Of a stretch of DNA of 42,413 bases, positions 1 to 42,413 are shown one piece after another. The first letter of the stretch is position 1; the number at the start of each line of letters is the position of its first letter. Below the pieces are notes generated by a model. It was not told the DNA's origin and ran no database searches. It saw only the letters and a list, made by a program, of their open reading frames with translations. The position numbers and the translations under genes are program-made. The stretch comes from an uncultured Candidatus Saccharibacteria bacterium (lineage in GTDB: Bacteria; Patescibacteriota; Dojkabacteria; SC72), in the NCBI GenBank assembly GCA_964556955.1, contig CAZKXP010000001.1:1-42413 (forward strand), given 5' to 3'.

Positions 1-939
1 GATAGTATTCAGTTGGAGATGCCTGTTGGTGATTTCGGAAGAATTGCTGCACAAACAGCAAAGCAGGTCATATTACAAAAAATGAGAGAATCAGAGAAGG
101 ATGCGGTATTGGTTGAATTCAATGATAAGGTTGGGGAGGTGTTCAGTGCTTTGATGCAGAGAATGCAAAAAGGACAGGTTGTTTTTGAGATTGGTAAAGC
201 TACTGCAACTATGCCACAGGAGGAGCAAATATCTAACGAATTCTACAGATTAGGCGAGAGATACAAAGTATTGTTGAAATCCATAGATGATGGGCAGATT
301 ATTGTTTCCAGAGCAGATCCTAAATTCTTAATTGAGCTTTTCAAATTAGAAGTTCCTGAGATTGAATCAGGTGTTGTAGAGATTAAGGCTGTAGCAAGAG
401 AAGCAGGTTCCAGAAGTAAGATCGCGGTGGTATCTCATCAAGATGGCGTGGACCCTATTGGTTCGTGTGTAGGTCAGAGAGGTATCCGTATTGCAAATGT
501 GATGAATGAGATTGGTGAAGAGAAGATTGATATCATTGAATGGGATGAGAGTCCAGAGAAGTTTGTTGCTAATGCATTGAGCCCAGCAAAAATCGCGTCC
601 GTAAAGATTGAAGAAGATACTGCTACTGTAACTGTTGATGAAGATCAGCTATCATTAGCTATTGGTAGAGAGGGGCAGAATGTCCGATTGGCATGGAAGT
701 TGACCGGATTCAAGATTGATATTGTCGGAAACGGGATCAACAAACCAGAAGAGAAGGTAGAAGTCACAGAAGACAATATAGTCGAAGAGAACGTAACAGA
801 AGAAGCTCCTGCACAAGACGTAATCGTAACAGAGGAGGCTCCCGCCGCTGAAGAGAATGTAACAGCAGAACCAAATACTACAGGAGAAGCCGTAGAGGAG
901 GGTCCTGTAGCAGAAGAAGCTACTTCTAAAGAGGAATAA
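1..939 (+). CDS. nusA: Transcription elongation/termination factor NusA (5-prime end cut by window edge)
   Basis: Frame is open from base 1 (listed ORF 13..939). FGRIAAQTAKQVILQK (S1 region), LFKLEVPEI, two KH modules (SRSKIAVVSHQDGVDPIGSCVGQRGIRI and LSLAIGREGQNVRLAWKLTGFKIDI). Ends in an acidic low-complexity tail with degenerate NVTEEAP repeats. Confidence 0.92.
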   Translation, partial: DSIQLEMPVGDFGRIAAQTAKQVILQKMRESEKDAVLVEFNDKVGEVFSALMQRMQKGQVVFEIGKATATMPQEEQISNEFYRLGERYKVLLKSIDDGQIIVSRADPKFLIELFKLEVPEIESGVVEIKAVAREAGSRSKIAVVSHQDGVDPIGSCVGQRGIRIANVMNEIGEEKIDIIEWDESPEKFVANALSPAKIASVKIEEDTATVTVDEDQLSLAIGREGQNVRLAWKLTGFKIDIVGNGINKPEEKVEVTEDNIVEENVTEEAPAQDVIVTEEAPAAEENVTAEPNTTGEAVEEGPVAEEATSKEE

Positions 940-955
940 TTTAAAAAGTTAAAAC

Positions 956-2497
956 ATGTCTAAGAAAAATGTCGGCACAACTCATGGATGTGGTCGAGTT
1001 CCAATCGTGACGATCTTGGGGCATGTTGATCATGGAAAGACTACAATCTTGGACAATATCCGAGAGAGCAATGTCCAAAGCTGTGAAGCGGGTGGTATTA
1101 CCCAGAAAGTATCTGCTTTCACAGTTAATGTTAAAGATGACAAGAAGATTACATTCATTGATACCCCAGGGCACGAAGCCTTTGATCTCATGAGATCTAG
1201 AGGTGGAAGTATTGCAGATATTGTTTTACTAATTGTCGCTGCAGATGATGGTGTACAACCACAGACAAAGGAATCCATCGAGATTATTAACAAATCCACA
1301 GCTAAACCAATCGTTGTCATTAACAAATGCGATTTACCAGATGTAAATCTTGAAAAAGTTAAAAGAGATATTGTTAACAATGGGTTGCAGGTAGAAGGTT
1401 TCGGAGGAAATATCCCAGTTATTGAGGTATCAGGTAAGACAGGGAAAAATATCCCTGAGCTTTTAGACCTAATCTTACTTGTTGCGGAGGTAGAGGGTTT
1501 GCAGGAAAGAGAAAATCTCCCAGAAGGTATCCTTGGTAAGGCATATGTGTTGGAATCAATTAAGGACAAGTCGAAGGGTAATGTTTCTACATTGGCTTTG
1601 ATACAGGGCCATATATGTGAAGGAGATCTCTTCGGATATCGTGTAGGAGAAGAATATTACATTGAGAAAGTTAAAGGAGTTATTGCTGAAGATGGTTGCG
1701 ATTTATGCTTGCTTGATTGTGGATGTGGAGGAAAAATACTTGGAGTATCCAATCTATTAGAATTAGGTACTGAGGTATTTGTCTTGACAGAGAAGGATGA
1801 AAAACTTTTGAGGTCTATGTACAAAGATGTTTCAAAGGAATCTCTAACAGAAGAGGAAGCGTTTGATGACTTTTTTGGTGATCAACAGGTTAGTAAAGAG
1901 AAGCTTTTCAATGTTATTGTTAAAAGTTCCTCAGAGGGTTCTCTTGAAGCTTTGAAAAATTCTTTAAGCAAAGTGGAGGAGGAAGGTTATGCTGTGAATA
2001 TTGTACAAGCTGGTGTTGGGAACATTACTTTGCAGGATGTAGAGATGGGGAGAGCATCTAAGGCTATTGTATTGGGATTTGAAGTTAGTATTGAGAATGG
2101 TGTTGCAGATTATGCTAAAAAGAACAAAGTATTGGTAAGAACCTACGATATTATCTATAAACTTCTAGAAGAGGTTACAGATGTTATCTCTATGATGTCA
2201 TTACCCCAAGATGCTGAAGAGGAGATAGGTAAAGCAAAAATTAAGGCGATATTTGTACTTTCAGATGGATCAAAAGTATTTGGTAGCCGGGTTGAAGAAG
2301 GTATCATGAAGAGAGATTGTAGGTGCGATATTGTACGAAATGATGAAATCATTAGTAGTGCAAAGATCAAATCCTTGAGAATTAACAAGGATGTAGTTAA
2401 CGAGGCCAAGTCTGGTTTTGATTGTGGTATATTGTTTGACTCAGGTGTTGAAGCTGTGGAGGGGGATGAGGTATACTGTTTTAAAGTGGCCAGATAA
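956..2497 (+). CDS. infB: Translation initiation factor IF-2, short form (513 aa)
   Basis: G domain begins about residue 15: GHVDHGKTT (G1), DTPGHEAF (G3), NKCD (G4, nt 1322..1333), VSGKTG (G5). Starts 16 nt after nusA as in nusA-infB operons. No long N-terminal region. Confidence 0.92.
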   Translation: MSKKNVGTTHGCGRVPIVTILGHVDHGKTTILDNIRESNVQSCEAGGITQKVSAFTVNVKDDKKITFIDTPGHEAFDLMRSRGGSIADIVLLIVAADDGVQPQTKESIEIINKSTAKPIVVINKCDLPDVNLEKVKRDIVNNGLQVEGFGGNIPVIEVSGKTGKNIPELLDLILLVAEVEGLQERENLPEGILGKAYVLESIKDKSKGNVSTLALIQGHICEGDLFGYRVGEEYYIEKVKGVIAEDGCDLCLLDCGCGGKILGVSNLLELGTEVFVLTEKDEKLLRSMYKDVSKESLTEEEAFDDFFGDQQVSKEKLFNVIVKSSSEGSLEALKNSLSKVEEEGYAVNIVQAGVGNITLQDVEMGRASKAIVLGFEVSIENGVADYAKKNKVLVRTYDIIYKLLEEVTDVISMMSLPQDAEEEIGKAKIKAIFVLSDGSKVFGSRVEEGIMKRDCRCDIVRNDEIISSAKIKSLRINKDVVNEAKSGFDCGILFDSGVEAVEGDEVYCFKVAR

Positions 2498-2509
2498 TCC
2501 TTATAGTGC

Positions 2510-2538
2510 TTGACATATGACCTATAAAATTATACAAT
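2510..2538 (+). promoter_or_regulatory. Candidate sigma70-type promoter for rpsO
   Basis: TTGACA (2510..2515), 17-nt spacer, TACAAT (2533..2538), 68 nt upstream of the rpsO ATG. Motif match only. Confidence 0.45.
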
Positions 2539-2606
2539 GACCCTTGTCCTATTTTCATGGACTATGCTTGTAATTAAAAAACCATAATGATAATCTAGAA
2601 TTAGAT

Positions 2607-2870
2607 ATGTCCTTAAGTACAGAAGAAAAGAAAACAACAATCAATAAGTATGGAATACATGACGGTGATACCGGTTCTCCTGAGGTACAAATTGCTTTAC
2701 TCTCTGCACAAATAGAGAAATTGAGTGAACATTTAAAGGATAACAAGAAGGATAATCATTCTAGAAGAGGGTTATTACAGATGGTTGGTAAGAGAAGAAG
2801 ATTGATACAGTATCTTAAAGATAGCAATAGCGAGAGATATAACGAATTATCAAAGAAATTAAAGGTGTAA
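2607..2870 (+). CDS. rpsO: 30S ribosomal protein S15
   Basis: 87 aa. [48 protein letters not shown] matches the S15 signature region. Precedes pnp as in the canonical rpsO-pnp pair. Confidence 0.95.
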
Positions 2871-2966
2871 TTACCTTTATCCTCTTTCTTTGTAAAAACT
2901 TTCCAAACAATATATATTAATTGACGTATATCGTCGAAATTTAAATTTTACAATAAAATAATTAAA

Positions 2967-5075
2967 ATGCTTTTTAAAGAAGTAAAACACGAGTTTGAAA
3001 TCGAAGGTAAGAAATGTACTTTCGAGACAGGTAAGCTAGCCCTGAGATCTGAATCTGCAATACTAGCAAGAATGGGAGATACAGTAATAACTGTAAACGT
3101 TAATACTGCAATTCCAAGAGAGTCTGCAGGATATTTTCCACTTTCAGTAGAATATATAGAAAAATTCTATGCGTCTGGCAAGATCAGTGGATCTAGATTT
3201 GTAAAAAGAGAGAGATTCCCAAGTGATGATGCGGTATTGAAGGCAAGAATGATTGATCGAGCCATAAGGCCAAGATTCCCTAAGGAATACATGAACGAGG
3301 TCAGCGTCATTGTAACAGTCATGTCATATGATGGAGAATGTGATCCTGTACTTCTAGCTATCAATGCTGTATCAGTAGCATTGATGTATTCATCTGCACC
3401 ATTCAATGGTCCTATCGCAGGTGTTCGAATGGGTATGGCAGAGGGTCAACCAAAGAGTATCCTCAAATCAATGGACTTAACATCCCCAGAAGAAAAGATG
3501 AACTATGTCGTAGCTGGTGATGGTGAGACATTCACAATGATCGACGCTGGATGCTATGAAGTTTCTGATGAAGAGATTGTCGGTAGCATGGAAGAATCTT
3601 TGAAATTAATGAAGCCATGGATTGATGCTCAAAATGGGTTCCTCTCTCAGTTAGAGATTAAACCCAAAGAATATCCCAAGCATGAGTTAGCAGAGGAACT
3701 ACTCTCGGGAATTAAAGAATTTTTGGGTGAAGAAAGAATTAAAACAAATCTTGTAAATGCTGATGAGAAAGCTCACGAAGCTACCAAGTCTGAACTGATT
3801 GAAAAATTTGGAGGGACATACAGCAATGCAGATATTGCAGAAGCATATGACTATCTTCAGAAGAAAGCACTTAGGAAGATTGTAGTAGAAGAGAATAAAA
3901 GAGTAGATGGTAGAGGAATTGATGAAATCAGAGAACTATACACAGAGGTAGATTTACTACCAAGAGTACATGGTTCTGCACTATTCACTAGAGGCGTAAC
4001 TCAAACTTTAACTATTGCAACATTGGGAAGTCTTCGAGATGTAAGATTGGTTGATGATATGGAGGGAGAGAGAGAGCAGAGATATATGCATTTTTACAAT
4101 GATTTACCATTCGCATATGGTACTTGTGAGAGAATTAAGTTCTCACCAAGTCGAAGAGCCATTGGTCATGGTATGTTAGCTGAGAAAGCATTAGTACCTG
4201 TAATCCCATCTGAGAAAGAATTCCCATACACCCTTTTGGTGATGAGTGAAATTCAAGGTGAGAATGGATCAAGTTCCATGGCATCTGTCTGTGGATCTAC
4301 AATGTCATTGATGGCGGCAGGGGTTCCAATTAGGAAACTAGTTGCAGGCATTGCTTGTGGGTTGGTTACATCCGAGGATGGAAGCTTCCAAGTACTTACA
4401 GATATGCAAGGTGTTGAAGATTTTTATGGTGATATGGATTTCAAGATTGCAGGAACAGCAGATGGTGTTACTGCTGTGCAGATGGATACCAAGACCCAAG
4501 GCCTATCTATGGATATTGTTAGGCAGACATTTAAACAATCTCATGAAGCAAGATTAAAGATCTTGGAGACAATGAGTCAGACTATTGGTGAAGCTCGAAC
4601 AACTTTGTCCGAATTCGCACCTAGAGTAGCTCAAGAGAAGGTTGCTGTTGATAAGATCGGTGAGATCATTGGGCCAGGAGGAAAGAATATTCGGGAACTT
4701 TCTGAAAGAACTGGGGCAGAGATAGAGATTGAAGAGGATGGTACAGTGAATATCTATGCTACCTCTCAAGCATCAATCGATGAAGCAGTTGCAATTATTA
4801 GAAAGTACGATTTCAAACCAGTAATAGGGGAGATATATGAAGGTAAGGTTGCATCCATAATGCCATATGGTGGATTTGTTGATCTTGCACCTGGAATCTC
4901 TGGATTGGTTCATGTTTCTGAGCTATCAGATGAATTTGTAAAAGATGTTAGAGCATTCATAAATGAGGGAGATATTGTTAAGGTCAAAGTTGTAGGCATA
5001 GACAATATGGGTAAGATCAAACTCAGTATGAAAGGTGTGGATGGTAAGAAGGAAGAAACCACTACTCAAGAGTAG
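2967..5075 (+). CDS. pnp: Polyribonucleotide nucleotidyltransferase (PNPase)
   Basis: 702 aa. Two RNase PH-like halves (GRGIDEIRELY, SRRAIGHG), KH (GPGGKNIRELSERTG) and S1 (GEIYEGKVASIMPYGGFVDL..GLVHVSEL) at the C-terminus. Confidence 0.95.
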   Translation: MLFKEVKHEFEIEGKKCTFETGKLALRSESAILARMGDTVITVNVNTAIPRESAGYFPLSVEYIEKFYASGKISGSRFVKRERFPSDDAVLKARMIDRAIRPRFPKEYMNEVSVIVTVMSYDGECDPVLLAINAVSVALMYSSAPFNGPIAGVRMGMAEGQPKSILKSMDLTSPEEKMNYVVAGDGETFTMIDAGCYEVSDEEIVGSMEESLKLMKPWIDAQNGFLSQLEIKPKEYPKHELAEELLSGIKEFLGEERIKTNLVNADEKAHEATKSELIEKFGGTYSNADIAEAYDYLQKKALRKIVVEENKRVDGRGIDEIRELYTEVDLLPRVHGSALFTRGVTQTLTIATLGSLRDVRLVDDMEGEREQRYMHFYNDLPFAYGTCERIKFSPSRRAIGHGMLAEKALVPVIPSEKEFPYTLLVMSEIQGENGSSSMASVCGSTMSLMAAGVPIRKLVAGIACGLVTSEDGSFQVLTDMQGVEDFYGDMDFKIAGTADGVTAVQMDTKTQGLSMDIVRQTFKQSHEARLKILETMSQTIGEARTTLSEFAPRVAQEKVAVDKIGEIIGPGGKNIRELSERTGAEIEIEEDGTVNIYATSQASIDEAVAIIRKYDFKPVIGEIYEGKVASIMPYGGFVDLAPGISGLVHVSELSDEFVKDVRAFINEGDIVKVKVVGIDNMGKIKLSMKGVDGKKEETTTQE

Positions 5076-5081
5076 CGGTTT

Positions 5082-5876
5082 TTAACTACCTATTACTTTT
5101 TGATTAATTTCCTTTTCGAGGGCGAGTCGTGCCTTTCGGGCTACACCACCTCCTTTTTTAGCGACCTCTTTATTCTCATCGAAAGTTTGGGGCTTTTTTC
5201 TTTGGGAAACCTCTTTTGTAGATGTTTCTGCTAGCATATTCAAGACTAATTCTAGATTTGTCATATGATCTCTCAGATTTTCTTTATTAAGCCCTTTCTT
5301 CTGTTTGAAAGTTTTTACGGACATATCTGACCACGCTTTTGTAATCTCATCTGTTAAAATTGCAAACTCTAGACCCTCCTTTACACCTCTTTCTTTCCAC
5401 TCATCTGTCAATTCTTTTCTGATCTCAATGCTCTTGAGTCTTTGGTTTATCCATTCTTTTGAATACCCTTTCTGAAGATATGTCTTCATTGCTCGATTAA
5501 ATGCTAATTCGGGGTCTTCTGTTTCTTCGATTCTTTCGTATCCAACCTTTGCTAACCAGATTTTAAAGGGTTCTGCTTTCGGAGATGGTATGGACTGAAT
5601 TAACCTAAGTAGTGTCTCCGTGTCTGCAACATCTGTTAAATATGTCTTGCCGTCAGAGGATTCTAGCCTCAGTTGGCGACAATTTGTAGCCAACTGACTT
5701 CCCTCCTGCTTTAGCCTTGTTTTTAGAACACTCCAGTATTTCCTTGGATTTATACTCTCAGTAAGTATCTGGATAATATCTATGATTGAGAAATACCAAA
5801 GCTCTTTCTTCTCATCCCACACCCTTCTAATTTGTTTTTTATTGAATATTGCTATCTTCTTTATATCTTCTTGCAT
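5082..5876 (-). CDS. Bro-N domain / DinD-like (DNA damage-inducible protein D family) protein
   Basis: 264 aa. N-terminal IRRVWDEKKELWYFSIIDIIQILTES..NPRKYWSVLKTRLKQEG resembles Bro-N/antirepressor-type domains. C-terminal KQKKGLNKENLRDHMTNLELVLNMLAETSTKEV resembles the DinD C-terminal region (recalled similarity, no search run). Confidence 0.55.
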   Translation of the reverse strand: MQEDIKKIAIFNKKQIRRVWDEKKELWYFSIIDIIQILTESINPRKYWSVLKTRLKQEGSQLATNCRQLRLESSDGKTYLTDVADTETLLRLIQSIPSPKAEPFKIWLAKVGYERIEETEDPELAFNRAMKTYLQKGYSKEWINQRLKSIEIRKELTDEWKERGVKEGLEFAILTDEITKAWSDMSVKTFKQKKGLNKENLRDHMTNLELVLNMLAETSTKEVSQRKKPQTFDENKEVAKKGGGVARKARLALEKEINQKVIGS

Positions 5877-5931
5877 GCTTAATTCTAACTATCAGAGAAA
5901 AAGAAAACAAGCTGGGATAAGGAGAAGTTAA

Positions 5932-6936
5932 TTAATTCTTCTTTATCTTAGCGATATAGAAACCCATCATCTTGCTGTTAGGAATGATTCTTAAAGTCTT
6001 CTTAACAGCAGGATTGTAATGATGACCACTCCATTTGGTAATACCACCCATCACATTCTTGTTGTTAATCTCTACGCCTAACTCTTCTACACTTGCATTA
6101 GAAAAATGCTCCAAAAGGTGTGTAACTACACCCTCATTCTCTTCAGGTTCTAATGTACATGTAGAGTAGACCATAGTACCGCCCTTCTTTAATGTTCTGA
6201 ATGCAGATACAACAAGATCCTTTTGAAGAAAACTACATCTTCTAATCTTCTCTAGACTCCAAAACCTCAAAGGTTTTTGTCCCTTCATATATATCATCCC
6301 TTCACCACTGCATGGGGCATCTAGAAGTACTCTGTCAAAATATTCTGGATACTTTCTTCCAAATTCAGTAGCATCACTCAATGTAGCTTTTGCGCTTTTT
6401 GCACCGAATTGCTCCAACACATTTCTTAGAGAATTAACTCTGCTTCTATCGGAATCATTTGCCAATATCTTTGCCTTGTTATTTGTTATCGCTGCAATAT
6501 GTGTAGTCTTACTTCCTGGGGCGGCACACATATCAAGAATATTTTCATCTTCTTTCGGATCTAAAACCAAAGTGTCTAGAATACTTGAGAGATTTTGAAT
6601 GTAGAATTTCCCATCTTGATATTCTTGAGTCTGAGATACCTCTGATTTGTCATGGTTTTTAATGAAATATGTATATCTGTCCCATTCAATCGGTTCTAAA
6701 TCATAACCTTTATCTTCGAGAAGTTTTTTAGTCTCTTCTATATCCCCCTTGAGAGGATTCAATCTAATTGTTGTGGTTGCTCTCTGGGAAAATATACCTA
6801 CTACTTTTTGCTTAGGTATCATTAAAATACTAGCGATTCTAGATGCAAATAGGTCTTCTTTGGTAAAGAATCTTTTTTTAGATTCTGGTTGTGGCTTCCT
6901 AGATTTTTTGAAATTACTTCTTGGTGGTTTTCTCAT
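5932..6936 (-). CDS. NOL1/NOP2/Sun-family RNA cytosine-C5 methyltransferase (RsmB/RsmF-like)
   Basis: 334 aa. SAM-MTase and catalytic motifs DMCAAPGSKTT, LLDAPCSGEG, YSTCTL. Start ATG overlaps the rsmE stop by 1 nt on the minus strand. Confidence 0.8.
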   Translation of the reverse strand: MRKPPRSNFKKSRKPQPESKKRFFTKEDLFASRIASILMIPKQKVVGIFSQRATTTIRLNPLKGDIEETKKLLEDKGYDLEPIEWDRYTYFIKNHDKSEVSQTQEYQDGKFYIQNLSSILDTLVLDPKEDENILDMCAAPGSKTTHIAAITNNKAKILANDSDRSRVNSLRNVLEQFGAKSAKATLSDATEFGRKYPEYFDRVLLDAPCSGEGMIYMKGQKPLRFWSLEKIRRCSFLQKDLVVSAFRTLKKGGTMVYSTCTLEPEENEGVVTHLLEHFSNASVEELGVEINNKNVMGGITKWSGHHYNPAVKKTLRIIPNSKMMGFYIAKIKKN

Positions 6937-7664
6937 TAGATATCTCCCTTAATATACTTAATTATACTTCCAATGACTAATCCTGCAGTCTCTGTTCTTA
7001 ATATATTCCCTTTTAATTTGAGAAATGTAAACTCCAATTCCTTAAACACTTCAATATCCGAAGAACTCCACCCCTTTTCAGGACCAATAGCTATATATAC
7101 TGGTTGGTCTGTTATTTGGAGTTCAGAGAGATATTTTGTATCTACATTCTCTGTAGCTAGGCAAAGCTTTAAAGAATTTGGCTCAAAGCTATATTTGGAA
7201 AGACCTTTAATATTTATTGGCTTCTCTACGATAGTAGGAAACTGTGTTCTGGATTGTTCTGTGGCATCTCTGACAATCTTGTTCCAAAGACCGTAGTCTT
7301 TTATTGCTTTGTTTTTGGTCCTTAGGGAATATTTCGCTTCTACTGGAATTATTTTCTCAATACCGATCTCTACACTTTTCTCTAGGAAGTAGTTAAACTT
7401 TGAGTCATTGGATAGGGACTGGATGATGGTGATACTTGGTGTGTATGCTTTTTCTCTTTGTCCTAATATCTCTAATATTTCTATCTCTACAGAGCTTCTT
7501 GATATATCTGTTATTTGTGCCAAATATCTATTCTCATATGTCTCTATCTCTACTACATCTTCGATTTTTGTAATTCCAGACTTAATTAAGAGTTCACTGT
7601 CCGAATCGGAGAGGTGAGCTATGTCTCCTACTGTTAATTTGTGTCTTACAAAATATTTTTGCAT
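6936..7664 (-). CDS. rsmE: 16S rRNA (uracil1498-N3)-methyltransferase RsmE-like
   Basis: 242 aa. SPOUT-type C-terminal motifs IAIGPEKGWS and ILRTETAG, plus ATEQSRTQFP, typical of RsmE. Confidence 0.8.
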   Translation of the reverse strand: MQKYFVRHKLTVGDIAHLSDSDSELLIKSGITKIEDVVEIETYENRYLAQITDISRSSVEIEILEILGQREKAYTPSITIIQSLSNDSKFNYFLEKSVEIGIEKIIPVEAKYSLRTKNKAIKDYGLWNKIVRDATEQSRTQFPTIVEKPINIKGLSKYSFEPNSLKLCLATENVDTKYLSELQITDQPVYIAIGPEKGWSSSDIEVFKELEFTFLKLKGNILRTETAGLVIGSIIKYIKGDI

Positions 7665-7680
7665 GTGGTGATTATACCAC

Positions 7681-7895
7681 GCCAGGCCATGGCCTGGCTT
7701 TGATTCATAGTTTGTTCATAATCACAAAACCTATTACAATGTACAGCCTTCTTGCGTCTCGAATATTTAATAGGTCATTCATTTTCAATATTTTGATGGT
7801 TGGTCTAGTAGAAAAGGGCAGTAGTACAAGGAGATGAGGTGATGAACTAGGTATGAACACAGGCCTGGCTATAGCCTGGCCTGATTGACATATTC
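7681..7895. repeat. Copy A of a 202-bp intergenic repeat bounded by GC-rich palindromes (MITE/PATE-like element or structured regulatory/ncRNA locus)
   Basis: Perfect 18-nt palindrome GCCAGGCCATGGCCTGGC (7681..7698). Near-palindrome AGGCCTGGCTATAGCCTGGCCT (7861..7882). The core aligns collinearly to 23651..23852. Fills the divergent rsmE / 7945-ORF spacer. Confidence 0.75.
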
Positions 7896-7944
7896 CCTAT
7901 TATTTTGTTTGATATATGTAGATAATATATGTAATCTGCTCTGA

Positions 7945-10900
7945 ATGAATATCAAACTACAAAGAGTGTTAAGGACTGTATCTAAGATCATACTTTTAGT
8001 TGTAGTACTGGGTTTTGTAGTATGGGGTGGTTACTATGTATATCTTTCCATAACCAACAAGCCTCAGAATGTAGTTATTACCAATATCACAGATTCTTCA
8101 GCAACTATTACTTGGACTACACAGTCACAGATGAATGGTGTTGTGTATTACAAGGAGAATGAGAAGACAATATTGCCTGGAATATTGGCATTCTTAGGAT
8201 CTAAGGTAGGGTATGATGACAGAGATGCGAGTGATGCTCAGACTGCTTGTGTAGATGAGTTTAACAAGAAGGCGGGGGAAGAGGTAGATGCAGAATTTAA
8301 TGTTAGTGGAGAGGACTTTGATTGTGAGGGTGCGAAGGTTACTGGTATGGGTAAGTACTATACACATAGTGTAACTATGACTAACCTTAAACCAGAGACT
8401 AAGTATTCTTTTGTAGTAGGTGATGGTATATGGAGTTTTAGGAGTGATGTAACTATGGTTACTACTTTTGATACTTTGGAGGAGGTTGATACTCCTATGC
8501 CTGTTTTTGGAAGAATTATTGGAGATGATGATACATACTCTAGAGATTCTTTGGTATATATTACTTTTAGGGATGGTAGTGAGGAACAGGATAGTATTGT
8601 TTACAGTAGTACTGGTAATGATGATGGAGGATGGTATTTAGATGCAGCTACAGCTAGGGATAGTAGTGGGGATGTTTTGGAGTTGGAGTTAACGAATGAT
8701 ACTTTTTTAGTAAAGGGTAGATACAGTAATTATGGAGAGAGTGAGGAAGAGAGATATATCTTAGGTTATTTTAATGGTGCATATCCTGATATTGTTATTG
8801 AAAAATCAACATCAACACAATCTTCTTTATGGAACAAGTTTGTACTTGGGGCGTATGCGCAATCTCGTAAGTCTTCGCTTGAGGTAAAAACGGAAAATAT
8901 TGTTGCAGCCTGTCCAAAATGTGCGACTTCGTTAACTACAAATGAATTATATACCATAGCTTCAGGTGGAACTTTATCTCCGGGTAGGGTTAAGGAAGTT
9001 GGTACTGGAAATATTGCTAAGGCAGTAGCTGCGACTCAAGGGGGGAGTTTCGCCATGAGTGATCTTTCTAAGTTAGGTCTCAGCCAAAATGCAGGGAATA
9101 TGAATGCACTTGTATCTAATACTAGCTATGAGACATTTAAGGTTGGAAGTACTACTCAAACAAATCAGACAATAAAGTATTCTTCTGGTGGGAGTGTTAC
9201 AAGTACAAGCTATACAACATCTTCAACATATGGATCTTCAACTACGACTTGTACAACAGATAGGAATTGTAAGACATTATCCAATTCGTCAGAAGCTCCT
9301 GGAGGATGTGCTTATGGAACAAATGTAGATGGAAGTTGTAAAACAATCGATCTAGGAGATGGTACTGTAATTCAAGAGGATGCGGAACTTTTATCAGGGA
9401 TTGGTTTCATGTATACATGTGTTGCAGATGGAAGTAAGGTTAGTAACCCTAATGATTGTGGTAAAAACGGTTTCGTGTACACATGTGTTGCAGATGGGGG
9501 TAAAGTTAGGGATCCTAATGATTGTGGTAAAAACGGTTATATGTACACATGTGTTGCAAATGGCAAGAAAGTCGTAGATCCTAAGAACTGCCCAAGCGCA
9601 ATGGATAAAGAAGTAAAGGAAGAAAAATGTAGTGTAACCGCAAATTATGATAAAGAAGGAGCTTTGCTGACATGTGGAATGTCTTGTGAGAATGGTAAAT
9701 CCATAGTAGTTGGTTCTACCAAATGTACTTCTGTTGCCCCGAGCGTAGAAAAACAGATAGATCCAAGCGTTGATGGTGCTGCTCAATCCGTAGGAACAGA
9801 TGTGTCAGTATTTTCCGTAGATCCTTGGAAACTAACCTCTGTACAAATTAAGATATTAATAGATGAGTCTCCACAATTACGAGAAGAGGCCACTAATGAG
9901 ATGAACAATATTGAGGCAAAAGAAGGTGCGTGGACTAATTCTGAAAAAAAGTCCTACAGGAATATTTGTAATGCTACAGGGGGGAATCTCTCTGTAGAAG
10001 AGTACAATTCAAAGTGGGAAATAGCTTCTTATACCTGCTCATATGATAATTCCCAAAACTGGATATCTGTTGATAAAGCTTTTGCGGAAGAGTTGTCATC
10101 ATCTGAATTGACGTATGCCTTGTATTTGCCAGAGTATGGTTTATACAGTTTCGAGTTAGGAGATGAATACACAATAACTACGAATTCTGACAGTAGCAAA
10201 TCAACTTATATATTCTACATAGAAGCCAACGGTCAGTCAGGCTTCCAAATGCCAGCTGATCCAGATAATCCAACATCAGAAGAAGACATCATATTGGATT
10301 CTAGTGCATACGAAATAACATACTCACAAGAATCAACAGCCCAACAATATGAAATTGAAAAAGGAATTAACCTACTATCCTTTAACTTTGTACCAGTATC
10401 TCCAGATGACTTAGGAGCATACATGGCATCTGATCTCATAACTCAAGCAGCAAACAATGGAGTAAACATAGAATATATATCAATATTTAGTGGAGGAAGA
10501 TGGTATTCAGGATACTCATGCTCAAGTGGAACATGTACAGGTACAAACTTTAGTATAGTACCAGGTAAAGGATATGTAGTTAAAACAAGTAACAGTGGAA
10601 CTATAACTATCCCAGGATACAACCTAACCTCCTCAGTACCCATACCATTTTCTTCAGGATGGAACCTAGTAGGAGTACATGGATATACTACAGCATATAC
10701 AGCTAGAACCCTCATAGATTCAATCAATACAGTAGAAGGCTTAACAGCTAACAATGTATCATGGTGGCCAACCTCTAAAGGTAAGTATGAAGGATTACAA
10801 TTTGAAAACAATACAGAATATGGGTTAGACTTCTCCATAAGTCCAACCAATGGATACTTTGTAAGAATATCTGACTATGCACCTCAAGACACAACCTGTA

Positions 10901-10959
10901 AATCTTTGCTTTGGAATGTAGGAGGAAGTGCCAATGGGGCTTGTGGTAATACAAAATAA
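7945..10959 (+). CDS. Large membrane-anchored surface protein with an FN3 module, Ser/Thr-rich and Cys-rich regions; function unknown
   Basis: 1004 aa. N-terminal hydrophobic anchor IILLVVVLGFVVWGGYYVYL. ITNITDSSATITWTT ... YYTHSVTMTNLKPETKYSFVVGDG is the FN3 / purple-acid-phosphatase-N-like pattern. Has a 3 x 22-aa Cys repeat. C-terminal duplication: GINLLSF..GKGYVVKTS / GWNLVGV..TNGYFVRIS. Confidence 0.85.
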   Translation: MNIKLQRVLRTVSKIILLVVVLGFVVWGGYYVYLSITNKPQNVVITNITDSSATITWTTQSQMNGVVYYKENEKTILPGILAFLGSKVGYDDRDASDAQTACVDEFNKKAGEEVDAEFNVSGEDFDCEGAKVTGMGKYYTHSVTMTNLKPETKYSFVVGDGIWSFRSDVTMVTTFDTLEEVDTPMPVFGRIIGDDDTYSRDSLVYITFRDGSEEQDSIVYSSTGNDDGGWYLDAATARDSSGDVLELELTNDTFLVKGRYSNYGESEEERYILGYFNGAYPDIVIEKSTSTQSSLWNKFVLGAYAQSRKSSLEVKTENIVAACPKCATSLTTNELYTIASGGTLSPGRVKEVGTGNIAKAVAATQGGSFAMSDLSKLGLSQNAGNMNALVSNTSYETFKVGSTTQTNQTIKYSSGGSVTSTSYTTSSTYGSSTTTCTTDRNCKTLSNSSEAPGGCAYGTNVDGSCKTIDLGDGTVIQEDAELLSGIGFMYTCVADGSKVSNPNDCGKNGFVYTCVADGGKVRDPNDCGKNGYMYTCVANGKKVVDPKNCPSAMDKEVKEEKCSVTANYDKEGALLTCGMSCENGKSIVVGSTKCTSVAPSVEKQIDPSVDGAAQSVGTDVSVFSVDPWKLTSVQIKILIDESPQLREEATNEMNNIEAKEGAWTNSEKKSYRNICNATGGNLSVEEYNSKWEIASYTCSYDNSQNWISVDKAFAEELSSSELTYALYLPEYGLYSFELGDEYTITTNSDSSKSTYIFYIEANGQSGFQMPADPDNPTSEEDIILDSSAYEITYSQESTAQQYEIEKGINLLSFNFVPVSPDDLGAYMASDLITQAANNGVNIEYISIFSGGRWYSGYSCSSGTCTGTNFSIVPGKGYVVKTSNSGTITIPGYNLTSSVPIPFSSGWNLVGVHGYTTAYTARTLIDSINTVEGLTANNVSWWPTSKGKYEGLQFENNTEYGLDFSISPTNGYFVRISDYAPQDTTCKSLLWNVGGSANGACGNTK
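9403..9600 (+). repeat. In-frame tandem repeat, 3 x 66 bp, inside the 1004-aa ORF
   Basis: GFMYTCVADGSKVSNPNDCGKN (9403..9468), GFVYTCVADGGKVRDPNDCGKN (9469..9534), GYMYTCVANGKKVVDPKNCPSA (9535..9600). Two Cys per unit. Confidence 0.9.
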
Positions 10960-10981
10960 TTAAGTTAAAAATATTTTTAAA

Positions 10982-11317
10982 ATGGAAACAATACCACCAA
11001 TATTTTGGATGATAGTAGTGAGTGTATTAACTGTAATGGTCTCTTTAATACTTTATTATGTAGCAATGTTAATAAAGGAAACTAGAACAACAGTTGTTGA
11101 TGCTCGCGAAACAATGAAACAAGCAAATAAAATACTCACACAAGCAGAATTAATAGTGAATGATGTACAAAGTAGCATATCTACCATAAGAGGGACTGTG
11201 GAAGAAATAAATCAAAGTATCTTAGCACCAATAAGGAGATTAGCTAGTGGCGTAATAGCAGTTTCATCTTTCGTAAATGGTTTTAAGAAGAAAAAAGAAG
11301 AGGAAACCGAAGAATAA
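10982..11317 (+). CDS. Small single-pass membrane protein with a coiled-coil tail (DUF948-like)
   Basis: 111 aa. TM segment IFWMIVVSVLTVMVSLILYYVAMLI, then a helical region and a KKKKEEETEE tail. The DUF948 resemblance is from memory of the family pattern. Confidence 0.7.
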   Translation: METIPPIFWMIVVSVLTVMVSLILYYVAMLIKETRTTVVDARETMKQANKILTQAELIVNDVQSSISTIRGTVEEINQSILAPIRRLASGVIAVSSFVNGFKKKKEEETEE

Positions 11318-11356
11318 CATTGTAAATATCGCTATTACTAGCTATTATAGTAATTA

Positions 11357-12919
11357 ATGAAGATTGCCCGCGTACCAACTCAAAAAAGAAATATCATAAT
11401 CATTGTAATACTCCTAGTAGGCCTTCCTCTCTTGGTATATGCATCTATGCAGGTTGTTCAACTCATATCCAATGCTAGTGCGGATACACAACCTCGTAAT
11501 GTAACTATGTCCAATATTACAACAGTATCTGCAACCGTTACTTGGACCACAGATTCAAAGGCAAAAGGTAGTGTTACACTAAAGGAAAATGGCGCAGAAC
11601 TTAGCCCCGTAATAGATACAAGAGGGGATTCAAAAAGATATACTCACTTTATTGAATTAACAGATTTAGAACCTGCTACCACATACACATTCACAATTAC
11701 TTCTGGGAGTACGAATTACACCTCTTCCGGAGAGTCTTCCTTTGTATTTGAAACTGCACCCATAACTGCAGATACACCAACACCAAATCCAATCTACGGA
11801 AATGTAAGCGGGGTATCGGGAGATGATATATTGATATTTGCAATACTAAAAGACAAAACCTCATATGCAGTCTCTGCTACTATGCCAAGTGGTGGAAATT
11901 GGATTATGGATCTATCTACATTCAGAAAAATATCTGATGGATCATTGATAATTTCAGATTCAAATACCAATCTAGTATTAGTTGCAATTACCGGTACGAA
12001 CCAAGGGGCTGTTCTAAACGGCTCGTTCTCGACCCTATTTGATAGTAATGGGAAGTTGAATAGTACACAGATATTCAGCATAGGGACCAATACATCCTTG
12101 TACTCATATTTCCCAACGGGAGGTAGTATAGTAGATGAGACTCCTGTGGTAGAAGAACCGGAAGAAGAGCCAGAAGAAGAGGATACCGATGGAAAAACTT
12201 ATCGTATTGTTAAAGATCTGGAATGGGAAGATATGGTAGTGTCGGGTGTATATTCTTGGCCATATGGAGAAGATACTGTTCGAGTTACTAATCTGACAGA
12301 TACCGGTTTTACAGTAGTATGGGTATCACAAGAGAAAGAACAAGGTAGATTGAACTATGGTACTTCTGCATCTGAGCTTTCTAGTAGTGCAAACGATGAT
12401 AGGGATGGAGTTACAAACCGTGGAGACTACTATGTGCATAGCGTGTCTTTAACTAGATTACAACCAGAGACTAAGTATTACTTCGAGGTAGTTTCTGGAG
12501 AAAATACATACGATGGTTTTGATGCTACAACATTTGCAACTCTTAGTACCCCCCCCTCTTATGTATCTATTACTGGTTCTGTAGACAATATGCCTGATAC
12601 AAATGAAGGTGTTTTGATGGGGTATATACGAGATGTAGATGGTACGGGGACATTAGGAGATTCTCTCCCTATATCTACTTTGTTGGATGACAATGGGGGA
12701 TGGATACTTTCTATCGCAGATAGTAGATCTTCTGATGGAAGCAAGTATTATGAATATACTTCTTCAGATAGTATGTACTTTGAAGTAGTTTCAACTATAC
12801 CTTCCATATATACAACTTCTGTATCTATGAATGGTATTACCAGTAAGGATATTGATATTACTTTAGAGTATAGTACGAGTACTGTGGTTAGGAAGCTATC
12901 AGACTATGGTGTTATTTAA
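11357..12919 (+). CDS. Membrane-anchored protein with two FN3 + beta-rich modules; function unknown
   Basis: 520 aa. Anchor IIIIVILLVGLPLLVYA. FN3-1: NVTMSNITTVSATVTWTT..RYTHFIELTDLEPATTYTFTITSG. FN3-2: VRVTNLTDTGFTVVWVS..YYVHSVSLTRLQPETKYYFEVVSG. Acidic linker EEPEEEPEEED between the modules. Confidence 0.85.
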   Translation: MKIARVPTQKRNIIIIVILLVGLPLLVYASMQVVQLISNASADTQPRNVTMSNITTVSATVTWTTDSKAKGSVTLKENGAELSPVIDTRGDSKRYTHFIELTDLEPATTYTFTITSGSTNYTSSGESSFVFETAPITADTPTPNPIYGNVSGVSGDDILIFAILKDKTSYAVSATMPSGGNWIMDLSTFRKISDGSLIISDSNTNLVLVAITGTNQGAVLNGSFSTLFDSNGKLNSTQIFSIGTNTSLYSYFPTGGSIVDETPVVEEPEEEPEEEDTDGKTYRIVKDLEWEDMVVSGVYSWPYGEDTVRVTNLTDTGFTVVWVSQEKEQGRLNYGTSASELSSSANDDRDGVTNRGDYYVHSVSLTRLQPETKYYFEVVSGENTYDGFDATTFATLSTPPSYVSITGSVDNMPDTNEGVLMGYIRDVDGTGTLGDSLPISTLLDDNGGWILSIADSRSSDGSKYYEYTSSDSMYFEVVSTIPSIYTTSVSMNGITSKDIDITLEYSTSTVVRKLSDYGVI

Positions 12920-12946
12920 TTTGTCGGTAGAAAAGCTTAGAATATT

Positions 12947-12955
12947 TGATATAAT
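12947..12955 (+). promoter_or_regulatory. Possible internal extended -10 promoter element upstream of the 426-aa ORF
   Basis: TGATATAAT (TGn + TATAAT 12950..12955). The -35 is poor (GTAGAA). Followed by one of the few SD-like motifs in the window (GGAG 12957..12960). Confidence 0.3.
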
Positions 12956-12966
12956 CGGAGATTATT

Positions 12967-14247
12967 ATGAATGACCAATATTATCAGAAGAAGAATAACA
13001 AGAAGGCGTTTTTACTACTATTAGTATTGGGGGGTGTAGGGTTTTTAGGATTCAAATTTTCTAATGTAGAGGAAACAGTTGCAGACTTCTCAAAAGATAC
13101 TGAAGAATCTTCGTGTAGTAGTTGTAATGGTATTGTAGATAATAGCTATGAGGATAATGAGGCGGTATTCATTAATCTTCTTGATGAAGAGAGTGATACA
13201 CCGAGTGTGCAGGGTATTGGAACTCTGTTGAAGTGTTTAGAAGCAAAAAACACATATACTGCTGATTCTGCTTGTACTATTCCATTAAGCACAGGAACAG
13301 TAAGCTTACAGGGATGGGTTAGTTCCACTGCAGATATAAAGTTGGTTAGCATGATGGTTCCGATAATACCTCTTTCAGGCAGTTATGAAGTTGAGAGTAA
13401 CATTAGGAAAATTTCGGAGAAGACGGGTAACTATGGTGTCAAACCCGCTGGTGCTCAGTTTGATGATAAACAATGGCGCTACAACGCAACACCTGGTGAG
13501 GGAGTTGAGTCTCTAGGGGAAAGAATCTTGAGTGCAATCCAAAAGAAAGCATTTGGGGTCAAATATACCGTGTCTACAGAAGCCGAAGAGGGGGATGGAG
13601 AGGCGAGTATTTCGGAGTATGCACCTAATAATGGCGGAGAGGAATTTAACAATCCAGAGAATATTAATCCAGATAAATCTAATCGTATTGCAGATTGGCT
13701 GAAAGATATCTATTACGATTATCCTGGGGAGGTAGATGTGGAAGATAATGAATCAATAAAGATTGAAGGAGTTTGTGAAGGTATAGAGGAGGTAGAGATT
13801 GATAGCAATTCGGAAACACAATGTTTCAATGTTTGGAATGCACTTGTGAATACTTTTGGATCATTATTCCCATCTTCGGATTGGGCTAGTTGTAATGCGA
13901 AAGAAGAAGATGGAGGTTGTATAAAATCTGAGGATATCGTTGTAAAAATGAGTCCAATGTTTGAAGAAACGAACAATTTTATGTTGAAAAGAAACAAGAC
14001 AGCGATGGACCCAGAGACTGCATTGTCATATCAGCCACACTATATCATTACGAAATGTACAGCTGATGTCTCTGGAAAGCTTGTTGATGTTAAGTGTCTC
14101 TGGGATATGACATATATATTTGAAGAAAGAAAAGCTGCAGAGTATGATGATGCAGGTGGGTCAGATACACCATCTGAATATAAGTATATTAAGTATCTAA
14201 AAGAGGAGAGTATAAGGCGTACAGATACTTTACCTTATGGCTCGTAA
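12967..14247 (+). CDS. Membrane-anchored acidic, Cys-containing extracytoplasmic protein; function unknown
   Basis: 426 aa. N-terminal KKNNKK followed by hydrophobic AFLLLLVLGGVGFLGFKF. I recognise no family motif. Confidence 0.8.
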   Translation: MNDQYYQKKNNKKAFLLLLVLGGVGFLGFKFSNVEETVADFSKDTEESSCSSCNGIVDNSYEDNEAVFINLLDEESDTPSVQGIGTLLKCLEAKNTYTADSACTIPLSTGTVSLQGWVSSTADIKLVSMMVPIIPLSGSYEVESNIRKISEKTGNYGVKPAGAQFDDKQWRYNATPGEGVESLGERILSAIQKKAFGVKYTVSTEAEEGDGEASISEYAPNNGGEEFNNPENINPDKSNRIADWLKDIYYDYPGEVDVEDNESIKIEGVCEGIEEVEIDSNSETQCFNVWNALVNTFGSLFPSSDWASCNAKEEDGGCIKSEDIVVKMSPMFEETNNFMLKRNKTAMDPETALSYQPHYIITKCTADVSGKLVDVKCLWDMTYIFEERKAAEYDDAGGSDTPSEYKYIKYLKEESIRRTDTLPYGS

Positions 14248-14269
14248 TTTAAATTAAATAAATATTAAT

Positions 14270-15757
14270 ATGAGTTTTGTTGAAAAAGCTTACAATCATG
14301 GATTAAAGGTTGTGAAAATTTTTAATTCAAAAATTTTTCACTTCTTCTTAATATTCTTTGGGGCTTTGGCCTTAATTTTTGGTGTAATGAATGTATATGC
14401 GCAAGAAGAAACATTACGCATCTCTCCTGATTTCCCTGGGAATAAAGCAGTGTATAATACAGCGAGTGGTGTTGATCCAGACCAAGACAATACAACGAGT
14501 TATGGCGGGACCTCTCTATTAAATACCTCTTGGGTTACGGCAATATCACTTGCACCTTCATTGACTGAGGGTGGAGATGCTGTGTTAAACAACGCTGATA
14601 TCCCTAATGATATGAAGTATGGGCTATTAGGAATCACAGATAGTGCATGGGCAGGAATATATAGAAATACTCCAAGCGTAGATTTAATCGCACACTTAGG
14701 AAATGAATGGGTCCCTGGTTATGATGAATCTTCATATGGGACTTATGCAGATGATGGTGCTAATGTAAGTGGTTACCAAAGCCTAATAGACTCGGGTATC
14801 GCACCTCTCTGGACTCAGTTTAGAAATATGTCGTATGTATTCTTAGTAATAATAATGTTGGTTATTGGATTTATGATTATGTTTAGAAGTAAGATAGGAG
14901 GTCAATTGATGGTCTCCGTTGGTAATACAATTCCTAGTGTCATAGTAAGTCTAATCCTAATAACTTTCAGTTTTGCAATTGCAGGATTAATTATTGATAT
15001 TGGAGGGATTTTGGTTTCCCTCTTGTATTCAATATTTGAGCAGAAAAGCATTTCTATTCAAAATTTTGGAGCTTTGTTTGATGTTTTGTTTAGAGGAGTC
15101 TCTGTAACTGATTATTTTGAAGTGGTAGGTAATGATTTTACGAATGCTTTCAATGGCTTCTCAACAAGTATTGGATCAGGCTTATTGTTATGGATGAAGG
15201 CTGTCTTCCAAACAACAGTCTTTGGAGTTGTTGGTATGATTATGTTTGTGGTAGGGCTTGGTGTTGTTGCTGTAGGCGCAATAAAACTACTTATAGTTTT
15301 GTATAAGACATATTTTGAATTAATTCTAAATGTAATACTTGCTCCATTTAAAATTTTAATGGGTACAATCCCAGGCAAGGATGTTGTAAGAACAAACTGG
15401 ATTACAAGTTTGATGAGAAATGTCCTCATATTCCCAATGGTGTATTTTATTGTAAATATTCCAATATATTTATCTTCAGTTCTAGGAGAAGACAATGTTG
15501 TACTTGGATTTCCATCTAAATTAACTGGCGCAAATCTAGGAGATACAGGATTGGACATATCTACAGGAGAAGGGTATATAGGGTTATTGATAAATTTCGT
15601 ACTAAGAGTGTTCGTTTTGTATTATGCAGCACAAGCACCTAAGTTTGCTGAAGCAATCATTCCTCCTTTGGAAGTTAATAAGGCAGCTGCAGATGCAATG
15701 GCAAATGCGAAGATGAGTCTATCAAAAGCACCATTTGTAGGAGGATTGTTTAAATAG
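14270..15757 (+). CDS. Polytopic integral membrane protein with signal peptide and about 150-aa extracytoplasmic N-domain; function unknown
   Basis: 495 aa. FFLIFFGALALIFGVMNVYAQEE looks like a cleavable signal. At least five or six long hydrophobic segments from about residue 190 (e.g. YVFLVIIMLVIGFMIMF, VIVSLILITFSFAIAGLIIDIGGILVSLLY, VFGVVGMIMFVVGLGVVAVGAIKLLIVL). Confidence 0.85.
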   Translation: MSFVEKAYNHGLKVVKIFNSKIFHFFLIFFGALALIFGVMNVYAQEETLRISPDFPGNKAVYNTASGVDPDQDNTTSYGGTSLLNTSWVTAISLAPSLTEGGDAVLNNADIPNDMKYGLLGITDSAWAGIYRNTPSVDLIAHLGNEWVPGYDESSYGTYADDGANVSGYQSLIDSGIAPLWTQFRNMSYVFLVIIMLVIGFMIMFRSKIGGQLMVSVGNTIPSVIVSLILITFSFAIAGLIIDIGGILVSLLYSIFEQKSISIQNFGALFDVLFRGVSVTDYFEVVGNDFTNAFNGFSTSIGSGLLLWMKAVFQTTVFGVVGMIMFVVGLGVVAVGAIKLLIVLYKTYFELILNVILAPFKILMGTIPGKDVVRTNWITSLMRNVLIFPMVYFIVNIPIYLSSVLGEDNVVLGFPSKLTGANLGDTGLDISTGEGYIGLLINFVLRVFVLYYAAQAPKFAEAIIPPLEVNKAAADAMANAKMSLSKAPFVGGLFK

Positions 15758-15777
15758 ATAAATTGCTAATGTAATCT

Positions 15778-18468
15778 ATGGCAGGTGGAAAGAAATCACA
15801 AAATGAGGATGAAGTTTTAGGTCAAATATTTGATTTCATATTCAAGGAAGCAAGGAAAAGACCAGATAAAAGGAAACCTGTTAAATCTACAGGGGTATCT
15901 ACTTCTGGAGCATTGGCAGATGGTATTGCTGCTGCTCTTGAAAAGCCAGGACTTTTTGTTACAGATCAATCTCTTCAAGTTCTTAATGATGCTTTGACTG
16001 TTGAGTTTGCAAGAATAAATGCGGATGAAACAGGTGATATAAAGGCGAAGTTCACAACTACCAGTTTGATAGATTTTTTAAAAGATCCAGATGCATTTTT
16101 GAGTAAACCCAAAGCTGCATCCAGAAAAGCAATTCGGGACTATATGAAGGCAGGATTCTTAGGAAGAGTACATCAACAATTGCAAGCCAATGCATGGGCT
16201 CAAAGGTATAATCTCGATCTTGATGCAAAGAAGGCGATCCGAGGTAACTTTATGGCGAGGGAGATAGAGGAAAAGGAGGCTGCAAGAGCATTCTCCACTT
16301 ATGCGGGGATGCAAATTAGTACTGCAGATTTAAACTCTAGAAAAAATTATATTATTAGTAGAAGCTGTGATCTTGTGGGAAGAGAAATATTGGGAAGGAA
16401 TGGCTGGGAGAACATGAGCGAAAATAAGAAATTAGATTTCCAAAAATATTTGATAAGAGGCAAAGTAAAGGAATATTTCAGAGATACATACAATATTGAT
16501 GTAGAAAAAAAGCTTGAAGATCGTGATCCTCGTGATAGATTCGCGTACAAAGCTTGGGATAGATATGCATCACTCATGAATACTCCCATTGAAAAGAAAA
16601 AGAACACTCCTGCAAAGAGTACGATAGGGAAGAGTGGTTTGTGGGATGTCTCGTCGTATCAGACATTAGAGATGCGAAATATTAATAGCCGTATTGAAGA
16701 AATGCAAATATACCTTCGTGCTCATCCGAACCTTAGTCCAGACGAGAGAGCGAATATAGAACTTGGTATTGAGCAACTAGGGCAGACGGGAGTTTTATTA
16801 TCAGGGAACTTAGCTGGTGAGAATCAAGATATTTTCAGGGCGAAAAAAGCGATTTATGAAAAAATAAATATGTATAAAGGAGAATTGAATGCTGCAAGGA
16901 AAGTAGGAGACAAAGAGAAAGAAAAAGCAATTAGATATAAGATAAATGAGCTTAAAAAGGGAGATAGAGAACTCAACACAATGCGTTTTTGGGGTGCAAT
17001 TGGTAGGATAGATGGGACCTTAGCATCTCTCAAGGCAACTTTTGGCGAAAATGGAGAAAATGTAATAACAAGCGTTCTAGATGGCTCTTTTTATGATGCT
17101 AACACGAACTCTTTTGCTTTACCATCTGATTTAACAGATTTTGAATTTGCAAAAAAATCGAAAGTTAAGATACTTACTGCAAAATTGAAAGACGATAACG
17201 GAGAGGAAATAAAAGGCTTAAACAGATTATACAACTCAATGATGACAAATATATATTACCTAACTCCAAAGTCAATTATGAAAACGCTTTTCGTAAATGG
17301 AGAAGGCTTTATGTATTTAGCATACAAAAAAGCAGGGAAAAGTATGAATGATTTGGAAAAACTAGGTTTAGATTGGGGGCTATTGGCGAAAGGTGACAAA
17401 GCCCATCTCGCCTTCCTTAATACTAAAGGCTTTTCAGAATCACAACTAAAGGGGATGGTATCTTTTACAAAATTAGGAAATATCTTCTCTTTTGCGCAAA
17501 GGCAGAGAGATAAAGTAAAGGCTTGGATGGATGAGCATGTATTTAAGAAGCTTAGGCAGAAGCTTTATGATAGTTTAGTGAAGCGAATTGTTAATAAGGA
17601 GGCGTTAGCCTTGCTAGAGCAGTGGTTGCTAAAGGGAGGTTTCCAAGTATTAGCGAAATCTCTTGTAACGAGTCTCCTTACAGCTCTCGGTATAGGTGTC
17701 ACAGGTGGCTTAGGTTATTTCATTGCACCAATATTAAGTGCTCTTGTAACAGATATCCTCTATGATACTGCTAAATTTCTAATCCAGTTTGTTATGATCA
17801 TCTCCGTTGGCATTGTTGGTTTGATGATCTTCCTATCAAGCTCCTCCCAAAAAAGATTCGATTCCCAAGCCTATGCATATACATACTATGTCCCTGGAGA
17901 AGTGGAATATAATCCAAACTTTGTAGGTATATCTCCCATAATCGGAGAAGACGATGATCATAACATTGGAGATTTTGTAGCAGGTTCTTTACCAGATGGT
18001 GAGAAATGTTTACTCGGAGCAGGATCATTTAACTGTACACAAGGACCATATGGAAGCTACTCTCACGATAATGTTGCAGCAGTAGATATCACAGGTACGG
18101 ATTCCTTCTATGCACCAACTTTTTGTGGTAATGATAACTGTGTAGTAACATACTCTGGAAGTGCACATTGTACCAATGGCTATGCTGGAGGAATGGTAAA
18201 ATTCAAAGCAACATATGGTGGTAGTACATATGAATTTACATTAATACATGTCAGTACCACCTATGGAGTAGGGACTAAACTCTCTGCTGGTCAAAAAGTT
18301 GCAAGAGTAATGACAATACAAGAAACTACACACGCATGTTCATCTGGAGAACACCTCCACCTACAAACAAAATTAAACGGCTCTGTTGTTGATCCTCAGG
18401 ATGTATTGAAAAATAGTACCTCTAGTGGAGGTTTTGGTTGTAACCTCGGAGCATGCCCAGCTAAATAA
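15778..18468 (+). CDS. 896-aa protein: about 620-aa Lys-rich helical N-terminal region without signal peptide, TM cluster, C-terminal M23/LytM-like peptidase domain
   Basis: Hydrophobic cluster about residues 620-688 (SLVTSLLTALGIGVTGGLGYFIAPILSALV, FLIQFVMIISVGIVGLMIFLSS). C-terminus LSAGQKVARV...SSGEHLHLQTKLNGSVVDPQDVL matches the M23 HxH block (HLH = nt 18352..18360). The upstream SHDNVAAVD is only an approximate HxxxD. Confidence 0.8.
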   Translation: MAGGKKSQNEDEVLGQIFDFIFKEARKRPDKRKPVKSTGVSTSGALADGIAAALEKPGLFVTDQSLQVLNDALTVEFARINADETGDIKAKFTTTSLIDFLKDPDAFLSKPKAASRKAIRDYMKAGFLGRVHQQLQANAWAQRYNLDLDAKKAIRGNFMAREIEEKEAARAFSTYAGMQISTADLNSRKNYIISRSCDLVGREILGRNGWENMSENKKLDFQKYLIRGKVKEYFRDTYNIDVEKKLEDRDPRDRFAYKAWDRYASLMNTPIEKKKNTPAKSTIGKSGLWDVSSYQTLEMRNINSRIEEMQIYLRAHPNLSPDERANIELGIEQLGQTGVLLSGNLAGENQDIFRAKKAIYEKINMYKGELNAARKVGDKEKEKAIRYKINELKKGDRELNTMRFWGAIGRIDGTLASLKATFGENGENVITSVLDGSFYDANTNSFALPSDLTDFEFAKKSKVKILTAKLKDDNGEEIKGLNRLYNSMMTNIYYLTPKSIMKTLFVNGEGFMYLAYKKAGKSMNDLEKLGLDWGLLAKGDKAHLAFLNTKGFSESQLKGMVSFTKLGNIFSFAQRQRDKVKAWMDEHVFKKLRQKLYDSLVKRIVNKEALALLEQWLLKGGFQVLAKSLVTSLLTALGIGVTGGLGYFIAPILSALVTDILYDTAKFLIQFVMIISVGIVGLMIFLSSSSQKRFDSQAYAYTYYVPGEVEYNPNFVGISPIIGEDDDHNIGDFVAGSLPDGEKCLLGAGSFNCTQGPYGSYSHDNVAAVDITGTDSFYAPTFCGNDNCVVTYSGSAHCTNGYAGGMVKFKATYGGSTYEFTLIHVSTTYGVGTKLSAGQKVARVMTIQETTHACSSGEHLHLQTKLNGSVVDPQDVLKNSTSSGGFGCNLGACPAK

Positions 18469-18488
18469 TTTATACAAAATGATTATCT

Positions 18489-19460
18489 ATGGAAAAAAAG
18501 AAAATACTGTTGGTAGGGATAATCATAATAGTAGCAATAGTAACAGCTGTAGCTATATATTTCATAATTAAAAATCAAAACAAAGATACCTCAACAAATA
18601 CAGTACAACAAGAATCCCTAAGTTTTTCAAATCAAAAGATCGAATTAGGTGATGTGAATGTAAAAGAAAAAGAAGCCTTGATATACACAATCTCTTCTTC
18701 TGTCTCTTTGTCAAAAGTAGAAAGTTTTGTAAAAAACACAGATCCTGAAATGAAGATTGGGACCCAAGAAGAAGGAAACTACTACAGATGGAAAAACGGC
18801 GAAGATTCAGTAATTTACACATTAGATCAAAACTACTTAATATTTAACTTTACCGAAGGCATACCTTGGAATGAAAGCTCGTTGACAGCATACTCTTTTA
18901 CGCAGTTCGTAGAAAAATACTTTGAAAAGCAATGGACATACACGCTTACACATAGCCAGAAGGGTGACTCTGGGGAGACAATATACTATGCCACTAGGAA
19001 AATTGGCGATGTAAATATGGAAACGGTCTTCGATAGGCAACAGACAGATTATCTTGCGATGAAGAATGGTGAAGTAATATATGGGAAGATATTGCTTGTT
19101 GATATACTTGACGATCCCAAAGTGCTACCTTTAATATCAACAAGTTTACTTGAAGATTACATCAACCTTTCTACATACCCCAAAGAAATATATCCCATAT
19201 ATGGCTCTACCCAAAGTACAATCCTCTCGGAGATAGATTACAAAAGTGAAGAATTTGAAGATATTGCAAATACTCTTTCAAACTGCAAAAGCAACTCTGC
19301 AAGCCTAGCCTATCTCTACAAGCGTATGGACCAGGGAGATCTAACCCCTGTGTATAAACTAGATCTAACATGCGAGATTACCTATCAAAAAACACAATAT
19401 GATATCCCTGCCATAGGGTATATTAATGCGATAGATCCTGAATATATATCCACGGAGTAA
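18489..19460 (+). CDS. Membrane-anchored extracytoplasmic protein; function unknown
   Basis: 323 aa. N-terminal anchor ILLVGIIIIVAIVTAVAIYFII. No recognisable motif. Confidence 0.8.
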   Translation: MEKKKILLVGIIIIVAIVTAVAIYFIIKNQNKDTSTNTVQQESLSFSNQKIELGDVNVKEKEALIYTISSSVSLSKVESFVKNTDPEMKIGTQEEGNYYRWKNGEDSVIYTLDQNYLIFNFTEGIPWNESSLTAYSFTQFVEKYFEKQWTYTLTHSQKGDSGETIYYATRKIGDVNMETVFDRQQTDYLAMKNGEVIYGKILLVDILDDPKVLPLISTSLLEDYINLSTYPKEIYPIYGSTQSTILSEIDYKSEEFEDIANTLSNCKSNSASLAYLYKRMDQGDLTPVYKLDLTCEITYQKTQYDIPAIGYINAIDPEYISTE

Positions 19461-19483
19461 ATATCTGTGCTACAATCATTTGT

Positions 19484-20656
19484 ATGAAAACAGCCCTCAA
19501 ATTAATAGTATTTGCATTAATATGTTTCTTCCCTTACGAGGTATTTGCATACACCATAAATACAATATCAGACCAGAATTTTGACACATCAATCTCTGAT
19601 CAAACCAACGTAGAATACAAGACACCCAATGTAATATACATATCCCAGATAACCACTAGCTCTCCACAACTATCGGACAATCCATCTCTTTGGGTCAAGA
19701 CTCTCTACTACTACAGCATTACTAGATTACATTTTGCAGATATCCCATTCAACTTCCTTGTAGATAGTAGTGGGAAAATATATGAAGGTAAAAGTGGAGG
19801 CATAGGGGCGAACCCAGAAATAGAAAATGACACAGGAAGTATATTAATTGGATATCTCTCTAACAATCCAATACTCTCCAATAGAGCATCATCAACAATA
19901 TACGAATTAGTAGATACCATCTCTTCGCAATACGGTATACAAAGTATCCAAGCAAAAAGCCTTAAAATATCCTCACCAGAAGGACAACTTGCAAAATTCC
20001 AGGTATCTGATGCCGCAGGAGATTTTAACCAATCAGTATCGGAAATATTCCAAGATTGGCAAGGATATACGACAAGTAATCTCTCCTACAAAGCCAAAAT
20101 CGAGGATGTTGCCTACGAACCAGAAGTAAGTATCGGCTCACGATTACACATCTCTGTAAAAGTAACAAACATGAATGATTTTGCATGGCTAACTGATGTA
20201 CATCCAATATATATATCTACAGCAGATGGTAATGATTCAGGTTTTGCAATCAATGGAGTATGGGATAGTTTTAGCAAACCAACCCATATTGAAAACAAGG
20301 CTGTAAAACCAGGAGAGAGTGTAACATTAGAATTTGATCTCTTCGCGAGGACTACCCCTGGAGAAGCAGCGCAGAGTTTTGTTCTTGCTAGAAACAATGA
20401 AACCATATTTGCTGATTCTTCCTTCGAATTAAAATTTAATATTGTTAAGGGCGACAAAACATTGGTACAGGTAGCCTCATCTGAATATGGTTTTGCAAAT
20501 ATTAGAAATTGCCAATGGTATAGTTGTAAAATATTAGATAGCGTAGATAACGGAACAGTATTCATATTGTTAAGTGAAGAGAATGGATGGATGCAGATAC
20601 AGTACAGCGAAGATACTGTCGGATGGGTATTCTCTAGGTATATGAAGAAGATATAA
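19484..20656 (+). CDS. Secreted cell-wall-binding protein: amidase_2/PGRP-like (apparently degenerate) + Ig-like + SH3b
   Basis: 390 aa. Signal peptide MKTALKLIVFALICFFPYEVFAYT. DIPFNFLVDSSGKIYEGKSGG...GSILIGYLSNN resembles the amidase_2 core, but no His/Cys zinc-ligand motifs are seen. C-terminal GFANIRN..VDNGTVFILLSEENGWMQIQYSEDTVGWVFSRYM is SH3b-like. Confidence 0.75.
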   Translation: MKTALKLIVFALICFFPYEVFAYTINTISDQNFDTSISDQTNVEYKTPNVIYISQITTSSPQLSDNPSLWVKTLYYYSITRLHFADIPFNFLVDSSGKIYEGKSGGIGANPEIENDTGSILIGYLSNNPILSNRASSTIYELVDTISSQYGIQSIQAKSLKISSPEGQLAKFQVSDAAGDFNQSVSEIFQDWQGYTTSNLSYKAKIEDVAYEPEVSIGSRLHISVKVTNMNDFAWLTDVHPIYISTADGNDSGFAINGVWDSFSKPTHIENKAVKPGESVTLEFDLFARTTPGEAAQSFVLARNNETIFADSSFELKFNIVKGDKTLVQVASSEYGFANIRNCQWYSCKILDSVDNGTVFILLSEENGWMQIQYSEDTVGWVFSRYMKKI

Positions 20657-20673
20657 TCCAAAATTACCGCGCA

Positions 20674-22680
20674 ATGACAAAAGATCTAATTCTTGGGGGA
20701 TTAAACCCAGAACAAAAAAAAGCCGTAGAATGCACAGAAGGACCCCTTCTAGTTTTTGCAGGAGCAGGCTCAGGCAAGACAAGGGTCATAACAAATCGAA
20801 TAGCATACTTAATCAGTAAGAAAGAAATTCTTCCTGACAATATCATGGCGGTAACATTTACCAAAAAAGCCGCAGGAGAGATGCAAGAAAGAATAAAAAC
20901 ACTCTTAGGAGAATTGGGTCTCAATATAGCAGAACTTCCAACTGTTGGAACATTCCACTCGATAGGGGCACTCTTTCTTAGACAAAATGCAAAAGCACTT
21001 GGGTACACAAACAATTTCTCAATATATGATTCTGACGATAGTGAAAACCTCATAAAAGAGCTAATGCTTGAAAGACAGATAGATATTAAGCAGATAAAGC
21101 CACAGGCAGTATCATATTTCATAGGTTCTGCAAAAAACGAAATGATATCTCCAGAGAATTTCCCTCAACACTATGGTGGATATATCGAGGACATTGTAGC
21201 TGATATATATCCTGAATATCAAAAACAATTAAAAGTCCAAAACTCCATGGATTTTGGAGACCTCTTGTATCTAGCAGTAAAAATGTTGGAAGAGAATGAA
21301 GATATTAGGAAAAGATACCAAGAAAGATACAGATACCTATTAATCGATGAATACCAAGATACCAATAACGCACAATACAAATTTGCGAAATTACTCTCTG
21401 AAAAACATCAAAACATCTGTGTAGTGGGAGATGATGATCAAGGAATATATGCATGGAGAGGAGCGGATATAAAAAATATTCAGTCATTTGAAGACGATTT
21501 TAAAAATGTAACAGTCATAAAACTAGAACAAAACTATCGTTCTACAAAAAATGTAATATCTGCTGCTGTTTCTGTAATTCAACAAAACAATCAAAGAGTA
21601 CAAAAGAAACTCTGGACAGATAATTCTGATGGTGAAAATATAACAGTATATCAGGCAAGAGACCAAGAAGATGAAGCTGACTACGTGGTTAGTAAGGTAC
21701 AACATCTTAAAGATATGAGAATACCATTATCAAACATAGCTATACTGTACAGAACCAACTATCAATCTCGTGCGATTGAAGAAGCCTTACTAAAAGAAGG
21801 AGTACCATACCGATTGGTCGGAGGTTTTAGATTCTACGAAAGAAAAGAGATTAAAGATATCATAAGCTATCTTCGCTTCATATATAATCTCAAGGATGAG
21901 CTAAGTATTGATAGAGTTCTTAATGTCCCAGCAAGGAAAGTAGGACCCAAAACAGTTGCACTTTTGCATGAGTTAGCCAAAAGTACAGATTCTACTGTCG
22001 GAGAATTTTTGGTTTCTGCATATCTTTCTCAACATCCAGAAACAGAGAGACCTGAAAGTATTAGGTCCTCAATCTTAGAGAAAGTAGCTACCAAAAAAGA
22101 TGAGTATGGCAAATTCCTCAACCTCATATCTACCTTTGGATATATATACACACAAGCACAAGGGAAAAACATTCTCGATATCATAGATATGATACTTGAG
22201 AAGACTAGCTATATTAGAATGTTTGATGATGGATCTGATCAATCAGAGATGAAGAAGGAGAATATTACAGAATTAAAAAATGTAGCATATACATATGTCC
22301 AAAAAAGTCCAGAAAATAGCCTTGAAACATTTTTAAATGAGATAAACCTAATAGAGCAAGAACAAGACAAGAATCAGGATGGAAGCGGTATGTATGTAAA
22401 TTTGATGACGCTACATTCCTCTAAGGGACTGGAATTTGATTATGTCTTTATGATTGGTGTTGAGGAGGGACTCCTGCCACACTCACGTGCTTTTGTTGAT
22501 GAAAAGGAGTTGGAGGAGGAAAGGCGGCTCTGCTATGTGGGTATTACTAGGGCTAAGCAGAAATTGACTCTCACTTTTGCTGAGAAAAGGATGACAAGGG
22601 AAGGATTTAGTTCTCAAATACCCTCGAGATTTTTAGGAGAGATTCCACAAGAGATCTGTGAATATTTTAGCGGAGTGTAG
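20674..22680 (+). CDS. UvrD/PcrA-type ATP-dependent DNA helicase
   Basis: 668 aa. SF1 motifs AGAGSGKTRV, LIDEYQDTN, VVGDDDQGIYAWRGA, EQNYRS, TLHSSKGLEFD, CYVGITRAK. Starts 17 nt after the preceding ORF. Confidence 0.92.
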   Translation: MTKDLILGGLNPEQKKAVECTEGPLLVFAGAGSGKTRVITNRIAYLISKKEILPDNIMAVTFTKKAAGEMQERIKTLLGELGLNIAELPTVGTFHSIGALFLRQNAKALGYTNNFSIYDSDDSENLIKELMLERQIDIKQIKPQAVSYFIGSAKNEMISPENFPQHYGGYIEDIVADIYPEYQKQLKVQNSMDFGDLLYLAVKMLEENEDIRKRYQERYRYLLIDEYQDTNNAQYKFAKLLSEKHQNICVVGDDDQGIYAWRGADIKNIQSFEDDFKNVTVIKLEQNYRSTKNVISAAVSVIQQNNQRVQKKLWTDNSDGENITVYQARDQEDEADYVVSKVQHLKDMRIPLSNIAILYRTNYQSRAIEEALLKEGVPYRLVGGFRFYERKEIKDIISYLRFIYNLKDELSIDRVLNVPARKVGPKTVALLHELAKSTDSTVGEFLVSAYLSQHPETERPESIRSSILEKVATKKDEYGKFLNLISTFGYIYTQAQGKNILDIIDMILEKTSYIRMFDDGSDQSEMKKENITELKNVAYTYVQKSPENSLETFLNEINLIEQEQDKNQDGSGMYVNLMTLHSSKGLEFDYVFMIGVEEGLLPHSRAFVDEKELEEERRLCYVGITRAKQKLTLTFAEKRMTREGFSSQIPSRFLGEIPQEICEYFSGV

Positions 22681-22683
22681 CTT

Positions 22684-23643
22684 CTAGTTGGTATTGGATG
22701 ATAGCCAGCTCAGTTCTCCATATGTCTCAACGTATCTCTTGTATGCCGCAGGCCACATATATTTGGGATTAGCCCCTGCTCTTAATTTTTGTAAAGTCCT
22801 TTTAATTTGAAGCTTGCCATCAAAAATATTGTCACTTGGAAATTGCTTGTACCATTGGCATGGAGACCATTGGAATAGTCCTTTGTAAAAAGAGTGTTTA
22901 TCACTTTCTGCATTACATCCTGATTCTAAGCGCATAGTAAATTTTAACCATTGTTTTTCTTCGTCTGTAGCAGAGACATCACTGTCAATATATGCCTCCC
23001 AGTACCCACAATTGTATCCAATTTGTTCTACAGAATCAGGAGAATCATTAGGGCCTGATAACAGGAGAATTTCTTTTCGTGGGGAAGAAATAATCTCCTC
23101 ATCGATGAGCTTTGTAGAAACTAGGCTGTTTCCCACATATACCTTTTCAATTGTTTGTGTTGCTACACCAAGCACTCCTTTTTGTAAGGTAATCTTTGTC
23201 CCTAGACTTTCACAAAGGGACCCACCTTCTACAATCTTTTCGTATGGTATTGAGATATTAATATTTTCTAGAACTGTTCGGTATGTGTTTAGGACAATAA
23301 TGGAATCATCTAACAAAGTATCTGCGGGAGAGTTTGTGTCAATTCTTTTCTCCTCGTCTAGTGCATAACCATTGGACAGAAGAGCTTCTTCAGGATTCTT
23401 AGCTCTGGTTATGAAATGCTCAACATCACCATCATTATTTACAGTTATGAATTTGATATCAAGCAATTTCTTCTCCTCTGTTATATCAATACCAAAGACC
23501 TTTTGGGTCCAGGTGTCATCTAAGACATCGGTGATGGGAGATAGGTATTGCCTATCTAAAAAATTCATCAAAAGAAAGACCAGAATTCCAACTACAAGAC
23601 CAGATATTTTAGCTTTGTTCATATGTAATCCATATTTTACCAT
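22684..23643 (-). CDS. Membrane-anchored DUF348-like + G5 + SLT-type lytic transglycosylase
   Basis: 319 aa. Anchor ISGLVVGILVFLLMNFL. G5-like ITLQKGVLGVATQTIEKVYVGNSLVSTKLIDEEIISSPRKEILLLSG. SLT motifs MRLESGCNAES (catalytic E-S) and YKGLFQW. Confidence 0.75.
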   Translation of the reverse strand: MVKYGLHMNKAKISGLVVGILVFLLMNFLDRQYLSPITDVLDDTWTQKVFGIDITEEKKLLDIKFITVNNDGDVEHFITRAKNPEEALLSNGYALDEEKRIDTNSPADTLLDDSIIVLNTYRTVLENINISIPYEKIVEGGSLCESLGTKITLQKGVLGVATQTIEKVYVGNSLVSTKLIDEEIISSPRKEILLLSGPNDSPDSVEQIGYNCGYWEAYIDSDVSATDEEKQWLKFTMRLESGCNAESDKHSFYKGLFQWSPCQWYKQFPSDNIFDGKLQIKRTLQKLRAGANPKYMWPAAYKRYVETYGELSWLSSNTN

Positions 23644-23650
23644 ACATAAA

Positions 23651-23866
23651 GCCTGGCTATGGCTTGGCCTTGTGTCACAGGTTGTTCATAACTATAAATC
23701 TTCGTGTCATTTACTACCTCTCTGCGTATCGGATATTTAATAGTTTGTTCATTCGCGACAACCAGTAGGTTGGTCTAGTAGAAAACAACGGTAGTACAAG
23801 CGAGAAGGTACATTAACTAGTTCTGAACCCAAGCCTGGCTATGGCCAGGCCTGGTATGGTATATTC
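23651..23866. repeat. Copy B of the 202-bp hairpin-bounded intergenic repeat
   Basis: GCCTGGCTATGGCTTGGC (23651..23668, imperfect hairpin) and AAGCCTGGCTATGGCCAGGCCT (23831..23852, 7-bp stem GCCTGGC/GCCAGGC). Same orientation and same 202-bp length as 7681..7882. Fills the divergent spacer between 23643 and 23872. Confidence 0.75.
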
Positions 23867-23871
23867 AAAAT

Positions 23872-25323
23872 ATGAAAACTGCTTTTAAGAAAATTATCCC
23901 TTGGGCTATCCTTGTTTTACTAATTGGAGGCTTGGTAATTTGGTATTTCGTTTCCAATCGTGTGACTAGTGAGGAGAATGCTAGCTACAATACCAAAATA
24001 GCTGAAGCAAAAAAGTGGCATGAAGGAAAAGAGTACTCCACAGCGATGATAACGTATTACGAAGCAGTAGAGCAAATCCCTTCAAGAATCGAAGCATTTG
24101 AAGGCATTTTACAGATCTTAATAGAGAAGGGGAAAATAGATGATGCTCTGTCAATTCTTGATAACTCTGCTCAGAAATTAACAATATATGACCAAGGTAC
24201 TCTCTATGCATTGTTGTGTGAGGAGTATATGGCTCTCAACGAAAATGGCAAAGCATTAGAAACTTGCAAAAAGGGGCAGGGATTAGGAGAGGCAAATCAG
24301 AATCTAGAGCTTGCATTGGGCAAAGCATACTTGAAAAAGAATGATATTGGGAATGCATCGGAACTTTTCAAAAAGAATTTGTTTGATGGTGATAGCTTGT
24401 CAGAAGCAAAACTCCTATTGTCATATATTCTTGCTACATATGATGTAGAGAATGCTAAATCTACACTTGGTAGTGTATCTCCTTCTGAAAAATGGTCAGT
24501 GTACTACGAAGAATTCAGTAGTGTGCTGGGCTCTCTAGACTCAGATACTAAGTACAATGCTACCAAACTTTCGAGAGTATATATTAATAGTGGATACCCA
24601 ACCCTTGCGATCTCCGTCCTAGAACCCATCAAGGATGAAATCGTAGAGTATTTAGAAGGAGAATATTTCCTTGGGAGGGCTTACTATGAAGTTGGGGAAT
24701 ATGATAAAGCCATTGAGGAGCTGAACAAAGCTGTAACCTTGGGAGGTATGGAAGAAGATATCTTTTGGGTTGAGGCTAGAGCATATATTAAGAAAAGTGA
24801 TCTAAGCAGTGCTTTGGAGTGTTATGAAAAAGCTTTGGGATATATGGGAAGTACACCCAATCAGGATTTTCTTTCGGAATATCTAGATCTGCTTTTAGAA
24901 AACAATCAAACTCTTGAGGCAGATGAAGTGTTACAAATCGTATTGGCCAAAACAAAAGAGATCTATCTCTATGAATATGGTATCCGCATAAACTATGTGT
25001 TGCAAAAAACTGAGAAAATTAACTATTACATAGCAGAACTTGGGAAATTAGCTTTGGATGATTCTACAAAGAAGAGTTATCTTTACTACAAAGTCTTAGC
25101 AATGTTAGACCAAAATGCCGATCTAGGTGAGACAGAAACTATTTTAGATGAGCTATTGGCTTTAGATAGATTTAACCCCAAGTACTACTATTTACTTGGA
25201 AGGATCGAGTTTGAACAAGGGAATTCTGATGCTTCAACAGAAGCTCTGAAAAAGTCTATTGAATACGATTTAGAATATTCAATTACAGAAGATGCCACGA
25301 GGCTGTTGTCTAATATCAAATAG
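23872..25323 (+). CDS. Membrane-anchored tetratricopeptide (TPR) repeat protein
   Basis: 483 aa. Anchor IIPWAILVLLIGGLVIWYFV. Repeated TPR-like units (e.g. YFLGRAYYEVGEYDKAIEELNKAV, YYLLGRIEFEQGNSDASTEALKKSIEYD). Confidence 0.8.
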   Translation: MKTAFKKIIPWAILVLLIGGLVIWYFVSNRVTSEENASYNTKIAEAKKWHEGKEYSTAMITYYEAVEQIPSRIEAFEGILQILIEKGKIDDALSILDNSAQKLTIYDQGTLYALLCEEYMALNENGKALETCKKGQGLGEANQNLELALGKAYLKKNDIGNASELFKKNLFDGDSLSEAKLLLSYILATYDVENAKSTLGSVSPSEKWSVYYEEFSSVLGSLDSDTKYNATKLSRVYINSGYPTLAISVLEPIKDEIVEYLEGEYFLGRAYYEVGEYDKAIEELNKAVTLGGMEEDIFWVEARAYIKKSDLSSALECYEKALGYMGSTPNQDFLSEYLDLLLENNQTLEADEVLQIVLAKTKEIYLYEYGIRINYVLQKTEKINYYIAELGKLALDDSTKKSYLYYKVLAMLDQNADLGETETILDELLALDRFNPKYYYLLGRIEFEQGNSDASTEALKKSIEYDLEYSITEDATRLLSNIK

Positions 25324-25335
25324 TTCTGATATAAT
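25306..25335 (+). promoter_or_regulatory. Candidate promoter for fusA (extended -10)
   Basis: TTGTCT (25306..25311), 18-nt spacer, TGATATAAT with TATAAT at 25330..25335. The -35 lies in the 3-prime end of the TPR gene. Confidence 0.4.
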
Positions 25336-25394
25336 CGCAACGGCGAGAGTGTAAACTTTCCTTTTTGTGGGTGTTAACTTTTACAAACAATTTT

Positions 25395-27497
25395 ATGGAC
25401 AAAACTACATATAATATCAAAATGCCAATGGAACAAATCCGAAATATCGGAATCATTGCGCATATCGATGCAGGTAAAACTACTACTACAGAAAGGCTTT
25501 TGTATTTTACAGGACAGGTTCACAAAATTGGAGAAGTACACGATGGTGCAGCAACTACTGACTTCATGGTACAAGAACAGGAAAGAGGAATCACAATCAT
25601 GTCCGCAGCAGTTACATGTTTTTGGGATTACGACAACAAGAGACACAGAATCAATATCATCGATACACCAGGTCATGTAGATTTCACAGCAGAGGTTGAG
25701 AGATCACTTCGTGTGTTGGATGGTGCAGCTGTAATCTTTGATGGAAGAAAAGGCGTCGAATCACAATCCGAGACAGTCTGGAGACAGGCAAACAAGTACA
25801 AAGTCCCAAGAATCTGTTTTATGAACAAGATCAATTTGATTGGTGGAGACTTTGAACATAGTTTCCAAACAATCAAGGACAGATTGAGTCCAAAGGCAGT
25901 TGCAGTAACATTACCAATTGGTAAAGAGCAAGAACTTCATGGCTATGTAGATTTGGTAAAGATGAAAGCATACACATATGATGGTGTGGATAATCCTGAA
26001 TTGAAAGAAATTCCAATCCCAGAAGATCTCATGGATAAAGTAAATAAAAGAAGGGAAATTCTGGTTGAAGCACTAGCAGAGCAGGATGATGACCTAATGG
26101 CAAAATTCTTTGATGGACAGGAGTTAACTACAGAGGAACTCTACGCTGCTCTTAGAAGGGGTACTTTGAATATGAACCTATTCCCAGTATTAGGCGGAGA
26201 CTCAAGAACAGCTATGGCCAAAACTCTGTTGGATTACATCACGATATGTCTACCATCTCCTGTGGATGTACCTCCTTTTAAGGGAATACATCCTAAGACT
26301 GGTGAGGAGATCGAGATGCAACCAGATGAAAATGCACCATTCTCTTCTTTAGTTTTTAAAATTGTCAATGATCCGCATATCGGTAACCTATCATACTTCA
26401 GAGTATATTCGGGAAAGATTGATGCAGGGTCGTATGTATTGAACTCTACGAAGAATATCAAGGAGAGAGTAAGTAGATTGGTGTTAATGCATGCAGATGA
26501 TAGAGAGGATGTAACTTCCTTGAGAGCAGGTGATATCGGAGCAATAGTAGGTTTGAAAGATTCCATAACTGGAGATACTCTTTGTGATGAGTCCAAACCA
26601 GTAATTCTCGAAAAGATTGAGTTCGCAGAACCAGTTGTTTCTGAAGCTATTGAACCTGCGACCAAATCAGATGAAGAGAAGATGACAGATGCTTTGACAA
26701 GATTGGTTAAGGAAGATCCTACATTTAGAGTAAACACAAATCAGGAAACCGGACAAACCATTATCTCTGGTATGGGTGAGCTTCATTTGGAGATTATGGT
26801 TGATAGATTAAAGAGAGAATTCAATGTTGTTGCCAATGTGGGTAAGCCACAGGTCGCATACAGAGAAACTATTAGAAGAAATGTAGAGCAAGCAGAAGGC
26901 AAATATATCAAGCAGTCTGGTGGTAAAGGTCAGTATGGTCATTGTTGGTTGAAGCTTGAGCCAAATGAAGCAGGCAAAGGTTTCGAGTTTAATAGTGAGA
27001 TTAAGGGTGGCTCTATTCCTAGGGAATATATTGCTCCTATCCAGAAAGGTGTAGAAGAAGCTATGAAATCTGGTGTGGTCGCTGGATATCCAGTAGTAGA
27101 CATCAAAGTCACAGTATATGATGGTTCTTACCATGAAGTAGACTCTTCGGAGTCTGCGTTTAAAATAGCTGGATCTATGGCATTTAAGAATGGTTGTAAG
27201 TTAGGAGATCCTGTGTTGCTTGAGCCTGTTATGAAGGTTGAGGTAGAAACGCCGGATCAATACATGGGAGATGTCACAGGTTCTCTAAGTAGTAAGAGAG
27301 GTCAGATTCAAGGTTCTGAGAGTATCGGAAATGGTATGTCAAGGATAGATGCAATAGTACCGCTTTCTGAGCTTTTTGGTTATACCAATGAGCTTAGATC
27401 GATAACTAGTGGTAGAGGCAGTGCAAATATGGAGCCATCACACTATGCTGAGGTTCCAAAGAATGTTGCAGAGGAAATTGCAGGGAAGGGGAAGTAA
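25395..27497 (+). CDS. fusA: Elongation factor G
   Basis: 700 aa from the first ATG (the listed ORF starts at a TTG at 25365). [42 protein letters not shown]4 reads NKIN (25824..25835) instead of NKxD. Confidence 0.93.
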
Positions 27498-27543
27498 CCT
27501 TCTTGGGAGATGGTAAATGTTGTGTTAAATTACTACAAACCAC

Positions 27544-27572
27544 TTGCAACTCGGCTTACTTTTTGATAATAT
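27544..27572 (+). promoter_or_regulatory. Candidate promoter for tuf (extended -10)
   Basis: TTGCAA (27544..27549), 17-nt spacer, TGA + TAATAT (27567..27572). Confidence 0.45.
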
Positions 27573-27582
27573 CCATTGCAGG

Positions 27583-27600
27583 TTTGCGAAATCTCGCAAA
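27583..27600 (+). other. Perfect 7-bp hairpin in the putative tuf leader
   Basis: TTTGCGA-AATC-TCGCAAA, about 11 nt downstream of the candidate -10. Function unknown. Confidence 0.3.
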
Positions 27601-27645
27601 TGTGTATATTAGAATTAATATATTTAATTTATTAACAATATATAA

Positions 27646-28818
27646 ATGGCAGAGTTTAACAGAACAAAACCACACATGAATATCGGTACAATTGGTCATG
27701 TCGATCACGGAAAGACCACATTGGTAAGAGGTATTCTCAATGCATTCTACCCAGAAGCAGATAGGGCAAGGATGGTTGATAAGCTTGATAAAGATCCTAA
27801 TTCTAGAGCAAAATCTATTACTATTTCTGTAGCACACGTTGAGTTTGAGACAGATACCAGGCACTATGCATTGGTAGATTGCCCAGGACATAAGGACTAT
27901 ATCAAGAATATGATCACAGGCGCTGCACAAATGGATGGTGCAATCTTGGTTATATCTTCTAACGATGGTGCTATGCCTCAGACCAAAGAGCACTTACTAC
28001 TTGCAAAGCAGGTTGGTGTTCCTAAGATTGTTGTTTTCATCAACAAATTTGGTGAAGCAGACGAAGAGATTCTTGAACTTATCAAAGCAGACATTCAAGA
28101 TGCATTGAAGAAATATGGATTTGATGAGAATGCTCCAATCGTTGTTGGTGATGCATTGAAAGCACAAAACGGTGATGAGGAAGGTCTTGCAGCAGCTAGG
28201 GAATTAATCAAAGCTGTTGATGAATATATCCCAATGCCAGAGAGAGATGTTGATAAGCCATTCTTACTACCTATTGAAGATGTCTTCTCAATCGAAGGTA
28301 GAGGTACAGTTGTAACCGGAAGAGTTGAAAGAGGAAAGTTGACATTAGGTCAGGATGTTGAAGTATTGGGTATGGGAAAGAAACCTATCAAGACAGCAGC
28401 TACAGGAATCGAAATGTTCAACAAGAGCATGAAAGAGTGTGAAGCTGGAGATAATGTTGGTGTATTGTTAAGAGGATTGAAGAGAGATGATGTAGAAAGA
28501 GGTCAGGTAGTTGCAGTTGCAGGTTCTGTAGAAATGCATACTGATTTCAAGGCAGAGGTCTATGTATTGAGTAAAGAAGAAGGTGGAAGACACACTCCAT
28601 TTGTATCTGGATACAAACCTCAGTTCTATGTAAGAACAGCTGATGTAACAGGTGAAGTTGTATTGCCAGAAGGTGTAGAAATGGTAGCACCAGGTGATCA
28701 CACTGAGTTTACTGTAAAGTTGGGATCTTCAGTAGTTGTCGAGAAAGGATTAACATTCGCTATCCGTGAGGGTGGACAGACTGTTGGTCAAGGTATCGTA
28801 ACTGAGATCTTAAAGTAA
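27646..28818 (+). CDS. tuf: Elongation factor Tu
   Basis: 390 aa. [49 protein letters not shown]4 reads NKFG (28042..28053) and G5 reads GDAL. Confidence 0.95.
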
Positions 28819-28827
28819 GAAAGAAAA

Positions 28828-28860
28828 GGGGAGGGGCGTTGCCTCTCCCCTGTATTATTT
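28828..28860 (+). terminator. GC-rich hairpin between tuf and rpsJ (terminator or S10-leader attenuator)
   Basis: GGGGAGGGGC (28828..28837), loop GTT, GCCTCTCCCC (28841..28850). 10-bp stem with one G-U pair, followed by a T-rich but interrupted tract TGTATTATTT. Confidence 0.5.
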
Positions 28861-28883
28861 AATTAATTTAGCTCTTTTAAATA

Positions 28884-29192
28884 ATGGCTAATACTGCAAA
28901 AATCAGAGTAAAGTTGAAGGGATATGATTCGATAGTAGTTGATAAGTCTGCAAAAAGTATTATAGAGACAGCAATAAGCACAGGTGCTAAAGTTGCGGGT
29001 CCAATACCTATGCCGACTAGAAAAAGAAAGATCGCAGTAAATAGGTCGCCATTTATTTACAAGAGCTCAATTGAACATTTTGAGATTAATACGCATAAAA
29101 GAGTAATAGATATCATTGATCCTACTCCAAAGACTATAGATGCATTACAACATCTTCAAATGCCTGCTGGAGTTGGTGTCGAGATACAATAA
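28884..29192 (+). CDS. rpsJ: 30S ribosomal protein S10
   Basis: 102 aa, IRVKLKGYD start. First gene of an S10-operon order. Confidence 0.95.
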
Positions 29193-29202
29193 TTAAAAAA
29201 CT

Positions 29203-29793
29203 ATGAAAGCATTAATAGGAATAAAAAAAGGAATGACAAGAGTGGTCAACAAGGAAGGGAAGATGGTTCCTGTAACAGTTGTTGATGTTAATGGCTGCAT
29301 GCTTTCATTTAAAGAACCTATGGGTTTTGAGTTGGGACTGGGAGAGAAAAGGAAAGCAAACAAAGCTTTGGCAGGTAAGTATAAAGAGGCGAAGAAAGTT
29401 CCTTCTATGAGAAAATATTTCAGAGGTGAACTAGCAGTAGAGAATGTGAATATCGGGGATGAGGTTAAGTCTGAAATCTTCGTAGCAGGAGACAAAGTGG
29501 AAGTTACAGGTATTTCAAAAGGGAAAGGATTCGCAGGAGTTGTAAAAAGATGGGGTTTTGCGGGTGGGCCAAGAACGCATGGTCAGTCTGATAGATTAAG
29601 AGCCCCTGGCTCTATAGGTGCTGGTACAGATCCTGGTAGAGTATTGAAAGGTAAAAGAATGGGTGGAAGAATGGGACAAGAGACAGTTACATTAAAAAAC
29701 AAAGAGATAGTTGATATTAAAGATTCTTACCTTTTAATCTCTGGACCATTACCAGGTTCAGAGGGAGATTTAGTAGCAATATTAAGTAGATAA
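29203..29793 (+). CDS. rplC: 50S ribosomal protein L3
   Basis: 196 aa. GKGFAGVVKRWGFAGGPRTHGQSDRLRAPGSIG motif. Confidence 0.95.
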   Translation: MKALIGIKKGMTRVVNKEGKMVPVTVVDVNGCMLSFKEPMGFELGLGEKRKANKALAGKYKEAKKVPSMRKYFRGELAVENVNIGDEVKSEIFVAGDKVEVTGISKGKGFAGVVKRWGFAGGPRTHGQSDRLRAPGSIGAGTDPGRVLKGKRMGGRMGQETVTLKNKEIVDIKDSYLLISGPLPGSEGDLVAILSR

Positions 29794-29795
29794 CT

Positions 29796-30395
29796 ATGGA
29801 AGAGAAAGTAAAAAAAACTACAACCAAAGAAACAGAGATAAAACTAAACAAGAATGTTTGGGAATTGCCATTTAATGCAGATTTAGTAGCACAGGTTCTT
29901 TATGTGTACATGAACAACGAAAGAACAGGCACTTCTAATGCTAAAACAAGAGGTGATGTAAGTGGAGGAGGAAGAAAGCCATGGAAACAGAAGGGTACAG
30001 GAAGAGCAAGATCTGGTTCAATTAGATCTCCATTGTGGGTAGGTGGTGGTGTTACATTTGTTCCTAGAGGTAAAAACTGGAAGAAAAGTGTTAACAAACA
30101 GATGGCAAGGAAAGCAACCTGCATTATGCTCTCTGAGAGGTTGAGAAAAGAAGAATTGAGTTTTGTAAATATGCCAAAATCTGATGCCAGAAAGAATATG
30201 GAGAAACAGATAGGGAAGAAAGCTTTGGTTGTCTCTGCAAATGTAGATGTGAAGATGAGTTTGAAAAATGTCAAAATCGTAGATGTTGTGGACCCTACAA
30301 GGTTAAATGTTAAGCATCTTGCTAATACTAAGAATGTTTTAGTTGATCAAGAAGCTGTTAAGATACTTGAGGAAAGATTAACAAATGGAAAATAA
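29796..30395 (+). CDS. rplD: 50S ribosomal protein L4
   Basis: 199 aa. GGGRKPWKQKGTGRARSGSIRSPLWVGGG motif. Confidence 0.95.
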   Translation: MEEKVKKTTTKETEIKLNKNVWELPFNADLVAQVLYVYMNNERTGTSNAKTRGDVSGGGRKPWKQKGTGRARSGSIRSPLWVGGGVTFVPRGKNWKKSVNKQMARKATCIMLSERLRKEELSFVNMPKSDARKNMEKQIGKKALVVSANVDVKMSLKNVKIVDVVDPTRLNVKHLANTKNVLVDQEAVKILEERLTNGK

Positions 30396-30678
30396 AGAGA
30401 TTAAATTACAACCTGTTGTTTCTGAGAAAAGCTACAACCTAGCCAATGCTTCGAACAAGTATACTTTCTTGGTGACAAGAGGTTTTAACAAAATTGAAAT
30501 TGCGAAAGCAGTTGAAAAGAAATACAAAGTACATGTTGAAAAGGTAAATAGTGTTGTGAGACCTGGGCAGAAATATAGAAACTTTAAGACCAATCTCTTC
30601 TTTAGAAGATCAGATATGGTTAAGTTTGTAGTGACCCTTAAAAAGGGAGATAAAATTGATGAATTCTTAAATATATAG
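30385..30678 (+). CDS. rplW: 50S ribosomal protein L23
   Basis: 97 aa. Overlaps rplD by 11 nt. Position and SEKSYNLA..KYTFLV pattern fit L23. Confidence 0.9.
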   Translation: MENKEIKLQPVVSEKSYNLANASNKYTFLVTRGFNKIEIAKAVEKKYKVHVEKVNSVVRPGQKYRNFKTNLFFRRSDMVKFVVTLKKGDKIDEFLNI

Positions 30679-30680
30679 TC

Positions 30681-31532
30681 ATGGCAGTAAAATCATTTAA
30701 ACCAACAACTTCTACACTAAGAGGCACAAAACTAGGAGATAGATCTGGCTTAGAAAAGAGCAAGGGTCCAAGAAGCCTAACTATCGCTAAGAGGCAGAGG
30801 TCAGGTAGAAACAATCAAGGTAAGGTAACTGTAAGGCACAGGGGTGGAGGTTTCAAGAGAAGAGTTAGAATAATAGATTTTAAAAGAGATAAATATGGTG
30901 TGCCTGCTAAGGTTGAAGGTCTGTATTTTGATCCTAACAGAACAGCACATTTGGCACTTTTGCAGTATGCAGATGGGGAGAAGAGGTATATAATTGCTCC
31001 AAGAGGAATTAAAACAGGTGATACTTTGGTTTCTGGAGAGCAGGCAGATGTCCTTCCAGGTAATGCTATGAAGGTAAAAAATATTCCTTCTGGTACTGAG
31101 GTTCACTGTGTAGAAAGTGTTCCAGGTAAAGGTGCCGCATTTGGGAGAGCAGCTGGTCAGGTTATTGTCGTACAGGGTATTGATCCTACAGGTAAGTTTG
31201 TACAGATTAAAATGCCATCTGGAGAGATTCGATTGGTATATGCGGATTGTATGGCAACTATTGGGCAGGTAGGTAATGAAGATAAGGTAAATGTAAAACT
31301 TGGTAAGGCAGGAAGAAAAAGAAACTTAGGATGGAGGCCAACGGTGAGAGGAATGGCGATGCACGCAGTAGAGCATCCACATGGTGGTGGAGAAGGTAAG
31401 GGTGTGATTGGTGGTGCTGCTAAGGATATCTGGGGTAACAGAGTTGGTACTAGAACAAGAGATAATAAGAGAACCGAGAAGTTTATCATCAAGCGAAGAA
31501 GGACTAAGAATAGACCTTTCGCTAAGAAATAA
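30681..31532 (+). CDS. rplB: 50S ribosomal protein L2
   Basis: 283 aa. RHRGGGFKRR and HPHGGGEGKG motifs. Confidence 0.95.
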   Translation: MAVKSFKPTTSTLRGTKLGDRSGLEKSKGPRSLTIAKRQRSGRNNQGKVTVRHRGGGFKRRVRIIDFKRDKYGVPAKVEGLYFDPNRTAHLALLQYADGEKRYIIAPRGIKTGDTLVSGEQADVLPGNAMKVKNIPSGTEVHCVESVPGKGAAFGRAAGQVIVVQGIDPTGKFVQIKMPSGEIRLVYADCMATIGQVGNEDKVNVKLGKAGRKRNLGWRPTVRGMAMHAVEHPHGGGEGKGVIGGAAKDIWGNRVGTRTRDNKRTEKFIIKRRRTKNRPFAKK

Positions 31533-31549
31533 TTTTGAAATATTGAAAT

Positions 31550-31852
31550 ATGTCTAGATCATTAAAGAAAGGACCATATACAGACGAGAAATTGATGAAG
31601 AAGGTTGCTATGGCTAGAGAGACAGGTAAACTGTCTCCAATCAAGACATGGGCGAGAGCTTCTACTATTACACCAGAGATGGTTGGTATGAAGTTCTTGG
31701 TATACAACGGTAAAAAGCATGAGGAAGTATTGGTCTCGGAATCAATGATAGGACATAGATTGGGAGAATTTTCTCCTACAAGAAAATTTAAAGGTCACGC
31801 TAAGAAGGGTAAGCTCTCACAGGTTTACGGAAGTAGCGGTAGATTTGAATAA
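31550..31852 (+). CDS. rpsS: 30S ribosomal protein S19
   Basis: 100 aa. SLKKGPY and [16 protein letters not shown] motifs. Confidence 0.95.
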
Positions 31853-31869
31853 TTAATAAATAGATAAAG

Positions 31870-32211
31870 ATGGAAGAGAAAATAGTAAAAGTAACAGTTA
31901 AAGATATAGCGCAGTCTCCAACCAAGTTGAGATTGGTAGCAGATGTAGTAAGAGGAATGAGAGCAGATAAAGCTTTAGATTCTTTGGCATTGGTTAACAA
32001 AAAAGGCACAGATTTTGTAAAGAAAGCAATCCAGACTGGAGTTGCTAACGCAAAAGATATACATAGTGTTGATAAAGATAGTTTGGTTGTAAAAACTATT
32101 TCTGTAGATGAAGCTCCCACCAGAAAATGGAGGAGATTCGGATCTAGAGGAAGAGTTTCTAGAATAAATAAAAGAAGATCACATCTTAATTTAGAATTAA
32201 AAGTTAAGTAA
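31870..32211 (+). CDS. rplV: 50S ribosomal protein L22
   Basis: 113 aa. SPTKLRLVADVVRGM pattern, operon position. Confidence 0.92.
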   Translation: MEEKIVKVTVKDIAQSPTKLRLVADVVRGMRADKALDSLALVNKKGTDFVKKAIQTGVANAKDIHSVDKDSLVVKTISVDEAPTRKWRRFGSRGRVSRINKRRSHLNLELKVK

Positions 32212-32213
32212 TC

Positions 32214-32861
32214 ATGGGAAGAAAGGTTAATGCAAACGCAATTAGAATGGGAATAAACAAAACATGGGATTCTGTTTGGTATGCAAGCAAGACTCAGTTC
32301 CCAAAGATATTTGCACAAGACCTAAAAATCGAAGAAAAGATAAGAACTGCAATGAAGGATTCTGGTGTAGATCAGGTAAAGATTCACAGATCTGCAAATA
32401 AGATTGAAGTTGTAGCAAATGTTGCAAGACCTGGTGTTGCTATCGGTAGAGGCGGAGAAGGTATTGATAAATTGCAAAAAGAACTAAAGAGAATGACCAA
32501 ATCGGATGTAGAAGTGAAAATTAGAGAGGTTAAAAAGGCTGATATGTCTGCAAGGATAATTGCAAGAACTATTGCGGAAGGTATTGAAAGAAGGCAACCA
32601 TCCAAGCTTTTAATGATGAGTGCAAAAGAGAAGGCAATGATGGCAGGTGCTAAGGGATTGAAAATATGGGTATCTGGGAGAATAAATGGTGCTAGCCAAG
32701 CGAGAACAGTGAAGGTAAGCGCAGGTTCTGTACCAGCACAGACCATGAAAGCAGATGTTGATTTTGCGATGGATACAGCTAAAACATTGGATGCGGGTTT
32801 GATGGGTATCAAGGTATGGATTTACAAGGGTAATAAATCTGAGATAACAGAAGAAGAATAA
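32214..32861 (+). CDS. rpsC: 30S ribosomal protein S3
   Basis: 215 aa. MGRKVNANAIRMGI start, KH-type core, GRINGA motif. Confidence 0.95.
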   Translation: MGRKVNANAIRMGINKTWDSVWYASKTQFPKIFAQDLKIEEKIRTAMKDSGVDQVKIHRSANKIEVVANVARPGVAIGRGGEGIDKLQKELKRMTKSDVEVKIREVKKADMSARIIARTIAEGIERRQPSKLLMMSAKEKAMMAGAKGLKIWVSGRINGASQARTVKVSAGSVPAQTMKADVDFAMDTAKTLDAGLMGIKVWIYKGNKSEITEEE

Positions 32862-32879
32862 TATATTTAATACATAACC

Positions 32880-33302
32880 ATGGGATTATACTTAGAACCA
32901 AAGAAAAGAAAATTTAGAAAAGAATTCAGAGGTAGAATGGGTGGTGTTGCAACCGCTAATAACAAACTTGCTTTTGGAGAGTACGGAATGAAAGCGATGG
33001 AGAATGGTTGGATTGCAGGAAGAGAAATAGAAGCTGCTAGAAAAGCAATTAACAATTATATGAAGCGAAAAGGTAAGGTATGGATTAAAATATTCCCTCA
33101 TAAACCTTTTACACACAAATCTGTCAACAGTAAGATGATTGGTGGTAAAGGAGCAGTTGAAGGATATGTAGCAGTTGTAGTACCAGGAACAATTCTTTTT
33201 GAAATCAGTGGTGTAGATGAAGCTACAGCTAAAGAAGCGATGAGACTTGGTGGACAGAAGTTATCAATGAAAACTAAGTTTATAGTAAAAGGCGGATTGT
33301 AG
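32880..33302 (+). CDS. rplP: 50S ribosomal protein L16
   Basis: 140 aa. PKKRKFRKEFRGR and MIGGKGAVEGYVAVVVPG motifs. Confidence 0.95.
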   Translation: MGLYLEPKKRKFRKEFRGRMGGVATANNKLAFGEYGMKAMENGWIAGREIEAARKAINNYMKRKGKVWIKIFPHKPFTHKSVNSKMIGGKGAVEGYVAVVVPGTILFEISGVDEATAKEAMRLGGQKLSMKTKFIVKGGL

Positions 33303-33354
33303 CTTGAGAATAAGCTAAATAATTGATAGAATACAAGCCGTTACAAGTAAAAAT

Positions 33355-33606
33355 ATGGAAAAAGAAACAGTAAAAACAAGTAAAAAAAGAGAATATACAG
33401 GAACAGTTGTTGGAAATAAAATGACTGGTACTGTACGTGTACAGATAGAAGAGGTATACAGACACGGAGAGTACGAGAAGGTAATGAAGAGAAATAGGAC
33501 ATTCTTTGCTCATACAAATGAGCCTTTAAATATTGGAGATGTTGTAACTATTAGAGAATGTAAACCTTTCTCTAAAAACGTAAATTGGGTTGTAGTAAGC
33601 AAATAA
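33355..33606 (+). CDS. rpsQ: 30S ribosomal protein S17
   Basis: 83 aa. [21 protein letters not shown]-type pattern. Follows rplP directly, with no rpmC between them. Confidence 0.92.
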
Positions 33607-33607
33607 T

Positions 33608-33979
33608 ATGGTACAAAGAGAGAGTTTTTTAACAGTTGCAGATAATAGTGGTGCTAAGATAGCGAAGATCTTTGGAATTCCAGGTGGATCAAAAAGAAGG
33701 TATGCTAATGTCGGAGATGTTGTAACAGTATCAATACAGAAAGCTCTACCTAATGGTGGGATTAAGAGACATGAGGTCGGTAAGGCTGTCATAGTAAGGG
33801 TACATAAAGAATATAGAAGAAAGGATGGTACATATATTAGATTTGATGATAATGCATGTGTTTTGATAGATCCAAAAACCAAAGCACCAAGAGGTACAAG
33901 AATCTTTGGGCCTGTTGCTAGAGAGTTAAAAGATCGTGGTTTTGATAAAATTGTGTCTTTGGCTCCAGAAGTTTTGTAA
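33608..33979 (+). CDS. rplN: 50S ribosomal protein L14
   Basis: 123 aa. [17 protein letters not shown] start typical of L14. Confidence 0.95.
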
Positions 33980-33995
33980 TTTAATAAATACTAGA

Positions 33996-34403
33996 ATGAA
34001 GATTAAAAAGGGCGATACAGTAAAAATATTATACGGAAAGGATAGTGGCAAGACAGGTGCTGTAGTTGCTGTAGATCTTAAAAATCAAAAAGTAGTAGTA
34101 ACCGGAGTTAACTTGTATAAGAGGCACTTAAAGGGTGATGGTAAAACAAGAACCTCTGAGATTTTGACAATAGAGAAACCAATGCCAGTTGCAAAAGTGA
34201 TATTGGTCTGTCCATTGTGCGGAAAGACTACAAGGATTGGATTAAAGAGGGAAGCTGATAAGGTTATGCGAATTTGTAAGAAATGTGGCAAAGTAATTGA
34301 AGCTAAAAAAGAAGAAAAAGTAGAGGTTGAGAAGAAAGAGGACTCAAAGAAAACTACAGCAAAAAAGAGTATTAAATCAAAAACAGATAAAAAGAAAGAA
34401 TAA
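33996..34403 (+). CDS. rplX: 50S ribosomal protein L24 (with CxxC..CxxC and Lys-rich tail)
   Basis: 135 aa from ATG 33996 (MKIKKGDTVKILYGKDSGKTG KOW motif). The listed ORF start 33936 overlaps rplN and is unlikely. CPLCGK...CKKCGK four-Cys pattern, then a KKEEK-rich tail. Confidence 0.9.
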   Translation: MKIKKGDTVKILYGKDSGKTGAVVAVDLKNQKVVVTGVNLYKRHLKGDGKTRTSEILTIEKPMPVAKVILVCPLCGKTTRIGLKREADKVMRICKKCGKVIEAKKEEKVEVEKKEDSKKTTAKKSIKSKTDKKKE

Positions 34404-34405
34404 TA

Positions 34406-34960
34406 ATGGCAAGATTAAGAGATGAATATAACAACAGAATAAAAGCAGAGTTGATGAAAGAAGGGGAATTTAAAAATGTTATGGAAGTTCCAACTCTTAA
34501 GAAAATCGTAATCAATGTTGGTGCTGGAGAGGCAATAAACAACAAATCGGCTATCGAGGAGATTGCGAAAATTTTAGAATTAATAAGTGGTCAGAAACCT
34601 GTTATAAACAAAGCAAAAAAAGCAGTCTCTGCATTCAAACTAAGAGAGGGTATGGAAATTGGAGTATCTGTAACATTAAGAGGTGAGATGATGTGGGAGT
34701 TCTTTGATAAATTAGTAAATGTTGTACTACCAAGAGTAAAAGATTTCAGGGGATTGTCTCCAAGAGCTTTTGATAAAGCAGGAAATTATTCTATCGGATT
34801 GGATGATCACACAATTTTTTTGGAAATTGATCCTAACAATGTTACTAAGATAAGGGGTTTGGAAGTTACGATTGTTACTACGGCAAATAATGCTAAAGAA
34901 GGTAAGATGCTCTTAGATAAATTTGGTTTTCCTTTTGTAAAAGATGTCAACAGAAGCTAA
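34406..34960 (+). CDS. rplE: 50S ribosomal protein L5
   Basis: 184 aa. [16 protein letters not shown].. and [12 protein letters not shown] pattern, operon position. Confidence 0.93.
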
Positions 34961-35138
34961 AGAATACAAAGCAAGAAAGTTAAAAGAAAGCTCAAAATAT
35001 ACTACAAGGGTATACAACAGATGTGAGATTTGTGGTAGATCAAGAGGATATATCAGACACTATGGTGTATGCAGAATTTGTTTTAGAAATTTAGCAAGCC
35101 AGGGTAAGATCCCGGGTGTTAAGAAATCTATTTGGTAA
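34944..35138 (+). CDS. rpsZ: 30S ribosomal protein S14, zinc-ribbon (type Z) form
   Basis: 64 aa. [23 protein letters not shown] four-Cys motif. Overlaps rplE by 17 nt. Confidence 0.92.
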
Positions 35139-35155
35139 TTTAAATATATATAAAA

Positions 35156-35533
35156 ATGAACGATTTAATTGCAGACCTATTGGCAAGAATACAAAATTCA
35201 ATAATGAGAAAGAATACAGAAGTGGAAGTTGTTAACACCAAGATGAATGTAGAACTTCTCAAGGTTCTCAAACAGGAAGCGATGATAGAGGATTTCGAAA
35301 TTAAAGAAAAAATGATTGAAGTGAAATTAGCATATGATGGGAAAGAGCCAGTGGTAGCACATTTTACTAGAGTTAGTAAGCCAGGACAGAGAATATATGT
35401 ATCTAGAAAAGAAATTGAACCAGTTATGAACGGAAGAGGTATTTCAATAATAAGTACACCTTCTGGATTGATGTCTGGAGCTATGGCCAAGAGTAAGGGC
35501 CTTGGTGGTGAATTAATATGTAAGATTTGGTAA
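35156..35533 (+). CDS. rpsH: 30S ribosomal protein S8
   Basis: 125 aa. DLIADLLARIQN start, GGELICKIW end, typical of S8. Confidence 0.95.
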   Translation: MNDLIADLLARIQNSIMRKNTEVEVVNTKMNVELLKVLKQEAMIEDFEIKEKMIEVKLAYDGKEPVVAHFTRVSKPGQRIYVSRKEIEPVMNGRGISIISTPSGLMSGAMAKSKGLGGELICKIW

Positions 35534-35538
35534 TTGAG

Positions 35539-36081
35539 ATGTCTAGAATAGGACTAAAACCAGTCAAAATTGAAGAAGGTGTAACAGTATTAATCAACGA
35601 TTCTGAAGTTACTGTAACCGGTCCTAAAGGAGAGATAAAGATTTCTTTACCAATGGATGTAGCTGCAGAGATGAAAGAAAATGAGATTTTCTTAACTGCA
35701 AAAGAGGAAACTAAACAATCTCATTCCAATCATGGAACCTTGAGGATGATAATCGCAAATGCTGTTGAGGGTGTAAAAAATGGTTTTGAGAAGCACTTGG
35801 AATTGGTAGGAGTTGGTTATAGAGCAAGAATGGAGGGGTTAAGTCTGGTTATGAATCTAGGATGGAATCATCCAGTGAAGGTGGAACCTATCGAAGGTAT
35901 TACAATAGAAGTTCCTGAGGAAACAAAAATTGTAATAAAGGGATATAATAAACAGAAAGTCGGAGAATTCGCAGCAAAGGTTAGAGAGATAAGGAAACCT
36001 GAACCATACAAAGGTAAGGGAATAAGATATGAAGGTGAATATGTGAGAAGAAAGAGTTCTAAATCAAGTTTAGGTAAATAA
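35539..36081 (+). CDS. rplF: 50S ribosomal protein L6
   Basis: 180 aa from ATG 35539 (MSRIGLKPVKI). The listed ORF begins at an upstream TTG (35527) overlapping the rpsH stop. Confidence 0.92.
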   Translation: MSRIGLKPVKIEEGVTVLINDSEVTVTGPKGEIKISLPMDVAAEMKENEIFLTAKEETKQSHSNHGTLRMIIANAVEGVKNGFEKHLELVGVGYRARMEGLSLVMNLGWNHPVKVEPIEGITIEVPEETKIVIKGYNKQKVGEFAAKVREIRKPEPYKGKGIRYEGEYVRRKSSKSSLGK

Positions 36082-36083
36082 TA

Positions 36084-36407
36084 ATGAAAAATACTAAAGT
36101 AGAAAAAAGAGCAAGAAGAAAATTGCATATTAGAAAGAATGTAAATGGTACATCTTCTAAGCCTAGGATCTTCGTATTCAAAAGCAACAGGTATTTTTAT
36201 GCAGGTATTGCAGATGACGAGAAAAATATAGTTATTAAATCCGTAATGTGTAAGAAGAACTCGGATGAGATTCTGAAGATGGCAAAAACATTTGCATCAG
36301 AGGTTAAGAAATTTGATAGTGCAGTATTTGATAGAAGTGGATATAGGTATCATGGGTTGATAAAGACATTTGCAGATGAATTAAGAAATAATGGAATTAA
36401 AATATAA
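36084..36407 (+). CDS. rplR: 50S ribosomal protein L18
   Basis: 107 aa. RRKLHIRKNVNGTSSKPRIFVFKSNRYFYA pattern, operon position. Confidence 0.92.
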   Translation: MKNTKVEKRARRKLHIRKNVNGTSSKPRIFVFKSNRYFYAGIADDEKNIVIKSVMCKKNSDEILKMAKTFASEVKKFDSAVFDRSGYRYHGLIKTFADELRNNGIKI

Positions 36408-36417
36408 TTAGATATAA

Positions 36418-37035
36418 ATGGAAGCCGAAAGAAGAAATAACAACAGAGAAAGAAAAGAATTTGATAAGAAATCCCTACCAGTAAGAAGAGTAGCGAAAGT
36501 TACAAAGGGTGGTAAGAGGTTGAGATTCAGTACAGTTGTTGTTGTTGGGGATCACAATGGAAGGGTTGGTGTTGGTTTGGGCAGAGGAATAGATGTTAAA
36601 AGTGCTATTGAAAAAGGAGAGAAGCTCGCGACCAAAGCTGTAAAGACTATACAGCTAATTGGGGACACAATCCCTCATGAAGTGGTATATAAGTATGGTG
36701 CTGCGAAGGTGATGTTGAGACCTGCAAGACCAGGTACTGGTGTAATTGCCGGATCTTCTGTAAGAACAGTTTTGGAGATTGCAGGTGTTATCAATGTGTA
36801 CGGAAAGATTCTTGGCACTCAAGAAGCAAATGCCAATGCATATTGTACCTTTGAGGCATTGAAATCATTAAGAAATGGTCGCGTACTGAGAAAAATGACA
36901 AAAATGAGAGCAAGGGTAGATCTTAAGAATGAAATGGATAAAGAGAAGAAAGCGAAGGATGATGCAAAAAGAGCGAAGAAAAAAGAGGTAAAGAAGGATA
37001 CAAAAAGAACAACTAAAGTAAGTAAGAGAAAATAA
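36418..37035 (+). CDS. rpsE: 30S ribosomal protein S5 (with Lys-rich C-terminal extension)
   Basis: 205 aa. VRRVAKVTKGGKRLRFSTVVVVGDHNGRVGVGLG motif. The last about 45 aa are K/E/R-rich. Stop overlaps the rplO ATG (TAATG at 37033..37037). Confidence 0.93.
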   Translation: MEAERRNNNRERKEFDKKSLPVRRVAKVTKGGKRLRFSTVVVVGDHNGRVGVGLGRGIDVKSAIEKGEKLATKAVKTIQLIGDTIPHEVVYKYGAAKVMLRPARPGTGVIAGSSVRTVLEIAGVINVYGKILGTQEANANAYCTFEALKSLRNGRVLRKMTKMRARVDLKNEMDKEKKAKDDAKRAKKKEVKKDTKRTTKVSKRK

Positions 37036-37478
37036 TGTATTTAGAAAAATTACCCAAAAGAACAAATAGAACAATGAAAGCGAAGAGACTCGGTAGAGGC
37101 TATGGTTCTGGTGTTGGTGGTCATACTGTAGGGAGAGGATCCAAAGGGCAAAAATCTAGATCAGGACATAAATCATTGATTTCATTTGAAGGTGGTAACG
37201 TCCCATTCTTTAGAAGAATGCCAAAGTATAAAGGTTTCAATCAGAGTAGGAAAATAGAGGTGTCAGCTGTAAATGTAGATGTATTAGAAAAAAACTTTAA
37301 GGATGGGGAAGAGGTAACCGTGGAGATTTTGAAAAACAAGGGTATTGTTAAGAAAAATTCGGAGAGCGTGAAAATTCTTGGTAAGGGCGAAATAAAGAAC
37401 AAATTATATATTGTCGGTATTACAGTATCCTCTTCTGCGAGGGAAAAGATAGAGAAAGCAGGGGGATCTATAAAATAA
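37035..37478 (+). CDS. rplO: 50S ribosomal protein L15
   Basis: 147 aa. KRLGRGYGSGVGGHTVGRGSKGQKSRSG motif. Directly abuts rpsE, with no rpmD. Confidence 0.93.
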   Translation: MYLEKLPKRTNRTMKAKRLGRGYGSGVGGHTVGRGSKGQKSRSGHKSLISFEGGNVPFFRRMPKYKGFNQSRKIEVSAVNVDVLEKNFKDGEEVTVEILKNKGIVKKNSESVKILGKGEIKNKLYIVGITVSSSAREKIEKAGGSIK

Positions 37479-37489
37479 CCTCTTGTAAA

Positions 37490-38755
37490 ATGACAAATCT
37501 AAAAGAGAAAATCGTGTCCATATTTAGGACAAAAACGATTAGAAATAAAATCCTGTTTTCATTATTGATTTTGGTAGTATATCGAATACTTTCGGCGATA
37601 CCTGTTTCTGGAATACCAGCGGATGCATTAGTTCAACTATTTGAAGGTACCCAATTAGGGGATGTCCTCTCAACTGTTTCTGGGGGAGTTTTAGAATCTG
37701 CATCCTTGGTCGCTATCGGCTTAACACCTTACATCAATGCCTCGATTATCTTTCAACTTCTCGGTACAGTAATTCCGAAGTTGGAGGAACTGAAGAAAGA
37801 GGGGCCCGAGGGAAGAAGAAAGATTAGTATGTACACAAGACTGGCAACAGTTCCATTGGCGATTCTTCAATCTTTCGTCATCTACTCTACCTTGCGAGGG
37901 TTTGGTTTGATTGAAACATTAAGTACTATTGAATTGGTAGGTATGTCTGCTGCTTTGACTGCTGGTTCGTTAATCATGATGTGGTTTGGAGAATTGATCT
38001 CAGAGGATGGCGTGGGGAATGGTTCTTCATATCTGATTATGTTAGGTATCCTCTCTGGAATACCTGGTACTGTCCGTACAAATTTTGTAACTATGGACAC
38101 CTTCCAAAAGGTAATATTCTTCGCAATGGCTTTGATATTGATAGTTGTTACCATAGTTATTACTCAGGCTGAACGAAGAGTCCCGATACAATATTCTCGT
38201 AGAGTAAGAGCAGGGGGGGCGATGGATAGTTATATCCCAATAAAGCTTACTCAATCAGGAGTTATGCCGGTCATTTTTGCTATGTCATTACTTTCTTTCC
38301 CACAGTTGATTGCGAAATTTTTGGTAAGTAAGAATTATTCTGATGGTGTTACAAATTTTGCAAACAAGATGATCGAATGGCTCGGAAATACATATATTTA
38401 TGAATCTTTGACTTTTGTATTTATCATAGCATTTGCCCTTTTTTATCTAACAGTAGTTTTTAATACCGATGATCTGTCGGAGAATCTGCAGAAACAAGGG
38501 GCATTCATACAGGGGGTGAGGCCAGGGAATAATACATCTGATTATCTGAGAAAGACAGCATTAAGATTAAATATCGTAGGGGCTATTTTCTTGGCTTTAG
38601 TTTCTATCTTGCCAAGCTTTATGATCCACTTTGGCCTTATGACAGCTAGCGTAATTACTGGGACGGGTCTTTTGATTGTTATTGGTGTTATGTTAGATAC
38701 GAAGAGGCAGGTAGAATCAATGATGGTAGTGAGAAGATACGACAAGTACCTCTAA
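37490..38755 (+). CDS. secY: Preprotein translocase subunit SecY
   Basis: 421 aa, ten-TM-like hydrophobicity pattern. GLTPYINASIIFQLL and KLTQSGVMPVIFA motifs. Follows rplO. Confidence 0.95.
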   Translation: MTNLKEKIVSIFRTKTIRNKILFSLLILVVYRILSAIPVSGIPADALVQLFEGTQLGDVLSTVSGGVLESASLVAIGLTPYINASIIFQLLGTVIPKLEELKKEGPEGRRKISMYTRLATVPLAILQSFVIYSTLRGFGLIETLSTIELVGMSAALTAGSLIMMWFGELISEDGVGNGSSYLIMLGILSGIPGTVRTNFVTMDTFQKVIFFAMALILIVVTIVITQAERRVPIQYSRRVRAGGAMDSYIPIKLTQSGVMPVIFAMSLLSFPQLIAKFLVSKNYSDGVTNFANKMIEWLGNTYIYESLTFVFIIAFALFYLTVVFNTDDLSENLQKQGAFIQGVRPGNNTSDYLRKTALRLNIVGAIFLALVSILPSFMIHFGLMTASVITGTGLLIVIGVMLDTKRQVESMMVVRRYDKYL

Positions 38756-38826
38756 TGGACGCTTCGCTGAGCAGTATATCCTTCTATTATGCACACTATT
38801 TGGGATTTTAATAGCCGGGATTAAAA

Positions 38827-39318
38827 CTATAATGTTTGAAATTCATCTGTGCTTTGATCTAGAATCCTTCTCGCTAGGTAGTTTTTGAGCAGAAAACGAT
38901 TGTCATATAGCCAAGGGTATTTTTCGAAATCTATAGATTTTAATTTCTTCGGATTGTTTACAATATAAGCATATGTGAGGATCATGGAATCTCTTCCAAT
39001 AACCCATTTCCTATGGTATGTACCTTGAAACAGATGCCCAGAAAGCCCGTATTTCGTATTGAAATATTTTGCGTATGCAGAATTGATGATGTGCATACCT
39101 CGACTTATCGTTTGATCACCCGTCTGAGAGGCAAGAATATGGTAATGGTTTGGCATTATACAAAAACAAAAGAGCTCGTAATTTCTAACGTTAAAGATAT
39201 CTTTAATTAGCGAATATAAATAATCGTAGTCTTTTTTACATTTTCCGATAACACATCTGCGATTACCTCGGTTATAAATATGGTAAATTCTATTTTTCTT
39301 TGGTGCTTTATATGCCAT
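38827..39318 (-). CDS. IS200/IS605-family Y1 (HUH) transposase / REP-associated tyrosine transposase-like protein
   Basis: 163 aa. YHIYNRGNRR, IMPNHYHIL (HUH motif), GHLFQGTYH, AYIVNNP (Tyr region), the pattern of COG1943 / Y1_Tnp proteins. Confidence 0.8.
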   Translation of the reverse strand: MAYKAPKKNRIYHIYNRGNRRCVIGKCKKDYDYLYSLIKDIFNVRNYELFCFCIMPNHYHILASQTGDQTISRGMHIINSAYAKYFNTKYGLSGHLFQGTYHRKWVIGRDSMILTYAYIVNNPKKLKSIDFEKYPWLYDNRFLLKNYLARRILDQSTDEFQTL

Positions 39319-39380
39319 TTGAAAAATATATCAGATATTCTTTTTAAGAGTATTAAATCCCCTATAATAAAATTAAAAAT

Positions 39381-39409
39381 TTGTATAAACCCTAATAGTA
39401 CCTTATACT
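39381..39409 (+). promoter_or_regulatory. Candidate promoter for adk inside the transposase-unit flank
   Basis: TTGTAT (39381..39386), 17-nt spacer, TATACT (39404..39409), 33 nt before the adk ATG. Confidence 0.35.
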
Positions 39410-39442
39410 GTAAAGATATTTATATAAGCGAAGCGTCGAAAT

Positions 39443-40090
39443 ATGAAAACATTTCTCTTTCATGGTCCCTCTGGTTGTGGCAAAGATACACAAGTAGATT
39501 TCCTTGTGGAGAAATTTACTTTCCAAAAAATAGGAACTGGAGAGATGTTCAGAAAAATGTACGAGTGTGGTGATAAGGATGGGATTAAAGCACATGACTT
39601 CTGGGCAAAGGGTTTGTTTGTTCCCAACGAATTAACATATTCGATGCTTTCAAAATGGGTAGAACAATTTGATTCCACTAAAGATTGGGCTTTTGTATCT
39701 GTTGTGCGTGAAATTGGGCAAATTCCTTTGTTTGATGATATCCTTGCACAATTAGGGAGAAAGCTTGATGTCTTTGTGCATTTCAAATTGACGGAAGAAA
39801 CAGCCATTGAAAGAATGTCTCTTAGACGAGTATGTCAGAGTTGTGAAGCTACGTACCATGAGAAGTATAAGCCAGAGAGAGAACAAGGGGTATGTGATAA
39901 ATGTGGGAGCGTATTAGTCCAGCGAGAAGATGATAAGCCGGAGAAGATAAAAAGCAGGTTGGAAGAATATAATCGTACCATTCTACCGATACTTTCTGAA
40001 TATCGAAGACGTGGAATTTTATTGGAAGTAGATGCAAGTCCCTCAATAGAGGTTATACATCAAGATATTATCGCAAAATTAAACTTGTAA
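39443..40090 (+). CDS. adk: Adenylate kinase (zinc-lid form)
   Basis: 215 aa. P-loop GPSGCGKDTQ. Lid CQSCEATYH...CDKCGSVLVQREDD. Confidence 0.92.
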   Translation: MKTFLFHGPSGCGKDTQVDFLVEKFTFQKIGTGEMFRKMYECGDKDGIKAHDFWAKGLFVPNELTYSMLSKWVEQFDSTKDWAFVSVVREIGQIPLFDDILAQLGRKLDVFVHFKLTEETAIERMSLRRVCQSCEATYHEKYKPEREQGVCDKCGSVLVQREDDKPEKIKSRLEEYNRTILPILSEYRRRGILLEVDASPSIEVIHQDIIAKLNL

Positions 40091-40165
40091 ATAGCGCAAA
40101 TATCTGATATCCTTACCCTGTTCCGTTGTGTATCACAAGATTGTACACAGAATTAGCATTTTCTG

Positions 40166-40194
40166 TTGAAAGAATGCTCTTCTTTTGATATAAT
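40166..40194 (+). promoter_or_regulatory. Candidate promoter for infA-rpmJ-rpsM... (consensus-like, extended -10)
   Basis: TTGAAA (40166..40171), 17-nt spacer, TGA + TATAAT (40189..40194). Confidence 0.5.
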
Positions 40195-40228
40195 TCTTGG
40201 GATTCATTTACATTGAAGGGGCTACAAA

Positions 40229-40462
40229 ATGATTGATAGTAAAAAAGTATACGAGTTTGAAGGAGTGGTAAAAGAATGCCTTCCTAATACTCAATTTGTA
40301 GTTGAAATCGATGTGAATGGGAAAAAGCATGACGTTATTGGATATCTCTCTGGTAAAATGCGAATGCATTTCATTAGAATCCTAGAAGGAGACAAAGTAA
40401 AGATTGAAATGACTCCATATGATAAAGAGAGAGGTAGAATTACTTTTAGATCTATGAATTAA
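40229..40462 (+). CDS. infA: Translation initiation factor IF-1
   Basis: 77 aa. S1-like [33 protein letters not shown] pattern. Confidence 0.95.
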
Positions 40463-40464
40463 AA

Positions 40465-40581
40465 ATGAAAGTCCAAGCTTCGGTAAAAAAAAGATGCCCA
40501 GATTGCTACAGCGTTAAAAGAGGCCGAAGAGTTTTTGTTTACTGCAAAAAAAATCCAAAGCATAAGCAGAGGCAAGGTTAA
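40465..40581 (+). CDS. rpmJ: 50S ribosomal protein L36
   Basis: Not in the ORF track (38 aa). My translation is [38 protein letters not shown], the classic L36 CxxC..C..H pattern. Lies between infA and rpsM. Confidence 0.9.
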
Positions 40582-40610
40582 TTTAACTTTTTATTATTTC
40601 TAAACTTAAG

Positions 40611-40994
40611 ATGGCAAGAGTCGCAGGGATTGAGATTACAAATGACAAAAAGGTATGGGTAGCCTTGATGGATATCTTTGGTATAGGTACAAAGAGTGCT
40701 CATGACATTTGTAAGAATACAAAGATTGATGAGAATACTTTTGTTAAAGATTTGTCAGAAGCTCAATTAGATGTAATTAGGAAATATATTGAAGAGAATT
40801 ATACAGTAGAAGGTGCTTTGAGACAGAGCGGCTTTAGAGATATTAAAAGATTAAAAGATATTAGATGCTACAGAGGGATTAGGCATAAGCTAGGTCTCCC
40901 TGTTAGAGGTCAAAGGACAAGGCACAATGCTCATACTAGGAAGGGTAGAAGTAGAGCTGTTGGTGGATTAAAGAGAGTGTTAGCAAAAACTTAA
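40611..40994 (+). CDS. rpsM: 30S ribosomal protein S13
   Basis: 127 aa. MARVAGIEI start, YRGIRHKLGLPVRGQRTRHNAHTRKG motif. Confidence 0.95.
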   Translation: MARVAGIEITNDKKVWVALMDIFGIGTKSAHDICKNTKIDENTFVKDLSEAQLDVIRKYIEENYTVEGALRQSGFRDIKRLKDIRCYRGIRHKLGLPVRGQRTRHNAHTRKGRSRAVGGLKRVLAKT

Positions 40995-41013
40995 CATCAT
41001 TAAATATATTTAG

Positions 41014-41400
41014 ATGGCAGAGGCTAAAACAAAGAAAAAAGCAAAGAAGAGCGTTAGCACGGGAATGGCTTTCGTTCAGTCTACATTTAACAATACGATT
41101 ATCACATTGACAGATGAGGCTGGTGAAGTTTTAGGTCAGGGAAGTCCAAGCGCTGTGGGTTTTAAAGGTGCAAAAAGAAGTACTGCATTTGCAGCAACCA
41201 AAGCAGCTACAGAATTAGCAGAAAAGGTAGTTAAGAAATATGGATTAAAAGAGGTAAAAGCATTCATCAAAGGTCCAGGTGCAGGTAGAAACTCTGCTAT
41301 TAAGGGACTAGATGCGGCAGGGATCAAAGTTACTATGTTGGTAGATAGGACCCCTATTCCTCATAATGGTTGTAGACCAAGAAAGATGCCTAGAAAATAG
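41014..41400 (+). CDS. rpsK: 30S ribosomal protein S11
   Basis: 128 aa. FVQSTFNNTIITLTDEAGEVL and DRTPIPHNGCRPRK motifs. Confidence 0.95.
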   Translation: MAEAKTKKKAKKSVSTGMAFVQSTFNNTIITLTDEAGEVLGQGSPSAVGFKGAKRSTAFAATKAATELAEKVVKKYGLKEVKAFIKGPGAGRNSAIKGLDAAGIKVTMLVDRTPIPHNGCRPRKMPRK

Positions 41401-41426
41401 TTAATATTTATTACGAAATCATATAA

Positions 41427-42038
41427 ATGGGTAGATATACTGGACCAAAAGAAAAACTTAGTAGAAGAGAGGGGATTAATCTAAATCTAAAAGGAGCTAG
41501 ATCTTTTTCCGAAAAAGCAGGTATTACTAGGAGACCTTTTGCTCCTGGGCAACATGGTAATGCTAGAAAGGCTAGACTATCCAACTATGGATTCCAATTA
41601 CGAGAAAAGCAGAAAGTGAAGAGAATATATGGGTTGAGAGAGAGGAAGATGAAGACATCATATGTAGAAGCAGATAGAAGAGCAAAAACAAGAAACACAG
41701 ACAAAGGTTTAGAGCTTTTAAAGATGTTGGAATTGAGATTGGATAATGTAATCTATTTAGCAGGGTTGGTACCATCAAGGGGTGCTGCAAGACAGGCAGT
41801 AACTCATGGTCATGTCTTAGTGAATGGTAAAAAGCTTTCAATCCCATCATATGAGGTAAAGGAAGGTGATACCATTACATTGAAAACTGCAAAACTTGCA
41901 CCAGAGCAACCCCTTTTCGCTACTCCTGAGTGGATAGAGAGAAAAGATTTGAATTGCAAAATTGCAAGAATGCCAATTAGAGAAGATATTGATGAGGGCA
42001 TTAAAGAAAATCTCATCATTGAGTTCTACTCTAGATAA
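41427..42038 (+). CDS. rpsD: 30S ribosomal protein S4
   Basis: 203 aa. MGRYTGPKEKLSRREG start. S4 RNA-binding domain RLDNVIYLAGLVPSRGAARQAVTHGHVLVNGKK. Confidence 0.95.
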   Translation: MGRYTGPKEKLSRREGINLNLKGARSFSEKAGITRRPFAPGQHGNARKARLSNYGFQLREKQKVKRIYGLRERKMKTSYVEADRRAKTRNTDKGLELLKMLELRLDNVIYLAGLVPSRGAARQAVTHGHVLVNGKKLSIPSYEVKEGDTITLKTAKLAPEQPLFATPEWIERKDLNCKIARMPIREDIDEGIKENLIIEFYSR

Positions 42039-42058
42039 TTTTAAATATTTACAACTAC

Positions 42059-42413
42059 ATGGAAGCTTTTAAAGATATAAAGGTAGTAATCAAAGAAGAG
42101 AAAGATAACTATGGTCTTTTCGAGATATCTCCTTTACCAAGAGGATATGGTCATACATTGGGTAATGCATTAAGAAGAATCCTCTACTCTAGTTTAAGAG
42201 GATCAGGTATTACCAGTGTACAGATAAAAGGAATAGATCATGAATATTCTACATTAGATGGTATCAAGGAAAATGTCGTAGATATAATTCTTAACCTCAA
42301 GCAGGTTAAATTTAGAACCAAGATGGATGAAGTATTCACTTGTAAGGTATCTGCAAAGGGAAAGAAAGTAATAACCGCAGGAGATATTGAAGTTACAGGT
42401 GATTTAGAAGTTG
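42059..42413 (+). CDS. rpoA: DNA-directed RNA polymerase alpha subunit (3-prime end beyond window)
   Basis: Not in the ORF track (no stop in window). My translation from ATG 42059 is MEAFKDIKVVIKEEKDNYGLFEISPLPRGYGHTLGNALRRILYSSLRGSGITSVQIKGIDHEYS..., with the GxTLGNALRR motif of the RpoA N-domain. Follows rpsD. Confidence 0.9.
   Translation, partial: MEAFKDIKVVIKEEKDNYGLFEISPLPRGYGHTLGNALRRILYSSLRGSGITSVQIKGIDHEYSTLDGIKENVVDIILNLKQVKFRTKMDEVFTCKVSAKGKKVITAGDIEVTGDLEV

Follow-up and report, generated by a model that had tools for sequence, protein, structure and literature searches.

BIMEs are enterobacterial pairs of REP units with defined linker motifs, which usually lie at gene 3′ ends or in convergent or co-directional spacers and bind IHF, gyrase or Pol I. 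The classical bacterial MITEs include Correia/NEMIS, RUP and ERIC-like imperfect palindromes, whereas the palindrome-associated transposable elements (PATEs) are non-autonomous derivatives of IS200/IS605. REPIN-RAYT systems have been described mainly in Proteobacteria. The genomes of the CPR are tiny and gene-dense, and a literature search did not turn up any interspersed repeat family described from them. The features of REPINs that served for comparison here are two inverted REP palindromes, folding of the whole element as a hairpin, the occurrence of singlet remnants, and a RAYT encoded in the genome (PMC3337134); in P. fluorescens, the REPIN spacer is reported to measure 34-110 bp (Bertels & Rainey; PMC3337134, PMC3116915, PMC5581495).

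The stretch of DNA analyzed here in its entirety (42,413 nucleotides, "the window") contains two copies of a repeat of ~204 bp, which is probably a non-autonomous, non-coding mobile DNA element of the REPIN/PATE/MITE kind from a lineage of Candidatus Dojkabacteria (CPR). The element is polymorphic for insertion, occurs at several loci and in both orientations, has a solo remnant, shows neither a coding nor an RNA-family signal, and has the promoters of its neighbors outside its ends. Judging from its RsmE homologues, the organism belongs to Candidatus Dojkabacteria (CPR/Patescibacteria); an exact-protein look-up of two window proteins returned no record.

Copies, ends and core of the element

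Both copies lie between divergent genes, as the initial annotation had stated, namely, RsmE and a 1004-aa protein at locus A, and a G5 and a TPR protein at locus B:

7680..7883, plus strand: element copy A, ~204 bp, delimited (±3 nt) by the gapless alignment with copy B and by comparing filled with empty sites; inserted between the promoters of rsmE and of the gene for the 1004-aa membrane protein
6936-7664, minus strand: RsmE gene, left divergent neighbor of copy A
start 7945, plus strand: gene for a 1004-aa membrane-anchored fn3/Pur_ac_phosph_N protein, right divergent neighbor of copy A
23650..23853, plus strand: element copy B, ~204 bp, situated between the G5-domain gene (minus strand) and the TPR membrane protein gene (plus strand)
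ATG 23872, plus strand: TPR membrane protein gene, to the right of copy B, followed by EF-G and a ribosomal protein operon

Position 7945 also opens a series of large membrane-anchored proteins, most of them unannotated (1004, 520, 426, 495, 896, 323 and 390 aa; window 7945-20656), in which fn3/Pur_ac_phosph_N, Peptidase_M23 (below the Pfam cutoff) and SH3_3 are the only recognizable domains. This series is syntenic in two related contigs (L015 and L016, see below) and may be a conserved cell-surface gene cluster.

Copies A and B have the same orientation and align without gaps. Their identity was 67.4% over 215 nt at offset 0 (window 7681-7895 vs 23651-23865) and did not exceed 33% at any other offset within ±30; over 200 aligned columns, it was 70%. 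The two same-orientation copies of ~70% identity described previously were thus recovered, with a length of ~204 bp. With a two-sequence nhmmer profile, each copy scored E ~1e-72, and there was no other match in the window. The 18-mer GGTTGGTCTAGTAGAAAA, already singled out as a conserved block, occurs exactly twice in the window, at 7798 and 23768 (0.04 expected), and GTAGTACAAG, ATATTTAATAG and TTGTTCATAA are further blocks common to both copies. The similarity had also been thought to reach ATATTC (7890-7895 / 23861-23866). This motif is flanking DNA: because it is also found in relatives without the element, it belongs to the promoter flank.

The GC-rich palindromes noted at the ends proved to be of the form GCCWGGC-N4-GCCWGGC:

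7681..7698: left terminal palindrome of copy A, GCCAGGC-CATG-GCCTGGC, a perfect 18-mer; the hairpin was also flagged by a promoter/terminator-type scan
7863..7880: right terminal palindrome of copy A, GCCTGGC-TATA-GCCTGGC, with a mismatch at the central W
23651..23668: left terminal palindrome of copy B, GCCTGGC-TATG-GCTTGGC, with one heptamer degenerate (GCCTGGC in strain L013)
23833..23850: right terminal palindrome of copy B, GCCTGGC-TATG-GCCAGGC, a perfect hairpin

All seven GCCWGGC sites of the 42-kb window are located within the two copies (1.6 expected; 0 of 100 shuffles reached seven). Avoidance of restriction sites was considered and rejected, since the rest of the window shows no depletion of CCWGG or GGCC. 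When the copies described below were included, the palindrome was present at both ends in five of five copies, and the distance from palindrome start to palindrome start was 182, 182, 182, 181 and 182 nt, although independent copies have diverged by ~30%. Past the palindromes, the inverted repeat continues inward for ~10 nt (TTGnGTYCA). Each end therefore consists of a GC-rich palindrome of 18-20 bp plus ~10 nt of inverted repeat, the interior comprises 164 bp, and the two ends can pair as a long hairpin. In line with this architecture, the element aligns from end to end with its own reverse complement (copy A, E 1e-12), and full-length folds pair the two ends. The central W of the heptamers (A or T) and the N4 loop vary freely between copies.

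Conservation of the core is uneven. Invariant columns were clustered beyond chance, both in a runs test (p = 0.002) and by window variance (p = 0.001), and near the apex there is a stretch of ~12 nt in which every column varies. Together, the fixed length and the unevenly conserved core hint that more is at work than a selfish element decaying neutrally; if length and some blocks are under constraint, this could be for the sake of the transposition machinery or of a host function.

Filled, empty, inverted and solo sites

The comparison of empty sites and insertion contexts, which the initial annotation had put forward as a check, was made for both loci. Locus A was empty in all relatives compared: in nine contigs (L004-L012; RsmE 78-86% identical), the spacer between the same genes measures ~80 bp, vs 280 bp in the window, and in a tenth related contig it measures 41 bp (from the gene table alone). 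The junctions read as follows:

Window, filled: GATTATACCA[CGCCAGG...GGCCTG]ATTGACATAT
L004, empty: GATTATACCA-TTA-TTTGACATAT
L008, empty: GATTATACCA-TTATA-TTTGACATAT
L005, empty: GATTATACCA-TGATA-TTTGACATAT

No palindrome remnant was present at locus A in L004-L012. Between filled and empty sites, no duplicated bases, that is, no target-site duplication, were found, and 3-5 nt of the old spacer differ. A single insertion in the lineage of the window explains these alignments with far greater parsimony than losses, of which at least three, each of them precise, would be needed. Elsewhere in the window, a gene for a 264-aa Bro-N/DinD-like (phage-type) protein (5082-5876, minus strand) is located between those for PNPase and RsmB; because the latter two are directly adjacent in L005, it looks like another lineage-specific insertion.

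The element is not confined to these two loci. A scan of JGI metagenomes for a strict three-block pattern common to all known copies returned at least one further copy, from another metagenome (L017; Ga0172371_10062577, 2962-3178), which is 84% identical to copy B. Its locus is unrelated to A and B, but again the element lies between divergent genes, one for a 409-aa membrane protein (minus strand) and another gene (plus strand). At least four independent copies are thus known. No further copy was present in ~60 kb of additional Dojkabacteria loci, a BLASTN search of phage and plasmid collections gave no match, and the three-block pattern returned nothing from IMG/VR. The palindrome pattern did occur in IMG/VR, but only on contigs of 60-68% GC without flanking similarity, and these matches were considered chance. 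The same applies to a scan of GTDB species representatives with the 18-mer: among the matches listed were Sphingobacterium, Pseudogracilibacillus and Sarcina, in which only the 18-mer region matches.

At locus B, three different states were encountered. Two Logan contigs (L013 and L014) from a strain with a 99% identical TPR protein carry the same copy B in the same orientation as the window, with five differences inside the element and 43 over 3592 nt overall. The five differences (23661, 23664, 23681, 23693 and 23695, compared with L013) are all in the left arm of copy B; owing to one of them, the degenerate heptamer is a perfect GCCTGGC in L013, and none is in the right arm or in the conserved core blocks. 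In L015 (GCA_964403155.1; TPR 70% identical), the element occupies the same G5/TPR spacer but is inverted (nhmmer, minus strand, E 7e-41). In L016 (TPR 68% identical), finally, the spacer measures 78 bp and contains one palindrome, GGTCAAGCTATAGCCAGGTC (9954-9975), which is decayed in both heptamers and aligns exactly with the right palindrome of the inverted L015 copy.

Among the TPR proteins, those of L015 and L016 share 81% identity, and each is about 70% identical to that of the window; as L015 and L016 are each other's closest, the tree is ((L015, L016), window). The two terminal palindromes repeat each other in direct as well as in inverted orientation. Recombination or slippage between the two can therefore either flip the core or remove it so that one palindrome is left, and such inversion or deletion accounts for all three states of locus B. 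The informative sites of the element itself offer a different explanation: 11 of them group the L015 copy with copy A, and copy B with L017, whereas the alternative groupings are backed by four and three sites, so that locus B may also have been occupied independently by different subfamilies.

Both orientations within one spacer also call to mind an invertible promoter switch (inverton), in which a site-specific recombinase flips the core, resulting in phase variation of the flanking surface-protein genes. The core is indeed bounded by inverted repeats, and the neighbors are envelope proteins; the two orientations in the G5/TPR spacer, though, belong to different species (window/L013/L014 vs L015), and in L013 and L014 the element is oriented as in the window. 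Furthermore, no promoter was predicted inside the element, each flanking gene has retained a promoter of its own beyond the repeat, the window proteins scanned included no invertase or recombinase, and the empty sites at locus A show insertion rather than a resident switch. An inverton is, thus, highly improbable.

A mobile element, by contrast, had been proposed from the outset as one reading (MITE/PATE- or BIME-like), and it draws its support from filled vs empty sites, from the copy at a third locus unrelated to the others, and from the inverted copy and the single palindrome left over in L016. This series of filled, empty, inverted and solo sites indicates that palindrome-ended elements still operate in CPR genomes.

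Flanking promoters, RNA and coding potential

The short distances to the neighboring genes had led to the view that their promoters lie inside, and are supplied by, the element. The signals recognized by consensus are the following:

7671..7679, minus strand: extended −10 box TGGTATAAT of rsmE, 6 nt upstream of the ATG (7664); function predicted from the consensus; unchanged in empty-site relatives
7885..7890, plus strand: TTGACA (−35-like) of the rightward gene at locus A; part of the flank and not of the element; kept in empty-site relatives
23634..23642, minus strand: extended −10 box TGGTAAAAT of the G5-domain gene, the likely start of which is 23622 (312-aa gene call in L013)
23857..23865, plus strand: extended −10 box TGGTATATT of the TPR gene, 6 nt upstream of the ATG (23872); kept in L015 and in the element-less L016

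The extended −10 boxes (TGnTAnAAT) face outward, 0-15 nt beyond the ends of the element, and the L017 copy is likewise bracketed by such boxes (TGGTATAAT and TGGTAGAAT). On the rsmE side and the TTGACA side of copy A, and on the TPR side of copy B, the signals predate the element, as they are present in relatives without a full element. Inside copies A and B, a consensus scan predicted no sigma-70-type promoter, and a hand-found candidate in copy A (TTGTTC-N17-TACAAT) was discarded, as it is not conserved in the other copies. Because the flanking boxes lie outside and pre-exist in relatives without the full element, the earlier view that the element supplies the promoters is not borne out. The crowding at copy B was also overstated. 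Instead of the 7 and 5 nt said to separate it from the flanking start codons, the G5 gene has its start at the equivalent of 23622 in the 99% identical strain and not at 23643, and on the right side the flank keeps its own TGGTATATT box, read at 23857-23865.

TGnTAnAAT is located exactly 6 nt before the ATG of rsmE, of the TPR gene and of the gene to the right of the L017 element (window 7664-7679 and 23857-23874; L015 9985-10003; L017 ~3180-3195). A gap of 6 nt from the −10 box to the ATG is the geometry of leaderless mRNA. As predicted from these boxes, this spacing suggests that the respective mRNAs are leaderless and, given several such genes, that leaderless mRNAs are common in this lineage of Dojkabacteria. 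The narrow gap between back-to-back leaderless promoters would then be a place that tolerates such elements.

With the boxes outside, the GC-rich palindrome occupies the place where a −35 hexamer would normally stand, which bears on a further explanation. The element could be a regulatory cassette selected by the host, its palindromes being operators for a dimeric DNA-binding protein over the −35 regions of two outward promoters, perhaps with DNA looping; it would co-regulate divergent, mostly envelope genes, and its spread would rewire a regulon. The palindromes do lie 0-15 nt upstream of extended −10 boxes, on the left side of copy A and on both sides of copy B and the L015 and L017 copies. 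The free A/T flip of the central W fits recognition of double-stranded DNA rather than a hairpin, the length is near-constant with conserved blocks unevenly spread over the core, and several neighbors, including the L017 ORFs, are membrane or surface proteins. On the other hand, rsmE, which encodes a housekeeping rRNA methyltransferase, is among the flanked genes, relatives carry the same gene pairs with palindrome-free spacers of 80 bp, and no candidate regulator was found. Moreover, the solo palindrome of L016 has decayed in both heptamers and is therefore not maintained as an operator. On balance, a regulatory cassette is unlikely.

The other reading entertained in the initial annotation was a structured regulatory or non-coding RNA locus, albeit of no known family. 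The latter part holds: in the whole window, there was no Rfam 15 match at the gathering score, and at E ≤ 10 both spacers gave only chance matches to snoRNAs/sRNAs (16-22 bits). ARAGORN found no tRNA or tmRNA. The RNA locus itself could be a gene of ~200 nt forming a long irregular hairpin (6S-like or of a new class) that is incidentally mobile or duplicated. At full length, copies A and B fold more stably than shuffled sequence, with plus-strand z-scores of −3.2 and −3.6 and minus-strand z-scores of −2.2 and −2.8. In the consensus long hairpin, ~90% of cells pair, and nine pairs change on both sides, vs 6.1 in shuffles, 36 of 500 of which reach nine (with few sequences aligned). However, the 150-nt core has no folding advantage over shuffled sequence (plus strand, z −0.2 to −0.4; minus strand, +0.5 to +0.8 in three of four copies and −0.2 in L017), so that the full-length signal stems from the ends (~30 nt), that is, from the terminal inverted repeats only. 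In addition, the MFE structures of the core differ from copy to copy, the RNAalifold covariation term was unfavorable on both strands, and the covariation measures were equaled or exceeded by 30-119 of 500 shuffles; the excess of G-U over A-C pairs (30 vs 8) was not used because the structure was predicted with G-U allowed, which renders the argument circular. As there is also no conserved internal promoter or terminator, the flanking promoters point away, and close relatives have no element at the same locus while another has it inverted, a structured RNA gene is very unlikely.

A small protein was rejected as well: the plus-strand frame of 40-60 codons has stops that differ between copies and shows no third-position excess. 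Variable sites amounted to 14/34, 17/33 and 17/33 at codon positions 1, 2 and 3, respectively, that is, without codon periodicity. The non-coding element accounts for the exceptional length of two intergenic spacers, and predictions of promoters or non-coding RNAs in these MAGs should be made with it masked.

The RAYT-like transposase and the known element classes

As a mobile element, it would enter the short spacer that separates back-to-back promoters, disrupting nothing and leaving no detectable target-site duplication. It would move by single-strand, hairpin-based transposition of the IS200/IS605-PATE or REP/REPIN type, and recombination or slippage between the terminal palindromes would either flip the core or remove it, with one palindrome left behind. 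Catalysis might, purely as a hypothesis, be provided in trans by a transposase encoded 15 kb away:

38827..39318, minus strand: gene for a RAYT-like Y1 (HUH) transposase, 163 aa, single copy, antisense between secY and adk within the ribosomal-protein gene cluster

The product matches Pfam Y1_Tnp (E 1.9e-10) and contains the HUH motif NHYHIL. Its best NCBIfam model is the REP-associated tyrosine transposase, at 42 bits vs a cutoff of 80 and covering profile positions 7-137 of 146. An AlphaFold (AF2) model of the protein (pLDDT 91) had its best fold match in the PDB with 4ER8, the RAYT-REP hairpin complex of E. coli (TM 0.66), while TnpA of IS200/IS605 scored ~0.5. Orthologs (P0238 and P0239, 69-72% identical) adjoin secY on every related contig examined, with adk opposite wherever the contig extends; because of this synteny, the gene is regarded as single-copy and vertically inherited, which are properties of RAYTs (PMC5581495).

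Hairpin ends and the lack of a target duplication make a link between this protein and the element attractive. Beside the Y1 gene or its orthologs, however, none of the 13 loci contained GCCWGGC palindromes, so that the usual sign of a REP-RAYT pair, a RAYT flanked by its own REPs, is absent, although some RAYT groups are also without abundant flanking repeats (PMC5581495). Instead, the Y1 gene is flanked by a distinct, conserved 10-bp inverted repeat (GACGCTTNGC/GCNAAGCGTC) in 13 of 13 loci, which occurs nowhere else in the DNA examined; in the window, it is perfect (GACGCTTCGC/GCGAAGCGTC; 38758-38767 and 39428-39437). That the RAYT-like protein moves the element is, hence, a tentative and rather doubtful hypothesis, and the gene is considered a candidate trans-acting mobilizer only.

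The most far-reaching reading would combine both into a REPIN-RAYT-type system in the CPR, consisting of the transposase between secY and adk and an unusually long, length-locked REPIN of ~204 bp, the ends of which double as −35-region modules for leaderless extended −10 promoters and the orientation and presence of which are reshuffled by recombination between palindromes. We regard this combination as conceivable but unlikely. If the link to the RAYT were true, REPIN-RAYT biology would extend to a very different lineage, which would offer a compact system for studying hairpin-based transposition; if the element and the transposase were indeed a REPIN-RAYT pair, they would represent a vertically maintained, possibly host-beneficial replicator in a streamlined genome of roughly 1 Mb.

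How, then, does the element compare with the known classes? With BIMEs, it shares the mosaic of two palindromic units and a conserved linker; unlike BIMEs, which it does not resemble in sequence, it has all its copies between divergent promoters. It resembles classical MITEs in its size (100-300 bp), its terminal inverted repeats, its non-coding and intergenic nature, its presence/absence polymorphism, its occurrence at several loci and its location, often beside promoters, but differs from them in that there is no target-site duplication, no parent DDE-type IS was found, and each terminus is itself palindromic. Moreover, high copy number is a hallmark of MITEs and REPINs, with tens to hundreds of extragenic copies per genome for the latter, whereas the known number is very small here: at least four independent copies, two of them in the 42-kb window.

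Closer is the likeness to PATEs: these, too, are small non-coding elements that end in hairpin-forming palindromes on either side and cause no target-site duplication; a member of the Y1 HUH family is likewise present in the genome. PATEs insert 3′ of a fixed tetra- or pentanucleotide target that adjoins one end. The four insertion sites of the element appear to share no such target: the sequences adjacent to the ends differ among copies A, B, L015 and L017; the T(A/T)TACCA shared near the ends is the neighboring −10 box, at a variable distance of 1-12 nt. Unlike in PATEs, the ends of the element are true inverted repeats of each other over ~30 nt. Neither in the window nor in the ~215 kb of loci examined was an IS200/IS605 copy or another autonomous parent with matching ends present.

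In architecture, the element comes nearest to REPINs: as in these, two short, GC-rich, imperfect palindromes in inverted orientation terminate a non-coding extragenic element that folds as one hairpin (PMC3337134, PMC3116915, PMC5581495). The orientation-marking central base of the palindrome, the single decayed palindrome as a remnant, and the single-copy, vertically inherited RAYT-like Y1 transposase in the same genome add to this resemblance. In contrast to REPINs, whose spacer is short and, hairpin potential aside, poorly conserved, the spacer here is 164 bp long, of near-fixed length and with conserved sequence blocks, its core shows no excess folding energy, the flanks of the RAYT-like gene are without the palindromes of the element, and the host is an AT-rich member of the CPR. 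Because it differs from each of these classes, the element is described as working like a REPIN, PATE or MITE but is filed under none of them; the element is new, yet the class to which it is akin is well known and, in that respect, fairly ordinary.

Follow-up and report, generated by a model that had tools for sequence, protein, structure and literature searches.

An eight-gene envelope operon of Dojkabacteria with a VirB6/TrbL-family protein and a possible origin in type IV secretion

What kind of machine can be built from eight membrane-anchored or secreted proteins, two of which resemble cell-wall enzymes, without an ATPase among them? The question is posed by an operon, O1–O8, in a 42,413-nucleotide window (the whole stretch of DNA analysed), which comprises eight co-directional + strand ORFs at 7945–20656 (Table 1). 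From O1 to O8 the intergenic gaps are 22, 39, 47, 22, 20, 20 and 23 nt, in agreement with the tight spacing (20–47 nt) given in a preliminary description of this DNA, and a Kyte–Doolittle scan recovered the N-terminal hydrophobic segments that it had assigned to seven of the eight proteins, the internal transmembrane (TM) cluster of the 896-aa protein and the polytopic character of the 495-aa protein. None of the eight contains an LPxTG motif and, again as proposed, none has a credible P-loop: the three Walker-A-like strings (positions 279 and 515 of O6 and 97 of O8) are not conserved among orthologues and are therefore chance matches. The absence of an ATPase was likewise confirmed for the operon and for the 10 kb around it in ~80 loci. 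Among related loci with at least three of the operon genes, the order O2–O8 was colinear between rsmB-rsmE and pcrA in 73 of 73, so that these genes have not come together by chance. Relatives carrying the operon belong to Dojkabacteria/WS6 (Patescibacteria), and its conservation throughout that lineage supports the earlier suggestion that this reduced genome, of the Patescibacteria type, encodes an apparatus dedicated to the envelope.

Table 1 Position and basis of assignment of the operon genes and adjoining features
Feature	Description	Position	Strand	Basis
Conserved upstream stretch		7885..7944	+	Just 5' of O1
O1	N-anchored surface protein, 1004 aa	7945..10959	+	Pfam PF16656 2e-10, fn3; TM 7-37
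O2	Bitopic DUF948-like protein, 111 aa	10982..11317	+	N-terminal TM and helical tail
O3	N-anchored protein, 520 aa	11357..12919	+	Pfam PF16656 3e-19, fn3 8e-11
O4	N-anchored Cys-rich ectodomain protein, 426 aa	12967..14247	+	TM 13-34
O5	VirB6/TrbL-family polytopic membrane protein, 495 aa	14270..15757	+	AF2/Foldseek, Pfam TrbL, profile search
O6	Tripartite protein, 896 aa	15778..18468	+	TM cluster, Cys distribution, M23 in orthologues
O7	N-anchored protein, 323 aa	18489..19460	+	YycI/YycH-like two-domain ectodomain, AF2 and Foldseek
O8	Secreted wall-binding protein, 390 aa	19484..20656	+	Signal-like N-terminus; PGRP-like and SH3b
pcrA	pcrA/uvrD-type helicase	20674..22680	+	Pfam UvrD-helicase 3e-94; NCBIfam pcrA 4e-229, a score under that model's curated cut-off

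O5 belongs to a Patescibacteria VirB6/TrbL family. A signal or anchor leads into a helical ectodomain of ~130 aa; the TM helices, five or six in number, carry the motifs GFMIMFR and TFSFAIAG. When its AF2 model (pLDDT 67) was compared with the PDB by Foldseek, the top four matches were R388 TrwI/VirB6 (prob 0.92–0.99, E 0.02–0.15, TM 0.27–0.43); a profile search of PDB sequences returned no match. Pfam TrbL matched the paralogue P0240 as well as 2 of 31 orthologues (6e-5). The family extends to 3782 representatives in a profile search, and distant members in other Patescibacteria adjoin VirB2-like pilin arrays (T4SS_pilin), PrgI and TraC-like VirB4. The leading TrwI/VirB6 matches, the occasional TrbL matches and these type IV secretion system (T4SS) gene neighbourhoods together provide moderate evidence for a VirB6 identity. 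O5 shares with R388 TrwI and Agrobacterium VirB6, its best structural match, a polytopic architecture and an N-terminal extracytoplasmic helical domain; however, the match is moderate, and VirB5, VirB3 and VirB4 do not neighbour O5. O5 and O6 are adjacent in every locus spanning both, and a second VirB6-like/O6-like pair adjoins dnaA in Dojkabacteria, a duplicate of the pair beside the replication origin, where the protein encoded 3' of the VirB6 paralogues is homologous to the N-terminal domain of O6 (hhalign 97.4%, E 1e-11).

Patescibacteria (CPR) possess T4SSs related to MPF-FATA (Quinonero-Coronel et al. 2025, PMC12102498), represented in Southlakia epibionticum by the cluster SEML1_0006-0019 (Wang et al. 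2023, PMC10633639). Their layout comprises VirB2-like pilin arrays, PrgI and a TraC-like VirB4 (PMC12102498, PMC10633639), and the genes often lie near dnaA (PMC12102498), as does the Dojkabacteria paralogous pair. The operon resembles these systems in its VirB6-like protein, which is of the same family and has the common motif GF[ML]IMFR, and in being chromosomal, free of a relaxase and associated with peptidase/lysozyme genes. Unlike them, it has no VirB4, TrsD, PrgI or pilin inside or nearby, and O2, O3, O4, O7, O8 and the O6 N-domain have no detectable counterpart in three canonical clusters, a lack that, for O4, the O6 N-domain and the FN3 proteins, counts against a T4SS reading. VirB3/PrgI, VirB4, a VirB2-like pilin, a coupling protein and a relaxase were absent from the operon, from the 10 kb around it in ~80 loci and from the surroundings of the origin-proximal paralogues. 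In the annotation of Enterococcus pCF10, which encodes a Gram-positive conjugative T4SS, the prgA–prgL genes follow a comparable functional order: surface adhesins, then membrane proteins that are small or bitopic, next a VirB6-like protein, PrgK (an anchored multi-domain wall hydrolase of ~870 aa) and finally a bitopic protein. PrgK carries LytM, SLT and CHAP domains. In pCF10, however, PrgI (VirB3) and PrgJ (VirB4) come after the VirB6-like gene and before the hydrolase, a relaxase and a coupling protein are encoded, the adhesins are of the LPXTG type, and hhalign detected no sequence similarity between the operon proteins and the Prg proteins, the O5–PrgH comparison included.

Of the two cell-wall enzyme-like modules recognised previously, the M23-like one of O6 keeps its catalytic motifs and the amidase_2-like one of O8 does not. 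O6 consists of a Cys-poor cytoplasmic helical domain (residues 1 to ~620), three TM helices (624–691) and a Cys-rich extracellular M23-like metallopeptidase (~740–896). The M23 signal lies below the Pfam cut-off in the window protein and was matched by 24 of 25 orthologues; H763, D770, H859 and H861 (His/Asp/HxH) and eight Cys are invariant, and weak M23 matches were obtained in the PDB. An HExxH domain takes the place of the M23 ectodomain in ~20 relatives, and one protein (L030) has an added CHAP domain; the M23-like and HExxH ectodomains are unrelated to each other. O8 combines a degenerate PGRP/amidase_2-like domain with an Ig-like middle and a C-terminal SH3b domain (profile against PDB, SH3b 1e-8 and PGRP-SD 5e-5; Pfam SH3_3 6e-8). 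Its first 175 residues contain no conserved His, so that the amidase_2-like domain is not an enzyme module, and we classify O8 as a non-catalytic PGRP-like/SH3b protein.

A confident AF2 model of O7 (pLDDT 90.4, pTM 0.81) matched YycI (2o3o, 4e-8; 5coz, 6e-8) and YycH (4e-5 and 8e-4) in Foldseek. No VirB8-type structure appeared in the top 50; O7 is thus YycI/YycH-like rather than VirB8-like, and the proposed VirB8/TcpC-like partner is not confirmed. As in Bacillus YycH/YycI (WalH/WalI, the WalK regulators), an N-terminal TM segment precedes a two-domain ectodomain (prob 1.0), and a link to the control of wall hydrolysis is shared, at a sequence identity of only 10–14%. In contrast to YycH/YycI, O7 has no histidine kinase in its operon or in the window and covaries with a peptidase ectodomain rather than with a kinase: its two deep subtypes, which are mutually homologous (hhalign 99.4%), follow the type of O6 ectodomain almost perfectly (36/1 against 1/16, counts that ignore kinship), suggesting that O7 is likely the cognate partner of the O6 ectodomain.

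The remaining members are surface or small membrane proteins. FN3/Pur_ac_phosph_N domains in O1 and O3 bear out the earlier report of two FN3-module proteins. In O1, the N-terminal FN3/Pur_ac_phosph_N region is followed by a middle rich in Ser/Thr and Cys, with three YTCVADG repeats at 490–556, and by a conserved C-terminal domain of ~300 aa; conservation elsewhere is limited to about residues 710–1004. Within the operon, O1 is the gene that varies, missing in one sub-clade and duplicated in L046 and L078. O3, present in 67 loci at a median identity of 42%, contains two FN3 modules (45–127 and 309–383), and its PDB matches are to generic FN3 only. The DUF948-like character ascribed to O2 (62 loci) also holds, weakly in the window protein (E 0.047) and in 27 of 30 orthologues (best 2e-5). 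O4 has seven invariant Cys and one nearly invariant Cys; Pfam and PDB searches, profile search included, gave no match and no recognisable family, and O4 is not related to O7.

On balance, we think it probable that the operon specifies that portion of a T4SS-derived envelope machine, ancestral to Dojkabacteria, which spans membrane and wall. It resembles a piece, either split off or put to a new use, of the secretion machinery with which ultra-small bacteria of this kind are believed to act on host cells. A T4SS channel module had been put forward as an alternative and is the best supported of those offered, its VirB6-like (O5) and anchored wall hydrolase (O6) components standing and its VirB8/TcpC-like component falling with the O7 model. 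VirB6 oligomerises into a membrane platform in R388, and in Gram-positive T4SSs the local cutting of cross-links falls to VirB1/PrgK hydrolases. By analogy with R388 VirB6, O5 would oligomerise into such a platform, onto which O6 would dock to cut peptide cross-links locally, a hydrolase role supported by the invariant M23 motifs and by the swapping of ectodomains among M23, HExxH and added CHAP forms. At the outer face of the membrane, O7 would bind the O6 peptidase and gate its activity; the co-variation of O6 and O7 types and the homology of the O7 subtypes support this interaction. O8 may tether the complex to peptidoglycan, with O2 and O4 as putative structural accessories, and O3 and O1 could extend outwards from the cell for contact or adhesion, much like PrgB/PrgC, whose genes precede the T4SS genes of pCF10. 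The T4SS would be a split one if a VirB4 from another locus supplied the energy; alternatively, the module may by now be ATPase-independent. The fixed chromosomal position throughout the lineage and the reported presence of VirB4 in two Dojkabacteria assemblies (Table S1 of PMC12102498) also support the T4SS-derived reading.

A rather unlikely competitor is a housekeeping complex for peptidoglycan remodelling and wall homeostasis that takes no part in secretion, in which O7 would control O6, O8 would be a wall-binding cofactor and O5 a scaffold merely sharing the VirB6 fold. In Bacillus, YycH and YycI adjust the activity of wall hydrolases by way of WalK, and the high-confidence YycI/YycH match of O7, the O6/O7 co-variation, the predicted non-catalytic wall binding of O8, the lineage-wide position among core genes, the lack of a nearby ATPase and a conserved G5-domain wall protein encoded just downstream all suit this explanation. 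It accounts less well for the occurrence of the O5 family in T4SS clusters of other Patescibacteria, and large variable FN3 surface proteins together with an exchangeable lytic ectodomain are more usual in a contact or secretion system than in the growth machinery; moreover, the window lacks a WalK-type kinase, and the operon has no divisome or elongasome gene. We consider quite improbable a surface organelle assembled from T4SS parts and independent of any ATPase, in which a VirB6/O6 conduit or anchor would bear FN3 fibres, attach to the wall of a host and digest it locally. In its favour, neither VirB6-type locus has an ATPase within 10 kb on any contig examined, the VirB6/O6 pair is duplicated, O1 is variable and at times duplicated, and there are two or three types of lytic ectodomain. 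Nevertheless, we know of no precedent for a VirB6 protein functioning without VirB4, and the host wall as the target of the peptidase is a proposal. The reported presence of VirB4 in at least two Dojkabacteria assemblies also speaks against it.

That the operon is a decayed prophage tail/lysis module, as once suggested, or what is left of an integrated conjugative element is extremely improbable and largely refuted: O6 recalls a tape-measure/tail-lysin layout (long helical region, TM, M23) with a weak M23-region match to Gordonia phage lysin A, a Bro-N gene with a strong PHROG match lies 2 kb upstream and the block is flanked by a 215-nt repeat in two copies, but the eight proteins have no PHROG structural or packaging match, relatives of O5 or O6 are absent from 2.9 million viral contigs and those of O5 from plasmids, there is no integrase, the repeat is missing in most relatives, GC and skew cannot be told apart from those of the flanks, and an identical chromosomal position throughout the lineage at 30–70% protein divergence indicates vertical inheritance.

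Genes for translation and RNA processing surround the operon and a helicase gene lies 17 nt downstream, a setting that would also fit a housekeeping wall function. The helicase gene, pcrA, directly follows O8 in every locus extending that far, and is a housekeeping neighbour outside the apparatus; given the short gap and the absence of a terminator-like site between the two genes in a simple scan, it is probably co-transcribed with the operon. At the other end, ~40–50 nt of the stretch 5' of O1 are 85–90% identical in L002, L003, L007, L008 and L047 and probably correspond to the promoter or 5' UTR of the operon.

The eight ORFs O1–O8, present with the sizes first assigned to them, run in close succession into the helicase gene pcrA (see table). 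A hydropathy scan bore out their membrane-anchored or secreted character: seven of the eight products have an N-terminal hydrophobic segment, O6 has an internal cluster at residues 624–691, and O5 contains multiple transmembrane (TM) segments. The reported lack of ATPase, pilin and sortase signals also held, as no protein of the operon contains a conserved Walker A motif or matches an ATPase family, none matches PrgI, TrbC or T4SS_pilin, and LPxTG is missing from O1–O8. Three strings with a Walker A pattern vary among orthologues and were rejected as chance matches. Upstream lie core genes (nusA, infB, rpsO, pnp, a Bro-N gene, rsmB and rsmE); downstream, pcrA (PcrA/UvrD helicase) is followed by an opposite-strand gene for a G5-domain protein and by a gene for a TPR protein, then by fusA and, judged by position, a putative ribosomal protein gene cluster. 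The GC content and skew of the operon were not distinct from those of its flanks in the window. A promoter and terminator consensus scan returned fewer sites than in shuffles, and Rfam gave no match over the whole window. The 25 nt before each of the eight start codons are AT-rich with no obvious GGAGG-like Shine–Dalgarno sequence, a partial GGAG before O4 being the sole exception in the operon spacers.

Coordinates, sizes and spacing of the operon genes and neighbouring features (positions in the window unless a locus is named)
Feature	Position	Strand	Size	Gap to next gene
Bro-N gene	5082-5876	-	264 aa	
~215-nt repeat, first copy	7681-7895	+		
Operon O1–O8	7945-20656	+		
O1		+	1004 aa	22 nt
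O2		+	111 aa	39 nt
O3		+	520 aa	47 nt
O4		+	426 aa	22 nt
O5		+	495 aa	20 nt
O6		+	896 aa	20 nt
O7		+	323 aa	23 nt
O8		+	390 aa	17 nt
pcrA	20674-22680	+		
G5-domain protein gene	22684-23643	-		
~215-nt repeat, second copy	23651-23866	+		
~215-nt repeat in relative L006	L006 15518-15730	-		
YtxH-family protein gene in L090	L090 9062-9523		small	

Comparison across genomes revealed that this arrangement is general. A scan with one genome per species returned 474 stretches encoding an O5 relative, with homologue names that include candidate division WS6 and Candidatus Dojkabacteria; in the best 80 of these 474 loci, the order was rsmB–rsmE, (O1) O2 O3 O4 O5 O6 O7 O8, pcrA, G5, TPR wherever contigs reached. 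O2 to pcrA were colinear in 73 of 73 loci holding at least three of the genes, and in 50 of 54 loci O6 and O8 were separated by an N-anchored ORF of 332–350 aa. Median identity to the window was 28–46% for the operon proteins versus 70% for PcrA. The colinear order across loci and the divergence of the proteins establish that the operon is old, vertically inherited and lineage-wide, and not the chance juxtaposition considered in the preliminary description. O1 is its variable member: one sub-clade lacks it and has O2 directly after rsmE, others have it in duplicate, and in the rest only its last ~300 residues are conserved.

Window O5 itself had no Pfam match, its profile had no significant match among PDB sequences, and tblastn against 72,556 plasmids found no match. 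Pfam TrbL/VirB6 was matched by 2 of 31 O5 orthologues (E 6e-5) and by P0240, an O5 paralogue, and the four best PDB matches of the O5 AlphaFold model (pLDDT 67) were R388 TrwI/VirB6 chains (Foldseek probability 0.92–0.99). Searching 1.84 billion representatives with the O5 profile yielded 3782 proteins at E ≤1e-3 and 1265 at E ≤1e-30, a family far too large for one class alone. Three distant members (loci L082, L085 and L090) are encoded on GC-richer contigs directly downstream of T4SS_pilin/TrbC arrays, one of them with PrgI and a TraC-like VirB4 a few kb away, which is the layout described for Patescibacteria T4SSs (PMC12102498, PMC10633639). Together, the TrbL matches, the structural matches, the family size and the T4SS context of distant members argue with moderate confidence that O5 is a VirB6-family protein. 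In the canonical loci, a ~1160–1190-aa protein precedes the VirB6-like gene, with a signal-like N-terminus in L085 and a faint SLT_3 match in L090; the L090 YtxH-family gene also precedes the VirB6-like gene and recalls the DUF948-like O2. In L082 and L085 the pilin array begins with a sigma-70/ECF gene.

O5 has no TrsD, VirB3/PrgI or VirB2-like pilin array near it, in contrast to the pilin arrays next to its distant relatives in L082, L085 and L090. No VirB4-family ATPase was found in the operon, and within 10 kb of it only rsmB/rsmE and pcrA/G5/TPR were present (~80 loci); VirB3/PrgI, pilin, coupling protein and relaxase genes were likewise missing from the operon and from the 10 kb around it. 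A second VirB6-type locus lies at the replication origin, beside dnaA, in Dojkabacteria (L083, L084, L086, L088, L089 and L091), where dnaN–dnaA and rpmH–rnpA–yidD–yidC–jag–Wzy_C are accompanied by a Cys-rich, anchored 233-aa protein, then one or two VirB6-like paralogues of 593–878 aa sharing the motifs GFMIMFR and VTFSFAISG with O5 (one annotated as Candidatus Dojkabacteria), and an O6N-like protein of 660–770 aa whose single TM segment lies close to the C-terminus and which lacks a hydrolase domain. Over its N-terminal ~200 residues, this last protein shares homology with the O6 N-domain (hhalign 97.4%, E 1e-11). The co-occurrence of a VirB6-like paralogue and an O6N homologue at dnaA makes the VirB6-like/O6-like pair a conserved, duplicated unit. 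Here too, VirB4, VirB3/PrgI, pilin, coupling protein and relaxase genes were absent within 10 kb, including on the far side of dnaA/dnaN. Profiles of O6 and the O6N-like protein were unrelated to the large proteins of the canonical T4SS loci L085 and L090 (hhalign).

O6 begins with ~620 Cys-poor, charged residues without a signal, followed by three TM segments and a Cys-rich C-terminal domain. Of 25 orthologues, 24 match Peptidase_M23 in this ectodomain, in which His, Asp and HxH do not vary; the first motif reads S-H-x6-9-[IV]-D rather than HxxxD. Window O6 scored 24.4 against the M23 Pfam model (gathering threshold 28.7) and matched M23 structures in the PDB at E 0.002–0.02, and the orthologue in L030 has an added CHAP domain. 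O6 would thereby supply the membrane-anchored peptidoglycan hydrolase of Gram-positive-type T4SSs (the VirB1/PrgK/CwlT role), although its domain is M23-like whereas SLT plus CHAP/NlpC is usual for those hydrolases. In ~20 relatives, the M23 domain is swapped for an unrelated Cys-rich domain comprising the C-terminal 220 aa, in which an invariant HExxH and a conserved acidic motif 12–16 residues after it form a zincin-like signature; E-W-G-A-D is a conserved motif of the domain, and five of its Cys are invariant (listed in L006, L007, L010, L019, L020, L023, L027, L033, L034, L042, L046, L057, L060, L064, L068 and L076). This domain had no significant PDB or Pfam match and may represent an undescribed zincin-like extracellular peptidase family.

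The type of O6 ectodomain predicts the type of its neighbour. The gene after an M23-type O6 was recognisably a window-type O7 in 36 of 37 loci, and the gene after a non-M23 O6 was not recognisable as such in 16 of 17, 13 of which had a 332–350-aa anchored protein in the O7 position. These anchored proteins are deep O7 homologues (hhalign 99.4%, E 1e-21, 16% identity). The co-variation (Fisher p ~1e-11 without phylogeny correction), with type switches in several sub-clades, is read as evidence that the O7 and O6 ectodomains interact directly. The O7 model (pLDDT 90.4, pTM 0.81) best matched YycI, an uncharacterised Eubacterium protein and YycH, suggesting a YycH/YycI fold and topology in which an N-terminal TM helix precedes a YycI-type ectodomain. 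Its profile had no significant match among PDB sequences, and no VirB8, TraM, TcpC or PrgL structure appeared in the Foldseek top 50; hhalign of O4 and O7 against PrgL, PrgD and Tn916 Orf13, single-sequence targets of low sensitivity, gave probabilities <3%. The genes annotated in the window include no histidine kinase, placing the YycI/YycH fold in a kinase-less setting there.

O1 and O3 carry FN3/Pur_ac_phosph_N modules on an anchor. Among O2 orthologues, 27 of 30 match DUF948 (PF06103) at E below 0.1 (best 2e-5; window O2 14.3 bits, gathering threshold 37.2) and one of 30 has a weak T4SS_pilin match. O4 has a conserved cysteine set, and no relative with a known function could be detected; a profile search of PDB sequences returned nothing significant, and comparisons with O7 and with the 233-aa origin-proximal protein found them unrelated. 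O8 combines a PGRP/amidase_2-like domain (profile similarity to PGRPs, E 5e-5), an Ig-like region and an SH3b domain; a His-rich column is missing from its first 175 residues, and His is nowhere invariant in the protein. Since the His among the Zn ligands (His, His, Cys/Asp) on which amidase activity depends is not conserved, O8 is predicted to be a PGRP-like wall binder and not an amidase; of the two cell-wall enzyme-like modules initially described, M23-like O6 retains its H/D/HxH residues, but O8 does not qualify.

The function order of the operon parallels prgA–prgL of pCF10 minus PrgI and PrgJ, but the proteins have no detectable sequence similarity; hhalign of O2–O8 profiles with pCF10 PrgD–M, PcfA and Tn916 Orf13/14, again low-sensitivity single-sequence targets, stayed <3% throughout. 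From the T4SS channel module offered as an alternative in the preliminary description, a VirB6-like protein (O5) and an anchored M23-like hydrolase (O6) survive, but the VirB8-like partner does not, as O7 matches YycI/YycH. The best-supported reading is that the operon encodes a T4SS-derived membrane and wall module. O5 would form the membrane platform; O6, a candidate VirB6 partner, would bring local wall-cutting activity to it; and O7 would act as keeper of that activity, making O7 and the O6 ectodomain a candidate keeper/enzyme pair backed by co-variation. O8 would tether the module to the wall, O2 and O4 would be accessories, and O3 and O1 would be surface contact elements and are candidate host-contact proteins. 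Such a module would either use a distant VirB4 or work without any ATPase; VirB4 is listed for two Dojkabacteria assemblies in the available portion of a published survey (PMC12102498).

The main rival reading, a housekeeping wall-remodelling complex, is suggested by the YycI-like fold of O7, the core-gene surroundings and the absence of an ATPase, and has to be weighed against the VirB6 affinities of O5. We consider it unlikely that Dojkabacteria possess an undescribed ATPase-independent envelope organelle, built from T4SS parts with FN3 fibres and a regulated, exchangeable zinc peptidase, that serves contact-dependent wall breaching and not secretion. In that organelle, a VirB6-like platform would be joined to the lineage-specific O6, a pair that has undergone duplication within the genome; contact with the partner cell would be made by FN3 fibres, and an M23 or HExxH peptidase, in each case under a dedicated YycI-like keeper, would breach that cell's wall or the bacterium's own. 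A phage or ICE remnant, including the phage tail/lysis module entertained earlier, is not supported, as a PHROG scan gave only weak O6 peptidase matches and sub-threshold spanin/holin-type matches to O2, phage lysins were matched by the O6 M23 domain only, and scans of IMG/VR viral contigs with the O5 and O6 alignments brought up no relative.

A large fraction of uncultured bacteria are Patescibacteria. In the one member amenable to genetics, epibiotic growth requires the T4SS genes, yet the cargo of the system and its route across two cell walls are unknown (PMC10633639, PMC12102498). Under the T4SS-derived reading, one whole class would keep its VirB6 component apart from ATPase genes; its fixed partners would instead be a wall peptidase under regulation, a protein that binds the wall, and surface proteins that vary. 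Patescibacteria T4SSs and their VirB6 homologues are already published (PMC12102498, PMC10633639); in this literature we found no description of an ATPase-less class-wide operon, the O6 family, a peptidase of two types whose YycI-like partner covaries with it, or a duplicated VirB6/O6 unit.

Several features of the flanks and of sequence labels were also observed. A ~215-nt repeat with GC-rich ~20-nt terminal inverted repeats occurs in two directly oriented copies (73% identity, E 3e-28) in divergent intergenic regions bracketing O1–O8, pcrA and the G5 gene. One inverted copy is present in the close relative L006, palindrome remnants in another relative, and the other loci lack it. RNAalifold predicted a long terminal stem (-46 kcal/mol) and Rfam had no match; a structured RNA and a MITE-like element are both possible identities of the repeat. 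Many MAGs in which the operon and its synteny are of the Dojkabacteria type bear the title 'uncultured Candidatus Saccharibacteria bacterium' (L001, L002, L006–L008 and others) and a few Gammaproteobacteria, Clostridia, Prolixibacteraceae, Nomurabacteria or Microgenomates; the taxon labels are probably placeholders or mistaken, or the contigs were mis-binned. The Bro-N protein, encoded between pnp and rsmB, matches phrog_15286 over its full length (E 2e-116) in an otherwise housekeeping stretch, identifying a phage-type gene in a reduced genome. The anchored G5-domain protein is syntenic downstream of pcrA in nearly all loci, and its C-terminal third, by eye, could be a wall-lytic (Rpf/transglycosylase-like) domain.
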